Assembly (NCBI GenBank): GCA_017962235.1
Contig: JAGCVS010000013.1
Location: 54,418-118,417, forward strand
DNA: 64,000 nt
Direction of reading: 5' to 3'
Source: Bacteroidales bacterium
Lineage (GTDB): Bacteria; Bacteroidota; Bacteroidia; Bacteroidales; UBA932
This document shows, one piece after another, positions 1 to 64,000 of the stretch. Both the position numbers and the translations under genes were made by a program. The first letter of the stretch is position 1, and the number at the start of each line of letters is the position of its first letter. The notes below the pieces were generated by a model. The model did not search any database, was not told the DNA's origin, and saw only the letters and a list, made by a program, of their open reading frames with translations.

Positions 1-378
1 GAGTCCGCGGGGTTTGCCCTCTTCCTCTGCGTAGAAGCGGAGGTTCTCGAGCAGGAGCACGTCGCCGGGCTTGAGGGCCGCAGCCTGTGCATCGGCCTTC
101 ATGCAATCATCCGCGAACTGGATCTTTGCACCGAGCTTCTCCTCTACGGCAGCGATGATGTGCTTGAGGGAGTACTTAGCTTCAACGCCCTTGGGACGGC
201 CCAGGTGGGACATGATAATCAGCGAACCGCCTTTCTCGAGAACCTTCTTGAGGGTGGGGATAGCGGCGCGGATGCGGGTGTCGTCGGTGATTTCGAATTT
301 TTCGTTCAACGGAACATTAAAATCGACTCTAACAATGGCGCGTTTGCCTTTGAAGTCGTAGCTTGAAATGTTTTGCAT
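1..378 (-). CDS. pgk: Phosphoglycerate kinase, 5' part only (gene runs off the left edge)
   Basis: Not in the ORF track because no stop lies in the window. The reverse complement from ATG (376-378) reads [64 protein letters not shown]..., the conserved Pgk N-terminus. Confidence 0.9.
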
Positions 379-445
379 GATATATTTGGTTAAAATTTAT
401 TCCAAAAACCATTGTGGGCTGCAAATGTAGTAATTAATTGTTAAT

Positions 446-1360
446 CTACAATTTCACCCTTGAAAAGACGCTTAACGGAAGGGCCTTGCCAAAGTTGTCG
501 CGAAGCACCAGCTCGCCGCATTCAACGTCGGCCTCCTTTTTAAGGTTCAGGGCGCTGCGCACGGCGGTGTCGGCCAGCAGGGAAGAGTAGCCGTTGGCGT
601 ACAGGTTAAGTATCAGGAAGCTGTCTTTTGGTGCGAGAATCTCGCCCACCAGGCAGAGCATCTCGTACAGACAGTCGTCAAGTTTCCATTTCTCGCCGTC
701 GGGGCCGTGGCCGTATGCGGGAGGGTCCAGCATTATCCCCTGGTATTTGTTCCCCCTGCGAGCTTCGCGGCGCACGAACTTGAGGGCGTCTTCCACCACC
801 CAGCGGATGGAGTCCATGCCGCTGAGTTCCATGTTCTGGCGGGCCCAGGTGACCACCTGACGCACCGAATCCAGATGGGTGACATCTGCCCCCGCCTTGC
901 GGGCGGCCAGAGAAGCGGCGCCGGTGTATGCGAACAGGTTGAGCACTTTCACTTTAGACCTCCCGGCTTCGCTCGAGGTGACAAGACGACGGGTATTACT
1001 GTAGATGAAGTCCCAGTTGGAGGCCTGCTCCGGGAACACCCCCACGTGTTTGAACGAGGTCATACCCATGCGCAGGGTGATGCCCAGCGGCTGGTAAACT
1101 ATGGGCCACTGCTGGTCCATCTTTTTGAGGGTCTTCCAGGAACCGCTGTCTTGCTGTCCCGCGGTGGAAAAGCCGCCGCCGGGGATGAACTGCGTGTGGG
1201 CCATGCGCATCCATTCGGCATCGGACAGGCTCTTTTTCCAGAGCGCCTTGGGCTCCGGACGGATGGTGACATATTTGCCGAACCGTTCCAGTTTGCAAAA
1301 GTCGCCGCAGTCTATCAGCTCGTAATCTTTCCAGGCGGGGGTGGGACTCTCTATCAGCAT
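446..1360 (-). CDS. Class I SAM-dependent methyltransferase, RlmI/COG1092-like without a PUA domain
   Basis: 304 aa. Has a glycine-rich SAM-binding stretch VLNLFAYTGAASLAA and the IMLDPPAYG (DPPxxG) motif typical of RlmI/RlmK-type methyltransferases. Substrate cannot be inferred. Confidence 0.7.
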   Translation of the reverse strand: MLIESPTPAWKDYELIDCGDFCKLERFGKYVTIRPEPKALWKKSLSDAEWMRMAHTQFIPGGGFSTAGQQDSGSWKTLKKMDQQWPIVYQPLGITLRMGMTSFKHVGVFPEQASNWDFIYSNTRRLVTSSEAGRSKVKVLNLFAYTGAASLAARKAGADVTHLDSVRQVVTWARQNMELSGMDSIRWVVEDALKFVRREARRGNKYQGIMLDPPAYGHGPDGEKWKLDDCLYEMLCLVGEILAPKDSFLILNLYANGYSSLLADTAVRSALNLKKEADVECGELVLRDNFGKALPLSVFSRVKL

Positions 1361-1384
1361 AAGCGAGTGTTTGTCAGTTATCCG

Positions 1385-2317
1385 TTATTGCTCCAGTCCG
1401 GCCGCCTTGCGCTTTGCGCGGGACATGCGCGGCCCTTTCTCCTTGGGTTCCTCTACCTTGGGCTCCACCAACGTCGGTTTCTTTTTTATGTAACTGAGCA
1501 CAAGGATGATTATACCCGCAACAATGAAGGGGACGCTGAGCAGCTGCCCCATGTTGAAGAGCATGCCGTTCTCGAAGCCTACCTGGTCGTTCTTGATGAA
1601 CTCTATGAGGAAGCGCATGCCAAACAGTACGATCAGGAACACGCCAAAGATCCAGCCCTTGTATACCTTGTCTGCCTTCTTGAAATAAATCCACAGCAGG
1701 AAGAAACCCAGCAGCAGATAGCTGAGCGCCTCATAAATCTGCGTGGGGTGGCACGCCACGCCGTCCGGCGGATAAACTGCCGGGCCGTATTCGGAGACCC
1801 ACTGCATGGAACGGAGATATTTGAAGCCCCAGGGAAGGGTGGTGGGACCGCCGAATATCTCTGAGTTGAACAGGTTGCCCAGGCGGATGAAGCAGCCGGC
1901 AAAGCATATCGTTATGGCCAGTCGGTCCAGCACCCACATGGTGTCAAACCCGTTCTTGCGGCCGTAGCGGTGCACATACCAGAAGATTGCCAGCAGTACG
2001 CCTATGGCGCCGCCGTGGCTGGCCAGGCCGCCGTGCCATACCTTGAGAATCTCCACCGGGTGTTTCAGGTAGAATTCCGGCTCGTAGAACAGGCAGTGCC
2101 CCAGGCGGGCGCCCACTATGGTTCCCAGCAGCAGGGCGTAGAGCAGCGGCTCCAGCAGGTCGGGGTTGAACCCCTCCCTCTTGTAGAACTTATAGAACAG
2201 CCAGTATCCGAGCGGGAAACCGGCAATGAACAGCAGTGAATAATAGCGCAGTGTCAGGGGACCTATCTGCAGCAGGACGGGATTCACATCCCATGTGACG
2301 TATAAAAAATCGAACAT
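1385..2317 (-). CDS. lgt: Prolipoprotein diacylglyceryl transferase
   Basis: 310-aa polytopic membrane protein. The N-terminus ...IGPLTLRYYSLLFIAGF and the HGGLASHGG motif are characteristic of Lgt. Confidence 0.9.
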   Translation of the reverse strand: MFDFLYVTWDVNPVLLQIGPLTLRYYSLLFIAGFPLGYWLFYKFYKREGFNPDLLEPLLYALLLGTIVGARLGHCLFYEPEFYLKHPVEILKVWHGGLASHGGAIGVLLAIFWYVHRYGRKNGFDTMWVLDRLAITICFAGCFIRLGNLFNSEIFGGPTTLPWGFKYLRSMQWVSEYGPAVYPPDGVACHPTQIYEALSYLLLGFFLLWIYFKKADKVYKGWIFGVFLIVLFGMRFLIEFIKNDQVGFENGMLFNMGQLLSVPFIVAGIIILVLSYIKKKPTLVEPKVEEPKEKGPRMSRAKRKAAGLEQ

Positions 2318-2320
2318 ATC

Positions 2321-5119
<2,799 letters not shown>

Positions 5120-5122
5120 ATA

Positions 5123-6568
5123 TCAGTGTAATATTCGTTGTTCGTCAAATACCAGTTTTAAAAAGATGGCCAGCATAACGGTGAAGGCCAGCAGCGCGCT
5201 GCCGCCGTAGCTCAAAAAGGGCAGCGGAATGCCGATTACCGGCATCAGTCCTATCGTCATGCCTATGTTTATCACCACGTGCACCGCCAGGCACATCGCC
5301 ACGCAGTAGCCGAACACCCGCGTAAAGGCGTCTTTGGTGCGGTCTGCCAGAATCAGTATCCTGAAGATGATGGTCAGATAGAGCGCCAGAACCGCCAGTG
5401 CCCCCAGCAGCCCCCACTCTTCACCGATGGTACAGAATATGAAGTCGGTCTCCTGCTCCGGGACATAGCCCAAGGAGGTCTGGGTGCCGTTCATGAACCC
5501 CTTGCCGGCAAAGCCGCCGGAGCCGATGGCCACCATGGACTGATGCAGGTTGTAACCGACACCCTTGGGGTCGTCTACCAGCCCCAGGAACACATCTATG
5601 CGGTTGCGCTGGTGGTCCTGAAGCACCTTCCCGTAGAAAAACTCCACGGAAACGATGAATGATATGCCGCACAGCAGGGCGATGAAGGCGTTGCGGGCAA
5701 AGGTCCTGCGGGGGAACCAGATGAGCAGCCTTACGATGAACACCACCGACACTGCGGCGGTGATTATTGCGAGCCACATCTCGGGCGCCATCGGATTCAC
5801 GGCCGCCACCTTCTCCAGCGACAGGATCCACCTTAACAACAGCAGTAGCGCCACAGATGCGGCGGTGATGATTATGCCCAGGAAATACTGCTCCTGCTTG
5901 AAAAAGAAAATAATCAGGAACAGACCGATGGCCACCACCATGGCCAGATATGGCGACGTGACGATGGTGAGGATGAACCCCAGCACCGTGAGGAAGCCGA
6001 AGGTGATTATCCAGCCCGACATCCCCTCGCGGTAAAGTACCACCAGAAAGCCGACGTATACCAGCACGGAGCCGGTCTCTTTTTCCAGCAGGATGAGCGC
6101 CATGGGCAGCAGCAGGATTGCCGCCACCTTGAGCACGTTGGGGAAGCTCTTGAGATTGAAGCCGTACTTGCCCATTACGGTGGCCAGCGCCAGCGACGTG
6201 GTTATCTTAGAGAACTCGGCCGGCTGCAGGCGGAAGGTGCCTATCTTTATCCAGCTGCGGCTGCCGTGACTGCTCACACCCAGCACCAGGGTGGCTATCA
6301 GCAGCAATATAACAGCCCCATACAGCAGCCACGCGGTGCCCTGCCACAGATTTGCCGGCAGCCAGCGGATTATCACTACCGCCGTAACCAGCGAGACACA
6401 GATCCAGATAAAGTGCTTGCCGTATTTCTGGGTCACGTCAAAGATGTTGGAGCCCTCTCCGTGCAGTACAGAGTAGATGTTCAGCCAGCCAAAGACCACC
6501 AGAACCAGATAGCACACTATCAGGGTCCAGTCAAGCTTGAGATATGGATGTGAACGTAACCTTCTCAT
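5123..6568 (-). CDS. rodA: Rod shape-determining protein RodA (SEDS family glycosyltransferase)
   Basis: 481 aa with many TM segments. C-terminal SEDS motif GIPLPFLSYGGSALL. Overlaps the upstream PBP2 gene by 4 nt. Confidence 0.9.
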   Translation of the reverse strand: MRRLRSHPYLKLDWTLIVCYLVLVVFGWLNIYSVLHGEGSNIFDVTQKYGKHFIWICVSLVTAVVIIRWLPANLWQGTAWLLYGAVILLLIATLVLGVSSHGSRSWIKIGTFRLQPAEFSKITTSLALATVMGKYGFNLKSFPNVLKVAAILLLPMALILLEKETGSVLVYVGFLVVLYREGMSGWIITFGFLTVLGFILTIVTSPYLAMVVAIGLFLIIFFFKQEQYFLGIIITAASVALLLLLRWILSLEKVAAVNPMAPEMWLAIITAAVSVVFIVRLLIWFPRRTFARNAFIALLCGISFIVSVEFFYGKVLQDHQRNRIDVFLGLVDDPKGVGYNLHQSMVAIGSGGFAGKGFMNGTQTSLGYVPEQETDFIFCTIGEEWGLLGALAVLALYLTIIFRILILADRTKDAFTRVFGYCVAMCLAVHVVINIGMTIGLMPVIGIPLPFLSYGGSALLAFTVMLAIFLKLVFDEQRILH

Positions 6569-8412
6569 CTTCTCTTCTTCTTTACGGGCACCTTATACAG
6601 CAGGTTGCCGTTCTTTACTCGGGTCTCCAAATCTTGCCGCGCGGGGGAAATCTCGCCGTTGAGGTATTTCTCCACCAGCAGCGATGCTATGGGGGCGGCC
6701 CAGCTGGCGCCGAAACCGCCGTTCTCTATGTATGCCGCCACGGCTATCTTAGGGTCGTCCTTGGGGGCGAAGCAGATGAACACGGAGTGGTCGTCGCCGT
6801 GCGGGTTCTGGGCGGTGCCGGTCTTGCCGCACATCTGGATGCCCGGAATCTGCGCCACGTGGGAGGTGCCGCCGTCGCCGTAGACAGACATGCTCATACC
6901 CTCTACAATAACGTCAAAGTGCTCCTTATCCACCAGGGGGTAGTTGCGGACGCAGTAGGCGGAATCCAGCGGATGGGTCTCATCGCCCTTAATCATGTGC
7001 GGGGTGTAGAACCAGCCGCGGTTGGCAATGGTGGCCGCCAGATTGGCAATCTGCAGCGGAGTGCACCCCAGCTCGCCCTGTCCGATGGAGAGGGATATCA
7101 CAGAGAGGGCTCTCCAGCGCCCCTTGCCGTGCAGTTTGTTGTATGTGTTCACCGTGGGCACGTTGCCCCCGAGCTCGTAGGGGACATCGCTCCCCAGCTT
7201 GCGTCCGAAGCCGAAGCTGGTGACATATTCGCGCCATTTTTCAAAAGCCTCCTCTACATTCGCGTACTTGCGGTTCTCCAGTATGGAGCGCAACACGTAG
7301 CAGTAGTAGGCGTTGCAGGACATCGCCACCGACTGCGGTAGGTTGATGGGGGAGGCGTGGTAGTGACACCCCACATGCACCTTGCCGGCGGTGTAGCCAT
7401 GGTTGCACGGGTACCATGTGTCGCGGGTCAGAACCCCCTCCTGCATCCCTATCAGGCCGTTCACCAGTTTGAAGACGCTCCCCGGAGGCTGCGCGCTCTG
7501 CACGGTGCGGTTGAACATGGGGTTGTAGGGGTTCTCGCTTATCTCTTTGTAATACTTGCCGATTTCTGCCAGCTGGCTCACGCCTATACCGGGGCTGGAT
7601 ACCAGCGAGAGAATCTCGCCGGTGGAGGGCTCTATGGCCACCAGGCTCCCCACCTTGTTGCGCATCAGCGTCTCTCCATATTCCTGCAGGCCGGCGTCGA
7701 TGGTGGTGATGATGTCGCTGCCAGCCACCGCCGCCTTGTCTATCGCGCCGTTGTCGTAATGACCCTTGATGCGGCCGCGGGCGTCGCGGTAGTATACGGT
7801 GTAGCCCTTCTCGCCGCAGAGCCGCTTCTCGAATGCCCGCTCCATGCCCGTCTTGCCGGCATAATCGCCGCTGCGGTATTCGGGGTGCTTCTCTATGTAA
7901 TCCCGGTCCACCTCGGATACATATCCTATGAGGTTGCCGCCGGCGTTCACCGGATATATCCTGGCGGTGCGGGCCACGGCATCGAAGCCGGGGAAGAGGT
8001 ACTCCTTCTCCGCAAAGGCGTTGTATTGCTCGCTGCTCACCTGCTTGAGGAAGGGCATGGAGCCGTATCCTATCTTGCGGGCGTTGTCCCGGTACTGCGC
8101 GAAGCGCTCGTGCACGAACTCCGGCTCCAGATTGAAGATTTCGCAGATGGCGAGAGTGTCAAAGGGCTCCACCAGCCGGGGGGAGACCATGATGTCGTAG
8201 GTAATCTTGTTCTCTACTATGGTATTGCCGTTGCGGTCCAGAATCCGCCCGCGGGCGGGGTATACGGTGACATATTTGAGGGCGTTGTTGCCCGCGGTCT
8301 CGCTGTAGCGCTTGTCCACTATCTGTATAACGAACAACCGCACTGCCATCACCAGAAAGATGACCAGCAGCACCAGCATTATGACATTGCGCTTTCCTGG
8401 ATAGATATTCAT
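6565..8412 (-). CDS. mrdA: Penicillin-binding protein 2 (elongasome transpeptidase)
   Basis: 615 aa with an N-terminal TM anchor. Transpeptidase motifs SVFK (SxxK), SCN (SxN) and KTGTA. Sits between mreD and rodA. Confidence 0.9.
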   Translation of the reverse strand: MNIYPGKRNVIMLVLLVIFLVMAVRLFVIQIVDKRYSETAGNNALKYVTVYPARGRILDRNGNTIVENKITYDIMVSPRLVEPFDTLAICEIFNLEPEFVHERFAQYRDNARKIGYGSMPFLKQVSSEQYNAFAEKEYLFPGFDAVARTARIYPVNAGGNLIGYVSEVDRDYIEKHPEYRSGDYAGKTGMERAFEKRLCGEKGYTVYYRDARGRIKGHYDNGAIDKAAVAGSDIITTIDAGLQEYGETLMRNKVGSLVAIEPSTGEILSLVSSPGIGVSQLAEIGKYYKEISENPYNPMFNRTVQSAQPPGSVFKLVNGLIGMQEGVLTRDTWYPCNHGYTAGKVHVGCHYHASPINLPQSVAMSCNAYYCYVLRSILENRKYANVEEAFEKWREYVTSFGFGRKLGSDVPYELGGNVPTVNTYNKLHGKGRWRALSVISLSIGQGELGCTPLQIANLAATIANRGWFYTPHMIKGDETHPLDSAYCVRNYPLVDKEHFDVIVEGMSMSVYGDGGTSHVAQIPGIQMCGKTGTAQNPHGDDHSVFICFAPKDDPKIAVAAYIENGGFGASWAAPIASLLVEKYLNGEISPARQDLETRVKNGNLLYKVPVKKKRR

Positions 8413-8418
8413 TGCGGG

Positions 8419-8931
8419 CTATTGGCTCTTGTTGAACAGAGTGACGTCTACTGCAAGTGCCAGCACAAGGTTCACGGCTACGCAGATAAGATAGCGTGCC
8501 GACGATACCAGGATGGTAGAAAGCGCGAGCCCGTCGAAGGATATATAGAACAGGAAGTATATCGCGTAGATAATCAGCAGATACAGCACATGGTGCCAGA
8601 GGTTGCTCTCCCTCACGGGCGGGATGAACCGCTTGCTGTATGTGTTTTTCTGGAAGATGGGGTAGAAGAGACGCTTATATATCAGCGCCACCAGGGTGGC
8701 GGCGCCGGCGTTGAGTCCCAGCACCCCGTCTGAAAGGATGTCCACCGCCAGACCCAGGCCAAAGGCTATCAGCAGCGACACGAACGGCTTCTGGTCCAGA
8801 GGCAGGTACACCACCAGCAGCGGAATCAGGCAGATGTATACCAGCGGCCCCAGATACAGATAGTTGTTGATGATGACTTGTAGCATCAGCAACGCGATGT
8901 AGATGATTATCTGACGGAGGTTGGAGGGCAT
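8419..8931 (-). CDS. mreD: Rod shape-determining protein MreD
   Basis: 170-aa small polytopic membrane protein. Assigned mainly from its position in the mreB-mreC-mreD-mrdA-rodA order. Confidence 0.7.
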   Translation of the reverse strand: MPSNLRQIIIYIALLMLQVIINNYLYLGPLVYICLIPLLVVYLPLDQKPFVSLLIAFGLGLAVDILSDGVLGLNAGAATLVALIYKRLFYPIFQKNTYSKRFIPPVRESNLWHHVLYLLIIYAIYFLFYISFDGLALSTILVSSARYLICVAVNLVLALAVDVTLFNKSQ

Positions 8932-8935
8932 GCCG

Positions 8936-9751
8936 TTACTCTTCTGACTGGTTGGACAACATGTCTATCTCGTCCTGGTGGTGACGCTGCACGATGTACA
9001 CATACTTGAGATAGTGCAGATCCTGCAGCAGGTCCACCGTCACAGATTTGTACATTCCGCTGGAGATACCCTCGCCGGAGATTACTCCCACGGGGATCTC
9101 GGGCGGATAGATTGTGGAGAAGCCGCTTGTGACCACGGTGTCGCCAGCCGCGCATGCAGATGCGAGCGGGATGTGCGACAGTATGGCCCGGCTGGATGAG
9201 AGGCCGTCCCAGCTGAGCAGCCCGATGTCGGATGTGCCCGTTATCAGGGCGCTCACCTTCTGGTTGTTGTTCAGGAACGATATCACCTGGCAGTAATGGT
9301 CGCTCACCGCCCCCACCACGCCAACTATGGCATTGTGGGTAACCACGCCCATCTCGGGCTTGACCCCGTCTTTGCTGCCGCGGTTAAGGATGAGGTAGTT
9401 GTGCTGCTTGTTGGGGTTGTTCTTGATGATGCTGGCGGGAATCCAGTTGTAAAGCCCCTCCCGGGTGCTTTCCGCCCCCTCCTGCTCCTCGAGATATTCC
9501 ATCCGGGCCAGACGGGAACGGAGTTCTGCATTCTCCTGCTGCAGCGCCTGGTTGTATTTGCTCAGCTGGAGATAGTCCCGCACGTTCTCTGTCTTCTGCC
9601 AGAAAAAAACCTGTGAAGAGCGGATGCCGCCCATCACCAGATACCGCTGCAGGAGCCCGTTGCTTACAATCATAACTATCGCAGCCGCCTCCAACGCCAC
9701 GAACAGGGCTATTGTGAGCAGCAGGTTGTATGATTTGGAACGGGACTCCAT
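8936..9751 (-). CDS. mreC: Rod shape-determining protein MreC
   Basis: 271 aa. N-terminal TM segment, coiled-coil stretch QALQQENAELRSRLARME, beta-rich C-terminal part. Lies directly after mreB. Confidence 0.85.
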   Translation of the reverse strand: MESRSKSYNLLLTIALFVALEAAAIVMIVSNGLLQRYLVMGGIRSSQVFFWQKTENVRDYLQLSKYNQALQQENAELRSRLARMEYLEEQEGAESTREGLYNWIPASIIKNNPNKQHNYLILNRGSKDGVKPEMGVVTHNAIVGVVGAVSDHYCQVISFLNNNQKVSALITGTSDIGLLSWDGLSSSRAILSHIPLASACAAGDTVVTSGFSTIYPPEIPVGVISGEGISSGMYKSVTVDLLQDLHYLKYVYIVQRHHQDEIDMLSNQSEE

Positions 9752-9757
9752 CTGCCG

Positions 9758-10777
9758 CTACCGCATCAGGAAAGGATACTTGTCGATATTCTTGAGGGCT
9801 GCGCAGGTGCCGCGTGCAACGGCGCGGAGCGGGTCTTCCGAGATGTGGAAAGGGATATTGATCTTCTTTGAGAAGCGCTGGTCGATACCCTTGAGCAGGG
9901 CACCGCCGCCGGTGAGGAAGATACCCTTGTCCACAATGTCGGAATACAGCTCGGGCGGAGTCTGCTCCAGCACCGTGAGGATGCCCGCCTCTATGCGTGA
10001 AAGCTGCTTGTCCAGGCAGTGGGCTACCTCCTGCGAGGTAATCTCCGCCTCGATGGGGTGTGCGGTCATGATGTTGGGACCCTTCACTATCATGGGCGGA
10101 ATCTCCTCCGGCAGGTCTGATACCGCAGCGCCGATCTTTATCTTGATGTCCTCCGCGGTGATTTCACCCACGCGAATGTTGTGCTGCTGGCGCATGTACT
10201 GCTGAATCTCGCTGGTGAAGATGTCACCCGCCACGCGGATACTTTCCGCAGCCACGATGCCGCCCAGGGAGATTACTGCAATCTCTGTGGTACCGCCGCC
10301 GATATCAACAATCATGTTGCCACTTGGCTCCGTGACGTCCAGGCCGATACCCAGCGCCGATGCCATGGGTTCGTAAATCATGTAGATGTCGCGGCCGCCG
10401 GCATGCTCGCAGCTGTCGCGTACGGCACGCTTCTCCACCTCTGTGGAACCCTGGGGGATACCCACAATCATCCTGAGACTGGGGGTGAAGAAAGACTTCT
10501 TGTAGTTGGCCATCTTTATCAGCTCGCGGATCATGATTTCCGCAGCGTCAAAGTCGGCAATCACGCCGTCCTTCAGGGGGCGGATGGTCTTGATGCCGGG
10601 GTTGGTGCGCTCGTGCATCAGCTTGGCTCTGGTGCCGACAGCCATGGGCTTGTCGGTGTAGGCGTCGATGGCCACGATGCTGGGCTCGTCAATCACCTTC
10701 TTGTCGTTCATGAAGATGACGGTGTTGGCGGTGCCGAGGTCGATTGCCAGTTCTTGAGTCAGGAATTTGAATGCCAT
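9758..10777 (-). CDS. mreB: Rod shape-determining actin homologue MreB
   Basis: 339 aa with actin-fold phosphate motifs IDLGTANTV and DIGGGTTE. Confidence 0.95.
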   Translation of the reverse strand: MAFKFLTQELAIDLGTANTVIFMNDKKVIDEPSIVAIDAYTDKPMAVGTRAKLMHERTNPGIKTIRPLKDGVIADFDAAEIMIRELIKMANYKKSFFTPSLRMIVGIPQGSTEVEKRAVRDSCEHAGGRDIYMIYEPMASALGIGLDVTEPSGNMIVDIGGGTTEIAVISLGGIVAAESIRVAGDIFTSEIQQYMRQQHNIRVGEITAEDIKIKIGAAVSDLPEEIPPMIVKGPNIMTAHPIEAEITSQEVAHCLDKQLSRIEAGILTVLEQTPPELYSDIVDKGIFLTGGGALLKGIDQRFSKKINIPFHISEDPLRAVARGTCAALKNIDKYPFLMR

Positions 10778-10800
10778 ATGTGTGTATTATTATTTGTTTG

Positions 10801-12327
10801 CTAGTGTTTGAAATGACGCTTGCCGGTGGTCACCATGGCCACATCGTGGGCGTTGCAGAAGTCTATGCTCTCGCCGTCGCGGATGCTGCCGCCGGGGTGA
10901 ATCACAGCTTTGATGCCCGCCTGGGAGGCGATTTCCACGCAGTCGGGGAAGGGGAAGAAGGCGTCGGAAGCCATCACGGCGCCGTTGAGGTCGAATCCGA
11001 ATGACTGCGCCTTGGCAATGGCCTGCCTGAGCGCATCCACGCGGGAGGTCTGCCCGATGCCGCTGGCCAGCAGCATGTTGCCCTTTGCCAGCACAATGGC
11101 GTTGCTCTTGCTGTGCTTAACCAGACGGTTTGCGAACAGCAGGTCGGCCACCTGTTCTGCGGTGGGCTGCAGCTTGGTAACGGGGGTCAGGAACGATGCG
11201 TCCTCAGCCACGGTGTCGCGCTCCTGCACCAGGGCGCCGCCCAGCATGGAGCGGAACTTCACGGCAGAGGGCTTCACAGCGCCGAGCTCCAGGATTATAC
11301 GGTTCTTCTTGCTCTTGAGAATCTCCAGGGCATCATCGGCATAAGAGGGAGCGATAATCACCTCGAAGAATATCTTGTTGATCTCTTCCGCAACATCTGC
11401 GGTCACGGGGGCGTTGGTGATGATTATGCCGCCGAATGCGCTCACCGGGTCGCCCGCCAGGGCATCCTTCCAGGCATCCATCAGGCTGGGGCGCACTGCG
11501 CATCCGCAGGCGTTGTTGTGTTTGATAATGGCCAGCGCGGTGCCGTCAAAATCGTCTATCAGTTCTATCGCCGCCTCTATGTCCAGCATGTTGTTGTAGG
11601 ATATCTCCTTGCCGTGCAGCTGGCGGGGGAGGCTCCCTGCGGGGCCGTAATAGGCCGCCTTCTGGTGGGGGTTCTCGCCGTAGCGCAGAGGGGTCGCCTC
11701 CAGGCTGTTGAATGCGAACGCATCCACCTCGCCGTCGCGGTTGAGGTAGCGGAAGATGGAGGTGTCATAGTTGCTGCTGGTGGCAAACGCCCACTTTGCA
11801 AAGAACTCGCGCTCTGCGAGGGTGGTGCCGCCATCGTGCGCCTCAAGGCACTCCAGCAGTTTACCGTACAGCTTCTGGCACGGGACTATTACCACGTCCT
11901 GATAATTCTTGGCAGCGGCGCGGATAAGGGAGATGCCGCCGATATCAATCTTCTCAATGATATCTTCGTGAGAGGCGCCCTTTGCCACATATTCGTCAAA
12001 AGGGTAGAGGTCCACCACCACCAGGTCGATGGAGGGAATCTCGTACTGCGTCATCTGGCTGCGGTCGCCCTCGTTGCCGCGGCGGGCCAGTATTCCGCCG
12101 AACACTTTGGGGTGGAGGGTCTTCACGCGGCCGCCCAGGATGGAGGGGTATCCGGTGAGGTCTTCTACCTTCTCTACCTCAAAGCCTTTGGAGGTGAGGT
12201 AATCGTATGTTCCGCCGGTGGAGAGCAGCTTTGCCCCGCGGCGGGTGAGAGCGGCTGCTATATCGTCTATTCCGTCTTTGTAAAAGACAGATATTAAAGC
12301 ACTTTCAATTTTTTTAACAGAATCCAT
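10801..12327 (-). CDS. purH: Bifunctional AICAR transformylase / IMP cyclohydrolase
   Basis: 508 aa. N-terminal MGS-like domain, AICARFT domain, C-terminus ...TGKRHFKH. Confidence 0.95.
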   Translation of the reverse strand: MDSVKKIESALISVFYKDGIDDIAAALTRRGAKLLSTGGTYDYLTSKGFEVEKVEDLTGYPSILGGRVKTLHPKVFGGILARRGNEGDRSQMTQYEIPSIDLVVVDLYPFDEYVAKGASHEDIIEKIDIGGISLIRAAAKNYQDVVIVPCQKLYGKLLECLEAHDGGTTLAEREFFAKWAFATSSNYDTSIFRYLNRDGEVDAFAFNSLEATPLRYGENPHQKAAYYGPAGSLPRQLHGKEISYNNMLDIEAAIELIDDFDGTALAIIKHNNACGCAVRPSLMDAWKDALAGDPVSAFGGIIITNAPVTADVAEEINKIFFEVIIAPSYADDALEILKSKKNRIILELGAVKPSAVKFRSMLGGALVQERDTVAEDASFLTPVTKLQPTAEQVADLLFANRLVKHSKSNAIVLAKGNMLLASGIGQTSRVDALRQAIAKAQSFGFDLNGAVMASDAFFPFPDCVEIASQAGIKAVIHPGGSIRDGESIDFCNAHDVAMVTTGKRHFKH

Positions 12328-12346
12328 TTCCTATAAGATCATATAG

Positions 12347-12371
12347 CCCACAAATTTAGTCAAATTGTGGG
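12347..12371. promoter_or_regulatory. Imperfect inverted repeat in the purH/ispD divergent intergenic region; possible operator
   Basis: cccacaaattt-agtc-aaattgtggg. The left arm contains a minus-strand TAAATTTG -7 box (12351-12358), 24 nt upstream of the purH ATG. Confidence 0.3.
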
Positions 12372-12379
12372 AAATACAT

Positions 12380-12387
12380 TACATTTG
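12380..12387 (+). promoter_or_regulatory. Candidate Bacteroidota -7 promoter box (TACATTTG) for ispD
   Basis: Matches TAnnTTTG, 31 nt upstream of the ispD ATG at 12419. Confidence 0.35.
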
Positions 12388-12418
12388 TATTCCGTAAAAA
12401 TGATAAAAAATACGTCAG

Positions 12419-13090
12419 ATGGGCGGTCGTAAAAAATATGCGATAATAGTGGCGGCAGGCAGCGGAACCCGCATGGGGGGAGACACTCCCAAGCAGTTCC
12501 TGAACATAGGCGGCAAGCCCATCCTGCGCCACACCATAGAGCGGTTTCAGCAGCTCTCCTTCCCCGTGGGGATAATTGTTGTGGTGAATCAGGAGAAGAA
12601 GGATTTCTGGAAGCAGTATTGCACCGACACCGGCTTTCTGGAACGCTACGCGATACCCTCCGGCGGCATCACCCGCTTCCATTCCGTGGCAAATGCCCTC
12701 TCTTACCTGCCGGACGATACGGTGGTGGCCATCCACGACGGCGTACGCCCCTTTGTGACCCCCGAATTCCTGGAGCGGATGTTCGAGGCAGGCGAGCAGC
12801 TGGGCAACGCGGTGCCGGCATGCCCTCCGGTGGAAACGGTGCGCGAGGTGAGCGGCCCGGAGAGCTATGTGCTCAAGCGGGACGACATCCGCCTGATACA
12901 GACTCCGCAGGTGTTCCGCAGCGAAGTGATAAAGGCAGCCTACAAACTCCCTTACGATCCCTCTTATACAGACGACGCCTCTGTGGTGGAGGCGGCCGGC
13001 TACCGTATTAACCTGGTGGAGGGGCTGCGCTTCAACACCAAGATCACCACTCCTGAAGATTTGGAGATTGCGCGGCTGCGGCTGTTATAA
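12419..13090 (+). CDS. ispD: 2-C-methyl-D-erythritol 4-phosphate cytidylyltransferase
   Basis: 223 aa. N-terminal VAAGSGTRMGGDTPKQFL signature of IspD. Confidence 0.9.
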   Translation: MGGRKKYAIIVAAGSGTRMGGDTPKQFLNIGGKPILRHTIERFQQLSFPVGIIVVVNQEKKDFWKQYCTDTGFLERYAIPSGGITRFHSVANALSYLPDDTVVAIHDGVRPFVTPEFLERMFEAGEQLGNAVPACPPVETVREVSGPESYVLKRDDIRLIQTPQVFRSEVIKAAYKLPYDPSYTDDASVVEAAGYRINLVEGLRFNTKITTPEDLEIARLRLL

Positions 13091-13159
13091 ATCGCACCGT
13101 CCTGCATTTAATAAAGCGACGGGGGAGAACGCGCCCCATTTATGTAGAAAGAAACAGTG

Positions 13160-15571
13160 ATGAAGAGATTTTTGTCGATTTTATTCCTTTTATGTGTCAG
13201 TATCGCCGCATTCCCGCAGAAAGTCACGGTGAGCGGCTATATTTCCGATGCCGGCAGCGGCGAGATGCTTATCGGCGCCGGCGTGGTGTATAACAACCCC
13301 AATCCGTCCGCGTCTGTAGTAGGTGCCGTTGCAAACAATTACGGATTCTATACCCTGAGCCTGCCGGCGGGCGAGCGGTCCGTCACCTGGTCTTACATCG
13401 GCTATGCAGAGCAGACGGAAACCATCATGCTGCGCCGCGATACAGTGATAAACATCCGCCTGGTGCCGTCGGCACAAATCAAAGAGGCGGTGGTTACGGC
13501 GCGCAAGGAGGCGGGCATCAACTCCACCAACACCGGTGCGTTGGAGGTGCCGCAGTACGCGCTGGAAAGCATGCCGGCGCTGTTCGGAGAGAAGGACGTG
13601 CTCAAGTCGCTGCAGTATCTGCCGGGTGTGCAGAGCGGCGTTACGGGTACTTCCGGCATATATGTGCGCGGCGGCGGTCCGGACGAGAACCTGATTCTGC
13701 TGGACGATATCCCGCTGTACAGCGTGAGCCACATGATGGGCATCTTCTCTGTGTTCACCCCGGAGGCGGTGAAGAAGGTGACGCTGTTCAAGGGCTCTTT
13801 CCCCGCCCGCTACGGCGGCCGCCTCTCTTCTGTGATTGACGTGCGCACCAACGACGGCAACATGAAGGAGACCCACGGCCTGATAAGCGTGGGCATGCTC
13901 TCAGACCGCGTGCATCTGGAGGGCCCCATCGTTTACGACAAGACATCATATTCCATAAGCGGGCGAGTGCTGCACTCCTTCCTGTTCACCCCGATACTCA
14001 AGCTGTACGATATTCCGGCAAACTACTATTTCTACGACCTTAACGGCAAGATAACCCACAAGTTTGACAATGGCGACCGCCTGATAGGCAGCATTTACCA
14101 CGGGCGCGACCGGTTCCTGGTGAACACGACGGATAAAGAGGAATACGATTACGGAGAAGGTCTGGTAGAGAGCAACAACCTCACCAAGATCAATCTGGAC
14201 TGGGGCAACAGCGTGGCGGCCCTCAGGTGGAACCACGCCATAGGGAGCAAGCTGTTTGCCAACACCACACTGGCATACAACCACTACGAGATGGATATCT
14301 CCGCCGGCTACCGATATCTGCGCAAGATTAATAATGTGGAGTCGCTGGAGAAGATGGAAATCAAATACGATTCCGGCATAAACGACGTGGATCTCAAGGT
14401 CGATTTTGACTACAACCCGGTTCCGGAGCATCTGGTAAAATTCGGTGCGGAGTATATCTACCACAACTTCCGTCCGCAGTCGGCAACTCTCTCACAGAAA
14501 GAGACGGAGGGCAAGGAGACCATCATTGATACCACCATGAAGATGGCTTCCGGAGGCACTCTGGTGGGGCATGAGGGGTCGCTCTACATAGAAGATGACT
14601 TTGTGATAGGGAAAAGGCTGTCGTTCAATCCGGGCGTGCACCTGAGCCTGTTCCACACCCAGGGCAAGACTTACGCTTCGCTGCAGCCGCGCTTCTCCGG
14701 AAGGGTGGATATCGGCGGCGGTGTCAGCGTAAAAGCCTCTTACGCCCGCATGTCGCAGTATGTGCATCTGCTCTCTTCCACGGATATATCGCTCCCCACC
14801 GACCTGTGGGTCCCCATCACCAAGAACATCAAGCCCGAGACGGCCAATCAGTGGTCGCTGGGCACCTATTGGGACGGCCCGCACGGCTGGGAGATATCGG
14901 TTGAAGGATATTACAAGAACATGAACAACATCCTTGAATATAAGGACGGCATGTCGGTAATCATCACCTCCACCGGCTGGGAAGACAAGGTGGCCATGGG
15001 TATCGGCCGCGCATACGGCATGGAGGTGTTCATCCAGAAAAAGACCGGCGCCACCACCGGATGGCTGGGATATACGCTGGCCAAGAGCGAGCGGCGCTTC
15101 CCCGACGGCAGCATAAACCGCGGCGACTGGTTCCCCTTCAAATACGACCGCCGGCACGACGTGAGCCTGGTGCTCAATCACAAGTTCAACAAGAGGATAG
15201 ATGTCTCCGGCAGCTGGAAGTTCTTCACCGGCGGCGTCACCACCCTCACCACCCGCATGTTCACCGTTACCCCGCCGGACGGATACAGCTCCACCGTGGA
15301 TTATGTATCATCCCGCGGCAACTACCGCCTGCCGCCGTCGCACACGCTGAACCTCGGCATCAACTTCCACCGCCAGAAGCGGCGCGGAGAAAGGGTCTGG
15401 AACATAAGCGTATACAACGTATACAACAACATGAATCCGGACTTCATATACAAAGACCGCACTGTGGAATATGACCCTGTTACATGGACTCCCAAGAAAG
15501 AGGGTATAAAGGTTTCCAAGATAACCATCCTGCCTGTCCTGCCTTCATTCAGTTACACCCGTAAATTCTAA
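13160..15571 (+). CDS. TonB-dependent outer-membrane receptor with N-terminal CarboxypepD_reg-like domain
   Basis: About 803 aa. The ORF track starts at GTG 13157; an ATG follows at 13160. Signal peptide MKRFLSILFLLCVSIAAFPQ, then KVTVSGYISDAGSGEML (carboxypeptidase-regulatory-like fold). Plug region includes LQYLPGVQS...GIYVRGGGPDENLILLDDIPLY. Beta-barrel ends in an aromatic residue (...YTRKF). Confidence 0.85.
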   Translation: MKRFLSILFLLCVSIAAFPQKVTVSGYISDAGSGEMLIGAGVVYNNPNPSASVVGAVANNYGFYTLSLPAGERSVTWSYIGYAEQTETIMLRRDTVINIRLVPSAQIKEAVVTARKEAGINSTNTGALEVPQYALESMPALFGEKDVLKSLQYLPGVQSGVTGTSGIYVRGGGPDENLILLDDIPLYSVSHMMGIFSVFTPEAVKKVTLFKGSFPARYGGRLSSVIDVRTNDGNMKETHGLISVGMLSDRVHLEGPIVYDKTSYSISGRVLHSFLFTPILKLYDIPANYYFYDLNGKITHKFDNGDRLIGSIYHGRDRFLVNTTDKEEYDYGEGLVESNNLTKINLDWGNSVAALRWNHAIGSKLFANTTLAYNHYEMDISAGYRYLRKINNVESLEKMEIKYDSGINDVDLKVDFDYNPVPEHLVKFGAEYIYHNFRPQSATLSQKETEGKETIIDTTMKMASGGTLVGHEGSLYIEDDFVIGKRLSFNPGVHLSLFHTQGKTYASLQPRFSGRVDIGGGVSVKASYARMSQYVHLLSSTDISLPTDLWVPITKNIKPETANQWSLGTYWDGPHGWEISVEGYYKNMNNILEYKDGMSVIITSTGWEDKVAMGIGRAYGMEVFIQKKTGATTGWLGYTLAKSERRFPDGSINRGDWFPFKYDRRHDVSLVLNHKFNKRIDVSGSWKFFTGGVTTLTTRMFTVTPPDGYSSTVDYVSSRGNYRLPPSHTLNLGINFHRQKRRGERVWNISVYNVYNNMNPDFIYKDRTVEYDPVTWTPKKEGIKVSKITILPVLPSFSYTRKF

Positions 15572-15577
15572 GCTGCC

Positions 15578-16606
15578 ATGAGAAGATTTATTATTAAAGC
15601 GATGATGATTGCGGCTGTGATGATGCCGCTGGCTGCCTGCGAGAACGAGATTGAAACAATCTGGAGCAGCGACAATATGCCCAGGCTGGTGCTGAATGCC
15701 CAGATAATGCAGGATGAGACCGAACACACGGTGCGCGTTTTCTGCAGCAAGTTCAGCCGCAGCGAACCTATGGCGGCAGAAGTGACCGTAACTCTGAATT
15801 CCAAGGCGGTAAAAGTTACGCATGTGGTTATAGAAGAGGAAGAAGGTATGGAAGGTTTAGGCGGGGAAGAGAGCGGCAGGTATACTTTCCAGGCTCAGCT
15901 GTCACCCGGCGACCGGCTGGAGTTCAAGGCGCATGCCATGGGTCTTACCGCCACCGCCGTGGCGGAAGTGCCAGTGGCCGTTGGTGAAATCACCAAGGTA
16001 GAGGTTTCGGAGGTCACCGTTGAGAATATGTTTGACAGCGAGAAGGAACACCGCGTACAGGACGCCATCACCTTCAAGGACCATAAAGGTGAACTGGACT
16101 ACTACATGCTGATAATGGAAGATGTTTACAAGCACCTTGATGCCGGCGGCAATGTGGTAGATGAATATGTACACAAGGTAAACATGGACACAGCTCTGGA
16201 TAAGGTGCTTAACCCCATGGGGGCGGAGGCTGCCGAACTGCTTGGCTACGACAACGACTTCAACGTATTCACAGACGAGATGTTTGCCGACGGTGAATAC
16301 ACCTTCAAGATACTGGCCAGCAAATGGGACTATTTCGGCGGTAACTGGCTCGAATTCTGGGAGGCCTTTGAAGAGGGCGACACATACGCCATTGACCGCC
16401 GGTACAAGATTTACACGCTGGGCTTTGACGAATTCCTCTATCTGAAAGCAATCTCTGCCGCTTACAACGACATCGGCTTTATGACGGAGCCGATGATTTA
16501 TCCCGAGAATGTCACGGGCGGCCTTGGCTTCGTGGCCGCAATCTCCCCCATCGATTGGGTCACCCCCGGTACCCCGATCCCGTTCACGGGAGAGATTCCG
16601 ATGTAA
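15578..16606 (+). CDS. Lipoprotein partner of the TonB-dependent receptor (DUF4249-like)
   Basis: 342 aa with a lipoprotein signal ...MMPLAAC. It starts 6 nt after the receptor stop. The family name is recalled from the typical receptor + DUF4249 pairing and has not been searched. Confidence 0.6.
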   Translation: MRRFIIKAMMIAAVMMPLAACENEIETIWSSDNMPRLVLNAQIMQDETEHTVRVFCSKFSRSEPMAAEVTVTLNSKAVKVTHVVIEEEEGMEGLGGEESGRYTFQAQLSPGDRLEFKAHAMGLTATAVAEVPVAVGEITKVEVSEVTVENMFDSEKEHRVQDAITFKDHKGELDYYMLIMEDVYKHLDAGGNVVDEYVHKVNMDTALDKVLNPMGAEAAELLGYDNDFNVFTDEMFADGEYTFKILASKWDYFGGNWLEFWEAFEEGDTYAIDRRYKIYTLGFDEFLYLKAISAAYNDIGFMTEPMIYPENVTGGLGFVAAISPIDWVTPGTPIPFTGEIPM

Positions 16607-16643
16607 AAAGAAGCCCGGCGTTTTCAGCGCCGGGCTTCTTTTT
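16605..16643. terminator. Bidirectional rho-independent terminator between convergent genes
   Basis: A perfect 16-bp stem, aaaaagaagcccggcg / cgccgggcttcttttt, with a 7-nt loop. It has an A-run on one side and a T-run on the other. Confidence 0.85.
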
Positions 16644-16658
16644 GACAACCGTGTGGGG

Positions 16659-17483
16659 TTAGTACTTTATGTTAACCCAGGGCAGTGCGTTTTTGAGAGC
16701 CTTCTTGGCTGCGACGGGGATGTCGGTGCATACTGCATCGGCGCCCAGGGATACGCCAAGGGCGATGTCTGCAACGTTGTCGGAGGGCCACAGAACAACG
16801 GCGATACCAGCGTTGTGAGCCTTCTCAACGGCATCGCGGCTGGTGCCTGCCATGGTTGCATTGAGGCGCTTCAGACCCAGTTCCTTTACCTTGGTGATAG
16901 TAGCGTTGTTCACCGGCTCTGCGGTAATGTAAGCCAGATTGGTCTCGGAGAACTTATCCCTGAGGAACATGAGAGGGCGGGGGTCAAAAGAGGTGATGAT
17001 GAATGTGGAACCCATCGGCTTGGTGGCCATGATCTTGTGGTAGAGGGATTCGCACATGGGCTCCAGTATCTCGGTGGGATAAAGGGCTTCGTCTGTCTTG
17101 AGTTCGAACTCGAAATACTCAATGTCACCTTTCTTTACAATCCACTCCAGAAGTTCCGGGAGGAAGAGGATTTTGCTCTTGCCCACGCGGAGGTTCTTGA
17201 GGTCCTTTGCAAGGGTGGTCTCTACATTGCCTTCCATCTTGGGGAAAGCTTCCAGGGAGCTGTCGTGCATTACCACGAGGTTGCCGTCCTTGGTCATGCG
17301 GATGTCGCACTCAAAGCTGCGGTAGCCCGCCTTGTATGCTGCATTGAAAGCAGAGAGGGTGTTCTCGTCAAACTCCGCCTTGCCGCCGCGGTGCGCGAAC
17401 AGCCTTACGGAAGGAGTCTCTTCCTGAGCGTAGGTGGCGATGGCCATAAGTGCCATCAGGCAAATCATAAGGGTTCTTTTCAT
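16659..17483 (-). CDS. Secreted glycerophosphodiester phosphodiesterase (GDPD family)
   Basis: 274 aa with a signal peptide. FAHRGG...FDENT and ECDIRMTKDGNLVVMHD motifs are typical of GlpQ/UgpQ-type enzymes. Confidence 0.85.
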   Translation of the reverse strand: MKRTLMICLMALMAIATYAQEETPSVRLFAHRGGKAEFDENTLSAFNAAYKAGYRSFECDIRMTKDGNLVVMHDSSLEAFPKMEGNVETTLAKDLKNLRVGKSKILFLPELLEWIVKKGDIEYFEFELKTDEALYPTEILEPMCESLYHKIMATKPMGSTFIITSFDPRPLMFLRDKFSETNLAYITAEPVNNATITKVKELGLKRLNATMAGTSRDAVEKAHNAGIAVVLWPSDNVADIALGVSLGADAVCTDIPVAAKKALKNALPWVNIKY

Positions 17484-17504
17484 AGCGTTATGTGTTTTAT
17501 ATTT

Positions 17505-18281
17505 TTATATAGATTCTTTCAGAAGCTGTCTTCTCTTCTTGCGGGCCTCACGGGCTGCCTTGCCGCGGTCTTTGTTCTTTTCCAGTGACTTGTAAAAAGG
17601 TTCGCGGAACTTCTCCGGGATAAAGATCTCCGGACGCTTTTTGCCAAACAGGAACATGTACAGCTCATCGTATTCGCCGTAGTGCCATGCAATGCAAAGC
17701 TGCTCCAGGTCGGCATCCTCCCCCTCGGGGTCATAGCGCTGCTTGATATCCCCTTTGAACAGTTTGGCCACCCCCTGCCAGAAACCGGCGTTCACCGACC
17801 CCAGATACTTCTTGATTATGTAATACGGGGGCATCCCCACCTCGCGGTCCACCAGACGGATCATCATCATGCCCTGACTCAGCGTGAGCTCTTTGAAGAT
17901 AGGTTCAAAGTTGTTGAGGAGCTCGTCTTTAATGCTGGCCAGATACTTGTCCTGCTCTCTCTCCGAGTAGTTGCGTGCGGCAAACAGACTGTCGGTCTCG
18001 CGGATGGTCTGTGCTATGAACAGTGCATACGGATATGCCTTGCTAAAGTTGTGTACCCTGCGTGCGTATGAGCGCCATTCGCGCTTGTTCAGATACTTTT
18101 TGGGATGGATGCGGGCGGGGGTTATCTCGTCCACAAAAATGGTGTCCCCCCTCTCATCTATCTCGTACCGCAGGATATCCTTCTGAGGCGGGCGGCTCTG
18201 CGCAAAAGCGCACGGGAACGCCGTCAGAACGCCGAGAAAAACCAGCGCAATGCGGATTAATATGGTACGATTCATAGTCAT
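17505..18281 (-). CDS. Secreted hypothetical protein (DUF4294-like)
   Basis: The ORF track starts at 18305 and overlaps the radA 3' end. The ATG at 18279-18281 (MTMNRTILIRIALVFLG...) gives a clean signal peptide and no overlap. The family name is recalled from LTLSQGMMMIRLVDREVGMPPYYIIKKY, so certainty is low. Confidence 0.5.
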   Translation of the reverse strand: MTMNRTILIRIALVFLGVLTAFPCAFAQSRPPQKDILRYEIDERGDTIFVDEITPARIHPKKYLNKREWRSYARRVHNFSKAYPYALFIAQTIRETDSLFAARNYSEREQDKYLASIKDELLNNFEPIFKELTLSQGMMMIRLVDREVGMPPYYIIKKYLGSVNAGFWQGVAKLFKGDIKQRYDPEGEDADLEQLCIAWHYGEYDELYMFLFGKKRPEIFIPEKFREPFYKSLEKNKDRGKAAREARKKRRQLLKESI

Positions 18282-18283
18282 AT

Positions 18284-19657
18284 CTATTTGAATACAAGCC
18301 TGCAAAGGGCAGGTATATCCGCCACAGGTACAACTTCAATGCCATTTTGAGAAAACGACCCCTCCTTGTTGAAAGAGGAGATGTATATCTTCTTGAATCC
18401 GATCTTCTCCGCCTCCGCTATGCGGCGCTGTATCTGGCTCACCGGACGCAGCTCCCCGCTGAGGCCGATTTCTGCGCAGAAACAGCTGTCCAGAGGCACA
18501 CTGATGTCAAAATTGCTGGCCAGAATGGCCACTGCCACCGCCATGTCACACGCCGGGTCGGTGACCTTGAGACCGCCCGCCACGTTCAGGAATACATCCT
18601 TGGCGGCCAGTTTGAAACCGGCGCGCTTTTCGAGTACCGCCAGCAGCATGTTCATGCGGCGGGCGTCGAATCCGTTGGCGTTGCGCTGCGGCATACCGTA
18701 GGCAGCCGTGCTCACCAGCGCCTGGATCTCTATCATGAAGGGGCGCGTGCCGTCCATTACGGAGGCGATGGCGATGCCGCTCAAATCGTCCTGATGCATC
18801 GGAATCAGTATCTCGGAAGGATTCAGCACCTCGCGCAGTCCGGCACCCGTCATCTCGAACACCGCCAGCTCAGCAGTGCTGCCAAAGCGGTTCTTTATGC
18901 TGCGCAGCAGACGATATGCCCCGCGGGTGTCTCCCTCGAACTGCAGCACCACGTCCACGATGTGCTCCAGCACCTTGGGCCCTGCAATGGTGCCGTCTTT
19001 GGTGATGTGACCTATGAGAATCACCGGGGTGCCGGTCTCCTTGGCGTAACGCAGCAGCCGGGCGGCACACTCGCGCACCTGTGACACGCTGCCTGCGGAG
19101 GAATCCAGCGCCTCGCTGTATATGGTCTGTATGGAATCTATCACCAGCAGGTCGGGAGCCGCAGCCACCGCCTGGTCCAGTATATTCTCAAGGATAGTCT
19201 CAGAGAGGATGCTGCAGGAAGAGGCATCGCCCCCCAGCCGCATGGCGCGCATCTTTATCTGACGCGGACTCTCCTCACCCGACACGTAGAGCGTCTTGAG
19301 CGACGGGCACACCAGCGGTATCTGCAGCGCAAGGGTCGATTTGCCGATGCCGGGTTCGCCCCCCAGCAGAATCATGGAACCCTCCACCATGCCGCCGCCA
19401 AGCAGGCGATCCACCTCGTGAAGGCCGATGGAGAAGCGGTTCTCCGTGGTGAGGGATATCTCCTGCAGCGGCTGCGGACGGGCATCGGAAGCGGTGGCCA
19501 CAAACGCCCTGCTGCGGGCGCCGGAAGTGGCTTTTTTCTCCCGCTTGGGCTCTTCCACCATAGTGTTACACTCGCCGCACGCCGGACAGCGCCCCATCCA
19601 TTTGGGACTTTCATTGCCACATGACGTGCAATACCAAACTGTCTTGTTCGCTGCCAT
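18284..19657 (-). CDS. radA: DNA repair protein RadA/Sms
   Basis: 457 aa. N-terminal zinc ribbon CTSCGNESPKWMGRCPACGE, Walker A GGEPGIGKST, KNRFG motif (IKNRFG), Lon-like C-terminal domain. Confidence 0.95.
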   Translation of the reverse strand: MAANKTVWYCTSCGNESPKWMGRCPACGECNTMVEEPKREKKATSGARSRAFVATASDARPQPLQEISLTTENRFSIGLHEVDRLLGGGMVEGSMILLGGEPGIGKSTLALQIPLVCPSLKTLYVSGEESPRQIKMRAMRLGGDASSCSILSETILENILDQAVAAAPDLLVIDSIQTIYSEALDSSAGSVSQVRECAARLLRYAKETGTPVILIGHITKDGTIAGPKVLEHIVDVVLQFEGDTRGAYRLLRSIKNRFGSTAELAVFEMTGAGLREVLNPSEILIPMHQDDLSGIAIASVMDGTRPFMIEIQALVSTAAYGMPQRNANGFDARRMNMLLAVLEKRAGFKLAAKDVFLNVAGGLKVTDPACDMAVAVAILASNFDISVPLDSCFCAEIGLSGELRPVSQIQRRIAEAEKIGFKKIYISSFNKEGSFSQNGIEVVPVADIPALCRLVFK

Positions 19658-19660
19658 CCA

Positions 19661-20515
19661 CTACTTTTTTACTACTATGAAACGGTCTTTGCCGTTTATA
19701 TCCTGTATTAAGGCTGCGCCTGTGAAAAGGGCTGCCGTCTCCTCGCCAAAGCGTTCGTTTATCTCCAGCCAGAGGCTGCCGTTATCCTTGAGCAGGGCGT
19801 CGGCCCAGACAGCTACGGCACGATAGTATGCCAGCGGGTCATCGTCGCTCACAAACAGCGCCAGCTCCGGCTCCCAGTCCAGCACGTTGGGGCGCATTGC
19901 CCCCTTCTCGCTCTCAGTTACATAAGGCGGATTGCTCACAATCAGGTCAAACTTGGGCAGACCTGCCGGCGGCGCCTGCATTACGTCCGCCTTGAAGATT
20001 ACCGGCCGCGCCCCGTGCAGTTTCACCCGCTGACGGGAGGCATAGCGCAGCGCATCGTCGCTGATGTCGCAGCCGTATACGTGCGCCTCTGGAAACTCCG
20101 AGGCAAAGGCGTATGCCAGCGCGCCGCTGCCGGTGCATATATCCAGTATGTTGAAAGAGTCGTCTTCGCTGGCGGACATCAGATTGTCGCAATCCTCGGC
20201 CGCAAGTTCGTAAAGCTGCTCCGTTTCGGGGCGGGGAATCAGCACCCCGCTGCCCACCCTGATACGCAGCCCGGCAAACCAGGTGTAACCCAGCACATAC
20301 TGCATGGGTTCGCCCGCCGCCAGACGCTTTGCTGCGTCTTCCAGAAGGGCCTCTTTATCAGCATCCACCTCCGTTTCCGGTTCGCTCAGATGCTTGTATT
20401 CCGGCACCGACAGCAGCCCGGTAACGGTGCGCACCGCAATGGCGTGCGCCTCCTCCCTGGGGTAGAGAGCCTCAAGGGATGCGGTGATGCTGTCTATGTG
20501 TGCCTTGAGCGTCAT
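19661..20515 (-). CDS. prmC: Release-factor glutamine N5-methyltransferase
   Basis: Start placed at the internal ATG (20513-20515; MTLKAHIDSI...), which forms an ATGA overlap with the ddl stop. NPPY catalytic motif (VSNPPYV). The 83 upstream codons of the track ORF lie inside ddl and are R/H/P-rich. Confidence 0.85.
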   Translation of the reverse strand: MTLKAHIDSITASLEALYPREEAHAIAVRTVTGLLSVPEYKHLSEPETEVDADKEALLEDAAKRLAAGEPMQYVLGYTWFAGLRIRVGSGVLIPRPETEQLYELAAEDCDNLMSASEDDSFNILDICTGSGALAYAFASEFPEAHVYGCDISDDALRYASRQRVKLHGARPVIFKADVMQAPPAGLPKFDLIVSNPPYVTESEKGAMRPNVLDWEPELALFVSDDDPLAYYRAVAVWADALLKDNGSLWLEINERFGEETAALFTGAALIQDINGKDRFIVVKK

Positions 20516-21489
20516 TTTGCAAGGGCGTTCTCTATGATGGCGGTGATGAAGCTGGTCATGTCGCAGCCCGCAACGCGCACCATCTTGGGCACCAGACTCA
20601 TGCGGGTCATGCCGGGGGTGGCGTTGATCTCCAGGAAGTATACTCCGTCTTCGCCGGCTATGTAATCTATGCGAATCAGGCCGGTGGCTCCCAGGTGGGC
20701 GTAAATCTTTTTGGTGCAGCGGGTCACCTCTTCTGCCAGGCTCTCCGGTATCGGGGCGGGGCATATCTCCTCGCTCTTGCCGTTGTACTTGGCGTCATAG
20801 TCGAAATATTCGTTGGTGGTGACGATTTCAGTTATGGGGAGAGGTATGGCACGGCCGCCGTCCATATAGATGGCCTGGGTGATTTCGCGACCGGTTATCG
20901 CGCTCTCTATGAGGATGGTGTCGCTCTCGCCGAAGGCGTAGTCTATCGCCTCGGGCAGCTGCGAAACCGCCTTCACCTTTGTCACGCCAAAACTGCTGCC
21001 GCCGTCGGAGGGCTTCACAAACAGCGGGAGGCCCAGCTTGGCAACTATCGCATCCGCATCGTAGCTCTCGCCCTTGCGCAGATACACGTCGTTTGCCATC
21101 TTGACCCCTGTGTCGGCCAGCAGCCTCTTGCAGGAATATTTGTTGAAGGCGATGGTGCAGAAGAAAGAAGAGCAGGTGGTTACCGGAATCCCCATCATCT
21201 CGAAATAGCCCTGAAGCAGGCCGTTCTCGCCGGGGATGCCGTGAATCATGATGCACGCCACATCGTATTTGACGCCGTTACATGAGAAATCGCCCTTGTC
21301 CACAACGCCCAGCACCTTCATCTGCTCACCTTCCCACTCTACAAGCTGCCAGTTGTCTGTGTTGAACAGAATCTCGTAAACGTTGTATTTCTCCCTGTCT
21401 ATAACAGAGGCGACATATCTGCCGCTAAGTATAGATATCGGACGCTCAGAAGAGGGTCCTCCGTAAATTACAGCAATATTTTTCTTCAT
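20512..21489 (-). CDS. ddl: D-alanine--D-alanine ligase
   Basis: 325 aa with an ATP-grasp fold. N-terminus KKNIAVIYGGPSSER and C-terminal part YFLEINATPGMT. Confidence 0.9.
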   Translation of the reverse strand: MKKNIAVIYGGPSSERPISILSGRYVASVIDREKYNVYEILFNTDNWQLVEWEGEQMKVLGVVDKGDFSCNGVKYDVACIMIHGIPGENGLLQGYFEMMGIPVTTCSSFFCTIAFNKYSCKRLLADTGVKMANDVYLRKGESYDADAIVAKLGLPLFVKPSDGGSSFGVTKVKAVSQLPEAIDYAFGESDTILIESAITGREITQAIYMDGGRAIPLPITEIVTTNEYFDYDAKYNGKSEEICPAPIPESLAEEVTRCTKKIYAHLGATGLIRIDYIAGEDGVYFLEINATPGMTRMSLVPKMVRVAGCDMTSFITAIIENALAK

Positions 21490-21498
21490 AAATCCCTA

Positions 21499-23853
21499 CT
21501 AGTCAAAAAATTCGTCCTCTTCCTGCCCGCTGCCTACACCGGACGACAAATCTTCTGCACCACCGGTGCAGCCCAGACTCATGTTCCAGCCAGGAGGTGC
21601 CACAAACTCCTCTCCGTTGGCTATGCCGATGCTCTTGTCGGCCATAACCTTCTGCATGAACAGGCCCCAGATGGGGAGCGCCATGTTGCTGCCGCCGCCG
21701 TAGAAGAGGCTTTCAAAGTGAACCTGACGGTCTTCTGCGCCCACCCAGACGCCTGCGGTGAGCTTGGGGACATATCCTATGAACCAGCCGTCGGACTGGT
21801 CGTTGGTGGTACCGGTCTTGCCGGCAGCGCCCTGAATGCCGTATTTCCACTTGATGCGGCCGGCGGTGCCTTCACTAACCACGCCCTGCATCAAGTTGAC
21901 CATCAGGTATGCCGTCTGCGCACCCAGCGCCTCCCGTTTGCGGGTGGTGAAGGTGGCCAGCAGGTTTCCCTGGCTGTCCTCTATCTTGTCCACGAACATA
22001 CTGTTCACGTATACGCCGCGCGAAGGGAAGGTGTTGTATGCCGACACCATCTCGTATACCGATATGTCGCAGGAGCCCACGCAGAGGGAATAAACGGGGT
22101 CCAGATGACTGCTGATGCCCATCTTGCGGCACATCTGTATCATCGCCTCGGGGCCGAACTGCTTCATCAGGTATGCGGATATGTTGTTGGAAGAGTGGGT
22201 CAGACCCCACTTGAGAGTCACCGTGCGGCCGATATACTCCGATTTATCGGTACTCTTGGGAGTCCAGACATCGTTCCCGATGGTGAAGCTGTAGGGGATG
22301 TTGACCACCCTGTCGCAGGGGGTGTAACCCTCCTGCATGGCCAGCGTATAGAGATACGGCTTGATGGTGGAGCCCACCTGGCGACGCCCCTGCCGTACGT
22401 TGTCGTATTTGAAATAGCGGTAATCGGGGCCGCCCACGTACGCCTTCACCTTGCCGGTGCTGGGCTCCACAGCCATCAGCGCCGCGCGCAGGAAAGACTT
22501 GTAATAGCGCAGGGAGTCGTTGGGGGTCATCACGGTATCAATGTAGCCCTTCTTGTTCCATGCGAATACGGTCATGGGGACCGGCTCGTCAAAGCTCTTG
22601 AGGATGTCTTTCTCCGGGATGCCCGCCTTCTTCATGCCCACGTAGCGGTCGCTCCACTTGCGGGCCTGATTCATCGCGCTCTCTATCACATTGGCGGGGA
22701 TATCGTTGCTGAAGGGGCGGTTGCGCTTGCCGGCCAGCTCCTTGTCAAAGGTGGGCTGCAGATCGCCGCCCAGGTGCTCCCGGATGGCCTCCTCTGCATA
22801 GCGCTGCATGCGGCTGTCTATGGTGGTGTATATCCGCAGGCCGTCCTTGTCCAGATTGTATTTGGAGCCGTCGGGCTTGAGGTTCTTGTTCAGCCAGCCG
22901 AACAGCGGGTCATCTACCCAAGCAGTGGAGTCGACCTGGAAATCTACATATTCGCGGTAATCGCTGCGGCGGGGCTTGTTGGCGTTCATGGTGCGCCGGA
23001 GCATGTCGCGCAGATAGGGGGCGAGACCGGTGTTGTGGTCCTGGCGCTGGTATGTTAGGGTGATGTCCAGCTGCTGCAGCGAGTCGCACTCGTGTTTGGT
23101 GAGATAGCCGTAGCGCTTCATCCTGGAGAGAATCAGGTTGCGGCGCTGCATGGACTGCTCATAGTTGAGGGCGGGATTGTAGCGGGTGGGCTTGTTTATC
23201 ATGCCCACCAGGCAGGCGCTCTCTTCTGTGGTGAGTTCAGACGGCCGCTTGTCAAAGAATGTGCGGGCCGCGGTATTGATGCCGTAGGCGTTGGAGCCAA
23301 AGAATACGGCATTCATATACATGGTGATAATCTCGTTCTTGGTGTAGTTGCGCTCCAGCTTGAGGGCGGTTATCCACTCGCGCAGCTTGATGTTCACCAT
23401 GTGGATCTGCTTGGCGCCGGGGAACTTGGGATAGCTCTCGTTGCGCGGGAACAGGGTCTTTGCCAGCTGCTGGGTAATGGTACTGCCGCCGCCGGCGGAG
23501 CTGTTGCGCATGGCCAGCGTCTTCACCGCCACACGCGCCAGACCGCGGAGGTCGATGCCGGAGTGATTGTAAAACCGGGCATCTTCAGTAGCCACAGCTG
23601 CGTCTATCAGAGACTGCGGCAGTTCTTCATAGGTTGCAAATGTGCGGTTTTCGATATGATATGTGGTAAGTACGCGGCCGTCGCAGCTTATAAGCTCGGT
23701 TGCCAGATTGCTTTTGTGGTTCTCCAGCTCCTCAAAAGAGGGAATCTTTGCAAACAGCGCCACAAGCAGCAGCCAGAACCCGACAAACACAAAGGGTGCG
23801 ACCAGAATAATCCACCACCACTTTATAATTGTTTTGCGAGTTTTATCTTTCAT
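21499..23853 (-). CDS. mrcA: Class A penicillin-binding protein (PBP1A; glycosyltransferase + transpeptidase)
   Basis: Start placed at the internal ATG 23851-23853 (MKDKTRKTIIKWWWIILVAPF... TM anchor). GT51 motif EDARFYNHSGID. Transpeptidase motifs STIKP, SSN and KTGTT. Confidence 0.9.
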   Translation of the reverse strand: MKDKTRKTIIKWWWIILVAPFVFVGFWLLLVALFAKIPSFEELENHKSNLATELISCDGRVLTTYHIENRTFATYEELPQSLIDAAVATEDARFYNHSGIDLRGLARVAVKTLAMRNSSAGGGSTITQQLAKTLFPRNESYPKFPGAKQIHMVNIKLREWITALKLERNYTKNEIITMYMNAVFFGSNAYGINTAARTFFDKRPSELTTEESACLVGMINKPTRYNPALNYEQSMQRRNLILSRMKRYGYLTKHECDSLQQLDITLTYQRQDHNTGLAPYLRDMLRRTMNANKPRRSDYREYVDFQVDSTAWVDDPLFGWLNKNLKPDGSKYNLDKDGLRIYTTIDSRMQRYAEEAIREHLGGDLQPTFDKELAGKRNRPFSNDIPANVIESAMNQARKWSDRYVGMKKAGIPEKDILKSFDEPVPMTVFAWNKKGYIDTVMTPNDSLRYYKSFLRAALMAVEPSTGKVKAYVGGPDYRYFKYDNVRQGRRQVGSTIKPYLYTLAMQEGYTPCDRVVNIPYSFTIGNDVWTPKSTDKSEYIGRTVTLKWGLTHSSNNISAYLMKQFGPEAMIQMCRKMGISSHLDPVYSLCVGSCDISVYEMVSAYNTFPSRGVYVNSMFVDKIEDSQGNLLATFTTRKREALGAQTAYLMVNLMQGVVSEGTAGRIKWKYGIQGAAGKTGTTNDQSDGWFIGYVPKLTAGVWVGAEDRQVHFESLFYGGGSNMALPIWGLFMQKVMADKSIGIANGEEFVAPPGWNMSLGCTGGAEDLSSGVGSGQEEDEFFD

Positions 23854-23867
23854 TTCAGAAGTTTTGG

Positions 23868-23875
23868 CAAATGTA
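23868..23875 (-). promoter_or_regulatory. Candidate -7 promoter box (TACATTTG on the minus strand) for the PBP1A gene
   Basis: The plus strand reads caaatgta, 14 nt upstream of ATG 23853. This supports the shorter start. Confidence 0.4.
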
Positions 23876-23925
23876 GAAATAAATCCTTTACTTTGCGAGC
23901 ACTTAAAGTTAATAATGGAGTCAAC

Positions 23926-26205
23926 ATGGGAGAAAATCTGGTAATTGTAGAGTCCCCGGCAAAAGCAAAGACTATCGGGAGATTTTTGGGAGAAGGATAT
24001 GTAGTGAAGTCGAGTTACGGGCACATCCGCGATTTGACCAAGAATAACGACAGCATTGACGTCGCGCACGGTTTTGAGCCTAAATACGAGGTGTCACCGG
24101 ACAAGAAAAAGGTGGTAGCGGACCTCAAGAAATCGGCCGACAAAGCCTCCATGGTGTGGCTCGCATCCGATGAAGACCGCGAGGGAGAAGCCATTGCATG
24201 GCATATCTTTGACACACTCGGGCTCAGCGCCGGCAACACCAAGCGCATCGCCTTTCACGAGATAACCAAGAACGCCATTGTGGAGGCGCTGGAGCATCCG
24301 CGCAACATAGACATGGACCTGGTTATGGCGCAGCAGGCGCGCCGTGTGCTGGACCGTCTGGTGGGTTTTGAACTTTCCCCCATCCTGTGGCGCAAAGTGC
24401 AGGGCAACCTCTCCGCCGGCCGCGTACAGTCGGTGGCCGTCCGCCTGATTGTAGACCGCGAGCGCGAAATCGCCGCATACGATTATCGTCCTTATTTCAG
24501 GGTAGAAGGCACCTTCACCGTAAAGGGCAACCGCAGCCATCTGCGCGGGGTGCTGGATAAAAAATTCGCCACCAAAGAAGAGGCGCATGCCTTTCTTACG
24601 CACTGCATCGGCTGCAACTTTGCAGTGGGCCATATCGATACCAAGAAGGGCACCAAATCGCCCGCGGCACCTTTCACCACAAGCGTGCTGCAGCAGGAGG
24701 CGGCCCGCAAGCTGGGCTTCAGCGTGAGCGCCACCATGCAGGTCGCACAGTCGCTTTACGAGCGAGGTCTTATCACCTACATGCGTACCGACTCCGTTAA
24801 CCTGTCGTCACTGGCCATCAATACCGCAAAGCAGTATATCACCGCCAACTTTGGTGCGGAGTATTCCCGTCCGCGCCAGTACAAAACCAAGTCCAAAGGG
24901 GCTCAGGAGGCGCACGAGGCTATCCGTCCGACATATCTGCAGAACACCCAGATAGAGGGTTCCGCAGCAGAGAAGCGTCTCTACGAACTCATCTGGAAGC
25001 GCACCATAGCCAGCCAGATGGCCGACGCGCAGGTAGAGCGCACCACCGTTGAGGTGAAAGGCGACAAGATCAAAGAAAAATTCATAATGGAGGCGGAGAA
25101 GGTGCTCTTCGACGGCTTCCTTAAGGTTTATATCGAGGGCCGTGACGATGAGGAGGAGCAGGGCAAGACCGCTTCGCTGCCGACACTCACCCCCAAAGAG
25201 CCCATGCAGTGCCTGGAAATAGAGGCGCGCGAAAGGCTTACCCAGGGCCCCCAGCGTTACAGCGAGGCGACTCTGGTGAAGAAGCTGGAAGAGCTGGGCA
25301 TCGGGCGCCCGTCTACCTATGCCCCCACCATCTCCACGATATTCAAACGCGGCTACATTGTTAAGGGCGATGTTCCCGGACGAGCATACAACTGCACCGT
25401 GCTTTCCCTCAAGGGGGGCGAGATTTCCGCTTCCACCGCAAAGGAGACCGTGGGCAAAGAGAAGAAGAAACTGCTGCCGGAGAACATAGGCATAGTGGTT
25501 ACGGACTATCTGGCAGCCAACTTCCCCGAGATTCTGGACTATAACTTCACCGCCAAGGTAGAGGAGGATTTTGACGATATCGCCAAGGGACGCAAGGTTT
25601 GGAACAAGGTTATCGGCAAGTTCTATACCCCCTTCCACGCCACCGTGCAGGAGAAAATGGAGGATAACGAATTCACCCGCGCAGAGCGCGTGATTGGTGT
25701 GGATCCCGAAAGCGGCAAACCCATCATCGCCCGAATGGGACGCTACAGCCCCATCGTTCAGAAGGGCGCCAACGACGACCCCGACAAACAGTTTGCCGGC
25801 ATGAAGAAGGGGCAGCTGATAGAGACCCTCTCCCTGGAAGAGGCGCTCAAGCTGTTCGATCTGCCGCGCAAGGTGGGCACCTTTGAGGGTGGCGAAATCA
25901 CCGCCGCCATCGGCCGGTTCGGCCCGTACATCAAGCATGGCGGCAAGTTCTATTCGCTGGGCAAGGCGTTCTCGCCGTACACGATAACGGAAGAAGAGGC
26001 GGAGCAGGTAATCCGCGAGAAGCGTGCGGCAGACGAGGCGGCGTTCATCTCCTCATTCCCCGAGCACGACATTGAAATCCGCGCCGGCCGCTTCGGGCCG
26101 TACATCAAGCACGGCGGCAAGAACTACAAGATACCCAAGAAGGCCGACCCCAAGAGCCTCACTGCAGAGCAGTGCCTGGAACTGATAAACAATCAAAATA
26201 AATAA
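23926..26205 (+). CDS. topA: DNA topoisomerase I
   Basis: Start placed at ATG 23926 (MGENLVIVESPAKAKTIGRFLG, Toprim). Active-site region GLITYMRTDS. Two C-terminal GRFGPYIKHGGK repeats. The track ORF (from 23092) extends upstream through the antisense of the PBP1A gene. Confidence 0.95.
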   Translation: MGENLVIVESPAKAKTIGRFLGEGYVVKSSYGHIRDLTKNNDSIDVAHGFEPKYEVSPDKKKVVADLKKSADKASMVWLASDEDREGEAIAWHIFDTLGLSAGNTKRIAFHEITKNAIVEALEHPRNIDMDLVMAQQARRVLDRLVGFELSPILWRKVQGNLSAGRVQSVAVRLIVDREREIAAYDYRPYFRVEGTFTVKGNRSHLRGVLDKKFATKEEAHAFLTHCIGCNFAVGHIDTKKGTKSPAAPFTTSVLQQEAARKLGFSVSATMQVAQSLYERGLITYMRTDSVNLSSLAINTAKQYITANFGAEYSRPRQYKTKSKGAQEAHEAIRPTYLQNTQIEGSAAEKRLYELIWKRTIASQMADAQVERTTVEVKGDKIKEKFIMEAEKVLFDGFLKVYIEGRDDEEEQGKTASLPTLTPKEPMQCLEIEARERLTQGPQRYSEATLVKKLEELGIGRPSTYAPTISTIFKRGYIVKGDVPGRAYNCTVLSLKGGEISASTAKETVGKEKKKLLPENIGIVVTDYLAANFPEILDYNFTAKVEEDFDDIAKGRKVWNKVIGKFYTPFHATVQEKMEDNEFTRAERVIGVDPESGKPIIARMGRYSPIVQKGANDDPDKQFAGMKKGQLIETLSLEEALKLFDLPRKVGTFEGGEITAAIGRFGPYIKHGGKFYSLGKAFSPYTITEEEAEQVIREKRAADEAAFISSFPEHDIEIRAGRFGPYIKHGGKNYKIPKKADPKSLTAEQCLELINNQNK

Positions 26206-26210
26206 CTACT

Positions 26211-26738
26211 ATGCCTATCAATACTGAAGGACATCAGCTTGATGCCACCGACCTTAAAATACTTGCGTTTCTGGTAAAGAATGCACGTATGCCTTATCTG
26301 GAGATCTCCCGTGAATGCGGCATCTCCGGCGCAGCTATCCATCAGAGAGTCAAGAAGATGGAGACCATGGGCATAATCACCGGCAGCCGCCTGCTGGTAA
26401 AGCCCCAGGCCCTTGGCCTGAACGTGTGTGCATACATCGGTATAGCCCTCTCCAGCGCCAACGAATACAACCACGTGGTGCAGGAGCTCAAGAAGCTTCC
26501 GGAGGTGGTAGAGTGCAACTTTGTCACCGGCGTCCATGCCTTGCTGATAAAGATTTACTGCTTTGACAACGAACACCTCATGAAGGTGCTCATTAACACC
26601 ATCCAGAACATAGAGGGCATAGAGCGCACCGAGACCTGGATCTCCCTTGAGCAGGCCTTCGAGCGCCAGGTATGGGTTAAGGACTACGGCGACAACAAAG
26701 CCCCCGACAAACCCAAAGCCAAGAAGAAGGTCAAATAG
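26211..26738 (+). CDS. Lrp/AsnC family transcriptional regulator
   Basis: 175 aa. N-terminal HTH (LDATDLKILAFLVKNARMPYLEISRECGISGAAIHQRVKKM) followed by a RAM/AsnC_trans_reg domain. Confidence 0.85.
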   Translation: MPINTEGHQLDATDLKILAFLVKNARMPYLEISRECGISGAAIHQRVKKMETMGIITGSRLLVKPQALGLNVCAYIGIALSSANEYNHVVQELKKLPEVVECNFVTGVHALLIKIYCFDNEHLMKVLINTIQNIEGIERTETWISLEQAFERQVWVKDYGDNKAPDKPKAKKKVK

Positions 26739-26751
26739 TACACGGCCAAAG

Positions 26752-26781
26752 AAGCCCGACGCGGAAAGCGCCGGGCTTTTT
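26752..26781 (+). terminator. Rho-independent terminator after the lrp-like gene
   Basis: Stem aagcccgacgc / gcgccgggctt (one mismatch), loop ggaaa, then a T5 run. Confidence 0.7.
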
Positions 26782-26813
26782 CGGGTGATGGGATAGGCCA
26801 GGGGGGATGGCCG

Positions 26814-27248
26814 TTATTCTCTGCTGGGCATCGCCAGCCAGATAAGTATCAGGATGCTGAGGCCAAGCGAGATTATTGTCAGTATAGGCATAATGATATT
26901 CGCGAAGGGTGCGACCTCGTCATAACCAGGTGACATTCCCTGCAACAGGTATCCTGAGAGGAAACCGTATATGACAGTGCCCATTCCTACGAGCAGCCAT
27001 ATTACCACACACCATCCGGAGCGTCCGACATCGTGCATTCTCCTGACAGCTACAGCCAGCGTCGGCAGTAACAGCAATAAGCCGGCGATGAACAGCGCGT
27101 ACAAAGGGATCCTGGTAATTATCGTGATTCCCAGAATAATGGCGAAAAGTACCACGAGAAACAGCGCCCAGCTCAAGAACTCACTTCTAGAAGCGACCCC
27201 TTTGAAAGAGGCATACTTCTTAATAACTGTTAATAGATTTGATATCAT
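26814..27248 (-). CDS. DUF805 family inner-membrane protein
   Basis: 144 aa with 4 TM segments. Has the family signature RRMHDVGRSGW. Confidence 0.7.
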   Translation of the reverse strand: MISNLLTVIKKYASFKGVASRSEFLSWALFLVVLFAIILGITIITRIPLYALFIAGLLLLLPTLAVAVRRMHDVGRSGWCVVIWLLVGMGTVIYGFLSGYLLQGMSPGYDEVAPFANIIMPILTIISLGLSILILIWLAMPSRE

Positions 27249-27257
27249 AGTAACCTA

Positions 27258-28589
27258 CTAATGATTGAAAATTTCTCCCAAGTCAAATACAATGACATTG
27301 TACTTCTTATACGATGATGCCATCTTTCTGGGTTTTTCGAACTCCGTGTAACGTGATGCCTCCGTCGCCTCTCTGCCCACCAGTTCAATGTTTTTAATCC
27401 TACCGGAGGTAATGCCACAGACTAGTCCATTATCATCGGCTACATATCTGACACCGTCACAATAAACGATAGCATTGGAAAGCGGTGCATACATACGTGC
27501 CGCTCCTGGCATGATATAGATATTACCGTCTTTTTCAATTTCCTGCCTATGCTGAGCCCACAACTCATTCACAAAGACGCTGTCCTGGCCGTGATAAACC
27601 ACCGTACTGACCCCGACGAGCAGCAGGGCATCATTGGGTCTGACCACTGAAGCGATATTCTTTATATAGTTTTCTTCAAACTTTGCAGCAGAACGGTCTT
27701 CTGTGTTGGCCGACAGTAACAGGCAAGCCAGAATCAAGGGGATAAATACCAGCGCCCGGACAACCACTCTGCTAGCTGATTTGCTCTTTAACATCATATC
27801 GATTCTGGTTTTGATTGCGCTATGATTAAAGCCATTGGCCATGATAAGACGATCCTTACCAACTGCCCGGCCAAGGACCAGACGCTGATAAGTGCGAGGG
27901 TCAACGTCTGACTGAAGTACCATCTCATCAGCCTCATACTCGTGGATTAACAACAAGTCCTTCCGTAACAGCCAGATGGCAGGATTGAACCATTGCATGG
28001 CCGATACCACTCCGATGGTTAGAACATCGTAAGAGTGGCCCAATGCCAGATGTGCTTTCTCGTGCAATAGTATCGAGTTATCCTGTCGCTGCCAATCCTC
28101 AGGTGAGATAAAAACCCACCTCATCCAGTTGAACGGGATATCTGCCCGGTCCGTCACGACCACATTCGTGCCGTCCTGCATCTTAATGCGTCTGCCTTGC
28201 CTCCTTATCCCAACGATGTGAAATATTGACAATGCATACCATACGAGGATGGATGCCACGCCTGCCAGATAAATGGCCATTATTACATATAGCAGCGTGT
28301 TCGCCATCCATGCAATCCCGTTTGCATCTGCTATTTGGGCACCATCAACATGCCGGACTAACGAAACATTGTCCAGAAACAGACGGAATGGGTTATCGGT
28401 AATATTTGCCACTGAGCCACTGTTGATATGAATCAGTGATATTGGCAATAAGAAGGAGATCAGGGTAATACACAACAGAATGATTCTGTTAGCCCTATGG
28501 CAGGTCTCACGTTTGAGTATCAGCCTCCAGCAGACATAGAACACCGCCAGGATTAGTGCCGCCTTCAGTATATAAAAGAGATAATCCAT
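27258..28589 (-). CDS. M56 family BlaR1-like membrane metalloprotease / signal transducer with an unrecognised C-terminal domain
   Basis: 443 aa. N-terminal TM segments and the HEKAHLALGH (HExxH) zinc site. Starts 4 nt after the blaI-like stop. The C-terminal ~150 aa is not a penicillin-binding or TonB_C domain that I recognise. Confidence 0.75.
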   Translation of the reverse strand: MDYLFYILKAALILAVFYVCWRLILKRETCHRANRIILLCITLISFLLPISLIHINSGSVANITDNPFRLFLDNVSLVRHVDGAQIADANGIAWMANTLLYVIMAIYLAGVASILVWYALSIFHIVGIRRQGRRIKMQDGTNVVVTDRADIPFNWMRWVFISPEDWQRQDNSILLHEKAHLALGHSYDVLTIGVVSAMQWFNPAIWLLRKDLLLIHEYEADEMVLQSDVDPRTYQRLVLGRAVGKDRLIMANGFNHSAIKTRIDMMLKSKSASRVVVRALVFIPLILACLLLSANTEDRSAAKFEENYIKNIASVVRPNDALLLVGVSTVVYHGQDSVFVNELWAQHRQEIEKDGNIYIMPGAARMYAPLSNAIVYCDGVRYVADDNGLVCGITSGRIKNIELVGREATEASRYTEFEKPRKMASSYKKYNVIVFDLGEIFNH

Positions 28590-28593
28590 ATCG

Positions 28594-28956
28594 CTACTTG
28601 CTTTTTTCTATCCTGTCAAGCAGTTCACGCAACTCTTCTACGGATATCTTTTCTTCACTGACCAAAGCCGAAACCACATTGAGAGCATGCTTGGAATAAA
28701 ACTTATCCACAAATGACATAAGCGATTGCTTGTTAAAGTTTTCTCTATCCACAGCTGCGTAATACTGGAACGTGTTACCCATGTCATTATGAGAAATCAG
28801 GCCTCTTGCCTCCAGGGCACGCACGAAAGTGGACACGGTATTGAAATGAGGCTTGGGGTCATCATAGTAATCTATCATCTCCTTAACCGACATTGGGCCG
28901 TGCTCCCAAAGCAGGTTCATAATGATCTCTTCTTTTGCTGTAAGCTTGGTGTTCAT
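28594..28956 (-). CDS. BlaI/MecI/CopY family winged-helix repressor
   Basis: 120 aa. LTAKEEIIMNLLWEHGPMSVKEMIDYY...FNTVSTFVRALEARGLI is the typical Penicillinase_R fold pattern. Paired with the M56 gene. Confidence 0.85.
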   Translation of the reverse strand: MNTKLTAKEEIIMNLLWEHGPMSVKEMIDYYDDPKPHFNTVSTFVRALEARGLISHNDMGNTFQYYAAVDRENFNKQSLMSFVDKFYSKHALNVVSALVSEEKISVEELRELLDRIEKSK

Positions 28957-28982
28957 CTTTATGAGTTAAGACAATGCAAATC

Positions 28983-29003
28983 TAAACTAAAATAATTAGT
29001 TTA
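28983..29003. promoter_or_regulatory. Perfect palindrome, candidate BlaI-family operator overlapping the blaI promoter
   Basis: TAAACTAA-aataa-TTAGTTTA, 27-47 nt upstream of the blaI ATG (28956). It abuts a minus-strand -7 box TAGATTTG (plus-strand caaatcta, 28977-28984). Confidence 0.45.
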
Positions 29004-29137
29004 CTAAAAACGTGACATGCACATTTTGTCGCAAAGTGTCAAAAGTGGCGGAGGATAGGGGTGTGTAAAGCGCTGAGATTTAGCTGAATCGTGTGCAAAA
29101 AATTTGGTCGCAAATCTGTAAAAATTTTGCAAAAAAG

Positions 29138-29168
29138 TTTGCAGGTTTCGCGAATTTGTATACCTTTG
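29138..29168 (+). promoter_or_regulatory. Candidate Bacteroidota sigma-A promoter for the ribosomal-protein cluster
   Basis: TTTG (29138-29141), a 19-nt spacer, then TACCTTTG (29161-29168). This matches the -33 TTTG / -7 TAnnTTTG consensus and is preceded by an A/T-rich TTTGC/GCAAA-rich stretch. Confidence 0.5.
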
Positions 29169-29171
29169 CAG

Positions 29172-29202
29172 TCCTTAATTCCGCCACCAGCGCTATTAAG
29201 GA
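29172..29202 (+). promoter_or_regulatory. Stem-loop in the predicted rplP leader
   Basis: tccttaat (29172-29179) pairs perfectly with attaagga (29195-29202) around a 15-nt loop. It lies between the -7 box and the rplP ATG (29245). Confidence 0.4.
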
Positions 29203-29244
29203 GCTGATAGACAGAAAATTAGCAATTATTTAAATAACACGACA

Positions 29245-29673
29245 ATGTTACAACCTAAGAAAACCAAATTTAGAAGGCAGCAGAAAGGCCGTATGAAAGG
29301 CAACGCGGGCAGGGGCAACCAACTCGCTTTCGGTTCATTTGGTCTTAAGACACTGGAAAGCTGCTGGCTCACCGGTCAGCAGATCGAAGCGGCCCGTCAG
29401 GCAATCGCACGTCACATGAAACGTGAAGGTAACCTCTGGATCCGCGTTTTCCCCGACAAGCCTTACACTAAGAAACCCGCTGAGGTACGTATGGGTAAGG
29501 GTAAAGGTAATCCTGAAGGATTCGTTGCCCCCATCACTCCCGGCCGTATCATCTTTGAGGCAGAGGGCGTTCCCGCTCAGATTGCAAAAGAGGCTCTGGA
29601 GCTCGGTGCTCAGAAACTCCCCATCTCTTGCAAGTTCATCGTAAGAAGGGATTATGTTGAATCAATGAATTAA
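29245..29673 (+). CDS. rplP: 50S ribosomal protein L16
   Basis: 142 aa; [19 protein letters not shown]... is canonical L16. Confidence 0.95.
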
Positions 29674-29684
29674 GGAGAATAGAA

Positions 29685-29888
29685 ATGAAAGCTAAAGAAA
29701 TTCGCGAGATGGCTCTCAAGGACCTCGAAGAAAGGATTGAGACCGAAAAGCAGAATCTTTCTGTAATGAAGATGAATCACGTCATCTCTCCTCTGGACAA
29801 CACTTCCGTTATCGCAAAGTCACGCCGCGATATCGCACGTATGATTACTATTCTCGAGCAGAGAAAGAAAAACGAATCAGCACAATAA
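29685..29888 (+). CDS. rpmC: 50S ribosomal protein L29
   Basis: 67 aa; MKAKEIREMALKDLEERIETEKQNL; follows rplP. Confidence 0.9.
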   Translation: MKAKEIREMALKDLEERIETEKQNLSVMKMNHVISPLDNTSVIAKSRRDIARMITILEQRKKNESAQ

Positions 29889-29897
29889 CATAGACTT

Positions 29898-30152
29898 ATG
29901 GAAAGAAATCTTCGCAAAGAAAGAGTCGGGATTGTGGTAAGCAACAAAATGGACAAGTCTATCGTTGTTGCTGTCAAGACCAAAGAGAAACATCCCATTT
30001 ACGGCAAGTTCGTAAATAAAACCACCAAGTTCGTCGCACAGGACGATAAGAACGAGTGCAGCGAAGGCGATAAGGTTCGCATCATGGAGACCCGTCCCCT
30101 GAGTAAGACCAAACGCTGGAGATTAGTAGAAATCGTAGAAAAAGTTAAGTAA
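29898..30152 (+). CDS. rpsQ: 30S ribosomal protein S17
   Basis: 84 aa; [19 protein letters not shown]...[14 protein letters not shown]. Confidence 0.95.
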
Positions 30153-30154
30153 TC

Positions 30155-30520
30155 ATGATACAACAGGAAACACGTTTGTTAGTGGCTGACAACAGCGGCG
30201 CAAAGGAAGTCCTCTGCATCCGCGTGCTCGGTGGTACCCGCCATCGCTATGCAACTGTCGGCGACAAGATAGTTGTGGCTGTAAAGAGCGCAATCCCCGG
30301 CGGCAACACCAAGAAGGGTACCGTTTCCAATGCAGTCGTAGTCCGCACAAAGAAAGAGATTCGCCGTCCCGACGGTTCTTACATCCGTTTTGACGACAAT
30401 GCATGTGTATTGCTCACTAAGGCCGGTGAGGTTGTGGGTACCCGTATCTTCGGTCCCGTTGCCCGCGAGCTGCGTGAGAATTATATGAAAATCGTTTCAC
30501 TCGCACCCGAGGTTATTTAA
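30155..30520 (+). CDS. rplN: 50S ribosomal protein L14
   Basis: 121 aa; [27 protein letters not shown]. Confidence 0.95.
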
Positions 30521-30531
30521 TTAGCGCGATT

Positions 30532-30852
30532 ATGAAAAAGTTACATATTAAGAAAGGTGATACGGTTTACGTGAATGCCGGCAACGACAAGGGCAAGACC
30601 GGTCAGGTGCTCGAGGTTCTCAAGGATAAGGACCGCGCCATCGTGGAAGGCATCAACATGGTAAGCAAACACACCAAACCCAACGCACAGCACCCTCAGG
30701 GTGGTATTATTAAACAGGAAGCTGGCATACATATCTCAAATCTGCAGCTTGTCGACCCCGTCAAGGGCGGTCCCACAAGGATTGGCCGTCGCACCGGCAA
30801 GAACGGCAAACTGGTACGCTACGCTAAAAAATCAGGAGAGGAGATTAAATAA
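30532..30852 (+). CDS. rplX: 50S ribosomal protein L24
   Basis: 106 aa with a KOW motif; [24 protein letters not shown]. Confidence 0.95.
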
Positions 30853-31598
30853 TGGCAACTAAGAAAGAAGCACCTGCAGTTCAGCCCGAAGAAGTAAAGG
30901 CAGCTGCTAAGCCCGCTGCAAAGAAGGCCGCTAAGCCCGCAGCAGAAGAGGCTCCCAAGGCAGAGAAGGCAGAGAAACCGGCAAAGGCCGCTAAACCCGC
31001 CGCTAAGCCCGCAGAGAAACCCGCCAAGTCCGCTCCCAAGACCAAGGCATACATGCCTACTCTTCAGAAGCAGTATCGCGAGAGCATCGTGCCTGCTCTG
31101 ATGAAGCAGTTCTCATACACCACTGTAATGCAGGTTCCCCGTCTGGTGAAGATCACCCTCAACGAGGGTGTGGGCCAGGCTACCCAGGACCGCAAGCTGG
31201 TTGAGGTAGCTCAGCAGGAGCTCACCACCATCACCGGCCAGAAGGCAGTTCAGACTGTATCCCGCAAGGATATTTCCAACTTCAAGCTCCGTCGCGGCAT
31301 GCCCATCGGCGCTAAGGTCACCCTCCGTGGCGACAAGATGTACGAGTTCCTGGAGAGGCTCATCGCAGTCTCCCTGCCCCGTATCCGTGACTTCAAGGGT
31401 ATCGCAGAGAACTTTGACGGCCGTGGTAACTACACCCTCGGTATCAAAGAGCAGATTATCTTCCCCGAAATCGACATCGACAAGATCGTGAAGATGATGG
31501 GTATGGAAATCACCTTTGTGACCACCGCTAAGACAGACGAAGAGGCACACGCCCTGCTTCGCGAATTTGGATTACCGTTTAAAAACAATAAGAAATAA
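30852..31598 (+). CDS. rplE: 50S ribosomal protein L5 with a 67-residue Ala/Lys/Pro/Glu-rich N-terminal extension (canonical core starts at Met68, nt 31053)
   Basis: Residues 68-248 ([20 protein letters not shown]...GLPFKNNKK) are canonical L5. The in-frame upstream 201 nt is open and starts with an ATG overlapping the rplX stop (TAATG). Confidence 0.85.
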
Positions 31599-31604
31599 CA
31601 GAGT

Positions 31605-31874
31605 ATGGCAAAGGAATCAATGAAAGCACGCGAGGTTAAGCGCGCGAAATTAGTTGCCAAATATGCAGAGAAACGTGCAGCTTTGAAGGCTGCAGGCGAC
31701 TGGGCTGCTCTTGACAAACTTCCCAAGAACTCGAGCCCCTGCCGTATGCATAACCGTTGTTCTCTTACCGGCCGTCCGAAAGGATATATGCGCCAGTTTG
31801 GTATCAGCCGTATTCAGTTCCGCGAGATGGCTTCCAAGGGCCTCATTCCGGGAGTGAAGAAAGCAAGTTGGTAA
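31605..31874 (+). CDS. rpsN: 30S ribosomal protein S14 (long form)
   Basis: 89 aa; ...[39 protein letters not shown]. Confidence 0.95.
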
Positions 31875-31906
31875 ACCAATAGATAATAATAAAAAGATAT
31901 AATAAT

Positions 31907-32302
31907 ATGACTGATCCTATTGCAGATTTGCTTACGAGAATTCGCAATGCTTACGCTGCGGGCCACAAGACCGTGGAAATCCCCGCTTCCAAGCTCAAAT
32001 GCGAGATCGTTCGCGTATTACACGAGAAGGGTTACGTTCTCGCGTACAAGGTCGTTGAGGGTACACCCGCCAACACCATCAAGATCGCGCTCAAGTATCA
32101 CCCCCAGACCAAGAAGGCCGCTATCAAGAAGATTGTTCGCGTAAGCCGTCCCGGTCTGCGCCGCTACACCGGCAGCGATGATATGCCAAGAGTGCTCAAC
32201 GGAATGGGCATCGCCATCATCTCCACCTCCAAGGGTGTCGTTACAGACAAAGAGGCTAAGGACATGAACGTAGGCGGTGAGGTTCTCTGCTATGTTTATT
32301 AA
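31907..32302 (+). CDS. rpsH: 30S ribosomal protein S8
   Basis: 131 aa; MTDPIADLLTRIRNA. Confidence 0.95.
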   Translation: MTDPIADLLTRIRNAYAAGHKTVEIPASKLKCEIVRVLHEKGYVLAYKVVEGTPANTIKIALKYHPQTKKAAIKKIVRVSRPGLRRYTGSDDMPRVLNGMGIAIISTSKGVVTDKEAKDMNVGGEVLCYVY

Positions 32303-32318
32303 TTAAAACTTAAGAATA

Positions 32319-32879
32319 ATGTCACGAATAGGAAAATTACCTGTACACCTTCCCGCTGGCGTAACCGTTGAGGTTACCAACGACAACGTGGTTAAGGTTA
32401 AAGGCCCTCACGGCGAGATGTCCCAGAAAGTGGATCCCGACATCGAAGTCAAGATTGAGGGGAATGTTCTCACGCTGTCTCGTCCCACAGACCAGCCCCG
32501 CCACCGCTCTATGCACGGTCTCTACCGCGCACTGATCGCCAACATGGTGACTGGCTGCCACGAGATGTTCACCGTAAAACAGGAATTGGTGGGTGTTGGT
32601 TATCGTGTTGATGTCCAGGGCCAGATGCTTACTTTCAGCCTTGGTTATTCCCACGACATCCAGTTCCAGCTTCCCAAGGAGGTTAAGGCCGAGGCCGAGG
32701 CTGTGAAGAAGGGTGCCAACCCTGTACTGGTTCTCAAAAGCTGCGATAAGCAATTGCTCGGACAGGTTGCACACAAAGTACGTTCACTCCGCAAGCCTGA
32801 ACCTTACAAGGGTAAGGGTATCAAGTTCGTAGGTGAACAGCTGCGTCGCAAAGCCGGCAAGTCTGCCGCTGCCAAATAA
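32319..32879 (+). CDS. rplF: 50S ribosomal protein L6
   Basis: 186 aa; MSRIGKLPVHLPAGVTVEV. Confidence 0.95.
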   Translation: MSRIGKLPVHLPAGVTVEVTNDNVVKVKGPHGEMSQKVDPDIEVKIEGNVLTLSRPTDQPRHRSMHGLYRALIANMVTGCHEMFTVKQELVGVGYRVDVQGQMLTFSLGYSHDIQFQLPKEVKAEAEAVKKGANPVLVLKSCDKQLLGQVAHKVRSLRKPEPYKGKGIKFVGEQLRRKAGKSAAAK

Positions 32880-32894
32880 CAGGAGGAATGAATT

Positions 32895-33254
32895 ATGATG
32901 ACTAAACAAGAAAGAAGACAAAGAGTCCACTACCGTATACGCAAAGTCGTTAACGGTACACCCGAGCGCCCCCGTATGGTAGTGTTCAGAAGCAATAAGC
33001 AGATCTACGTCCAGGTTGTTGACGACACCAAGGGCGTTACCCTGGCATCGGCATCTTCGCTGGAGAAGGCACTTGCAGAGAAATGCAACGGCCTGAGCGG
33101 CATCGAGGCTGCCAAGGTGGTTGGCGGCTGCATCGCGCAGCGCGCACTGGAGAAAGGCATCAGCACGGTTTCTTTTGACCGTGGAGGCTATCTCTATCAC
33201 GGAAGAGTTAAAAGTTTGGCAGACGCTGCCCGCGAGGGTGGTCTTAAATTCTAA
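32895..33254 (+). CDS. rplR: 50S ribosomal protein L18
   Basis: 119 aa; [13 protein letters not shown]...[26 protein letters not shown]. Confidence 0.95.
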
Positions 33255-33259
33255 GCGCT

Positions 33260-33778
33260 ATGGCAGATATCAATACCAAGAAAGTTAAAACCGTCGATCT
33301 GGAACTTAAGGACAGACTGGTAGCGGTTCAGAGAGTGACAAAGGTCACCAAGGGCGGCCGTCACTTCAGCTTTGCGGCTATCGTCGTAGTTGGCGACGAG
33401 AACGGTGTCGTAGGCTATGGCCTTGGAAAAGCCAATGAGGTAACTACCGCAATTTCCAAGGGTATCGAAGATGCAAAGAAGAATCTGGTGAAGATCCCTC
33501 TGAGCAAGAAGACTATCCCCCACGAGCAGGAAGCCAAGTTTGGCGGCGCCCGTGTATTCATGAAACCCGCAGCTCCCGGTACCGGTGTGAAGGCCGGTGG
33601 TGCGATGCGTGCCGTATTCGAGGCAGTGGGTGTACATGATGTGATTGCAAAGAGTAAAGGTTCATCCAACCCTCACAATCTGGTAAAAGCCACCGTGGCT
33701 GCTCTGTGCGAAATGCGCGACGCTTACACGGTAGCCGGCCTTCGCGGCATTCCGATGAGCAGGGTATTTAACGGTTAA
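33260..33778 (+). CDS. rpsE: 30S ribosomal protein S5
   Basis: 172 aa; [31 protein letters not shown]. Confidence 0.95.
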
Positions 33779-33792
33779 GGAGATCCAAGACT

Positions 33793-33975
33793 ATGGCAAA
33801 AGTTAAAGTTACCCAGATTAAAAGTATAGCCAGCGCTACCAAGCGTCAGCAGGCCAACATGCAGAGCCTGGGCATTCACAGAATGAACCAGACTGTAGAG
33901 GTCGAGCTCACTCCCGTAATTGCTGGTATGATTGAAAAGGTTCGTCATCTTGTAAAAGTTGAAGAAGTAAAATAA
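33793..33975 (+). CDS. rpmD: 50S ribosomal protein L30
   Basis: 60 aa; MAKVKVTQIKSIASATKRQQANMQSLGI. Confidence 0.9.
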   Translation: MAKVKVTQIKSIASATKRQQANMQSLGIHRMNQTVEVELTPVIAGMIEKVRHLVKVEEVK

Positions 33976-33987
33976 GGAGAAGCAACG

Positions 33988-34434
33988 ATGAAATTACAAA
34001 ATCTCAAACCGGCAGAAGGTTCTACCAAGAGACCCAAACGCATCGGTCGCGGCGAAGGTTCAGGACACGGCGGTACCGCTACCCGCGGTAACAAAGGTGC
34101 CCAGGCTCGCAGTGGTTATTCCCACAAAATCGGATTCGAAGGCGGTCAGATGCCTATTCAGCGTCGTCTCCCCAAATACGGATTCAAGAACCCCACAAGA
34201 GTAGAATTCGCAGTTGTTAACGTATCTGCACTCCAGGCACTCAGCGAGAAGATCGGTTCCGCCACCATCACTGTGGACGACATGATCATCGGCGGTCTGG
34301 TACGCGCAGGTATGCCTGTGAAGGTCCTCGGCAACGGTGACCTCACTGCAAAGTTGGACGTAAGCGCCCATGCATTCAGCAAGAGTGCAGTAGCCAAGAT
34401 TGAGGCTAAGGAGGGCACAACAACACTTCTCTAA
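33988..34434 (+). CDS. rplO: 50S ribosomal protein L15
   Basis: 148 aa; MKLQNLKPAEGSTKRPKRIGRGEGSGHGGTATRGNKG. Confidence 0.95.
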   Translation: MKLQNLKPAEGSTKRPKRIGRGEGSGHGGTATRGNKGAQARSGYSHKIGFEGGQMPIQRRLPKYGFKNPTRVEFAVVNVSALQALSEKIGSATITVDDMIIGGLVRAGMPVKVLGNGDLTAKLDVSAHAFSKSAVAKIEAKEGTTTLL

Positions 34435-34439
34435 CGGCT

Positions 34440-35765
34440 ATGGCAAGTTTTACTCAGACAATTAAGAATATCTGGAAGATAGAGGAACTGCGCAAGCGTA
34501 TTCTCTATACCCTGTTACTGATTGCAGTCTACAGGTTGGGCTGCTACATCGTAATCCCGGGTATCGACGCTTCTCAGCTCACCAATCTCCAGCGTCAATC
34601 ATCCGAGGGCCTGCTCGGCCTTATGAACATGTTCTCGGGTGGTGCTTTCGGCAACGCGTCGGTGTTCGCACTGGGCGTGATGCCGTACATTTCTGCATCC
34701 ATCGTCATCCAGCTTCTGGGTGTGATGTTCCCGTTCTTCCAGCGCCTGCAGCGCGAGGGTGAGAGCGGCCGCAGAAAAATGAACCAGTATACCAGGTATC
34801 TTACAATCGTGATTATCGCCATCCAGGGCCCCGCTTACATCGCCAACATGCGCGCACAGCTTCCCGCAAGCGCGTTCCTGGCAAATATGGGCAGCGGCTG
34901 GTACGCCTTCCTGGCTACCCTCATCCTGCTGGGCGGTTCCATGTTTGTAATGTGGCTGGGCGAGCGCATCACAGACCGCGGCGTGGGTAACGGTATCTCC
35001 CTCATCATCATGATAGGTATCGTGGCCCGTCTCCCTCAGGCTCTCTATCTGGAGCTCATGGAGAAGTTCACAAAGACCACCGGCGGTATCCTGATGTTCA
35101 TCGTTGAGCTCGTGGTGCTCTTCTTCGTGTTCGTTGCCACCATCGCACTGGTACAGGCTGTCCGCAAGGTGCCCGTACAGTACGCTAAACGCGTGGTCGG
35201 CGGCAAGATGTACGGCGGTGTGAAGAACAACATCCCCCTGAAGGTGAATGCGGCAGGCGTAATGCCTATCATATTTGCCCAGGCGATGATGCTCATCCCT
35301 CTGCTGTTCACCCGTTTCAACGTGACCAAGGGTCTTGCAGCGGTGCTCAACAACTCCGTCGGATTCTGGTATAACTTCATCTTCGCCCTGATGGTTATCA
35401 TATTCACCTACTTCTACACAGCGGTGACTATCAACCCTACCAACATGGCAGAAGATCTCAAGAAGAACGGTGGTTTCATCCCCGGCGTGAAGCCTGGCAA
35501 GAAGACCGCTGACTATCTTGATGCGATAATGTCACGCATTACGCTTCCCGGCTCTATCTTCCTGGCAATCGTGGCTATCCTGCCCGCATTCGCCCAGCTG
35601 CTCGGAGTCAACAACCAGTTTGCTCACTTCTACGGCGGCACCTCGCTGCTGATTCTTGTGGGTGTGATACTGGATACCCTCCAGCACATTGAGAGCCACC
35701 TGCTTATGCGCCACTACGATGGTCTGATGAAGACAGGACGTCTTCAGGGCAGATCTGGAATGTAA
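34440..35765 (+). CDS. secY: Preprotein translocase subunit SecY
   Basis: 441 aa with 10 TM segments. Conserved position after rplO; GVMPYISASIVIQLL motif. Confidence 0.95.
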   Translation: MASFTQTIKNIWKIEELRKRILYTLLLIAVYRLGCYIVIPGIDASQLTNLQRQSSEGLLGLMNMFSGGAFGNASVFALGVMPYISASIVIQLLGVMFPFFQRLQREGESGRRKMNQYTRYLTIVIIAIQGPAYIANMRAQLPASAFLANMGSGWYAFLATLILLGGSMFVMWLGERITDRGVGNGISLIIMIGIVARLPQALYLELMEKFTKTTGGILMFIVELVVLFFVFVATIALVQAVRKVPVQYAKRVVGGKMYGGVKNNIPLKVNAAGVMPIIFAQAMMLIPLLFTRFNVTKGLAAVLNNSVGFWYNFIFALMVIIFTYFYTAVTINPTNMAEDLKKNGGFIPGVKPGKKTADYLDAIMSRITLPGSIFLAIVAILPAFAQLLGVNNQFAHFYGGTSLLILVGVILDTLQHIESHLLMRHYDGLMKTGRLQGRSGM

Positions 35766-35789
35766 CAATCTTTTATGTATTCGTAAGGG

Positions 35790-36557
35790 ATGATTCGAGT
35801 AAGGACAGAAGAAGAAATCGAGCTGCTGCGTGAGAATGCAATTCTCGTGTCGCGCACGATTGCGGAGGTGGGCAAGCACATCGTGCCCGGCGTCAAGACC
35901 AAAGAGCTTGACGCGGTTGCGGAGGAATTTATCCGCGACAACGGCGCCACCCCCGGCTTCCTCGGTTACGGCGGATTCCCTTACACCCTGTGTATCTCGG
36001 TCAACGAGTATGTGGTCCACGGGTTCCCTTCGGACTACGAACTCAAGGATGGCGACATCGTCTCCATTGACTGCGGTACCACATACAAAGGGTATAACGG
36101 AGACTCGGCCTATACCTTTGCATGCGGGCAGATTAGTGCGGCTGACCAGGCTTTACTGGATACTACTAAGAGCTCGCTTTTCAAGGGAATCGAGGCCGCC
36201 GTCGCCGGATCCCGTACTGGCGACATCGGATATGCCGTTCAGAGCTACTGCGAAGAGCGCGGATATTCGGTGGTGCGCGAACTGGTGGGGCACGGAATCG
36301 GGCGCAATCTGCACGAAAGCCCCGAAGTGCCCAACTACGGACGCCGCGGCCATGGCGTGAAACTCCCGGAAGGCGCCGTGATATGCATCGAGCCCATGAT
36401 CAATCAGGGCGTTAAGGATGTATATCTTGACGACAACGGATGGGGCGTGTACACCGCCGACCACAAGAAATCGGCTCATTTTGAGATGATGGTTGTGGTG
36501 CGCAAGGGAGCTGCTGAAAGGTTGACCACTTACGAATATATAGAAGGTATTAAATAA
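35790..36557 (+). CDS. map: Type I methionine aminopeptidase
   Basis: 255 aa. Metal ligands sit in the [21 protein letters not shown] and CIEPM contexts. Confidence 0.95.
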
Positions 36558-36583
36558 TAATCAAACAACGGAAAACAGCGAAT

Positions 36584-36802
36584 ATGCCAAAACAATCAGC
36601 AATAGAGAAAGACGGTACGATCATCGAGGCTCTGTCAAATGCGATGTTCCGCGTCGAACTTGACAACGGCCATGTGATAATCGCCCACATTTCTGGTAAG
36701 ATGCGTATGCACTATATCAAAATATTGCCGGGTGACAAGGTTAAAGTCGAGATGTCTCCGTATGATTTGACCAAAGGAAGAATTTCCTTCAGATATAAAT
36801 AA
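36584..36802 (+). CDS. infA: Translation initiation factor IF-1
   Basis: 72 aa, S1-like; [34 protein letters not shown]. Confidence 0.95.
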
Positions 36803-36822
36803 CAATAAATACACAAACCAAA

Positions 36823-36939
36823 ATGAAAGTTAAGACTTCCATCAAAAAGCGTAGTGACGATTGCAAGATCGTTAAGCGTAAAGGCCGCTTGTATGTTATT
36901 TGCAAGAAGAATCCGAAATTCAAAATGCGTCAAGCATAA
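36823..36939 (+). CDS. rpmJ: 50S ribosomal protein L36
   Basis: Too short for the ORF track. ATG 36823 to TAA 36937-36939 encodes [38 protein letters not shown] (38 aa). Canonical position between infA and rpsM. Confidence 0.85.
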
Positions 36940-36973
36940 TTTTTAACGAATAATCAATAAAGTAATATAAATT

Positions 36974-37351
36974 ATGGCACGTATAGCCGGAGTTGACTTA
37001 CCAAAAAACAAGCGCGGAGTTATAGGTCTCACCTATATCTACGGTATCGGTCGCAGCTCTTCAGCCAAGATTCTCTCTGAGCTCAACATCGACGAGAACA
37101 TCAAGGTTAAGGACTGGAACGACGACCAGATTGCAGCAATCCGCAGCAAAATCGCTGAGGAGTACAAGATCGAGGGCGAGCTTCGCTCTTCGGTTCAGAT
37201 GAACATTAAACGACTGATGGATATCGGTTGCTATCGCGGCATCCGCCACCGTGTCGGTCTTCCCGTTCGCGGACAGAGCACCAAGAACAATGCACGTACC
37301 CGCAAGGGCCGCAAGAAAACTGTCGCTAACAAGAAGAAAGCTACTAAATAG
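36974..37351 (+). CDS. rpsM: 30S ribosomal protein S13
   Basis: 125 aa; [26 protein letters not shown]. Confidence 0.95.
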
Positions 37352-37363
37352 GAGACTTGAATT

Positions 37364-37753
37364 ATGGCTAAAAAGACAACAACAAACAAAAAGAGAGTTG
37401 TTAAGGTTGATGCTTACGGACAACTTCATGTCTCTTCAACTTTCAACAATGTAATCGTAACTATCACCAACTCCACCGGTCAGGTTATCAGCTGGTCTTC
37501 TGCTGGTAAGATGGGCTTCAGGGGTTCCAAGAAGAACACCCCTTACGCAGCTCAGGTTGCCGCTCAGGACGCTGCCAAGGTCCCTTACGACCTGGGTCTG
37601 AGAAAGGTGAAGGCATATGTCAAAGGTCCCGGTTCAGGCCGTGAGTCGGCTATCCGCACCGTGCATGGCGAGGGTATCGAGGTCACCGAGATTATCGATG
37701 TAACTCCGCTGCCGCACAACGGTTGCCGTCCTAAAGGTCGTCGTAAAGTTTAA
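37364..37753 (+). CDS. rpsK: 30S ribosomal protein S11
   Basis: 129 aa; ...[25 protein letters not shown]...[10 protein letters not shown]. Confidence 0.95.
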
Positions 37754-37774
37754 TCTTTTAAATCGAATCAGAAT

Positions 37775-38380
37775 ATGGCAAGATATACAGGGCCCAAGAC
37801 CAAAATCGCCCGTAAATTTGGAGAACCGATCTACGGACCGGACAAATATCTGGACAAGAAGAACTACCCTCCGGGACAGCACGGCCTGGCAAAGAAGCGT
37901 AAAAAAACTTCTGAGTACGGCATGCAGCTGGCAGAGAAGCAGAAAGTTAAATATACCTACGGTCTGCTGGAGCGTCAGTTCAGCTCTATGTACGAGAAGG
38001 CTGCAAGGATGAAAGGCCGTACCGGTGAGAACCTCATCATACTCCTCGAGTCCCGCATCGACAACCTGGTTTACCGCATGGGTATAGCTCCCACAAGGGC
38101 TGCTGCACGTCAGCTGGTGAGCCACTGCCACATCACCCGCAACGGTGAAGTTTGCAGCATTCCTTCCACCATTATCCGTCCCGGTGACGTAGTGGGCGTA
38201 CGCGAGCGTTCCAAGAGCCTCGAAGTGGTTCAGGACAGCCTGAGCCGCGGCGCTAACAAGTACTCATGGATTGAGTGGGATGCAGACAAGTGCGCAGGCA
38301 AGTTCCTCAACACCCCTGAGCGCAGCGAGATCCCCGAGACCATCAACGAGCAGCTGATCGTCGAGTTGTACTCCAAGTAG
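37775..38380 (+). CDS. rpsD: 30S ribosomal protein S4
   Basis: 201 aa; [19 protein letters not shown]. Confidence 0.95.
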
Positions 38381-38420
38381 CAGCGTGAAACAACACTAAC
38401 ACAAAAAAACCGAATCATTT

Positions 38421-39419
38421 ATGGCAATTTTAGCATTCCAAAAACCTGATAAGGTCATAATGCTGGACGCTACCGATACCTTCGGCCGCTTTGAGTTCCG
38501 CCCCCTGGAGCCCGGTTATGCGACCACCGTTGGTAACGCGCTTCGCCGCATTTTGCTCTCATCTCTGGAAGGTTTTGCCATCACCAGCATCCGCATCGAG
38601 GGTGTCAAGCATGAGTTTGACACTATCCCCGGCGTGGTTGAGAACGTGGTGGACATCATCCTCAACCTCAAGCAAATTCGTCTGAAGAGAATGATAGAGA
38701 CCGAAGAGGGCGAAACTGCTACCGTAACTGTTAGTGGAAAGACCGAATTCACTGCTTCTGACCTGGCCAAGAGCCTTTCATCTTTCACAGTCCTCAACCC
38801 CGACCTGCACATCTGCACAATGGAGCCCGACGTGAAAATCGTTATGGACTTCACCATTGGCAAGGGTCGCGGTTATGTCCCTTCAGATGAGAACAAAGAC
38901 GAGAAGGCACCGCTCGGTACAATCGCAATCGACTCGATATTCACCCCTATCAAGAATGTCAACTACCGCAGGGAAGACTGCCGCGTAGAGCAGAAGACCG
39001 ACTACGAGTGCCTGATCCTCGAGATCACCACCGACGGTTCCATCTCCCCTAAGGATGCGCTCAAAGAGGCAGCCAAGATACTCATCTATCACTTCATGCT
39101 GTTCTCAGATGACAAGATCACCCTTGAAGAGAACGTTGCTCCCGAGAGCAAGAACCTCGACGAGGAGTCGCTCCGCACCCGTCATCACCTTATGACCAAA
39201 CTTCAGGACCTCGAGATTTCCGTCCGCGCTCTCAACTGCCTCAAGGCTGTGGAGATCGAGACCATCGCAGACCTGGTTTCCCATAAGAAAGAGGAGCTGA
39301 TGAAGCTGCGCAACTTTGGCAAGAAGTCCCTCACAGAGGTGGTTTACCTTGTAGAGAACAAGCTCAAGCTCAGCTTTGGGATGGACGTTTCTAAGTACAA
39401 CATTGATAAAAAAGAATAA
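38421..39419 (+). CDS. rpoA: DNA-directed RNA polymerase subunit alpha
   Basis: 332 aa. N-terminal assembly domain ([25 protein letters not shown]) and C-terminal alpha-CTD ([23 protein letters not shown]). Confidence 0.95.
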
Positions 39420-39425
39420 CAGGAT

Positions 39426-39938
39426 ATGAGACACAACAGGTCAATTAATCATCTGGGACGTAAAAGCGGCCATCGCAAAGCAATGCTCGCCAACATGGCT
39501 TGCTCGCTTATCATGCACAAGAGAATTGAGACCACAGTTGCAAAGGCAAAGGCGCTGAGAATGTACGTAGAGCCCCTGATCACCAAGTGCAAGGACGATT
39601 CTACCCACTCCCGCCGTACCGTTTTCAGCTATCTCAAGCAGAAAGAGGCCGTTAGCGAACTGTTCCGCGTAGTGGCTCCCAAGATCGGCGACCGTCCGGG
39701 CGGATACACCCGCATCGTGAAGACCGGTTTCCGCGAGGGTGATGCTGCCGACATGGCTATCATCGAACTGGTTGACTTCAACGAGGCTGCACTCGCAGCT
39801 ACCGAGAAGGCTGCCAAGAAGCCCGCTACCCGCCGCAGCCGCAAAGCTGCCCCCAAGGCAGAGAAAGCAGCTCCCGCAGCAGAGGCACCTGCAGCTGAAG
39901 CACCCGCAGCAGAGGCAGAGGCACCCGCAGCAGAGTAG
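39426..39938 (+). CDS. rplQ: 50S ribosomal protein L17 with an Ala/Glu/Pro/Lys-rich C-terminal tail
   Basis: 170 aa. Core [24 protein letters not shown]...IIELVDF; residues 121-170 are low complexity (…[23 protein letters not shown]). Confidence 0.9.
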
Positions 39939-39960
39939 GCTTGTCCCGCTCAAAGATGCC

Positions 39961-40003
39961 GACGCATGTCCGGAAACCCCGGATGTGCGTCGCATTTTTA
40001 TTT
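39961..40003 (+). terminator. Rho-independent terminator closing the ribosomal/rpoA cluster
   Basis: gacgcatgtccgg-aaacc-ccggatgtgcgtc hairpin (G-U / mismatch in the middle) followed by gcatttttattt. Confidence 0.75.
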
Positions 40004-40051
40004 GAGCGCCAAAATGCGTACCTTAGCACTCCAAGTGCAAGAAACGTTCAC

Positions 40052-41554
40052 ATGAAAAAGGCAATTCTCTCTGTTATTTGCCTGATGACGGCCGTGGCTG
40101 GACTCTCTGCCCAGACCGTGACCGACGAGGCTTCCTATCAGTTAAACAAGGCCCGCGACCTCTGGTACAACTCTGCCAACGCGGCCGGCGTAGCCAAAGG
40201 CGACATGGCCCCCTGGCGCAATCTCTCTGCTGGATATAATCTCGGCAAGGGAGACTTTACCGATTCGTGGAACGCGAAATCGCAGACCGGATACGGCGCA
40301 TCCGGCGACATGCTCACCAACCTGGGCGGCTTCAAACTGCTGGCCGATGCTACTTTCTCCAGGGACGAACTGGAACAATGCATGTACAACACCTCTATGT
40401 ACGATGTACGGTGGGACATGCCTTTCTATGTGGCGATGAACACCAGGGAGAGGTTCCCCATGCATCGGATGCGCGCTGCCGCTTCCCTTTCTGCCGTGTC
40501 TCCGCTCATGTTGAACGACAGGTTCTCGATAGCCCTGTCGGGCAGTTTCGATTACAGCAAGGCGTGGCGTCTGGGTTCTGTGACATCAGACTATGCAGCC
40601 CCCGGATTCGAGGTTTCCCCGTCTGTAATCGTAGTGATAGACGATAATAATACCCTCGGAATAGCTGCCCGATACACCAAGGAGACGGGCACCAACGTGG
40701 TATCCACCGGCGACGGAACATCCATCGAGGTGGTGTTCCTCCAGGGACTGGGATATTACATGCCCCGCTGGGCCGGCGGCAACCTGGGGATGGCTCCAAT
40801 TCTGTACAGCACAGACAGCAAAGGGGCATCGATTCAGTACAATCATAAAGCCGACGCAAAGGAGTGGCTGGCAGAGGTATCGCTGGACACCGGTTCCACA
40901 CAGGTGGCAGAGAGCGACGGCGGCCGTGCCAAGGGTGCGGTGAACCGTTATGTGACCAAAGCCGACATCCAGGGTATCTTTGGCGAGAACCGATCCCGCA
41001 AGCTCGATTTGAATGTCACCTACAACCTGTTCTATCAGCTGAACGGCGCCAGCGGCACCGCACAGGGGCAGGGCAGCCTGATTGACGGCGGCCTCAAATA
41101 TACGGCATACACCGGAACCGGCGCCGGGAACTGCTTCAACTTTATGATGGGGGCGGGAATTGATATATCTTCAATGGATCTCTCCCGCGTTACAAACACC
41201 AGTTTTAAGGCCCTCTCGCTGCTGCCGTATGCTTTCGTGGGTAAGAATTTCAGATTCGCAGAGGCACATTCGCTGCTGGCAACCCTTAACGCCGGCTACA
41301 ACTTTGCGATGAACACCAAATACACGCCTCCGGCATCGCTGGCTGCAGGTGACGTAATCGCCAACTTTATGTACGACGATGAGGCCGACTATCTGCACGC
41401 CTATTACGCACGCATCACCGCGGAGGTTACATACACCTTCCGCATCGGGGACGTGCTGTCGCTCTATGCGCGCCCCAGGGGCGGATACATAAAGCCCATG
41501 AACGCCGACGGCGCCCGTGCAATGTGTGACTTCGCTCTGGGAGTAATCTTCTAG
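40052..41554 (+). CDS. Hypothetical secreted protein, probable outer-membrane beta-barrel
   Basis: Start placed at ATG 40052 (MKKAILSVICLMTAVAGLSAQ signal peptide). About 500 aa, rich in alternating aromatic/Gly/Ser/Asn stretches, ending ...CDFALGVIF (aromatic C-terminus). No family recognised with confidence. Confidence 0.6.
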   Translation: MKKAILSVICLMTAVAGLSAQTVTDEASYQLNKARDLWYNSANAAGVAKGDMAPWRNLSAGYNLGKGDFTDSWNAKSQTGYGASGDMLTNLGGFKLLADATFSRDELEQCMYNTSMYDVRWDMPFYVAMNTRERFPMHRMRAAASLSAVSPLMLNDRFSIALSGSFDYSKAWRLGSVTSDYAAPGFEVSPSVIVVIDDNNTLGIAARYTKETGTNVVSTGDGTSIEVVFLQGLGYYMPRWAGGNLGMAPILYSTDSKGASIQYNHKADAKEWLAEVSLDTGSTQVAESDGGRAKGAVNRYVTKADIQGIFGENRSRKLDLNVTYNLFYQLNGASGTAQGQGSLIDGGLKYTAYTGTGAGNCFNFMMGAGIDISSMDLSRVTNTSFKALSLLPYAFVGKNFRFAEAHSLLATLNAGYNFAMNTKYTPPASLAAGDVIANFMYDDEADYLHAYYARITAEVTYTFRIGDVLSLYARPRGGYIKPMNADGARAMCDFALGVIF

Positions 41555-42165
41555 AAAAGGCCGTTCAGCTGGGCGTCTATCAGGTCGCAGACGGTGCTCA
41601 GGTCGGCAGGATTCTCTTCAAAATCGTACTTATCCACATCCAGGATAAGCAGTTTGCCGTCGGTATAATTCTCAATCCACTTCTCGTAGCGGTCGTGCAG
41701 ACCCTTGAGATAGTCTATGCGGATGCTGTTTTCATATTCGCGGCCCCGCTTCTGGATCTTGGCCACCACGTTGGGGATGGAGCTGCGCAGATAAATGAGC
41801 AGGTCCGGCGCCTTCACCAGCGATATCATCAGGCTGAAAAGGTCCTTGTAATTCTCAAAGTCGCGGGTGGTCATAAGCCCCATGTCGTGCAGGTTGGGGG
41901 CGAATATGTTCGCATCCTCATAAATGGTGCGGTCCTGCACAATCACATCGCTGCTGCGGCTTATCTCCACTATATCGCGGAAACGCTTGTTCAGGAAATA
42001 TATCTGCAGGTTGAACGACCAGCGCTCCATATCCTCATAGAAATCTGCCAGATAGGGGTTGTGGTCTACCGGTTCAAACCTCGGGGTCCAGTTGTAATGC
42101 TGGCAGAGCAGTCTTGTGAGAGTGGTCTTGCCGCTGCCTATGTTCCCTGCAATCGCGATGTGCAT
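41551..42165 (-). CDS. Deoxynucleoside kinase (dCK/dGK family)
   Basis: 204 aa. P-loop IAGNIGSGKTT and a DR-type motif VQDRTIYED. Confidence 0.85.
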   Translation of the reverse strand: MHIAIAGNIGSGKTTLTRLLCQHYNWTPRFEPVDHNPYLADFYEDMERWSFNLQIYFLNKRFRDIVEISRSSDVIVQDRTIYEDANIFAPNLHDMGLMTTRDFENYKDLFSLMISLVKAPDLLIYLRSSIPNVVAKIQKRGREYENSIRIDYLKGLHDRYEKWIENYTDGKLLILDVDKYDFEENPADLSTVCDLIDAQLNGLF

Positions 42166-42222
42166 AATCTCAGTTTTTATGGATTCTTACAAATTTAGCA
42201 AAAGACTTTGTAATTTTGTGGT

Positions 42223-42852
42223 ATGATAAAAGTTTTTTACTTCAATCCGCTGAGGGAGTGCACATACGTCGTTTGGAACGATGAGCGCCAGGGTGTAATA
42301 ATAGACCCGGGCGCAATCACGGTGCGTGAGCAGCAGCGGCTGGCAGATTTTGTGGAGGCGGAAGGGCTGCAGGTGAAGGCGATACTGCTCACCCACGGCC
42401 ATTTTGACCACGTGTTCGGGCTGAAGGATGCCGCCGCAAGATGGGATGTGCCGGTGTATATGCACCACAAGGACCAGTCGGTGTTCGAAGGCTCGGTGGA
42501 CTTCAGCAAGATGCTGGGGCTGCCGTACGAGCCGTATGAGGGGCCGATTCTGGACATACTGCGGTGCGCAGAGGCGATGCCTCAGGGGTTGGAGTTCGAG
42601 GTGCTGGAGACCCCGGGCCACACCCAGGGGTGCGTGTGCCTCTACTTGCCGCAGGATAAGCTGATGTTTTGCGGCGACACCATCTTCTGCGGCTCCGTGG
42701 GGCGTACCGACCATCCCGGCGGCGACCATTACCAGATGATAGAGAGCATCCGGCGGGAGATCCTGCCGCTGCCGCGCGAAACCCGTCTGCTCCCCGGCCA
42801 CGGCCACGAAACCACCATCGGTGACGAAATAGATATGAATCCGTTCCTGTAG
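42223..42852 (+). CDS. MBL-fold metallo-hydrolase (glyoxalase II-like)
   Basis: 209 aa. [11 protein letters not shown] (HxHxDH) and the downstream TPGHT and PGHG ligand contexts. Confidence 0.85.
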
Positions 42853-45651
42853 ATGGATACAATTGATATCATAGGCGCAAGGGCGCACAACCTCAAGAAC
42901 ATCTCGCTCTCCATTCCGCGGGATGCGCTGGTGGTTGTGACCGGCGTGAGCGGAAGCGGCAAGAGCTCGCTGGCCTTTGATACCATCTATGCGGAGGGGC
43001 AGCGCAGATATGTGGACACCCTGAACACCTATGCGCGGCAGTTCATGGGGATGCTGGAGCGTCCAGATGTAGACGATATCCGCGGCCTGAGCCCCATACT
43101 GGCGATAGAACAGAAGACCACCGCCCGCAACCCCCGATCCACCATCGGCACGGTAACGGAGATATACGACTTCTTCCGCCTGCTGTACGCCCGCGCCGCG
43201 CAGGCCTATTCGCCCGCGACAGGCAAGGAGATGGTGCGCTACACCGATGCGATGATTGTGGACCTGATACAGAGCGAATACGCGGGGCAGAAGATACTGC
43301 TGCTGGCGCCGCTGGTGTCGGGCCGCAAGGGGCATTACAAAGAGCTGTTCGAACGCCTTGTAAAAAAAGGATACACGCAGGTACTGGTAGACGACCAGCT
43401 GTGCGACCTGGCCACTATAGAGCCGCTGGACCGATACAAGACCCACTTCATCTATCTGGTGGTGGACAAGCTGCTGCCGGGGGATGGGAGCCAGATGCGC
43501 GTGTCGCAGTCGGTGGCCACAGCGCTGAACCAGGGCAAGGGGAGCATCGCCATAATGCCGTACGGCGGAGGTCCGCTGCGGTTCCTCAGCAAAAACTTCG
43601 TATGTCCCGACACCGGGATGTCGCTGGGGGTGCCGGCGCCGCACACCTTCTCTTTCAATTCTCCGCAGGGGGCGTGTCCGCACTGCGGCGGTCTGGGGAA
43701 GATTGTCAGCATGGATTTCGAGAAGATAATCCCTGACAAGCATCGCTCCATCGCGGCGGGCGGCATCGCACCGCTGGGCGCGTACCGCAAGAACAACGTC
43801 TTTGAGATAATAGAGGCCATCGCCAAGAAATACGATTTTTCACTCAACGCCCCCATCAGCGATATACCTGAGGAGGCGATGAGTGTGCTGCTGTACGGCT
43901 CGGAGGAGCTGTTCCGGGTGGGCAGTGGCTCTGAGCAGCAGATGGTAAGCTTTGAGGGTATCATCCCCCGCACCATGGCCACCGGAGACGAGAGCGACGA
44001 GGTGCTGGCCCGCAAAGAGCGGTTCATGGAGACCACCGTATGCCCGGTGTGCGGCGGGACGCGCCTGAAACAGGAATCGCTCTGCTTCAAGATAGCCGGG
44101 TTGAACATCGCGGAGGTGGCCTCCATGGATATCGACGCCCTTTACGACTGGGTCAAGGGGCTGCCGGCGCTGCTCTCGGAGCGGCAGAACCTGATAGCAG
44201 CAGCGCTGCTCAAGGAGATTGGCGACAGGGTAAGGTTCCTCAAGGCAGTGGGGCTGGGATACCTCTCGCTGGACCGTCCCACGGCGACCCTCTCCGGCGG
44301 AGAGAGCCAGCGAATCAGGCTGGCGACCCAGATTGGCAGCAAGCTGGTAAACGTGCTCTACATTCTGGACGAGCCCAGCATAGGGCTGCACCAGAGGGAT
44401 AACGACAAGCTGATAGATTCGCTCAAGACGCTCCGCGACGAGGGGAACTCCGTGCTGGTGGTGGAGCACGACCGCGAGATAATGGAGCAGGCTGACTGGC
44501 TGGTGGATATCGGCCCCGGAGCGGGAGATCTGGGCGGCGAACTGCTTTACAACGGCTCTCCTGCCGATATTTCAAAGGCGCCCGCGACCCCCACGCTGGA
44601 TTATCTGCTGGGCCGGCGCGCCATAGATGTGCCGGCGGTGCGGCGTCCCGGCAACGGAGCGTTCCTTACTCTCACCGGCGCCCGCGGTAACAACCTGAAG
44701 GATGTCACCCTCAAGCTCCCGCTCGGCTGCCTTATAGGGGTGAGCGGGGTCTCCGGCAGCGGCAAATCGTCGCTGGTGAGCGAGACGCTGATGCCCATCC
44801 TCAGCAACAAACTGTACCGCTCGCGCTACCCGGTGCTGCCGTACAGCACTCTGGAGGGGCTTGAGAATATCGATAAAGTGATTGAGGTGGACCAGCAGCC
44901 CATCGGGCGCTCTCCCCGCAGCAATCCCGCCACTTACATAAACGTATTCACAGCCATCCGCGAACTGTTCGGCGCCACACCGGACGCCAAGATACGCGGC
45001 TTCAAGGCGGGCCGCTTCTCCTTCAACACCGTGGGAGGCCGCTGCGAGACCTGCAAGGGAGCCGGTGTGCAACAGATAGAGATGCGATTCCTGCCCCCCG
45101 CTCACGTCACCTGCAAGGAGTGCGGCGGCAAGCGCTACAAGCCCGACACGCTGGCGGTGCGCTACAAGGGGAAGAACATAAACGATGTGTTGGAGATGAC
45201 CGTCTCACAGGCCTGCGAGTTCTTCCACAGCCACCCGATGATTTACCCCAAGCTGAAAGCGATGGAAGATGTGGGGCTGGGATACGTAAAACTGGGGCAG
45301 CCCTCCACCACTTTGTCCGGCGGCGAAAGTCAGCGCGTGAAACTGGCGGCGGAACTCAGCCGCAAGAGCACCGGCAGCACCCTCTACCTGCTGGACGAGC
45401 CCACCACCGGCCTCCATTTTGACGATATCAAACGGCTCATGGATGTGCTGGACAAGATTGTGGAGCAGGGTAACACCGTGATAATCATAGAGCACAATCT
45501 GGACGTGCTCAAATGCGTGGACTATCTGGTGGACATGGGCCCCGAGGGGGGATCCGCCGGCGGCAACATAGTGTGCGCCGGAACCCCGGAAGAGGTCTCC
45601 CGCTGCAAAGAATCCTACACCGGAGGATATCTAAAGAAGGTGCTGGGGTAG
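42853..45651 (+). CDS. uvrA: Excinuclease ABC subunit A
   Basis: 932 aa. Two ABC modules (GVSGSGKSS occurs twice), zinc modules CPHCGGLG / CPVCGG / CETCKGAG...CKECGGKRY, and LSGGESQR signatures. Confidence 0.95.
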
Positions 45652-45654
45652 CCC

Positions 45655-46905
45655 TTACATTGACTGCTTGATGCCGGCAAACAGGATTGCGCCTGTGCTG
45701 CGCTCACTTATGAAATAGAGGAATGGGCGGTCTGCCTTGAAGTAGAAGATGTCGCTGCTGGGCGCCACGGAGGTAAGCTTCATGCCCACATAGGTCACGG
45801 CCGCTGCCTCGGTGCCCTCTTCGTCTACCTTGATCTTGGCTTTGTGACGGACCTCGTCTATGCAGAGCGGGGTGTCGCTCATGGCAGAGAAATCAGCCGC
45901 ACCGGTGAATGCGAGCTTCATACCCATGTCCTTCAGGATATCTATACACAGCTGCTCTGCGGCATATTCCTGCTCAAACTTGGGCATGGAGAAATGGGTC
46001 TCGTATGTGTAGCCGTCGTACAGGTATTGCACCCAATGGTCCCTGTCCAGAGTGGCCAGAACCTTCTCTACAGTGACACCGCTGCGGGGAACCACAATGG
46101 TCATGGAGAATGCTTCGTTGCCGTAGGGGATGCTCATGGCCTCTGCATACTCGTCGCTATATACGCGAGCGTTGCTGAAGGTGCGGTTCATGAACATCGT
46201 CTTTTTGGTGCTGCCGTTCCAGTTAGTGAACTTATCTTCCTTGCTCAGGTTCTTGTCGAACGGTTTTGCCCAGGTGCCCTTGAAATAGATGGCGTTCAGC
46301 AGGCTGGCCATCACATCGCCGTCTATCTCGTCCACAATCTTGTCTATCATGCCGCGGGTGCGGTCTTTGCACCAGCCGTTGATCTCTGCAGCCGCCTGCT
46401 TGCCGTTGTCGGGCAGAGTGCGCACCTCTGCGAAGAAGCTGTCTTTGATATTGTTTATGTAATCGTCCTTAACAACGATGTATTTCTTTGACCAGAAGGA
46501 GTTTGCAATCTCAAAGGTGGTGGTGTTATCCACATTCTGCAGCGCCGGAATCAGAAAACTGTAGAACCCGCTCACGTCCGCTCTTGAGAAATCGTTGAAA
46601 GCCAGGGCGTTGTACATCTCTGTCTGAGTGTCGCCGTTAGCGCCTGCGGCCGCCATTGAAAGGGCCATCTGGATGCTGAACGGAGATACGAATATGTTCT
46701 TGCCCGCCTGCTCTTTGTTACATGCAGCCTTCAGAAAATCAAACGTGAATGCGTTTGCGTTGTAGCTGATCTGCTGCTGGACCTTGGTGAGGACGATATC
46801 CTCACGCTGCTTGGGCTGGTTGTTATCTTCCGGTTCTTCAGCGCACGAAAACATTACTGATAATGCCATTATTAAGATGTTGCAGATAATCATTGTCCTT
46901 TTCAT
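45655..46905 (-). CDS. Serpin-family protease inhibitor, predicted lipoprotein
   Basis: Start placed at ATG 46903-46905 (MKRTMIICNILIMALSVMFSC lipobox). Serpin hinge EEGTEAAAVT and the post-loop FKADRPFLYFI motif lie near the C-terminus. Confidence 0.85.
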   Translation of the reverse strand: MKRTMIICNILIMALSVMFSCAEEPEDNNQPKQREDIVLTKVQQQISYNANAFTFDFLKAACNKEQAGKNIFVSPFSIQMALSMAAAGANGDTQTEMYNALAFNDFSRADVSGFYSFLIPALQNVDNTTTFEIANSFWSKKYIVVKDDYINNIKDSFFAEVRTLPDNGKQAAAEINGWCKDRTRGMIDKIVDEIDGDVMASLLNAIYFKGTWAKPFDKNLSKEDKFTNWNGSTKKTMFMNRTFSNARVYSDEYAEAMSIPYGNEAFSMTIVVPRSGVTVEKVLATLDRDHWVQYLYDGYTYETHFSMPKFEQEYAAEQLCIDILKDMGMKLAFTGAADFSAMSDTPLCIDEVRHKAKIKVDEEGTEAAAVTYVGMKLTSVAPSSDIFYFKADRPFLYFISERSTGAILFAGIKQSM

Positions 46906-46984
46906 ATAACAGTTGACATTTACCGTATAAATGCAAAACTGTGCCAAAATTAACAAATTGCGGTTTATTTAGTACCTTAGCGGT

Positions 46985-49147
46985 ATGCATAGACACTACA
47001 TTATTCTGATACTTGCGCTGCTTGTCTGCGGCGCGTGCGCAAACCGCCCGGTTTCTTCCGGACACGTTGCGGCAGCCGGCCTTAGAACCGATTTGATGGA
47101 GATGACAGATCCGGCAGAGAGCGGAGACATTGCTCTTATAGCTTCCAGTAAACCGCAGTTTTCCTGGGTGGTACCCTCGGTTGGAGACAACACGCGGCAG
47201 GTGGCATACAAGATTGGTGTTTATGAGTGGGAAGATTATGCTGCTCAGAAAATGAAGGGACGGAGCGTCCCGGTATGGGACAGCGGCTGGGTAGAGAGCG
47301 ATACCAGCGTGGCCGTTCCATATCAGGGGCCGGAGCTCAAGCCGGACACGGAGTATTGCTGGACGGTGGAGTTGAAACTTTCCTCTATGAGTAAACGTTT
47401 AAAAACGTCTGAAAGCGTTTATAAACGTTTTAAAACGGATAAAACACTGGCGGAGTACGCCACGCCGTCTTATCCTCTGCTTACCAAAGAAGAGACCTGT
47501 GAGACGCCTGTGAACGGCATTTACGATTTCAAAAAGGCAGCGTTCGGCAAGTTGGTGCTGACTCTCAACGCAGCTAAAGATGACAACGTAACGGTGATTA
47601 TCGGCGAACGGCTCAAGGATGGTGTCATAGAGCACACCCCGCGCGTAAGTTCCGTGGTGTATGATGAGATTGACCTGCGAGTAAAGGAGGGAACGCATAC
47701 ATATCTCGTAGAGCCCAACTGCGATGCCCGCAACACCGGCCCAATGGCTGTGCCCCTGCCTGAATATGCCGGAGTGGTGGCGCCGTTCCGTTTCTGCTCC
47801 ATTTCAGGCGATGTAGAGCCGGTGAGCGTGAAGCGCATCAGCTATCATTATCCTTTCGATGCAAACGCTGCCAGCTTCCGCTGCAGCAACGATACCCTTA
47901 ACGCCATCTGGGACCTGTGCCACTACAGCCTGGAGCCGTGTTCGTTCCTCGGAATCTGGGTGGACGGCAACCGCGAGCGCATTCCGTATGAATACGACGC
48001 GCTCATTGCACAGCTGTGTCATTACGGCGGCGATGCTGAATATTCCATAGACCGCCGCACGCTGGAGTGGCTGCTGGAGAAGCCCACCTGGCCCACCGAG
48101 TGGATTCTCTACACCGTAGAAATCGCCTGGAACGATTATCTGTGGACAGGCGACAGCCGCGCCCTCAAAGCAAATTACGATATCCTCAAAGCCCACAGCC
48201 TGGACGCTCTGCGTAAGGCTAACGGCCTCATTTCCACAAAGCAGGGACAGACGCCGGAGTTCCTGGCCAGCATCAACCGCACCGGCGCTATCACCGATAT
48301 CGTGGACTGGCCGCACAACAAAATTGAGGACGACGGCTTTGTGTATACCGATTTCAATGCGGTAGTGAACGCCCTTTATTACCGCACTCTGCTGCGTCTT
48401 GGCGATATCGCTAGCGTACTTGCAAAGGAGAACGCGACTGGATATGCCCAGCTTACGGGCAACTATGCGGCAGATGCCGCAGGCTTCAAGACCGAGGCCG
48501 TAGAAACTCGCAATGCCTTCCGCAACGCCTTCTATGATGCCGCCTCGGGTCTTGTGCGCGACGGTATCAACACCGACCACGCTTCCCTGCATTCCAATAT
48601 GATGGCGATTCTGTGCGGCCTGCTGGAAGAAGATGAGATTCCTGCGGCTGCAGATTTTGTGGAGTCCCGCGGCCTGATGTGCAGCATCTTTGGCGCCCAC
48701 AACTTCCTGGAATCGCTCTATGCAGCCGGCCGGGGCAGCGCCGCCCTGAGGTTTATGACTAACGACAGCCTTCGCGGCTGGTTCAACGGTCTGCGTCTGG
48801 GCACGACCATCACACTGGAGGCCTGGGACGACAGTTTCAAGCCCAATCAGGACTGGAACCACATCGCCGGCGCAGCTCCGGGCAACGCCATCCCGTTCGG
48901 ACTGATGGGCGTCCGTCCCGTAGAACCCGGCTTCTCGCACGTGGAAATCCGTCCGCAGATCGGCAATCTCGAGTGGGCGGAGATGACCCTCCCCACCATC
49001 CGCGGCAGCATATCGGTATCCATCAGGGACGGAGAGATGAAGGTCACCATCCCCGCCAACATGACCGCCGACATCTGGCTGCCAAATAAGAATAACAAAA
49101 TGACCCGCGTCACAGTGGGGAGCGGGTCATATACGTATAAATACTGA
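46985..49147 (+). CDS. GH78-like alpha-L-rhamnosidase family lipoprotein
   Basis: 720 aa with a lipoprotein signal LLVCGAC. The N-terminal pattern SKPQFSWVV...QVAYKIGVY...VWDSGWVESDTSVAVPYQGPELKPDTEYCWTVEL is typical of Bac_rhamnosid_N. A six-hairpin region follows (RIPYEYDALIAQL..., TLEAWD). Confidence 0.75.
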   Translation: MHRHYIILILALLVCGACANRPVSSGHVAAAGLRTDLMEMTDPAESGDIALIASSKPQFSWVVPSVGDNTRQVAYKIGVYEWEDYAAQKMKGRSVPVWDSGWVESDTSVAVPYQGPELKPDTEYCWTVELKLSSMSKRLKTSESVYKRFKTDKTLAEYATPSYPLLTKEETCETPVNGIYDFKKAAFGKLVLTLNAAKDDNVTVIIGERLKDGVIEHTPRVSSVVYDEIDLRVKEGTHTYLVEPNCDARNTGPMAVPLPEYAGVVAPFRFCSISGDVEPVSVKRISYHYPFDANAASFRCSNDTLNAIWDLCHYSLEPCSFLGIWVDGNRERIPYEYDALIAQLCHYGGDAEYSIDRRTLEWLLEKPTWPTEWILYTVEIAWNDYLWTGDSRALKANYDILKAHSLDALRKANGLISTKQGQTPEFLASINRTGAITDIVDWPHNKIEDDGFVYTDFNAVVNALYYRTLLRLGDIASVLAKENATGYAQLTGNYAADAAGFKTEAVETRNAFRNAFYDAASGLVRDGINTDHASLHSNMMAILCGLLEEDEIPAAADFVESRGLMCSIFGAHNFLESLYAAGRGSAALRFMTNDSLRGWFNGLRLGTTITLEAWDDSFKPNQDWNHIAGAAPGNAIPFGLMGVRPVEPGFSHVEIRPQIGNLEWAEMTLPTIRGSISVSIRDGEMKVTIPANMTADIWLPNKNNKMTRVTVGSGSYTYKY

Positions 49148-49161
49148 TTTAATTCAGAATA

Positions 49162-50613
49162 TTACTCCGAGGTGAACGGGAGCAGGGGGAGGCGGTAGCT
49201 GTTCCAGAGGTGGCCGATGGAGAAATCGTGCCACAGGTAGCGTACGTACTTGGGTTCGGGAACCTCGGGAGCGGTGCAGCCGATGCTGTTGCCGTCGGTG
49301 CCGGTGATGGTGGCGGGATACCACACCTTGTCTTCTCCGGCAACCTCAAAGCCGGGAACACCCTTGAACTCCCAACCCATGTCGGAATGGATTCCGCCGC
49401 CGCAGTTGGAGAGATACACAATCGCATTAGGGCCACTGAAGGTGGCCTTTATCATATCGGGGAAAGCACTGCCAAAGCCCTTGAAACCGTACCAGTTTTC
49501 CAGTGCCAGATATGCCAGACGCTCGCCCACCTCGGCCTTCTTGCGGGGATGGATGATACCCTTTTCAAACTCGTACACCAAGTCGCAGGTGCCAATCATC
49601 GCGCAGTTGGGCACCAGAGTGGCGGCAGCCTTCTGACGGTCGCGAAGACGCGCTGCCAGACCCGAGTCGCCCTCCGCACTGTAGGGATGGGGGGCAATCT
49701 GAACATAGTAGAAGGGGAGGTCGCCGCGGCCAAAGAGCTCGCGCCATTTGGTTACCATAGCGGCCTGCAGTTGCGCATAGTCTTGTGTATAGATGGCTCC
49801 CACGTTGGAGCATCCCTGATACCAGGTGAAACCGTCTATGGTGTAATGACGCAGCGGGTATATCATCGCATTGTACATCAGCGTGCTGGTGTGCCAGGGG
49901 GTGGAGTCCTTGTTCTCACGGATATCCTTGTCCACATCCTCCGCCTTGATGCCGCCCTTTATCAGGCTCTCGCGGTCCATCCAGCACTCAATCATGGTGC
50001 CGCCCCAGCAGGGAACAACAAGACCCACGGGCACGCCCAAATCTTCTGAAAGCTGCCTGCCAAAGTAGAAGGCGGTGGCGCTGAACTCTGCGATATGGCC
50101 GCCGCTGGTGGTCCACCACTCGCCGGAGGCATCCTCCAGAGGTGTCTCAGAAGTTGCCTTTTTTATCATGACCATGCGAAGGCCGGGGTAGTGGCGCGCG
50201 TCGCGCATATCCTCGCCGCCGTTCTCAATCGGCTGGAAGCGCCAGCCGCCCATGGGCATCTCCATGTTGGACTGTCCGCTGCAGAGCCAGACCTCGCCGA
50301 TGAGCAGATTCTCCAGAGAAATATTCTCCTTGCCGCTGGCAACGGTCACGGTCTGCGGCTCGAACGATGCCGCCGGAGTGGCCACAGCCACCTTCCAGAA
50401 GCCATCCTGGCCTGCCACAGCCTTGTAGCGCGCCTTGCTCCAGGATACCGTTACTTTTACAGTCGCGCCGGCATCGGCCCAACCCCAGATATTCGCGTCA
50501 GTTTTCTGCTGAAGCACCATGTTGTTGCCGAAGAAACCCGGCATCCGAAGTCCGTCCGCCCGGGCCACCATAAAGGCCAGCAGGCAGGAAATAATAAGAA
50601 TAATCCGTTTCAT
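49162..50613 (-). CDS. Sialate O-acetylesterase-like (SASA/DUF303) carbohydrate esterase
   Basis: 483 aa with a signal peptide. SGNH-type nucleophile block GEVWLCSGQSNMEMPM. Confidence 0.8.
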   Translation of the reverse strand: MKRIILIISCLLAFMVARADGLRMPGFFGNNMVLQQKTDANIWGWADAGATVKVTVSWSKARYKAVAGQDGFWKVAVATPAASFEPQTVTVASGKENISLENLLIGEVWLCSGQSNMEMPMGGWRFQPIENGGEDMRDARHYPGLRMVMIKKATSETPLEDASGEWWTTSGGHIAEFSATAFYFGRQLSEDLGVPVGLVVPCWGGTMIECWMDRESLIKGGIKAEDVDKDIRENKDSTPWHTSTLMYNAMIYPLRHYTIDGFTWYQGCSNVGAIYTQDYAQLQAAMVTKWRELFGRGDLPFYYVQIAPHPYSAEGDSGLAARLRDRQKAAATLVPNCAMIGTCDLVYEFEKGIIHPRKKAEVGERLAYLALENWYGFKGFGSAFPDMIKATFSGPNAIVYLSNCGGGIHSDMGWEFKGVPGFEVAGEDKVWYPATITGTDGNSIGCTAPEVPEPKYVRYLWHDFSIGHLWNSYRLPLLPFTSE

Positions 50614-50654
50614 ACATCAAAGTTAACCATATTATTTCTAAATTAGTTCCCGAT

Positions 50655-51992
50655 ATGAACAGGATACTTATTTTTTTGATGATTTCGCTGATGGCCACCA
50701 CCTGCCATCGCATCAATAATAAACCCAATCCGGAAGATCCGGAAGAAGTAGAGCTTGACGGGACATACACCCCGGTGAGCATACACCGCTCTGTGGATGC
50801 CGTGCAGCCCTCCACAGGCCTGGTGCTCTGGAGCGACAATGCCCGCAGCCGCAATGCCAAATACGGCGAAACCATTACCCTTGAGTATGCGTACTGTCTC
50901 CCCTGCAAGGTGGTAAAGGGAAAGAAAAACGATAAGATACAGTACGACTGGAGCTCCTTTGACAGCTGGCTGAACAGCGTGGCGTCGCGCAACCATCAGG
51001 CGGTGGTGCGCTTCCGCTACGAATACCCCGGTTCACGCGATGTGGACGGCCAGCCCGGCACCACCGCCGTCCCGGACTACATCAAGGCGCTGGAAGATTA
51101 CAACGAGACATATTACGACAACCCCGAAGACGGCCCCACCTGGTATGCAGACTGGAGCAACGCGGAACTGCAGTGGTTCACCAAGCAGTTCTACACCGAT
51201 TTCAACGAAGTTTACAAAAAGGATCAGCGCATAGCCTTTGTTGAGGTGGGATTCGGCCACTGGAGCGAATATCACATCTATGCCACTCCCCTCAAGCCTG
51301 GCCAAAACTTCCCCACCGCAGAATATCAGGCAGAATTCCTGACCCATCTGAATACCGCGCTGGAGATACCCTGGCTGATATCGATAGATGCAGCGGAAAA
51401 GTCTCCCATAGTGGACAACAGCAGTCTGATGGCCCTCACATTCGGCATGTTTGACGACAGTTTCATGCACAAGTCGCACGAGAAAGGCTACAACGAGGAG
51501 TGCTGGAACGCGCTGGGTAAGGGGACCCGCTGGCAAACCGGCGCGTGCGGCGGCGAGATAAGCTATTACACAGATAACGACCAGCGCAACTTCCTGAATC
51601 CGGAGGGGATGTACGGCGTCACCTGGGAGAAGGCCGCCTCCAAATATCACATCACCTTCATGATTGCCAACGATGCCCCCGGCAGCAAATACGGCACTGC
51701 AGACCGCTTCAAGGAGGCGGGAATGGTGTGCGGCTACAACTTCAAGCTCACCGGATTGTACGTTAACGGTAGCGGGACGGCCGTCAAGGTGACCAATACC
51801 GGCATCGCTCCAATCTATCGCGACGCTTATGTGGCAGTGGGCGGCGTGCGTGGCGAAACCTCCCTCAAGGGGCTGCTGCCCGGCAAGGAGAGGCTGGTGT
51901 TTGTGAAAAAGATAACCGACGGCACCGATGTCACCATAGTATCGGACTACATCCTGCCTACCCAGACAATTCAATTTGATGCGGACCTTTAG
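50655..51992 (+). CDS. Hypothetical lipoprotein, possibly a DUF4832-type glycoside-hydrolase-like protein
   Basis: 445 aa with a lipoprotein signal ISLMATTC. The family is recalled from overall pattern only (…VEVGFGHWSEYH…, C-terminal beta domain with GIAPIYRDAYV). Low certainty on function. Confidence 0.55.
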   Translation: MNRILIFLMISLMATTCHRINNKPNPEDPEEVELDGTYTPVSIHRSVDAVQPSTGLVLWSDNARSRNAKYGETITLEYAYCLPCKVVKGKKNDKIQYDWSSFDSWLNSVASRNHQAVVRFRYEYPGSRDVDGQPGTTAVPDYIKALEDYNETYYDNPEDGPTWYADWSNAELQWFTKQFYTDFNEVYKKDQRIAFVEVGFGHWSEYHIYATPLKPGQNFPTAEYQAEFLTHLNTALEIPWLISIDAAEKSPIVDNSSLMALTFGMFDDSFMHKSHEKGYNEECWNALGKGTRWQTGACGGEISYYTDNDQRNFLNPEGMYGVTWEKAASKYHITFMIANDAPGSKYGTADRFKEAGMVCGYNFKLTGLYVNGSGTAVKVTNTGIAPIYRDAYVAVGGVRGETSLKGLLPGKERLVFVKKITDGTDVTIVSDYILPTQTIQFDADL

Positions 51993-52602
51993 AACGATAA
52001 TGATTGCTGCGGCACTCTTTGTGGCCGCAGCCGCACAGGCACAGCCCGCGGCGGTGGACATGGGCCTGAGCGTGAAATGGGCCAGCTGCAATTTGGGCGC
52101 GACAGCGCCTCACGAGAGCGGCGACTATTTTGCCTGGGGCGAGACACAACAGAAACAGACCTACGACCGGAACACATACGCCTTTAACGGCGACGGCCCC
52201 TACGGCTTTGTCAAATACAACGAACGCTTTATCCTGAACCGTCAGCTGGATGCGGAAGACGATGTGGTGCAGGCGCGTCTGGGCGGCGGCTGGCGCACCC
52301 CTACCTTTACCGAGGCCAACGAGCTGGTGCACGAGTGCGACTGGACCTGGACTGAAAGCGACGGCGTACAGGGATACAGGATTGAAAGCAGGAAAAACGG
52401 CAACAGCATATTCCTGCCAGCAGCCGGCTATATGGAGGGTGACGAACTGAACTATCACGGCACCGCCGGCCGCTACTGGACTGCCACCCGCCATCCATAT
52501 CACCCGCAGTGCGCAATGAATATCTTCTTCAGCGAAGCATTCTACTACGCATATTTCTACGACCGCTTTCGCGGATACCCCGTCCGCCCGGTGTGCGAAT
52601 AA
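51979..52602 (+). CDS. Small secreted protein, DUF1566/FISUMP-like
   Basis: ATG 51979 (the track starts at TTG 51976). Signal peptide MRTFRTIMIAAALFVAAAAQA. Motifs LSVKWASCNLGA...GDYFAWGE and WRTPTFTEANEL are typical of this lectin-like fold. Confidence 0.6.
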   Translation: MRTFRTIMIAAALFVAAAAQAQPAAVDMGLSVKWASCNLGATAPHESGDYFAWGETQQKQTYDRNTYAFNGDGPYGFVKYNERFILNRQLDAEDDVVQARLGGGWRTPTFTEANELVHECDWTWTESDGVQGYRIESRKNGNSIFLPAAGYMEGDELNYHGTAGRYWTATRHPYHPQCAMNIFFSEAFYYAYFYDRFRGYPVRPVCE

Positions 52603-53937
52603 CTATTTCAGATAAGAAGAGATAGAACCGGCCTTTACCCGGAACCAGTTTTTGGAATCGTCTGAGAGCAGACGGTATTCTGAATGATTGCCCCATGAGG
52701 CGGGGCGGTCGCGGATTTCCATATCCTCGCCCGTGTCGTTGGGCACATAGGGGGCCAGCAGCGTCTGCCACTGCCGGATGCGTTCCGCACTCTGAGAAAC
52801 GCCCGTCCAGGGATTGTCCACAGTAGAGAAATCGCGCAGATACTGCGTGTAGATGTCCCGGAACTCCGCCACCTGCAGGATCTTGCTTATAAGGATGCAC
52901 TCGTCTATGCCCCAGCGGTAGGGGTCCTGCCGCCCGGAGTCGTGCTGCACCCCGCAGTTGTGGGAGGTTCCCAGCGTGTTGTCGTAGTCATAGGGGAGCA
53001 TGTACACCTTGTAGTTGAACGGGTCGCGGCTGTTGAAATAGAGATAGAAGTTGTTCTTGTTGTTCCAGTAATCGTCCCAGTGCCCCAGCGCCACGTTGGC
53101 GGCGTACATCTTGAGCAGCAGGTCCACGTCGCACACGCGGGAAATCCAGTTGCGGAACGAGTCTCCCTTGAGATGCTGGAGATTGCTTATAAAGTCCTTC
53201 AGCTGGGCGGTGGCAGGCACCAGGTCGGCGGCATCGTCGCTCTTGAGGTCGTATACATACTCCTTCGAAGAATCGTCGTCCAGATGGAACAGCCGGCTGT
53301 CGGTGTCGCGCAGGTTGGCGCCCCAGTTGCACTTCCAAAGAAAGCCGTCGTCGGCGCCAAACAAGGGGCGGTTGCGCACGTACTGCCGGTCTATCGACTC
53401 CGTCATCATATACACGCCCATGTACACGGCGGGACTGTCGCCCACCCGCAGCGAAAGCCGGCACCAGGATGACTGCGGCGCCGTCCACACCCCGTATCGG
53501 GTTAGCAAATCGTAGCAGAAATGCTCGCGGATGTAGGTCGGGTCCTCCTTGGCATACTTTAGGTTGATGCGCCGTATGCCGGCCAGATTGCCGCCCTCGT
53601 TGAACTTGTGCAGGTGCAGCCCGTAGTGGACACGACGCCAGCGCACATCCCCCTGGCTGTGCTTGTCACCGGAGTGCCCCTCGGGGCGCCGGCGGGAGGT
53701 GTTGCCCCGCAGCCGCAGTCCGGCATCGGCACATTTTAAGGTGCCGCCATCGCGCTCCAGAGTTACGGTGCGGCACTTTACATATTCGTGGGTGTGATTG
53801 TCCTTGTCGTAGGCCTCCAGCAGATTGTTCCATTCGCTCTCAGAAATCGATATGGTGAGTGCGGGAAGGGCGGTGTCGTCAAAAAAGCGCTTCACCGCCG
53901 GCGATGGCGTAAGCGCATCGTCGCTAATAACAATCAA
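52603..53937 (-). CDS. CotH kinase-family protein; start uncertain, since a lipoprotein signal peptide is encoded in frame upstream without a canonical start codon
   Basis: 444 aa from TTG 53935-53937. CotH-type blocks ISISESEWNNLL, LRLRGNTSRR and INLKYAKEDPTYIREHFCYDLL. In-frame upstream codons (to 54003) read (I)TRVKLLYATILILAATSCGKD. Confidence 0.75.
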   Translation of the reverse strand: MIVISDDALTPSPAVKRFFDDTALPALTISISESEWNNLLEAYDKDNHTHEYVKCRTVTLERDGGTLKCADAGLRLRGNTSRRRPEGHSGDKHSQGDVRWRRVHYGLHLHKFNEGGNLAGIRRINLKYAKEDPTYIREHFCYDLLTRYGVWTAPQSSWCRLSLRVGDSPAVYMGVYMMTESIDRQYVRNRPLFGADDGFLWKCNWGANLRDTDSRLFHLDDDSSKEYVYDLKSDDAADLVPATAQLKDFISNLQHLKGDSFRNWISRVCDVDLLLKMYAANVALGHWDDYWNNKNNFYLYFNSRDPFNYKVYMLPYDYDNTLGTSHNCGVQHDSGRQDPYRWGIDECILISKILQVAEFRDIYTQYLRDFSTVDNPWTGVSQSAERIRQWQTLLAPYVPNDTGEDMEIRDRPASWGNHSEYRLLSDDSKNWFRVKAGSISSYLK

Positions 53938-53999
53938 ATCCTTGCCGCAGGAGGTTGCGGCAAGGATAAGAATGGTCGCATATAGTAATTTAACTCGCG

Positions 54000-55178
54000 T
54001 TATTTGCGCATTTTAGTCATGTAGAACAACAGGTACAGCACGCCAAGGGTCATTACGGCGATTGCGCCTGCCTGACTGTTCATTGCATCCGCAGCCACAC
54101 CCATAACGGGCGGGAAGATAGCGCCGCCGATAATACCCATGATAAGCAGGCCGGAAACCTCGTTCTGCTTGTCGGGCACTGCCTGCAGCGACTGTGCGAA
54201 GATGATGGAGAAGAGGTTTGAGTTGCCGATACCAGCAAGTACGATTGCGCCGTAGAGCACGGTCTTGGTCTCTCCAAAGAACATTCCTGCCATGGCTGCA
54301 ATCAGCATTAGCACGCTAACCAGGAATACCTTGCGGTGGCTTACCAGCGAGAGCAGCAGCGCGCCCAAAAGGCAGCCGGCGGTACGGCAGATAAAGTAGA
54401 GGGAGGTGGCGAAGCCGGCCTCTTCCAGAGGCATGCCTGCCCTCTCCATCAGGAGCCTGGGTGCGGTGGTGTTGATGCCGACGTCCACACCCACATGGCA
54501 GATGATGCCGATAAAGGAGAGCAGCACGAACCCGACGCCCAGCAACTTGAAGCAGTCGGCGAAAGAAGAGGTCTCGCCGGCAACCTGCTCACGCGGAATG
54601 GCGGTGATGGCAAGCAGCACTGCTGCAAGGATGCCGATGGCACCGTAGATGGGGAACAGTGCCCTCCAGCCCAGTCCGAACAGAGAAGGGGAGGCAGCTG
54701 CGCACCAGCCCATGATAAGGGGTGCCATGAAAGATGCGATGGCCTTCACAAACTGACCGAAGGTCATGGCGCTGGCCAGCTTCTTGCCGCTGATAAGGTT
54801 GGTGATAAGCGGGTTGAGGGAGGTCTGCATAATGGCGTTGCCGATACCCAGCAGAGAGAATGCTATCAGCATCACTGCCAAGCTGTTGCTGAATATGGGG
54901 AGCAGCAGGGACACCACGGTGATCACCATAGAGAGCATCACGGTGTTCTTGCGGCCAATGCGGTTCATCAGCAGACTTGTGGGGATGGAAAAAATCAGGA
55001 ACCATACAAACACCATGGAAGGGAGGATGTTGGCCATTGTGTTGCTCAGTTCGTGCTCTTTCATCACGTAACTTGAGGCGGTGCCCACCAGGTCCACGAA
55101 TCCCATCGCAAAGAAGCATAGCATCACCGGAATAATCTGTACCGGGAGGCCTTTTTTAGTTTGGACGTCGTTGCTCAT
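54000..55178 (-). CDS. MFS transporter, FHS (fucose/glucose-galactose:H+ symporter)-like
   Basis: Start placed at ATG 55176-55178 (MSNDVQTKKGLPVQIIPVMLCFFAMGFVDLVG). 12 TM segments and an MFS loop motif LMNRIGRKN. A minus-strand -7 box TATCTTTG (plus-strand caaagata, 55215-55222) lies upstream. Confidence 0.8.
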   Translation of the reverse strand: MSNDVQTKKGLPVQIIPVMLCFFAMGFVDLVGTASSYVMKEHELSNTMANILPSMVFVWFLIFSIPTSLLMNRIGRKNTVMLSMVITVVSLLLPIFSNSLAVMLIAFSLLGIGNAIMQTSLNPLITNLISGKKLASAMTFGQFVKAIASFMAPLIMGWCAAASPSLFGLGWRALFPIYGAIGILAAVLLAITAIPREQVAGETSSFADCFKLLGVGFVLLSFIGIICHVGVDVGINTTAPRLLMERAGMPLEEAGFATSLYFICRTAGCLLGALLLSLVSHRKVFLVSVLMLIAAMAGMFFGETKTVLYGAIVLAGIGNSNLFSIIFAQSLQAVPDKQNEVSGLLIMGIIGGAIFPPVMGVAADAMNSQAGAIAVMTLGVLYLLFYMTKMRK

Positions 55179-55243
55179 GTCTTTATTGTTAATGATTATA
55201 TGCGTATTGGTTCTCAAAGATAGAAAAAAAAGACAGGAAATGA

Positions 55244-55251
55244 TATCTTTG
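55244..55251 (+). promoter_or_regulatory. Candidate -7 promoter box (TATCTTTG) for the glycyl radical enzyme gene
   Basis: Matches TAnnTTTG and ends 4 nt before the first ATG (55256). This implies translation more likely starts at Met11 (55286). Confidence 0.4.
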
Positions 55252-55255
55252 TAAC

Positions 55256-57520
55256 ATGAAACAGAATACGCACACCGGCGGGAAGATGTCCCGTGCCGAT
55301 TTTTTGAAATACTCTACATACGGGCTCGGAGGGTTGTTCCTAGGTCTCAAGGTGTCGGAGCTGGATGCAGCTGAGAGCAGTCCGGCGCCCCGTACGGCGG
55401 CAAAAGAGCTGTACGAGAGCTGGAAGTCTCCATGGCAGCCGGAGGTACCGCAGCGCCTTAGCAAGATTACGCACGAGCTGGCGTGGAAGGGACTTTCCGG
55501 AGAGAACGGCCGCACCATGAAAATGGTGGACTGGAACCCGCAGATAGACCCCGCCCTGCCGCCGCAGATGAAATATGCCGCCGCAGCCAAGAGCATTGCA
55601 GAGAACGCCCCGCTGCGCATCCTCCCCGGCGAGCTGATAGTTGGCTCCGCAACCCTGCTGGAGGCCATGCACGAGAGGATTCCCATTCTGTTATCCCAAA
55701 GCGTGACCCATACAACACTCGATTTTGAGCGCATCCTCCCACTGGGCTATAACGGCCTCAGGAAGCAGATACGCGAGCGTCTGGCAGCCGGTACCCTGGA
55801 TGAGAAAGGTCGCGAACTGAACGAAGCGGCTTTGCTCACCCTGGATGCAGCCGATATCTGGCAGCAGCGCAACATCGCCCTGCTGGAGCAGATGATGGGC
55901 GGGCAGCCGGCAGAAGGCAAGGCCTTTTACCAGACCATCATAGATACCCTCAAACGCGTCCCGGACGAGGCGCCGCGCTCTTTCCGCGAGGCGGTGCAGT
56001 CACTCTGGAGCATGTATGCCTTCCTCCGCCTGATGGGTGACTGGTCCGGCATAGGCCGCATAGACCGCATGCTGGGTCCCTACCTCAAGGAAGACCTCCG
56101 CAAAGGGGTGCTAACCCTGGACGAGGCCCGCGAAATCCTGGCTCACTTCTGGATCAAGGGCACCGAGTGGATTGGCGGTTTTTACGTGAACAGCGGCGAT
56201 GCCCAGTTCTACCAGAACATAATCCTGGGCGGCATAGACAAAGACGGCAAGGAGGTTACCAATGAAGTGACCTATCTGGTGCTGGATATAGTAGAAGAGC
56301 TGCATATCAGCGACTTCCCTATAGCTGTCCGCCTCGGCGACAAGACCCCGGAGAAACTTATCCGCAGGATTGCGGAGGTGCAGCGCTTTGGCGGCGGCAT
56401 AGTCTCCGTATACAGCGAGAACATCGTGATAGAGGGTCTGGTGAAATTCGGCTATCCTCTGGAAGAGGCGCGCGAATTCACCAACGACGGCTGCTGGGAG
56501 GCAATCATCCCCGGCAAGACCGCTTTCACATACGCCGCCAACGATATGCTGGAGGTGTTTGGCAAGACCCTCCATCTGAACGATGAAACTCCGGTGGATT
56601 TCCCCGACTTTGAGAGCCTCTACGCCGCATTCAAGAAGAACCTTGAAGCCGATGTGGATGTATGGCAGGGGATAATAGACCCCTGGTGGAAGGATGTGGA
56701 CGCACCCTGCACGCTGCCCTCCATCTTCACCTACGGCTGTCTGGAGAAGGGACGCTGCTTCCGCGGCGGCGGTCCCAAATACAACATGATAGGCATCCAC
56801 TACGGCGGCGTTTCCGATACCGCCAACAGCCTGCTGGTGCTCAAGAAGCTCGTATATGAAGAGGGCTACCTGTCGCTGGGCGACTTTGTGGGCATCCTCC
56901 GCAAGAACTGGGAGGGGAACGAAGGGCTCCGCCAGCTCATCCGCACCCGCTTCACCTTCTACGGCAACGACGATGCTGCCGCAGACGCCATGATGAACCG
57001 CGTTTACAACGATTACACAGAAATCGTGGGCCGCTGCAAAGACCGTGAAGGGGTCAAGAGGCCGTGCGGCATATCCACCTTTGGCCGTGAGATTGACTGG
57101 CGCATGCAGCGCCGCGCTACCCCGGAGGGGAGCCGCATAGGCGATATCCTGGCCACCAACTGCTCTCCCACACCCGGCAGCGACCGCAAGGGCCCCACAT
57201 CGGCCCTGAACTCATACTGCAAGCTGGATTTCACCCGCTGCCCCAGCGGCGCGACCCTGGAGCTCAAGGTGCTGCCCTCTTCCGTGAAAGGGGAGAACGG
57301 CGTAAAGGCGCTCATGGGCCTGCTCAAGACCTTCCGCGAGAAGAAGGGATTCTACATGCACGTGGACGTGGTGGACACCGCCACCCTGATAGACGCGCAG
57401 CGCAATCCGGAGAAGTACCCCAACCTGCCGGTACGTGTGGCGGGCTGGAGCGCACGCTTCACCACACTGTGCAAGGAGTGGCAGGATATGATTATCCAGC
57501 GCACCCAGCAAATCTGCTAA
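55256..57520 (+). CDS. Glycyl radical enzyme, PFL2/dehydratase-lyase clade, unknown substrate (alternative start 55286)
   Basis: 754 aa. Glycyl radical motif RVAGWS (Gly730, nt 57443-57445). Thiyl loop NDGCWE (Cys413, nt 56492-56494, Cys-x-Glu). N-terminus MSRADFLKYSTYGLGGLFLGL resembles a Tat leader. Confidence 0.9.
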   Translation: MKQNTHTGGKMSRADFLKYSTYGLGGLFLGLKVSELDAAESSPAPRTAAKELYESWKSPWQPEVPQRLSKITHELAWKGLSGENGRTMKMVDWNPQIDPALPPQMKYAAAAKSIAENAPLRILPGELIVGSATLLEAMHERIPILLSQSVTHTTLDFERILPLGYNGLRKQIRERLAAGTLDEKGRELNEAALLTLDAADIWQQRNIALLEQMMGGQPAEGKAFYQTIIDTLKRVPDEAPRSFREAVQSLWSMYAFLRLMGDWSGIGRIDRMLGPYLKEDLRKGVLTLDEAREILAHFWIKGTEWIGGFYVNSGDAQFYQNIILGGIDKDGKEVTNEVTYLVLDIVEELHISDFPIAVRLGDKTPEKLIRRIAEVQRFGGGIVSVYSENIVIEGLVKFGYPLEEAREFTNDGCWEAIIPGKTAFTYAANDMLEVFGKTLHLNDETPVDFPDFESLYAAFKKNLEADVDVWQGIIDPWWKDVDAPCTLPSIFTYGCLEKGRCFRGGGPKYNMIGIHYGGVSDTANSLLVLKKLVYEEGYLSLGDFVGILRKNWEGNEGLRQLIRTRFTFYGNDDAAADAMMNRVYNDYTEIVGRCKDREGVKRPCGISTFGREIDWRMQRRATPEGSRIGDILATNCSPTPGSDRKGPTSALNSYCKLDFTRCPSGATLELKVLPSSVKGENGVKALMGLLKTFREKKGFYMHVDVVDTATLIDAQRNPEKYPNLPVRVAGWSARFTTLCKEWQDMIIQRTQQIC

Positions 57521-57527
57521 AACGATT

Positions 57528-58400
57528 CTAAGCTATACCGATTCTGCGGGCAAAGGCCTCCGTTTCTGAGGCGCTTGGCTCGCGGAATCTTTTTTCTGCC
57601 AGCCCCAGCTTCTCCCGCTTGGCGTTGCCCAGAAGATGATACGGGATTACCTCCGCGCTGTACTGCGGATACTTCTGAAGTAGGGCGGCGGTGGATTCTG
57701 CGATGCCATCTGTGCAGTGGATTTCCGGTACGAAAAGCACGCGGAATCGGATCTGTGCGCCGGTGGCGGCCACGGCGTTGAGGTTATCCAGCATGGTGTC
57801 CAGGTCGCCGCCCGTGTACTGCCTATACAGAGTCGGCTCCATCAGCTTGATGTCCCATAGCCAGAGGTTCACGTAGGGGGCCGCGGCCAGAAAATCCTCT
57901 TTGCGGCCGTTGCCGGAGGTCTCCACGGCGGTGTGCAGTCCGCGCTCAGTGGCCTGTCGCAGCAGTTCCCGGCAGAAGGGCGGCTGCGCCATAGGCTCGC
58001 CGCCGGAGAGCGTCATCCCGCCGCCGGAATTGCGGTAATACGCCTCGTCCTGCATCACCTCTTCCAGAATCTCATCTGTGCCGACGCGGCGGCCCGCCAC
58101 CTCCAGGCAGAGGGTGGGGCAGGCGTCGGCGCACAGCCGGCAACCGGGCGGGCAGGTGGCCTTCCGTGCACCGGCATCGGCCAGAATCGTCTTGGGAGAA
58201 CCCTTGCCGCAGGTGGCATCGCACGCCCCGCAGCCTATGCAGCGCTGTGTGTTCAGCAGAATCTCAGGGGCGAAACACTGCGATTCTGGGTTGTGACACC
58301 ACTCGCAAAGCAGGGTGCACCCCTTCAGGAACACCGTGGTGCGTATCCCCGGCCCGTCCCCGGTACAAAAATGCTGAATGTCAAAAATCCCGCCTTCCAT
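57528..58400 (-). CDS. Glycyl-radical enzyme activating protein (radical SAM)
   Basis: 290 aa. CTLLCEWC (CxxxCxxC) radical-SAM cluster site preceded by GDGPGIRTTVFLKGC. Two ferredoxin-like cysteine clusters, CIGCGACDATC and CRLCADACP. Confidence 0.9.
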   Translation of the reverse strand: MEGGIFDIQHFCTGDGPGIRTTVFLKGCTLLCEWCHNPESQCFAPEILLNTQRCIGCGACDATCGKGSPKTILADAGARKATCPPGCRLCADACPTLCLEVAGRRVGTDEILEEVMQDEAYYRNSGGGMTLSGGEPMAQPPFCRELLRQATERGLHTAVETSGNGRKEDFLAAAPYVNLWLWDIKLMEPTLYRQYTGGDLDTMLDNLNAVAATGAQIRFRVLFVPEIHCTDGIAESTAALLQKYPQYSAEVIPYHLLGNAKREKLGLAEKRFREPSASETEAFARRIGIA

Positions 58401-58407
58401 GCAGTGT

Positions 58408-61400
58408 TTACCGGTGTCTGGGGGAGAAACCGCCGGCGGTTACGCCAAAGAGGCCGCCGCTGTTGTAGGTGGCCAGCATCTTGCGTTTCTGGATGCGGCC
58501 TGCCTGATGAATCTCGTCTGTGAGCTTAAATACGCCGTTGAAGTCGGTAGAGCGGCTCTTGATATTGCGCTGGTGGAGGTTGCCCGCACCATCGCGGACC
58601 CATCCGCCGTGCTTCTGGCTCTCTGTTGTCTCAATCAGCTTGCCCTGCCGTGCCTTCATGGCGATATCCAGCGGCTTTGCAATCTTGAGCGCCTTGCCCA
58701 GTTCGCCGTATCCGGCATAATCCAGAGTGGTTTCTATGACACCTTTTATGGACAGATTGGAATTGATGTGGCCCAGCACATTATCCAGGAAGCCCTTGAT
58801 TGCTCCTGCATCCGGTCCGGTGGTCTTAACAGGTTTGCCGGTAATCTGGCTTTCATAATCGGCCCATACTTTCTCCAAATACTTGGTTTCGGTGTCCAGG
58901 TCCATACCCAGTTGGCCGTCTACCAGGCCGATGCGGAGAGTGCCGGAGGGCAGGTTGATGTCAAGCGTAAGGTCGCTGAGTCCGCCGATGGCGTTCTGGG
59001 GGAACTCTTTCTCGTCGCGGGCGTCAAATTTTGCCTGATAATACTCATTTGCAGCCGCATTTGCATCGTGCCATGCTTCATTCTTTATCTGCGCTTCTGC
59101 CTTGAGAATATTCTGCCGGGTCTGCCAGAGGCTTTCTCCTTCACGGGCCTTGGATGAAAAAGTGGCACAGTATTCCCCGTATATGTCGGAGAGGGTGCGG
59201 AACCAGAAGAACTTTGCAATAATGGGGTCATGGCAGTATAGAGCAAGCCTGGATACATCTGCCCACCACTCTACCAGAATGGGCCGCATGGTATTATTGT
59301 AGTAATCCATATAGTGGGTCTCCTCTTCCGTGGCCTGCGGAACGGAGATATTATCCAGCACCTCGGTGGGTTGTGTCACGCTGGTAAGGATGCGATAGGG
59401 GCGGAGAATCCTCCTTTCAGCCCTTGCATATGCAGAATCGGATGCGTTGGGGTGGTCATTGCACCATTTGTCTAATTCATTGGCGCACTTCTTGGCTAAT
59501 GCCGTGCCCTCTTTCTCGTGGCGCTTTTGCATGGCCTCGCCAATATCATTGAACTTTTTATGGGTAGCCACATCTGCAGATATCCACGATTTCCAGCCGG
59601 AGCAGAGCACGCCGTGGAAGGTATTCGTCTCCTCGTCGTAATCGCCAAAACCGTTGGATATGGCGTCCAGACGGTACTTGTAATAGCGCTCCAGCGCCCA
59701 AAGGCACCAGAATGCGCGGTCGTCCGGGATATAGAAGCCGTCCACACCATACTTCATTCCCAGAACTGAGGTAAACTTGGCATATCCGTCTTTAGCTAAA
59801 GATTCCAGGCCGGCGGGGAGGCTCATATTTGCCGCTGTCGCCCGTGCGCGCGCGTTCCCGCTCACGCTGGGGAGAGCCCGGGCCGTTTCGTAGATTTTAT
59901 CTGCATTGCCCGGCAGGCCGCTGAGTCCCATGGCCATAATCAGCCCCACGCTGAAAGAACCGTCCTGGGCCGCCTCTGCCTTATTCCATGCTGCTTCGCT
60001 TTTATTTGCATACTGCTCTGCCAGATTCTTGTTCAGCCGCCAGCTACTTTCCAGATTACCGGCGCCGGTAGCCAGGAAGTCGGCCTTCTCGCTCTCGAAT
60101 TTCTCCGTACGGCTCCAGGTGATGCCCTTGCGGAGGTTGTCCAGATTCTCTTTGGTGAACACAGATTCCACCAGATTCAAGAAGTCACCGTCGCGCTCTG
60201 AGGCGGCCAGTTCCGCCGCGTCAAGCTCTGCAAGCAGTGAGCTGAGCAGCAGCGCTGAATTCTCGTCAAAATAGCCATAAGCGAGCGATTGGAACAGATA
60301 GTCGGCCGCCTTGAAGGGGCTGTCGTTCTTATCCTCCAGCATAGCCCGGTAAAGCCATGCGCGGCCGTCCTGCAGGCCGTTCGGGGTCATCTCCAGAATC
60401 TTGGGAACAATCTTGCGGGCCTTTTCCACGTTGCCCATGTCCAGATGGCACTCGATCTGCCCGTACAGGGCGTCGGCATAGTCGGGCTGATATTCTGAGG
60501 ATTTCTCAAAATACTCCAGCGCATATTTGGGGTCGCCCAGCTCCAGCAGCAACGTGCCGGTGGTGTTCAGCATGGTGGGGTGGGGATACACGCTGCAGCG
60601 GGCAATGGCGCTCTCTGCCAGTTCGCCCGTCACGGCGCCGGTGAAAATTGCCCAGCCCACGCTGTCGGCGTAGTTGACCACATCGCGCTGTACCTGTTCT
60701 GCAGTCTTGCCCTTGCACTGTGCGAGAAACTGCTCCAGCGCCAGTTTTACGCCCTCCTGGGTGATATTCTTGTCTGTGCGTAACTTCTTTTGCTGCTTTG
60801 CCGGCTTCATGGCCGATGCCAGCACGGGGGCGCTGACGCTCTGCCGGCCGGTGATGGCGATATTCTGCATAGCACTGCCGCAGGCAAGTTCTTCCTGCGT
60901 GCCGGTGTCGGTCCAGGGCTTGGAACATTTGGGCGGAGCGGGGTAGAGCGACTTCTTTACCTGTCCAGCTTTGCTCTTTGCGGCCCCCATGCCCATCTGG
61001 CTCATAGCCATGTTTACCAGATCGTCTACACTCATCCCTTCCGGGAGTTCCTGCCCCTTCATGCTTTCGCGGATCTGCTTCTCCATTGCAGAGCGGTCTA
61101 TTCCGGCCATAGCCATGGGGTCCGTGTTGCCAACTCCCATGCCGGGCACTGACCCTGCCGAACCCTCCTTCCAGTCGTTGCCAACGCAGAAGAACATGTT
61201 ATTTGGGATAAAAGTGCTGAAAGATATCAGACTCATAGGGCCGAGGTCCTCGCCGTCGGAAGCACCCAGGTCAATGATGGAAACCTTGTCTGAGTTGTAG
61301 TAGAAGGTTATGGTATTGCCATCGGCGGTGTACTCGTCAAAGTACCAGCCCTCTTCTCCGTTGATATTGCAAGTGCCCTGGCGCACAAATTTCAGGCGGT

Positions 61401-61737
61401 CAAAAGATGGTGCGCCGCTGCCGCCGGGCCGTGCCGACCAGGTCTTGGAGGCCTCGTCCAGCATATAGGTGGCCTGCGGAGTGGTGAGCGTGACGCCGTC
61501 CATCATCTGCGTATGGGTGCGGCTCATGGACACTCCGCCGCGGCTTGCAACCTCCACGGAAATCTGCATCTTGTCCCGCTGAAGGTCGGTGTCGGAGATG
61601 GACTGAACGGAGCTGAGCTTCATGTAAAACTTGCCACCCTCCATGGCCTTGACCAGCGTGGTGGAGACGTATGCTCCCTGAGCAAAAGCGGCGGCGCCCG
61701 AAAGGAGCGCAGCCGCTATTATCATAATTCGTTTCAT
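58408..61737 (-). CDS. Large secreted hypothetical protein (1109 aa) with a central TPR-like region
   Basis: Signal peptide MKRIMIIAAALLSGAAAFAQG. TPR-like helices around LELGDPKYALEYFEKSSEYQPDYADALYGQIECHLDMGNVEKARKI. No catalytic motif or known family recognised. Confidence 0.7.
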   Translation of the reverse strand: MKRIMIIAAALLSGAAAFAQGAYVSTTLVKAMEGGKFYMKLSSVQSISDTDLQRDKMQISVEVASRGGVSMSRTHTQMMDGVTLTTPQATYMLDEASKTWSARPGGSGAPSFDRLKFVRQGTCNINGEEGWYFDEYTADGNTITFYYNSDKVSIIDLGASDGEDLGPMSLISFSTFIPNNMFFCVGNDWKEGSAGSVPGMGVGNTDPMAMAGIDRSAMEKQIRESMKGQELPEGMSVDDLVNMAMSQMGMGAAKSKAGQVKKSLYPAPPKCSKPWTDTGTQEELACGSAMQNIAITGRQSVSAPVLASAMKPAKQQKKLRTDKNITQEGVKLALEQFLAQCKGKTAEQVQRDVVNYADSVGWAIFTGAVTGELAESAIARCSVYPHPTMLNTTGTLLLELGDPKYALEYFEKSSEYQPDYADALYGQIECHLDMGNVEKARKIVPKILEMTPNGLQDGRAWLYRAMLEDKNDSPFKAADYLFQSLAYGYFDENSALLLSSLLAELDAAELAASERDGDFLNLVESVFTKENLDNLRKGITWSRTEKFESEKADFLATGAGNLESSWRLNKNLAEQYANKSEAAWNKAEAAQDGSFSVGLIMAMGLSGLPGNADKIYETARALPSVSGNARARATAANMSLPAGLESLAKDGYAKFTSVLGMKYGVDGFYIPDDRAFWCLWALERYYKYRLDAISNGFGDYDEETNTFHGVLCSGWKSWISADVATHKKFNDIGEAMQKRHEKEGTALAKKCANELDKWCNDHPNASDSAYARAERRILRPYRILTSVTQPTEVLDNISVPQATEEETHYMDYYNNTMRPILVEWWADVSRLALYCHDPIIAKFFWFRTLSDIYGEYCATFSSKAREGESLWQTRQNILKAEAQIKNEAWHDANAAANEYYQAKFDARDEKEFPQNAIGGLSDLTLDINLPSGTLRIGLVDGQLGMDLDTETKYLEKVWADYESQITGKPVKTTGPDAGAIKGFLDNVLGHINSNLSIKGVIETTLDYAGYGELGKALKIAKPLDIAMKARQGKLIETTESQKHGGWVRDGAGNLHQRNIKSRSTDFNGVFKLTDEIHQAGRIQKRKMLATYNSGGLFGVTAGGFSPRHR

Positions 61738-61743
61738 GTACGG

Positions 61744-63138
61744 TTATTTCTTTACGAACTCTACGCGGCGGTTCTTTGCGCGACCCTCATCGGTGTTGTT
61801 GTCTGCGATAGGGACGTGGGAACCTTTACCAACGGCAGTGAGGCGCTCTTTGGCGATGCCCTGCTCTACCAGGGCGGCAACGATGGCCTCTGCGCGCTTC
61901 TGGCTCAGCGGATCGTTCACCTTATCTGAGCCTGTGGAATCGCAGTGACCCTGCACCTCGAACTTGAGGGACGAATCGTCTTTCATAAGCTTGGCGATGC
62001 GGTTAATCTCTACCATAGATTCGGGCTTGAGATCTGCCTTGCCGGTCTCAAAGGTTATGGCATAGGTCACAATCTTGCCGTCTGAAGCAAGGCGGTCGTA
62101 CAGAGGCACTGCGCCCTTGGCAATGCGGACGTTGGAGATGCAGCCAAACTTGTAGGCGCCCTGGTGAACGAACCAGAAATGGGAAGGTACCTTGGCGTTG
62201 GGGATATTGATTACCCTCATCCCGTTCACATAACCTTTAAAAGCGCGCTTGTTGAAGGAGAATGCGATGTGATTCCATGCATTGTCTTTCAAAGGAGTGT
62301 TGGGCGAATCCAGATACATGTCCTTTTCTCCGAAGATATCATCTCCGCCGTTGGGCTTCTGGGCAGTCCAGTGCATGGAGGCGCCTCCATCCGTTGCCCG
62401 GAACCATAAAGCCCCATAAATTACCCTTCCATTCCAGTTGGGAAGGTCCGGATTTCCGAAAGCAAACTCCAGTGAGCTGTCGTTGAAACCATCCCCTTCT
62501 CCAGTTTCCAGGTAAACGTCAAATTCGAGCGTAAACACATCCGGCAGGAAGTGTTGCTGGTCCTTCATCAGAGGCTGGATTTCTGCGTATCCATCGTCCG
62601 TGAAGGCAATCACCTTGCGGCCGTTGATGGAACCCACCTCTGCATAACCGCCCATCAGATCCCACTGGGAGGGGAACTCGCCCAGCTTTTCGCCAGAGAA
62701 GTCATCGTCAAAGATAATCTCATCTCCAGGGACAAAGTCGCTCTTGGCATATGCGGATTCCGCTTGCTTCTTGGGAGCAGCAGCCTTCTTCTCCGGCTTC
62801 TCTGCCTTTGCGGGAGCAGCTTCTTCTTCACCTTCAGCTGCGGGGCGCTTTGTGCCGCACTCCTCGCAGAACTTGCCGGTGTTCTCTGCACCGCATTCAG
62901 GGCATGTCCAGGTAGCATCGTTCTTCTCTTCTTCCTGGTCTTTCTGCTTCTTGTTCTTCTTTATCTTCTTGTTGAAGACACCGTCTATGGCATCGTTCAC
63001 GCCCTGTTCAACCTTGTTGCCCACGTTGCTTTCCATAGCATCCTTGGCCCTGTCGCCAAGCCTCTGCAGGAGGCCCTGGGCGCTTGCACTGCCGCCCAGC
63101 ATAGCCAGCACGGCGATTGACATAAGAAATCTTTTCAT
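61744..63138 (-). CDS. OmpA-family protein with signal peptide, zinc ribbon, charged linker and LamG-like domain
   Basis: Start placed at ATG 63136-63138 (MKRFLMSIAVLAMLGGSASAQ). Zinc ribbon WTCPECGAENTGKFCEECG, an E/K/A/P-rich linker, and a jelly-roll-like middle (NAWNHIAFSFNKRAFKGYVNG). OmpA_C end: LSQKRAEAIVAALVEQGI...NRRVEFVKK. Confidence 0.8.
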   Translation of the reverse strand: MKRFLMSIAVLAMLGGSASAQGLLQRLGDRAKDAMESNVGNKVEQGVNDAIDGVFNKKIKKNKKQKDQEEEKNDATWTCPECGAENTGKFCEECGTKRPAAEGEEEAAPAKAEKPEKKAAAPKKQAESAYAKSDFVPGDEIIFDDDFSGEKLGEFPSQWDLMGGYAEVGSINGRKVIAFTDDGYAEIQPLMKDQQHFLPDVFTLEFDVYLETGEGDGFNDSSLEFAFGNPDLPNWNGRVIYGALWFRATDGGASMHWTAQKPNGGDDIFGEKDMYLDSPNTPLKDNAWNHIAFSFNKRAFKGYVNGMRVINIPNAKVPSHFWFVHQGAYKFGCISNVRIAKGAVPLYDRLASDGKIVTYAITFETGKADLKPESMVEINRIAKLMKDDSSLKFEVQGHCDSTGSDKVNDPLSQKRAEAIVAALVEQGIAKERLTAVGKGSHVPIADNNTDEGRAKNRRVEFVKK

Positions 63139-63181
63139 TTTATATGAGTTTATTATCAATTGCAACGGTGCACTGAATATC

Positions 63182-63200
63182 CAAAATTAAGCCAAAAATA
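63182..63200 (-). promoter_or_regulatory. Two candidate minus-strand -7 boxes (TAATTTTG, TATTTTTG) for the ompA-like operon
   Basis: The plus strand reads caaaatta (63182-63189) and caaaaata (63193-63200), 44-62 nt upstream of ATG 63138. Confidence 0.3.
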
Positions 63201-63259
63201 GAAAACCACCAAATTGTAGTGTTATTTCCGGTTTTATGCTCCGGAAGGCAAAGCGGGTC

Positions 63260-63272
63260 TTTTTTTTTTTTT
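63260..63272. repeat. Homopolymeric T13 (A13 on the minus strand) tract in a divergent intergenic region
   Basis: Read directly as gggtc-ttttttttttttt-c-ttttt. It lies between the ompA-like operon and the DUF3575 gene. Confidence 0.9.
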
Positions 63273-63394
63273 CTTTTTAAATCGGAAAAAATTTTCGGAG
63301 CCAGTTTCCTAATATGTCGTGATTTAGTATCCGAAAGAGTTGCGGAATCGGAAAAACCTTGCTTATACACATATATAAGAGGGATTTTTTGTGG

Positions 63395-63402
63395 TAAATT
63401 TG
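63395..63402 (+). promoter_or_regulatory. Candidate -7 promoter box (TAAATTTG) for the DUF3575 gene
   Basis: Matches TAnnTTTG, 14 nt upstream of ATG 63417. Confidence 0.4.
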
Positions 63403-63416
63403 CAAGTTGAAATGAT

Positions 63417-64000
63417 ATGACAAAGTATTTTCATATCACCTGTAAATGGGTCGTAGCCCTGCTCGCAGTGCTTGTCCTGAACGGACAGCTGGCGAAGGCT
63501 CAGGATCTGTCGGTGCGCAACAACCTTATCTACGATGCATCTGGTACTCTAAATATCGGTCTGGAGCACCCCATTGCAAAACAGATGAGCGTGGGCGTGA
63601 ACGCCGGCTTCAAATCGTGGCCGCGCTTCCTTTTTTGGGATACGGAATACGTGAACAATACCAAGCACTGGAAGCATTTTCTGGTGGCCCCGGAGTTCCG
63701 CTATTATCTTGACCAGGTTTACGACGGTCTGTATACAGGCGTCAACCTCATTTACACCCACTACAACGTGGGCAACGTCCGCTTCCCGTTTGGCCTTTAT
63801 CCCGATGTGGCCACCCACAGACTGCAGGGCGACTTCTTTGGCGCCGGTATCTTTGTGGGCTACTCCTGGTGGATAAGCGACCACTGGCGCGTAGAGGCAG
63901 AAGTGGGTCTGGGCGCCGGCCTTGCTGCATACGACCGCTTTGAGTGCGACCACTGCGGCACCCGTCTGGGCAACGAGAGCAAACCGGCGCTGGTTCCCAA
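63417..64000 (+). CDS. DUF3575-like outer-membrane protein, 5' part (runs off the right edge)
   Basis: Not in the ORF track because it has no stop. Translation from ATG 63417: MTKYFHITCKWVVALLAVLVLNGQLAKAQDLSVRNNLIYDASGTLNIGLEHPIAKQMSVGVNAGFKSWPRF...GAGIFVGYSWWISDHWRVEAEVGLG. This signal peptide plus beta-strand pattern is recalled from DUF3575 proteins that head Bacteroidales fimbrial-type loci. Confidence 0.65.
   Translation, partial: MTKYFHITCKWVVALLAVLVLNGQLAKAQDLSVRNNLIYDASGTLNIGLEHPIAKQMSVGVNAGFKSWPRFLFWDTEYVNNTKHWKHFLVAPEFRYYLDQVYDGLYTGVNLIYTHYNVGNVRFPFGLYPDVATHRLQGDFFGAGIFVGYSWWISDHWRVEAEVGLGAGLAAYDRFECDHCGTRLGNESKPALVP

Follow-up and report, generated by a model that had tools for sequence, protein, structure and literature searches.

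Can a glycyl radical enzyme (GRE) be exported by the twin-arginine (Tat) pathway and work outside the cytoplasm? The question is raised by a forward-strand open reading frame at positions 55256-57520 of the window, by which we mean the whole 64,000-nucleotide stretch of Bacteroidales DNA analysed here. Its 754-aa product begins with a sequence that resembles a Tat signal with alanine in place of the second arginine. The radical of GREs, which oxygen destroys, has to be installed by an activase that depends on SAM and flavodoxin, and to our knowledge all characterised members of the class work in the cytoplasm. Full-text searches of a literature library found neither an exported GRE nor a link between GREs and Tat; an exported GRE, as suggested by the comparisons below, would be new for the enzyme class and without an earlier report.

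The protein is a glycyl radical enzyme. Pfam identified the PFL-like barrel domain (PF02901, E 6.4e-92) and the Gly_radical domain (PF01228, E 9.4e-24), and the fold is that of the GRE barrel. Both motifs described in the first-pass annotation were found exactly as noted: the glycyl radical motif RVAGWS, residues 727-732 (57434-57451, with Gly730 at 57443-57445), and the thiyl loop NDGCWE, residues 410-415 (56483-56500), which contains Cys413, Trp414 and Glu415. Across 75 family members no variation was seen at Gly730, Trp731, Ser732, Cys413, Glu415 and His152 or in the NDGCWE loop, which also distinguishes a wider, uncharacterised clade of GREs. In a pairwise HMMER alignment to glycerol dehydratase (GDH; 1r8w), Cys413, Glu415 and His152, the last within an SVTHTT segment at 55700-55717, align with the catalytic residues Cys433, Glu435 and His164, which bears out the earlier assignment to the Cys-x-Glu (eliminase) type. 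The putative label 'eliminase' rests on these Cys-x-Glu-His residues, and the score against TIGR01774, the PFL2/glycerol dehydratase subfamily model, lies below its cutoff (334.5 vs 678.2 bits).

The best sequence matches in the PDB were glycerol dehydratase (C. butyricum, 1r8w) and 1,2-propanediol dehydratase (R. inulinivorans, 5i2a/5i2g), with E-values of 7e-79 and 1e-76 and an identity of only 23-25%. The AlphaFold (AF2) model of the window protein (pLDDT 88) shares the ten-stranded barrel of these two enzymes (Foldseek TM 0.78-0.81), and TM values of about 0.8 were obtained for the glycerol and propanediol dehydratases, HypD and CutC together. The glycyl radical motif, the Cys-x-Glu loop, the equivalent of GDH His164 and a dedicated activase of the two-ferredoxin type are common to the window GRE and the two dehydratases, whereas the thiyl loop differs (NDGCWE instead of GCVEP). 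The GDH segment GKTEGWHDS after this loop, which contains Asp447, is deleted in the window GRE, and Ser282 aligns with Gly265; thus neither Ser282 nor Asp447, which we take to be the diol-binding residues of GDH, is conserved. The N-terminal region 86-160 of GDH (about 75 residues) is shrunk to about nine, and at 754 aa the enzyme is indeed shorter than the solved eliminases (787-843 aa), as had been remarked. CutC, HypD, IslA and the PflD/YbiW anhydro-sugar-phosphate dehydratases have the same fold (Foldseek E 1e-37 to 1e-42) and the same logic of Cys-x-Glu radical 1,2-elimination, but they are cytoplasmic and have no signal peptides, unlike the leader-bearing window GRE. All NCBIfam equivalogs scored far below cutoff (HypD, 306.9 vs 1100; CutC, 243.3 vs 1050; likewise HpsG and HpfG). 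The family is previously undescribed.

The leader of the window GRE reads MSRADFLK-YSTYGLGGLFLGL-KVSELDA and is retained whether translation starts at Met1 or at the alternative Met11 (55286). Its layout is that of a Tat signal. The n-region motif SRADFLK (residues 12-18, 55289-55309) has Ala at the position of the second Arg, where homologues have RR in register; consecutive arginines, as in S/T-R-R-x-F-L-K, are thus absent. It is followed by a Gly-rich, moderately hydrophobic h-region, YSTYGLGGLFLGL (residues 19-31, 55310-55348; 1.32 on the Kyte-Doolittle scale for the best 12-residue window), and by the c-region KVSELDA (residues 32-38, 55349-55369), which ends in a signal-peptidase-like site, L-D-A/A, with predicted cleavage after Ala38. 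A variable linker (residues 39-55, 55370-55420) leads to the conserved entry of the core, W-x-S-P-W-Q-P-E-x-P-x-R-L-S. The moderately hydrophobic h-region, the basic Lys32 and the AxA-type site (residues 36-39) are found in the orthologues alike: the Lys after the h-region is conserved, and [AL]-x-A/A occurs at the same place (ADA/A, AEA/A, LSA/K, LNA/A; the slash marks the predicted cut). The cleavage site and the signal layout were judged by eye and by simple scoring. The earlier question whether residues 11-45 stand apart from the barrel was answered with the AF2 model, where residues 1-50 lie outside it with pLDDT below 50, an isolated low-confidence helix is seen at residues 13-24, and the core begins at about residue 60. 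No solved GRE matches the leader and linker of about 55 residues, and the PDB alignments start only at residue 100.

The motif is conserved among homologues, as the first-pass annotation had proposed to check. It was present in register in 106 of the 120 best homologues, and the remaining 14 are mostly fragments truncated at the N-terminus. The position occupied by RA in the window carries RR in 32 of the 106 leader-bearing close homologues. At the species level, the leader was found in 42 of about 75 genomes (29 RR, 6 RK and 7 RA/RS). The complete arrangement of S/T/D/N-R-R-x-F-L-K, h-region and AxA-like site occurs in homologues from at least five phyla, and RR members belong to Bacteroidota, Planctomycetota, Hydrogenedentota, Armatimonadota/Chthonomonadales and others. 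The second Arg has been replaced at least four times independently (RA, RK, RS, RG), and only in Bacteroidales. Sister clades (43-47% identity, about 700 aa) start directly at the conserved RLS motif without a leader; in these and in the basal clades the RLS start falls at the position of window residue 67 and is closely preceded by stop codons, and the leader is therefore an added module. By comparison with its homologues, the window leader derives from a true Tat signal, of whose arginine pair it keeps one, and is not a chance look-alike, and the family is, on the same sequence grounds, one that ancestrally bore a Tat leader with a predicted cleavable signal peptide.

The leaders were compared with curated Tat models. 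Five of six tested RR leaders passed TIGR01409 (cutoff 16.7 bits) with 21.5 (P0066), 19.9 (P0065), 23.0 (P0115), 22.1 (P0117) and 19.0 bits (L033), and P0115 and P0117 also passed PF10518 (25.3 and 25.5 bits; cutoff 22.7). An RS leader (12.5 bits) and an RK leader (15.3 bits) stayed below the TIGR01409 cutoff, and the RA leader of the window gave no match to either model even at E-values up to 10. It is because of this failure that 'degenerate', the term used earlier for the leader, is the right word. E. coli SufI in which D, E, H, N or Q stands in place of the second Arg is transported by Tat only if the hydrophobicity of its h-region is raised (PMC5539426). Such hydrophobic compensation, an idea that follows Huang and Palmer 2017, was not supported here, as leaders lacking the second Arg (RX) were not above RR leaders: mean hydropathy (Kyte-Doolittle, best 12-residue window) was 1.63 for RR and 1.49 for a raw RX set that held a few spurious motif matches (Mann-Whitney p = 0.96), genuine RX leaders being near 1.7 by eye. 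As a control we used the Gfo/Idh/MocA family of Bacteroidota Tat substrates, in which 118 of 120 members have RR; these were matches at ≥80% identity, mainly from Marinilabiliales, with Alistipes and the rumen lineages not sampled. Repeated loss of the second Arg in the GRE is therefore unusual, and it could reflect a change of function.

Like the canonical Tat signals of Gfo/Idh/MocA, the window leader has an n-h-c layout, the S-R-x-x-F-L-K register, an h-region rich in Gly, Ala and Ser, a basic c-region residue and an x-A/A site; unlike them, it has R-A for R-R, and its passenger is a radical enzyme and not a cofactor-binding redox protein. TatA and TatC are present in seven Bacteroides genomes (PMC6281302). 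A search of the window and the fetched loci with an approximate E. coli TatC gave no match, and no further RR-type leader was seen in the window or in the loci of the RX clades; in both cases little sequence per genome was available.

Selection on the leader was examined in the RA/RK clade by codon comparison with five orthologues. At residues 11-32, 19% of the residues were changed and 49% of the codons showed synonymous-only differences, while 18.8% of the residues were changed in the core and 63% in residues 33-55 (c-region and linker). Judged by these substitutions, the leader is under purifying selection equal to that on the core, and because of this the translation start cannot lie downstream of residue 45, a possibility that had been raised against the leader.

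The GRE gene is followed by a convergent gene on the reverse strand (57528-58400), only 7 bp from the GRE stop, which encodes a glycyl-radical activating enzyme of the radical SAM family (290 aa; TIGR02494, 277.7 bits vs a cutoff of 174.35). The activase has no signal peptide, and its N-terminus, MEGGIFDIQHFCTGDG..., runs directly into the CxxxCxxC motif. In about 24 of the 38 leader-bearing loci an activase was found no more than about 2 kb away from the GRE, directly beside it in most, and it was the only recurrent neighbour in otherwise varying gene contexts. Upstream of the GRE, the Bacteroidetes-type -7 box described earlier was located as a putative element, TATCTTTG, at 55244-55251, ending 4 nt before the ATG at 55256 and 34 nt before that at 55286, and a putative mirror box lies on the reverse strand at 55215-55222, 36 nt before the ATG (55178) of the divergent gene; the 8-mer TATCTTTG is not enriched in the window (26 found, 19.8 expected). 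The divergent gene (54000-55178, reverse strand, 392 aa as called) had been described as a sugar transporter of the MFS type. It is a divergent MFS gene (Pfam MFS_1), and its matches to NCBIfam sugar-transporter models are all far below cutoff. We also considered the transporter as a partner of the GRE and rejected it, as the adjacency is not conserved in any related locus, including those of the window's own clade; a homologue 92% identical lies about 3 kb from the GRE in locus L011, and no match was found in the other loci scanned.

Family members often lie among genes for periplasmic glycan degradation (SusC/D, the glycoside hydrolases GH95, GH29, GH78 and GH53, sulfatases). In locus L093, whose leader is TRAQFLR, the GRE stands in a SusC/D polysaccharide utilisation locus (PUL) between SusD-SusC-activase and GH32/LamG-GH95-GH27-GH2; in L006 (leader SRAEFIR), GH141, GH123, two sulfatases and GH29 are upstream of the GRE. 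The order GH53-GRE was seen in L092, and GH78 is nearby both in L091 and in the window. In one RR subclade a surface loop of the enzyme carries an inserted Laminin_G_3 lectin domain. Loci L003 and L010 share the order GRE-activase-sulfatase. We rejected the sulfatase as a fixed partner, since the two sulfatases are only 29% identical and sulfatases occur in a minority of loci; they are a theme and not a partnership. Near the leaderless relatives, AraC regulators (8 of 26 loci) and scattered glycoside hydrolases were found, a substrate hint no finer than 'carbohydrate'. The lack of microcompartment shell genes noted earlier for the window extends to its annotated flanks and to the relatives: among the 25 commonest Pfam families of 134 neighbour proteins from 38 loci there were neither shell proteins (PF00936/PF03319) nor aldehyde-processing genes, a difference from the glycerol and propanediol dehydratases.

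The computational checks that the first-pass annotation had put forward all spoke for its reading. We give slightly better than even chances to the view that the window protein is a Cys-x-Glu GRE that is activated in the cytoplasm, exported in its folded state by Tat and active as a radical eliminase in the periplasm. The RA leader most likely still targets the enzyme, because it is maintained by selection, and a folded-protein export signal on a GRE means that the enzyme probably works outside the cytoplasm, probably in the periplasm on sugar polymers. The GRE would fold in the cytoplasm, the adjacent leaderless activase would install the radical on Gly730, and the Tat translocase would export the folded, radical-bearing protein, the leader being cleaved, probably after Ala38. 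In the anoxic periplasm the enzyme may then carry out a redox-neutral 1,2-elimination, in which Cys413 would provide the thiyl radical and the pair Glu415/His152 would serve as base and acid; like the chemistry of the GRE dehydratases and CutC, this would need no cosubstrate. The substrate would be a glycan-derived compound that is set free by periplasmic glycosidases and sulfatases encoded nearby. Export is perhaps less efficient in the rumen Bacteroidales lineage of the window, where the second Arg became Ala.

About one chance in four, as we see it, falls to a different fate of the same ancestor: the enzyme was once exported by Tat, and in those Bacteroidales that lost the second Arg, including the window lineage, the leader no longer drives export and has been retained for some other purpose. 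This might be docking of the cytoplasmic activase or of a chaperone of the Tat-proofreading type, or attachment of the enzyme to the cytoplasmic side of the membrane close to a transporter. The independent losses within Bacteroidales, the failure of the window leader in both Tat models, the SufI results together with the missing rise in hydrophobicity, and the retention of RR in Gfo/Idh/MocA all favour this reading. It also has a precedent in the cytoplasmic nitrate reductase NarG, whose vestigial Tat leader has lost the arginine pair, is still conserved and binds the chaperone NarJ. However, the window GRE, unlike NarG, keeps the h-region, the c-region and the peptidase-like site, and the RX clades as a whole retain F-L-K, the Lys and the x-A/A site; a peptidase-like c-region would be superfluous in a pure docking peptide, an h-region of 13 residues does not suffice as a membrane anchor, and RX members stay in clusters of periplasmic enzymes (L093 and L006). 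No NarJ/TorD-like gene recurred as a neighbour in the census of 38 related loci.

It is improbable that the whole family is cytoplasmic and that even the RR leader only resembles a Tat signal, is never translocated and serves just to bind a chaperone or the activase or in a regulatory role. The cytoplasmic location of every characterised GRE and the silence of the searched literature on GREs and Tat would fit, and the radical is not regenerable outside the cell; that a periplasmic GRE could not be re-activated after radical loss is a point against export. Yet the h-regions and AxA sites of the RR leaders that pass the curated models are those of typical cleaved signals. Since there are paralogous clades without a leader, catalysis and activation do not require it, and both the PUL and sulfatase surroundings and the lectin insertion indicate a place outside the cytoplasm. 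Least credible of all is a decayed relic or a signal of another kind, although the second Arg is missing and the window h-region (YSTYGLGG) is less hydrophobic than those of the orthologues. The leader is not a relic, because purifying selection on it equals that on the core. A Sec signal was rejected because a chain exported unfolded could not be activated by the cytoplasmic activase, and the Lys of the c-region also disfavours Sec. The window leader has no lipobox, because it contains no Cys, and in relatives that do have a Cys only about five residues separate it from the F-L-K-R motif, too few for a lipobox. A microcompartment-targeting peptide was dismissed on the neighbour census, in which no shell protein is among the 25 commonest families of 38 loci.

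Beyond Tat export of the window enzyme, a wider proposal seems to us possible but somewhat short of an even bet: that this is the first extracytoplasmic GRE family, placed in PULs, whose Tat-exported, radical-bearing members would act on glycan-derived substrates by C-O (or C-S) elimination in the anaerobes' periplasm, with the RR to RX change tuning export kinetics. The suggested purpose of such tuning is to leave time for activation before export. Suggested targets are the sulfate, methyl-ether and hydroxyl groups that hydrolases cannot handle and for which aerobes use oxygenases.

If GREs with genuine Tat signals are confirmed, they would be the first evidence of protein-radical chemistry in the periplasm and a new class of Tat passenger, post-translationally 'charged' rather than loaded with a cofactor. 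They would add a new kind of enzyme to the PULs of gut, rumen and sediment anaerobes, including Alistipes hominis, and could account for the removal of hydrolysis-resistant decorations from glycans by anaerobes. The RR, RK, RA, RS and RG leaders, which occur naturally on one passenger, form a test set for how strictly Tat systems other than that of E. coli require the arginine pair. Alistipes hominis, in which the family is present, is a cultured species of the human gut.

The GRE gene occupies nt 55256–57520 (+) in the ORF listing and encodes a protein of 754 aa, as the first-pass annotation had described. Pfam searches placed a PFL-like domain at residues 149–609 (E 6e-92) and a Gly_radical domain at residues 633–736 (E 9e-24). 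RVAGWS with Gly730 (residues 727–732), NDGCWE with Cys413 and Glu415 (residues 410–415) and SRADFLK (residues 12–18, right behind Met11 at nt 55286) all lie where that annotation had put them. A convergent gene 7 bp downstream (57528–58400) encodes the glycyl-radical activating enzyme (activase; TIGR02494, 277.7 bits against a cutoff of 174.35), whose sequence carries no N-terminal extension and reaches the CxxxCxxC cluster motif directly. The activase may be co-transcribed with envelope proteins and not with the GRE, since it is co-directional with the genes of a 1109-aa TPR_19 protein and an OmpA-family protein immediately upstream (58408–61737 and 61744–63138, both (-)).

The assignment to the Cys-x-Glu eliminase type was borne out by alignment: Cys413, Glu415 and His152 correspond to Cys433, Glu435 and His164 of B12-independent glycerol dehydratase (GDH, 1r8w) and are invariant across 75 family members. 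The best sequence matches among solved structures were 1,2-propanediol dehydratase (5i2a, E 7e-79) and GDH (E 1e-76); these two also came first among the fold neighbours, followed by HypD and CutC, with a TM score of ~0.8 at an identity of only 23–25%. No named GRE subfamily fits (TIGR01774, 334.5 bits; cutoff 678.2), and the protein fell far under the threshold of all equivalog models. It differs from GDH in that Gly265 sits opposite Ser282, the GKTEGWHDS segment behind the thiyl loop is deleted and ~75 residues of the N-terminal region have shrunk to ~9; the NDGCWE loop is the mark of a broad uncharacterised GRE clade. The shared catalytic set, these differences and the clade membership together suggest that the enzyme probably catalyses a radical 1,2-elimination on a substrate unlike those of the known enzymes.

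The N-terminal motif is conserved. The same module was found in register in 106 of the 120 closest database homologues (55–100% identity), with R (32), S (31, for the most part from a single Alistipes species cluster), A (27), K (10), G (5) or E (1) at the position of the second arginine, so that a true RR pair stands at the RA position of our protein in 32 of these sequences. A family census was made by scanning one genome per species. Within Bacteroidales, members were found in rumen MAGs, Alistipes hominis strain New-7, Tannerella, Cryptobacteroides, Odoribacter, Fermentimonas and Prolixibacteraceae, and beyond that order in Planctomycetota, Phycisphaerae, Hydrogenedentota, Armatimonadota, Chthonomonadales, Lentisphaerota, Anaerolineae and others. 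Every leader that the scan found outside Bacteroidales has the canonical RR pair (for example LSRRGFVK, LDRREFIK, MNRRDFLR, MSRREFVK and MDRRTFLK), with a Gly/Ala/Ser-rich h-region and then an AxA-like c-region behind it.

The leaders were scored with curated Tat-signal HMMs in place of TatP or SignalP. With TIGR01409, five of six RR leaders were above the cutoff of 16.7 bits (19.0–23.0 bits), and an RK leader (15.3 bits) and an RS leader (12.5 bits) were under it; with PF10518, two RR leaders passed (25.3 and 25.5 bits against 22.7). The RA leader of the window gave no match at all to these models. Its sequence relationships identify it as a derivative of a Tat signal.

It is also a module added to the GRE core. 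Relatives at 43–47% identity (~700 aa) start directly at R-L-S-x-x-T-x-x-L-A, which corresponds to residue 67 of our protein, and the same start recurs across many Phycisphaerae, Lentisphaerota, Armatimonadota and Anaerolineae genomes. Stop codons a few codons upstream show that these proteins truly have no leader. In a neighbour-joining tree of the core, which is approximate, the leaderless lineages are basal and all leader-bearing sequences fall into one large group with a few secondary losses. Detachment of the leader from the barrel was seen in an AlphaFold model (mean pLDDT 88), where residues 1–50 have pLDDT <50 with only an isolated helix at 13–24, and the confident core begins at about residue 60. 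One apparent loss, the database protein P0114, proved to be an annotation error: the entry begins at an internal Met, gene calling having dropped a canonical RR leader, and the extended ORF (9986–12226 of its locus L008) reads MNRRDFMK, MNRRDFMKQATGG... Some other "leaderless" database entries may be similar artefacts. In three leaderless members from Lentisphaerota/Victivallales (loci L065, L072 and L076; 873–882 aa), a ~200-aa N-terminal domain without a Pfam match replaces the usual N-terminus.

According to the same approximate tree, the second arginine was replaced at least four times, each time inside Bacteroidales, giving [ST]RAEF[LI]R in a Fermentimonas-like clade, SR[AK]DFLK in the window's rumen clade, SRKEFLK in a Tannerella clade and SR[SGA][ED]FLK in an Alistipes clade. 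RR clades such as Rikenellaceae (KRREFLK) and Cryptobacteroides (SRRSFIK) branch among these RX clades. We compared the GRE codon by codon with five orthologues. In the n- and h-regions of the leader (residues 11–32), 19% of residues were changed and 49% of codons had synonymous changes only; the corresponding values were 63% and 24% for the c-region and linker (residues 33–55), 27% and 32% for the entry to the core (residues 56–100), and 18.8% and 32% for the core (residues 101–754). Our protein and its orthologues also keep the Lys of the c-region and an [AL]-x-A|A site, which in our protein is L-D-A|A (residues 36–39). By these measures the leader is not undergoing decay, and the RX leaders are therefore functional, Tat export being a candidate function.

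A second reading of these lineages, the window included, is that the leader was converted to a cytoplasmic docking or tethering peptide. In E. coli SufI, replacement of the second arginine stops Tat transport unless the h-region gains hydrophobicity (PMC5539426). We found no such compensation in the RX leaders (mean 1.49, against 1.63 for RR; p = 0.96; Kyte–Doolittle, best 12-residue window), and since they lack it, the SufI data disfavour their continued export. The leader of the window is the least hydrophobic of its own clade by the same measure (1.32 against ~1.5–1.6) because its h-region starts with YSTY (residues 19–22, nt 55310–55321) instead of the VS[ST]L of all close orthologues. A control family also speaks against continued export of the RX proteins: in the Bacteroidota Gfo/Idh/MocA proteins, which are Tat substrates, RR was kept in 118 of 120 sequences, a sample spanning only 80–92% identity. 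Conversion to a docking or tethering peptide is the main rival to export, though we regard it as rather improbable.

Activation of a GRE requires the folded protein, SAM, the activase in reduced form and an electron donor from the cytoplasm, so that a GRE could reach the periplasm in active form only by a pathway that carries folded proteins. GREs of the eliminase type work without a cosubstrate and could therefore turn over in a strict anaerobe's periplasm. On these two points rests our proposal that the enzyme would fold and be activated in the cytoplasm, be exported by Tat, lose its leader by cleavage and carry out elimination in the periplasm on a glycan-derived substrate, a sequence of events towards which we lean with some reserve. 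The analysis establishes what the enzyme is, where its leader comes from, that this leader is conserved and detached from the fold, and in which gene contexts it occurs, whereas export, cleavage and the class of substrate are inferred. Full-text literature searches pairing GREs with export or with PUL/sulfatase topics returned no paper on an exported GRE. The GRE superfamily and the Tat signal type are each well known; their combination, and its placement in PULs, appears to be undescribed.

Many Bacteroidota loci of this GRE are clusters of periplasmic glycan-degrading genes. Among RR loci, L003 contains SusC/D, GH97, an esterase, a pyruvyl transferase, GRE, activase and a sulfatase; L010 contains GH29, two GH2, a LamG/T9SS protein, GRE, activase, a sulfatase (only 29% identical to that of L003) and GH97; and L092 is GH53-GRE-activase. 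L006 (SRAEFIR) has GH141, GH123, two sulfatases, GH29, GRE and activase, L093 (TRAQFLR) has SusD-SusC-activase, GRE and GH32/LamG-GH95-GH27-GH2, and L091, from the window's clade, has GH78, Exo_endo_phos, GRE and activase. In the window, a GH78 rhamnosidase (46985–49147 (+)) and a SASA (sialate O-acetylesterase-like) protein (49162–50613 (-)) lie ~6 kb upstream of the GRE, and a CotH-family protein (52603–53937 (-)) also precedes the MFS–GRE pair. The divergent MFS neighbour is indeed present, but it is not conserved beside the GRE in related loci. Apart from the activase no neighbour recurs; the activase was found within ~2 kb of the GRE, mostly adjoining, in ~24 of 38 leader-bearing loci, and in ~5 of 26 leaderless ones. 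Families for microcompartment shells, aldehyde dehydrogenases or chaperones were not recurrent among the related-locus neighbours. A context different from that of the PUL-type loci is conserved in L029 and L045, which come from Odoribacter and a MAG of Bacteroidota: an IclR regulator, the GRE and the activase stand together with a beta-propeller protein that has Mala_s_1-like and PQQ_2 matches and a weak match to arylsulfotransferase.

A ~217-residue Laminin_G_3 (ConA-like lectin) domain is inserted in the GRE, at a surface loop matching residues 182–185 of our protein, in one RR-leader subclade whose members (950–1065 aa) belong to Hydrogenedentota and Planctomycetales (database proteins P0121 and P0113, L064:9710–12904, and also L061, L074, L082, L083 and L089).

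The -7 box reported before the gene, TATCTTTG, exists at 55244–55251 (+), with its end 4 nt upstream of ATG 55256 and 34 nt upstream of ATG 55286, and a mirror copy at 55215–55222 (-) stands on the side of the divergent MFS gene, 36 nt before its ATG. The similar 34- and 36-nt spacings favour Met11 as the start, as had been suggested, but Met1 is possible too, because some orthologues have no Met right before S-R (the homologue P0016 starts MLGEDKNISRK) and the family norm is six to ten residues N-terminal of S-R. The leader is retained with either start. Divergent TAnnTTTG -7 box pairs were also seen at 12351 (-)/12380 (+) and 42190 (-)/42211 (+), again in short intergenic regions that separate divergent genes. 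For the genes starting at 42223 and 50613 the end of the box is likewise only 4 nt from the called ATG; such cases are either wrong start calls or very short leaders. Short co-directional ORFs at ~30150–39420 (+) resemble a ribosomal-protein gene cluster and bear no relation to the GRE finding, and a serpin and UvrA are encoded farther along in the window.

Follow-up and report, generated by a model that had tools for sequence, protein, structure and literature searches.

The activase gene of a glycyl radical enzyme (GRE) was found directly behind two envelope-protein genes in the window, the 64-kb stretch of DNA that was analysed as a whole. Based on the comparison with related loci, we propose, with a probability of about 0.7, that two unrelated units lie side by side here, a convergent GRE/activase pair and an operon of an OmpA/LamG gene and a giant-TPR gene, with the activase hitch-hiking transcriptionally. 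A rearrangement confined to this organism, whose breakpoint coincides with the start codon of the activase, would have put the envelope operon directly upstream of that gene, and hitch-hiking of this kind would not couple the activase functionally to the envelope proteins. The unconserved neighborhood argues against an obligatory functional link; a function could still have been acquired in this lineage alone.

Organization of the locus

The GRE gene occupied positions 55256-57520 of the plus strand, with its stop codon at 57518-57520, and converged on the activase gene at 57528-58400 of the minus strand. The latter was the third gene of a minus-strand string that began with the OmpA-like gene (61744-63138) and continued with a gene for a 1109-aa protein (58408-61737). 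The ORF listing and direct reading returned the same coordinates as the initial annotation, together with its gaps of 6, 7 and 7 nt. On the minus strand, the OmpA-like/1109-aa junction read TAA-ccgtac-ATG (6 nt) and the 1109-aa/activase junction TAA-acactgc-ATG (7 nt), and 7 nt separated the GRE stop from the convergent activase stop. Among the same-strand gaps of the window, those of at most 7 nt formed the most frequent class. The nine convergent pairs of the window showed gaps of 456, 695, 75, 21, -4, 3, 14, 0 and 7 nt, that is, 21 nt or less in six of them, and the 7-nt convergent spacing is ordinary for this genome.

A C-terminal OmpA domain (PF00691, 85.3 bits, aa 371-466) assigned the OmpA-like protein to the OmpA-family peptidoglycan-associated proteins, and the protein also carried a Sec signal peptide, a CxxC..CxxC motif and a weak Laminin_G_3 match. 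The 1109-aa protein was secreted and contained a single TPR_19 stretch (aa 394-453) and no other domain; signal peptides were read directly in both envelope proteins. A PDB search with the 1109-aa protein retrieved designed TPR proteins only. This protein had been taken for an orphan, a description that was abandoned when 45 homologous clusters were found. Operons comparable to the two envelope genes were present at L088 and L089-L091. The OmpA-like gene of the window was a full-length orthologue of the genes found there (49% identity to L088 and 43% to L089), the 1109-aa protein was homologous (42% and 28%), and the OmpA-like gene came first, in the same order and strand as in the window. These operons lacked a radical-SAM gene and carried WG_beta_rep, SHOCT and DUF4412-like genes, whereas in the window the downstream position was taken by the activase. 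Judged from these homologies, the OmpA/LamG gene and the giant-TPR gene are a separate envelope operon in other genomes.

Classification of the GRE and the activase

The GRE matched the PFL-like domain PF02901 (309.7 bits) and the Gly_radical domain PF01228 (84.4 bits), which placed it in the glycyl radical enzyme superfamily. The glycine motif, RVAGWSARF in the window GRE, was missing in only three of 74 family ORFs, and the Cys loop NDGCWE was present in 72 of the 74. This loop has a Glu two residues past the Cys (G-C-x-E), which we take to mark the eliminase/dehydratase subgroup. The best solved relatives were diol and glycerol dehydratases and HypD, with ~30% identity and scores of 269 bits at most. 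No characterised GRE equivalog (HypD, CutC, HpsG/HpfG, PFL, HPA or indoleacetate decarboxylase) was matched above its NCBIfam cut-off, and all scores, subfamily models included, stayed far under the respective thresholds; the best score, 334.5 bits for the PFL2-3 subfamily, compared with a cut-off of 678.2, and HypD and CutC gave 306.9 and 243.3 bits against cut-offs of 1100 and 1050, respectively. The family was discrete, its representatives scoring 520-875 bits and the next sequences about 380 or less. By these profile scores, the GRE is an uncharacterised eliminase-type enzyme of a well-separated clade. Its relatives begin at MSRADFLK, and translation probably begins at the ATG at 55286.

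The activase scored 277.7 bits against TIGR02494 (cut-off 174.35), as a GRE-activating enzyme does, and its translation contained the N-terminal radical SAM cluster motif CX3CX2C, read as GCTLLCEWC, and a ferredoxin-like insert. GC3 was 0.76 in both the GRE and the activase, compared with 0.69 and 0.645 in the two envelope genes. The pair resembled the known eliminase GRE/activase pairs (B12-independent glycerol dehydratase, 1,2-propanediol dehydratase (PDB 5i2a), HypD and CutC/CutD) in the PFL-like barrel and the Gly_radical domain, in the C-x-E Cys loop (NDGCWE) and the RVxGW glycine motif, and in the adjoining TIGR02494-type activase with a ferredoxin-like insert. In contrast to these canonical pairs, the activase of the window's clade was convergent rather than co-directional, and the window GRE carried a Tat-type N-terminal leader.

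Conservation of the gene neighborhood

The comparison covered about 90 related loci. It included 80 GRE loci, which were searched by tblastn with the window proteins, and nine loci of 1109-aa relatives. Among the 80 GRE loci, the 1109-aa and OmpA-like genes were found only in L001 and L002, which belong to the same organism. In the 78 other GRE loci, tblastn detected neither envelope gene within 10 kb. These loci include L003, where the GRE and the activase were 89% and 82% identical. Neither a radical-SAM gene, an activase nor a GRE occurred in any of the nine loci with 1109-aa relatives, which had OmpA/LamG, WG_beta_rep and SHOCT neighbors instead. The envelope genes and the activase or GRE did not co-occur in related genomes as a conserved module would, and the envelope-associated glycyl-radical module proposed in the initial annotation was not borne out, the linkage being absent from both sets of loci, an outcome that the initial annotation itself had named as refuting the module.

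An all-against-all clustering of 829 neighboring ORFs left the activase as the sole recurrent partner of the GRE. A convergent activase lay directly 3' of the GRE in 12 loci (L003-L008, L018, L022-L024, L027 and L039), and in eight of these the junction measured about -29 to +17 nt. The gap was 165-315 nt in L006, L007 and L023 with the convergent order retained, and in L009 a convergent activase was located ~1.2 kb downstream of the GRE. More distant GRE relatives had the usual co-directional activase order. As judged from this comparison, the conserved unit is the tail-to-tail GRE/activase pair, which a clade of Bacteroidales from rumen and gut has kept.

The genes upstream of the convergent activase were PriA in L007, L008 and L039 (1-nt gap or overlap), RhaM in L005, a phosphodiesterase in L018 and aminotransferases in L004, L022 and L023, and a divergent intergenic region was found there in L003 and L006. 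The homology between the window and L003 ended exactly at the activase start codon, and the activase of L003 was stand-alone. The neighbors of the GRE loci were mixed (cytochrome bd, rhamnosidase, arabinofuranosidase, MutS, PriA, glycerol kinase and GH32). A divergent MFS transporter was considered as a conserved GRE partner and rejected, as it recurred in the same organism and, 3 kb away, in L003, and nowhere else. Sulfatases near the GRE in seven loci, two of them with GRE-activase-sulfatase strings, were the sole mild recurrence. An assignment of the substrate from such a heterogeneous set was given up, and the sulfatase recurrence was too weak for this purpose because these phyla encode very many sulfatases.

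Transcription of the minus-strand genes

Promoters were sought with the Bacteroidetes -7 box TAnnTTTG, which occurred 13 times per strand in 64 kb. Two overlapping boxes, TATTTTTG and TAATTTTG, with TTTG upstream, were located at 63182-63200 of the minus strand and are the likely promoter of the three-gene string. They stood at -62 and -51 of the OmpA-like ATG (63138) and were the sole minus-strand matches upstream of any gene of the string. In the 300 nt ahead of the 1109-aa and the activase start codons, no TAnnTTTG box was present, either exact or with one mismatch. A sigma-70-type scan showed nothing upstream of the activase ATG; it yielded weak matches only, its consensus is wrong for Bacteroidetes, and it was set aside in favor of the TAnnTTTG search. 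The earlier observation that no promoter separates the genes of the string holds with the Bacteroidetes motif as well. This is a single consensus, and the 1109-aa gene may contain promoters that are weak or depend on an alternative sigma factor.

A hairpin-then-T-run scan found no strong terminator inside the string; a hairpin of moderate strength (dG -21.9) with a T-run was detected at ~61687, some 50 nt into the 1109-aa gene. It was the sole internal one and could attenuate read-through.

The three genes lay on one strand, with gaps of 6 and 7 nt and with promoter boxes only ahead of the OmpA-like gene, and it is plausible that they form one transcription unit. We infer that the activase is co-transcribed with the envelope genes, as was suggested initially, because the only Bacteroidetes-type boxes stand upstream of the OmpA-like gene. 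Having no promoter box of its own, the activase would most likely be made by read-through from the OmpA-like promoter.

The convergent junction

The GRE had a -7 box of its own, TATCTTTG, at 55244-55251 of the plus strand, which was the sole plus-strand match in 54000-58000 and ended 4 nt ahead of the first ATG. A custom hairpin-then-T-run scan detected a hairpin at 57540-57589 (dG -26.7 kcal/mol, z = -2.2) followed by T6 at 57590-57595; a simple terminator scan missed it because of internal bulges. On the plus strand this element (57540-57595) began 20 nt and ended 75 nt past the GRE stop, within the 3' coding end of the activase and antisense to its last codons. Only 14 sites as strong were counted in 128 kb on both strands. 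A G+C-rich hairpin with a U-tract directly behind it, 3' of a stop codon, has the layout of an intrinsic terminator, and 57540-57595 is most likely the terminator of the GRE, with a T-run that partly reflects conserved activase codons (AEKRF). An equivalent hairpin (-28.3) was present at the same offset in L003, whose GRE is 89% identical, and was absent in the less similar relatives L004 and L005.

For the minus-strand transcript, no terminator-like site was found within 430 nt past the activase stop. Termination inside the partner gene, one of two outcomes offered in the initial annotation, was supported for the GRE. The GRE would be transcribed from its own promoter and would most likely end at the hairpin and U-tract in the activase 3' end, and the minus-strand transcript, with no recognisable intrinsic terminator, would probably run antisense into the GRE 3' end.

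Alternative interpretations

One envelope-associated glycyl-radical system, co-transcribed for a shared function, might be made up of the GRE with its leader, the activase, the OmpA-like protein and the 1109-aa TPR protein. The 6- and 7-nt gaps with no promoter box between the genes, the signal peptides on both envelope proteins and the conserved export-type leader of the GRE are what such a system would display. It is nevertheless very improbable, since the envelope genes were found near the GRE in 0 of 78 other loci, an activase or GRE was found in 0 of nine loci of 1109-aa relatives, the activase stands alone in L003 (89% GRE identity), the nearest relative in which the context differs, and the Tat-type leader occurs throughout the family without envelope genes. 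Compact spacing and probable co-transcription do not amount to shared function in Bacteroidales genomes with small gaps, and the operon linkage of the activase has little biological meaning in itself.

Under the same juxtaposition, the activase could be expressed mainly from an unrecognised promoter in the 3' end of the 1109-aa gene, and the spacing would then be no sign of co-expression. In compact genomes, promoters are often located within the coding sequence of an upstream gene, the activase promoters of relatives can sit close to the ATG (own TAnnTTTG boxes at -15 in L006 and at -13 in L024), and the possible attenuator lies early in the 1109-aa gene. We regard this as unlikely, as neither the TAnnTTTG search over 300 nt nor the sigma-70-type scan gave a candidate upstream of the activase ATG, and the activase that abuts an unrelated priA (1 nt) in L007, L008 and L039 suggests that the clade tolerates read-through expression. 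It could also be supposed that the convergent junction is regulatory, the GRE 3' end being read antisense from the envelope operon and the activase 3' end from the GRE, so that the ratio of enzyme to activase is tuned. The retention of the tail-to-tail layout across the clade would thereby be explained, and such a reading agrees with the narrow range of the junction in eight of 12 loci despite variable flanks, with the unterminated course of the minus-strand transcript over 430 nt and with the position of the GRE hairpin inside the activase gene. However, tight convergent junctions are the norm in the window (six of nine pairs at 21 nt or less), so that no special selection is needed, and the convergent order persists with gaps of 165-315 nt in L006, L007 and L023; a regulatory junction is therefore rather improbable. 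The locus is of interest for exposing an uncharacterised eliminase-type GRE clade, widespread in anaerobic polysaccharide degraders, its clade-specific, conserved tail-to-tail GRE/activase layout, and the Tat-type leader of the GRE.

The N-terminal leader of the GRE

The export-like leader reported initially on the GRE was real, translated and conserved, and a Tat-type leader on a GRE family is a more unusual feature than the operon linkage. It extended over 55286-55369 of the plus strand and comprised MSRADFLK, a Gly/Ser-rich h-region, K and LDA↓A, with a degenerate twin arginine (R-A). Ahead of its folded domain, the window GRE showed a weakly hydrophobic h-region, a c-region with a basic residue and an AxA-type site (YSTYGLGGLFLGL-K-VSELDA↓A); the twin arginine itself was lacking (S-R-A-D-F-L-K), and there was no TIGR01409 match. 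The leaders of relatives followed the pattern S/T/N/D-R-R-x-F-[LIV]-[KR] and continued with an h-region of weak hydrophobicity and a basic c-region up to an AxA-like site (ADA↓A, ANA↓A, AGA↓A or AEA↓A). Seven of nine exceeded the 16.7-bit cut-off of TIGR01409, and 24 of 54 matched this model at E≤0.01. The only NCBIfam matches of the leaders were TIGR01409, formate_TAT and the DmsA/YnfE leaders. A canonical Tat signal was present in the GRE family across many phyla, and the variants R-A, R-S, R-K and R-G dominated its gut and rumen Bacteroidales members. The cultured Alistipes hominis (L010) has an R-S leader, and L013 and L044 have RR leaders. In the AF2 model, residues 1-58 had pLDDT <50 and the fold began at about residue 60.

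A BMC encapsulation peptide was rejected as the identity of the leader on account of the n/h/c signal layout and the matches to Tat-leader models only, and a lipoprotein signal was rejected for want of a lipobox. No other ORF with an RR leader was found in the 64-kb window, a count that is uninformative on whether a Tat system works here.

Any envelope association would stem from the Tat-type leader of the GRE itself and not from the operon. It was tentatively proposed, as a possibility short of an even chance, that the GRE clade is a Tat substrate which folds and is activated in the cytoplasm, is exported in the active form and works in the periplasm of anaerobic glycan degraders. Export would proceed via Tat rather than Sec because activation can happen only in the cytoplasm. 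The single-arginine leaders of gut and rumen Bacteroidales, that of the window included, would then be still-functional variants or relics. The glycan degraders in question include Bacteroidota, Planctomycetota, Armatimonadota and Hydrogenedentota.

A full-text literature search returned no description of a Tat-targeted or periplasmic GRE, and the clade, if exported, would contain the first extracytoplasmic glycyl radical enzyme. Should the leader direct export, the periplasm would host a radical chemistry whose SAM-dependent activation requires the cytoplasm, the site of anaerobic C-O, C-N or C-S bond cleavage would have to be revised for substrates that are not imported, and a protein radical would join the kinds of maturation accommodated by Tat.

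The GRE relatives shared the Tat-leader layout with TorA, DmsA/YnfE, hydrogenase small subunits and formate dehydrogenase, and the same logic, cytoplasmic maturation ahead of export of the folded protein, may apply. Unlike in these metalloenzymes, maturation would concern a glycyl radical on the protein itself and not a metal cofactor; moreover, no dedicated leader-binding chaperone gene was conserved near the GRE, and the window leader had R-A in place of R-R and failed TIGR01409. NarG, a cytoplasm-facing nitrate reductase, has a vestigial Tat leader, the remnant of which serves chaperone binding for insertion of the molybdenum cofactor. The GRE likewise keeps a degenerate twin-arginine motif; in contrast to NarG, no chaperone partner was evident for it, and its h-region and AxA-like site were still intact.

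Conservation of the gene linkage

The GRE gene (55256–57520, plus strand) and the gene of its radical-SAM activase (57528–58400, minus strand) were convergent, with 7 nt between their stop codons. The activase gene was preceded on its strand by the OmpA-like gene (61744–63138) and the gene of the 1109-aa protein (58408–61737), the gaps in this string being 6 nt (ccgtac) and 7 nt (acactgc). All these coordinates and gaps, as assigned in the initial annotation, were confirmed by the ORF list and by direct reading. The GRE matched the PFL-like (309.7 bits) and Gly_radical (84.4 bits) models, and the activase scored 277.7 bits against TIGR02494, above the cut-off of 174.35. The 1109-aa protein matched TPR_19 in one stretch only, and the OmpA-like protein carried an OmpA domain at its C terminus and matched Laminin_G_3 weakly.

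It had been suggested that the two envelope genes, the activase and the leader-bearing GRE formed an envelope-associated glycyl-radical module. One genome per species was scanned using a GRE alignment, which gave 380 relatives; 80 loci (L003–L082) were kept, and all proteins of the window were compared with these and with L001 and L002, contigs carrying an identical GRE. Among the 82 GRE loci, the OmpA-like and 1109-aa genes were present in L001 and L002 only, both from the same organism. In L003, a relative with identities of 89% for the GRE and 82% for the activase, neither envelope gene was found within 10 kb. The L003 activase stood alone beside a divergent LolA-like gene, and its homology to the 5' end of the window's activase gene ended at the start codon.

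The 1109-aa protein, taken for an orphan in the initial annotation, had 45 homologous clusters at 27–99% identity. Its homologue was located downstream of an OmpA gene in other Bacteroidales (42% identity in L088, 28% in L089–L091), and that OmpA gene was a full-length orthologue of the window's (49%, E = 6e-150, in L088; 43% in L089–L091), and was accompanied by WG_beta_rep, SHOCT and further small genes. In the nearest relatives (72–73% identity) the neighbours of the 1109-aa homologue differed. No radical-SAM gene and no GRE occurred in the nine loci with 1109-aa relatives. Since the linkage was missing from both sides in related genomes, an outcome which the initial annotation had itself named as refuting it, the module was abandoned; judged by gene neighbourhoods, the envelope genes and the activase are a lineage-specific juxtaposition. 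The GC3 values (0.76 for both GRE and activase vs 0.69 and 0.645 for the two envelope genes) set the two pairs slightly apart.

A zinc-ribbon-like CxxC-x8-CxxC motif (WTCPECGAENTGKFCEECG; 62854–62910, minus strand), odd in an exported protein, was noted after the signal peptide of the OmpA-like protein, in a Lys/Glu-rich linker. It was present in the L088 orthologue and missing in L089.

The GRE/activase pair

Clustering of 829 neighbouring ORFs returned the activase as the sole recurrent partner of the GRE, and the conserved unit is, on this comparison, the GRE/activase pair. In 12 loci (L003–L008, L018, L022–L024, L027 and L039) the gene next after the GRE was the activase, encoded on the other strand, at a junction of about −29 to +17 nt in eight of them and with gaps of 165–315 nt in L006, L007 and L023; in L009 a convergent activase was situated ~1.2 kb downstream. 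The usual co-directional order, GRE then activase, was found in more distant relatives. Because identity to the window's activase was 54–82% in the convergent loci and 41–51% in the co-directional ones, the data suggest one inversion in the ancestor of the convergent clade.

Upstream of the convergent activase, the gene content differed from locus to locus. A PriA helicase gene preceded it with a 1-nt gap or an overlap in L007 (5207–8093), L008 (11405–14280) and L039 (1446–4347), a further case of the activase ending an unrelated gene string. RhaM (L005), aminotransferases (L004, L022, L023) or a phosphodiesterase (L018) occupied this position elsewhere, and in L003 and L006 the same strand was empty. 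We proposed that in the window, too, the activase would ride at the end of an operon to which it is unrelated, much as happens in sister genomes after priA and other genes.

The GRE was of the eliminase type, with a Cys loop NDGCWE and a glycine motif RVAGWSARF, both nearly universal in the family. Its identity to solved GREs was ~30% at most (best, propanediol dehydratase 5i2a, 269 bits), and it scored below every NCBIfam cut-off. Against 1.8 billion representatives the family was discrete, with scores of 520–875 bits followed by a drop to ~380 or less; a public database entry for the identical GRE protein gave a Bacteroidales MAG as its origin, and the nearest relatives were found in rumen MAGs of goat, sheep and buffalo. 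The neighbourhoods of the GRE loci gave no consistent clue to the substrate, the upstream genes including cytochrome bd, rhamnosidase, arabinofuranosidase, Omp28, ThrC, DHQ synthase and MutS.

Sulfatase genes adjoined the GRE repeatedly (L030, L061, L027, L037, L040, L046 and L053), some with a Tat signal of their own. GRE, activase and sulfatase followed in this order on one strand with short gaps in L030 (9986–14667) and L061 (9779–14633), one from a Prolixibacteraceae MAG and one from an Armatimonadota MAG. Such recurrence may hint at sulfated substrates or may be due to chance in sulfatase-rich phyla.

Transcription signals

As a sigma-70 scan is unsuited to Bacteroidetes, the −7 box TAnnTTTG was searched instead; it was rare (13 per strand over 64 kb). 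The stretch from 57000 to 64000 had three boxes on its minus strand: two at 63200 and 63189 (−62 and −51 relative to the OmpA-like ATG), preceded by TTTG farther upstream, and one at 62716, within the OmpA-like gene. No exact or one-mismatch box was found in the 300 nt upstream of the 1109-aa and activase starts, in agreement with the earlier remark that promoters were lacking between the genes. A strong hairpin with a T-run was likewise not found between the genes of the string. Given boxes at the OmpA-like gene only and no strong separating hairpin, a reasonable inference, and the most economical reading, is that the OmpA-like promoter also serves the activase by co-transcription. An activase with intergenic DNA upstream can have a −7 box of its own (L006, at −15; L024, at −13).

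A moderate hairpin with a T-run (dG −21.9) was detected ~50 nt into the 1109-aa gene. It was G+C-rich, was followed by TTTTGCT and fell in the signal-peptide codons (about 61640–61690, minus strand); it could act as an attenuator of read-through from the OmpA-like gene or may be a coincidence. A 13-base homopolymer (63260–63272; T13 on the plus and A13 on the minus strand) was observed in AT-rich intergenic DNA (33% G+C) upstream of the OmpA-like promoter boxes.

At the convergent junction, the claim that a terminator had no room held for the 7-nt gap itself, but just past it the GRE transcript runs into a strong structure. A bulged hairpin (57540–57589) followed by TTTTTT (57590–57595) overlapped the 3'-terminal codons of the activase, which is encoded on the other strand, with a dG of −26.7 kcal/mol over 60 nt; only 14 sites as strong occurred on both strands of the window. 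An equivalent hairpin (−28.3) was found in L003 at the same +68 offset, its inner stem differing in sequence with pairing retained. For the minus-strand transcript, no terminator-like site was found up to 430 nt beyond the activase stop, and this transcript would probably extend into the 3' end of the GRE as antisense RNA or be halted in another way.

The nine convergent pairs of the window had gaps of 456, 695, 75, 21, −4, 3, 14, 0 and 7 nt, and a 7-nt gap is ordinary here. Tight spacing being routine in the window, spacing alone was weak evidence. The genome was very compact: six of the nine convergent gaps were ≤21 nt, and gaps of ≤7 nt were the commonest class on the same strand.

The GRE leader

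Any envelope connection is in the GRE's own Tat-type leader rather than in the operon, and it is this leader that is worth pursuing. The −7 box of the GRE (55244–55251, plus strand) ended 4 nt ahead of the first ATG (55256). Because the box crowds this ATG and several relatives begin at MSRADFLK, translation probably begins at the ATG at 55286. The leader (55286–55369, plus strand) read MSRADFLK-YSTYGLGGLFLGL-K-VSELDA|AE and had the n-, h- and c-regions of a Tat signal, with R-A where R-R is expected. Translation of the leader and selection on it were evident: compared with relatives, its codons showed 7–15 synonymous changes with the motif kept. AlphaFold gave residues 1–58 a pLDDT <50, the fold beginning at ~residue 60.

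By motif classing of L001–L082, R-R or R-K occupied the twin-arginine position in 43 of the 82 loci (~six of them R-K; L054 and L059 possibly spurious), spanning Bacteroidota, Planctomycetota, Armatimonadota, Hydrogenedentota and Chthonomonadales. A lone R with A, S, G or E after it was found in 15 loci, including L001 and L002; 22 had no leader and two were truncated. TIGR01409 was above its cut-off in seven of nine relatives tested and matched 24 of 54 leaders at E ≤ 0.01, and the only other models matched were the Tat leaders of formate dehydrogenase and DmsA/YnfE. The leader of the window's GRE matched no Tat-leader model. The residue next to the first R was R (31), S (31), A (27), K (10), G (5) or E (1) in the 120 closest protein clusters. 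The leader had the canonical RR form in many phyla and was degenerate (R-A, R-S, R-K or R-G) in gut and rumen Bacteroidales, including the window, and more distant sister clades (39–51% identity) had none.

The activase would be cytoplasmic and act on the folded GRE, so that an active GRE could be exported by Tat only. Such export is less likely for the R-A variant of the window than for relatives with RR. No description of a GRE that is Tat-targeted or periplasmic turned up in full-text searches of the literature.

Six Chthonomonadales MAG loci (L048, L050, L052, L056, L065 and L075) had GREs with an RR leader and with both the Cys and the Gly motif intact, and no activase in the flanks examined. 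One of them, L052, is recorded under the name Chthonomonas calidirosea, a species described as aerobic; a GRE there would be surprising, as the enzyme is oxygen-sensitive.
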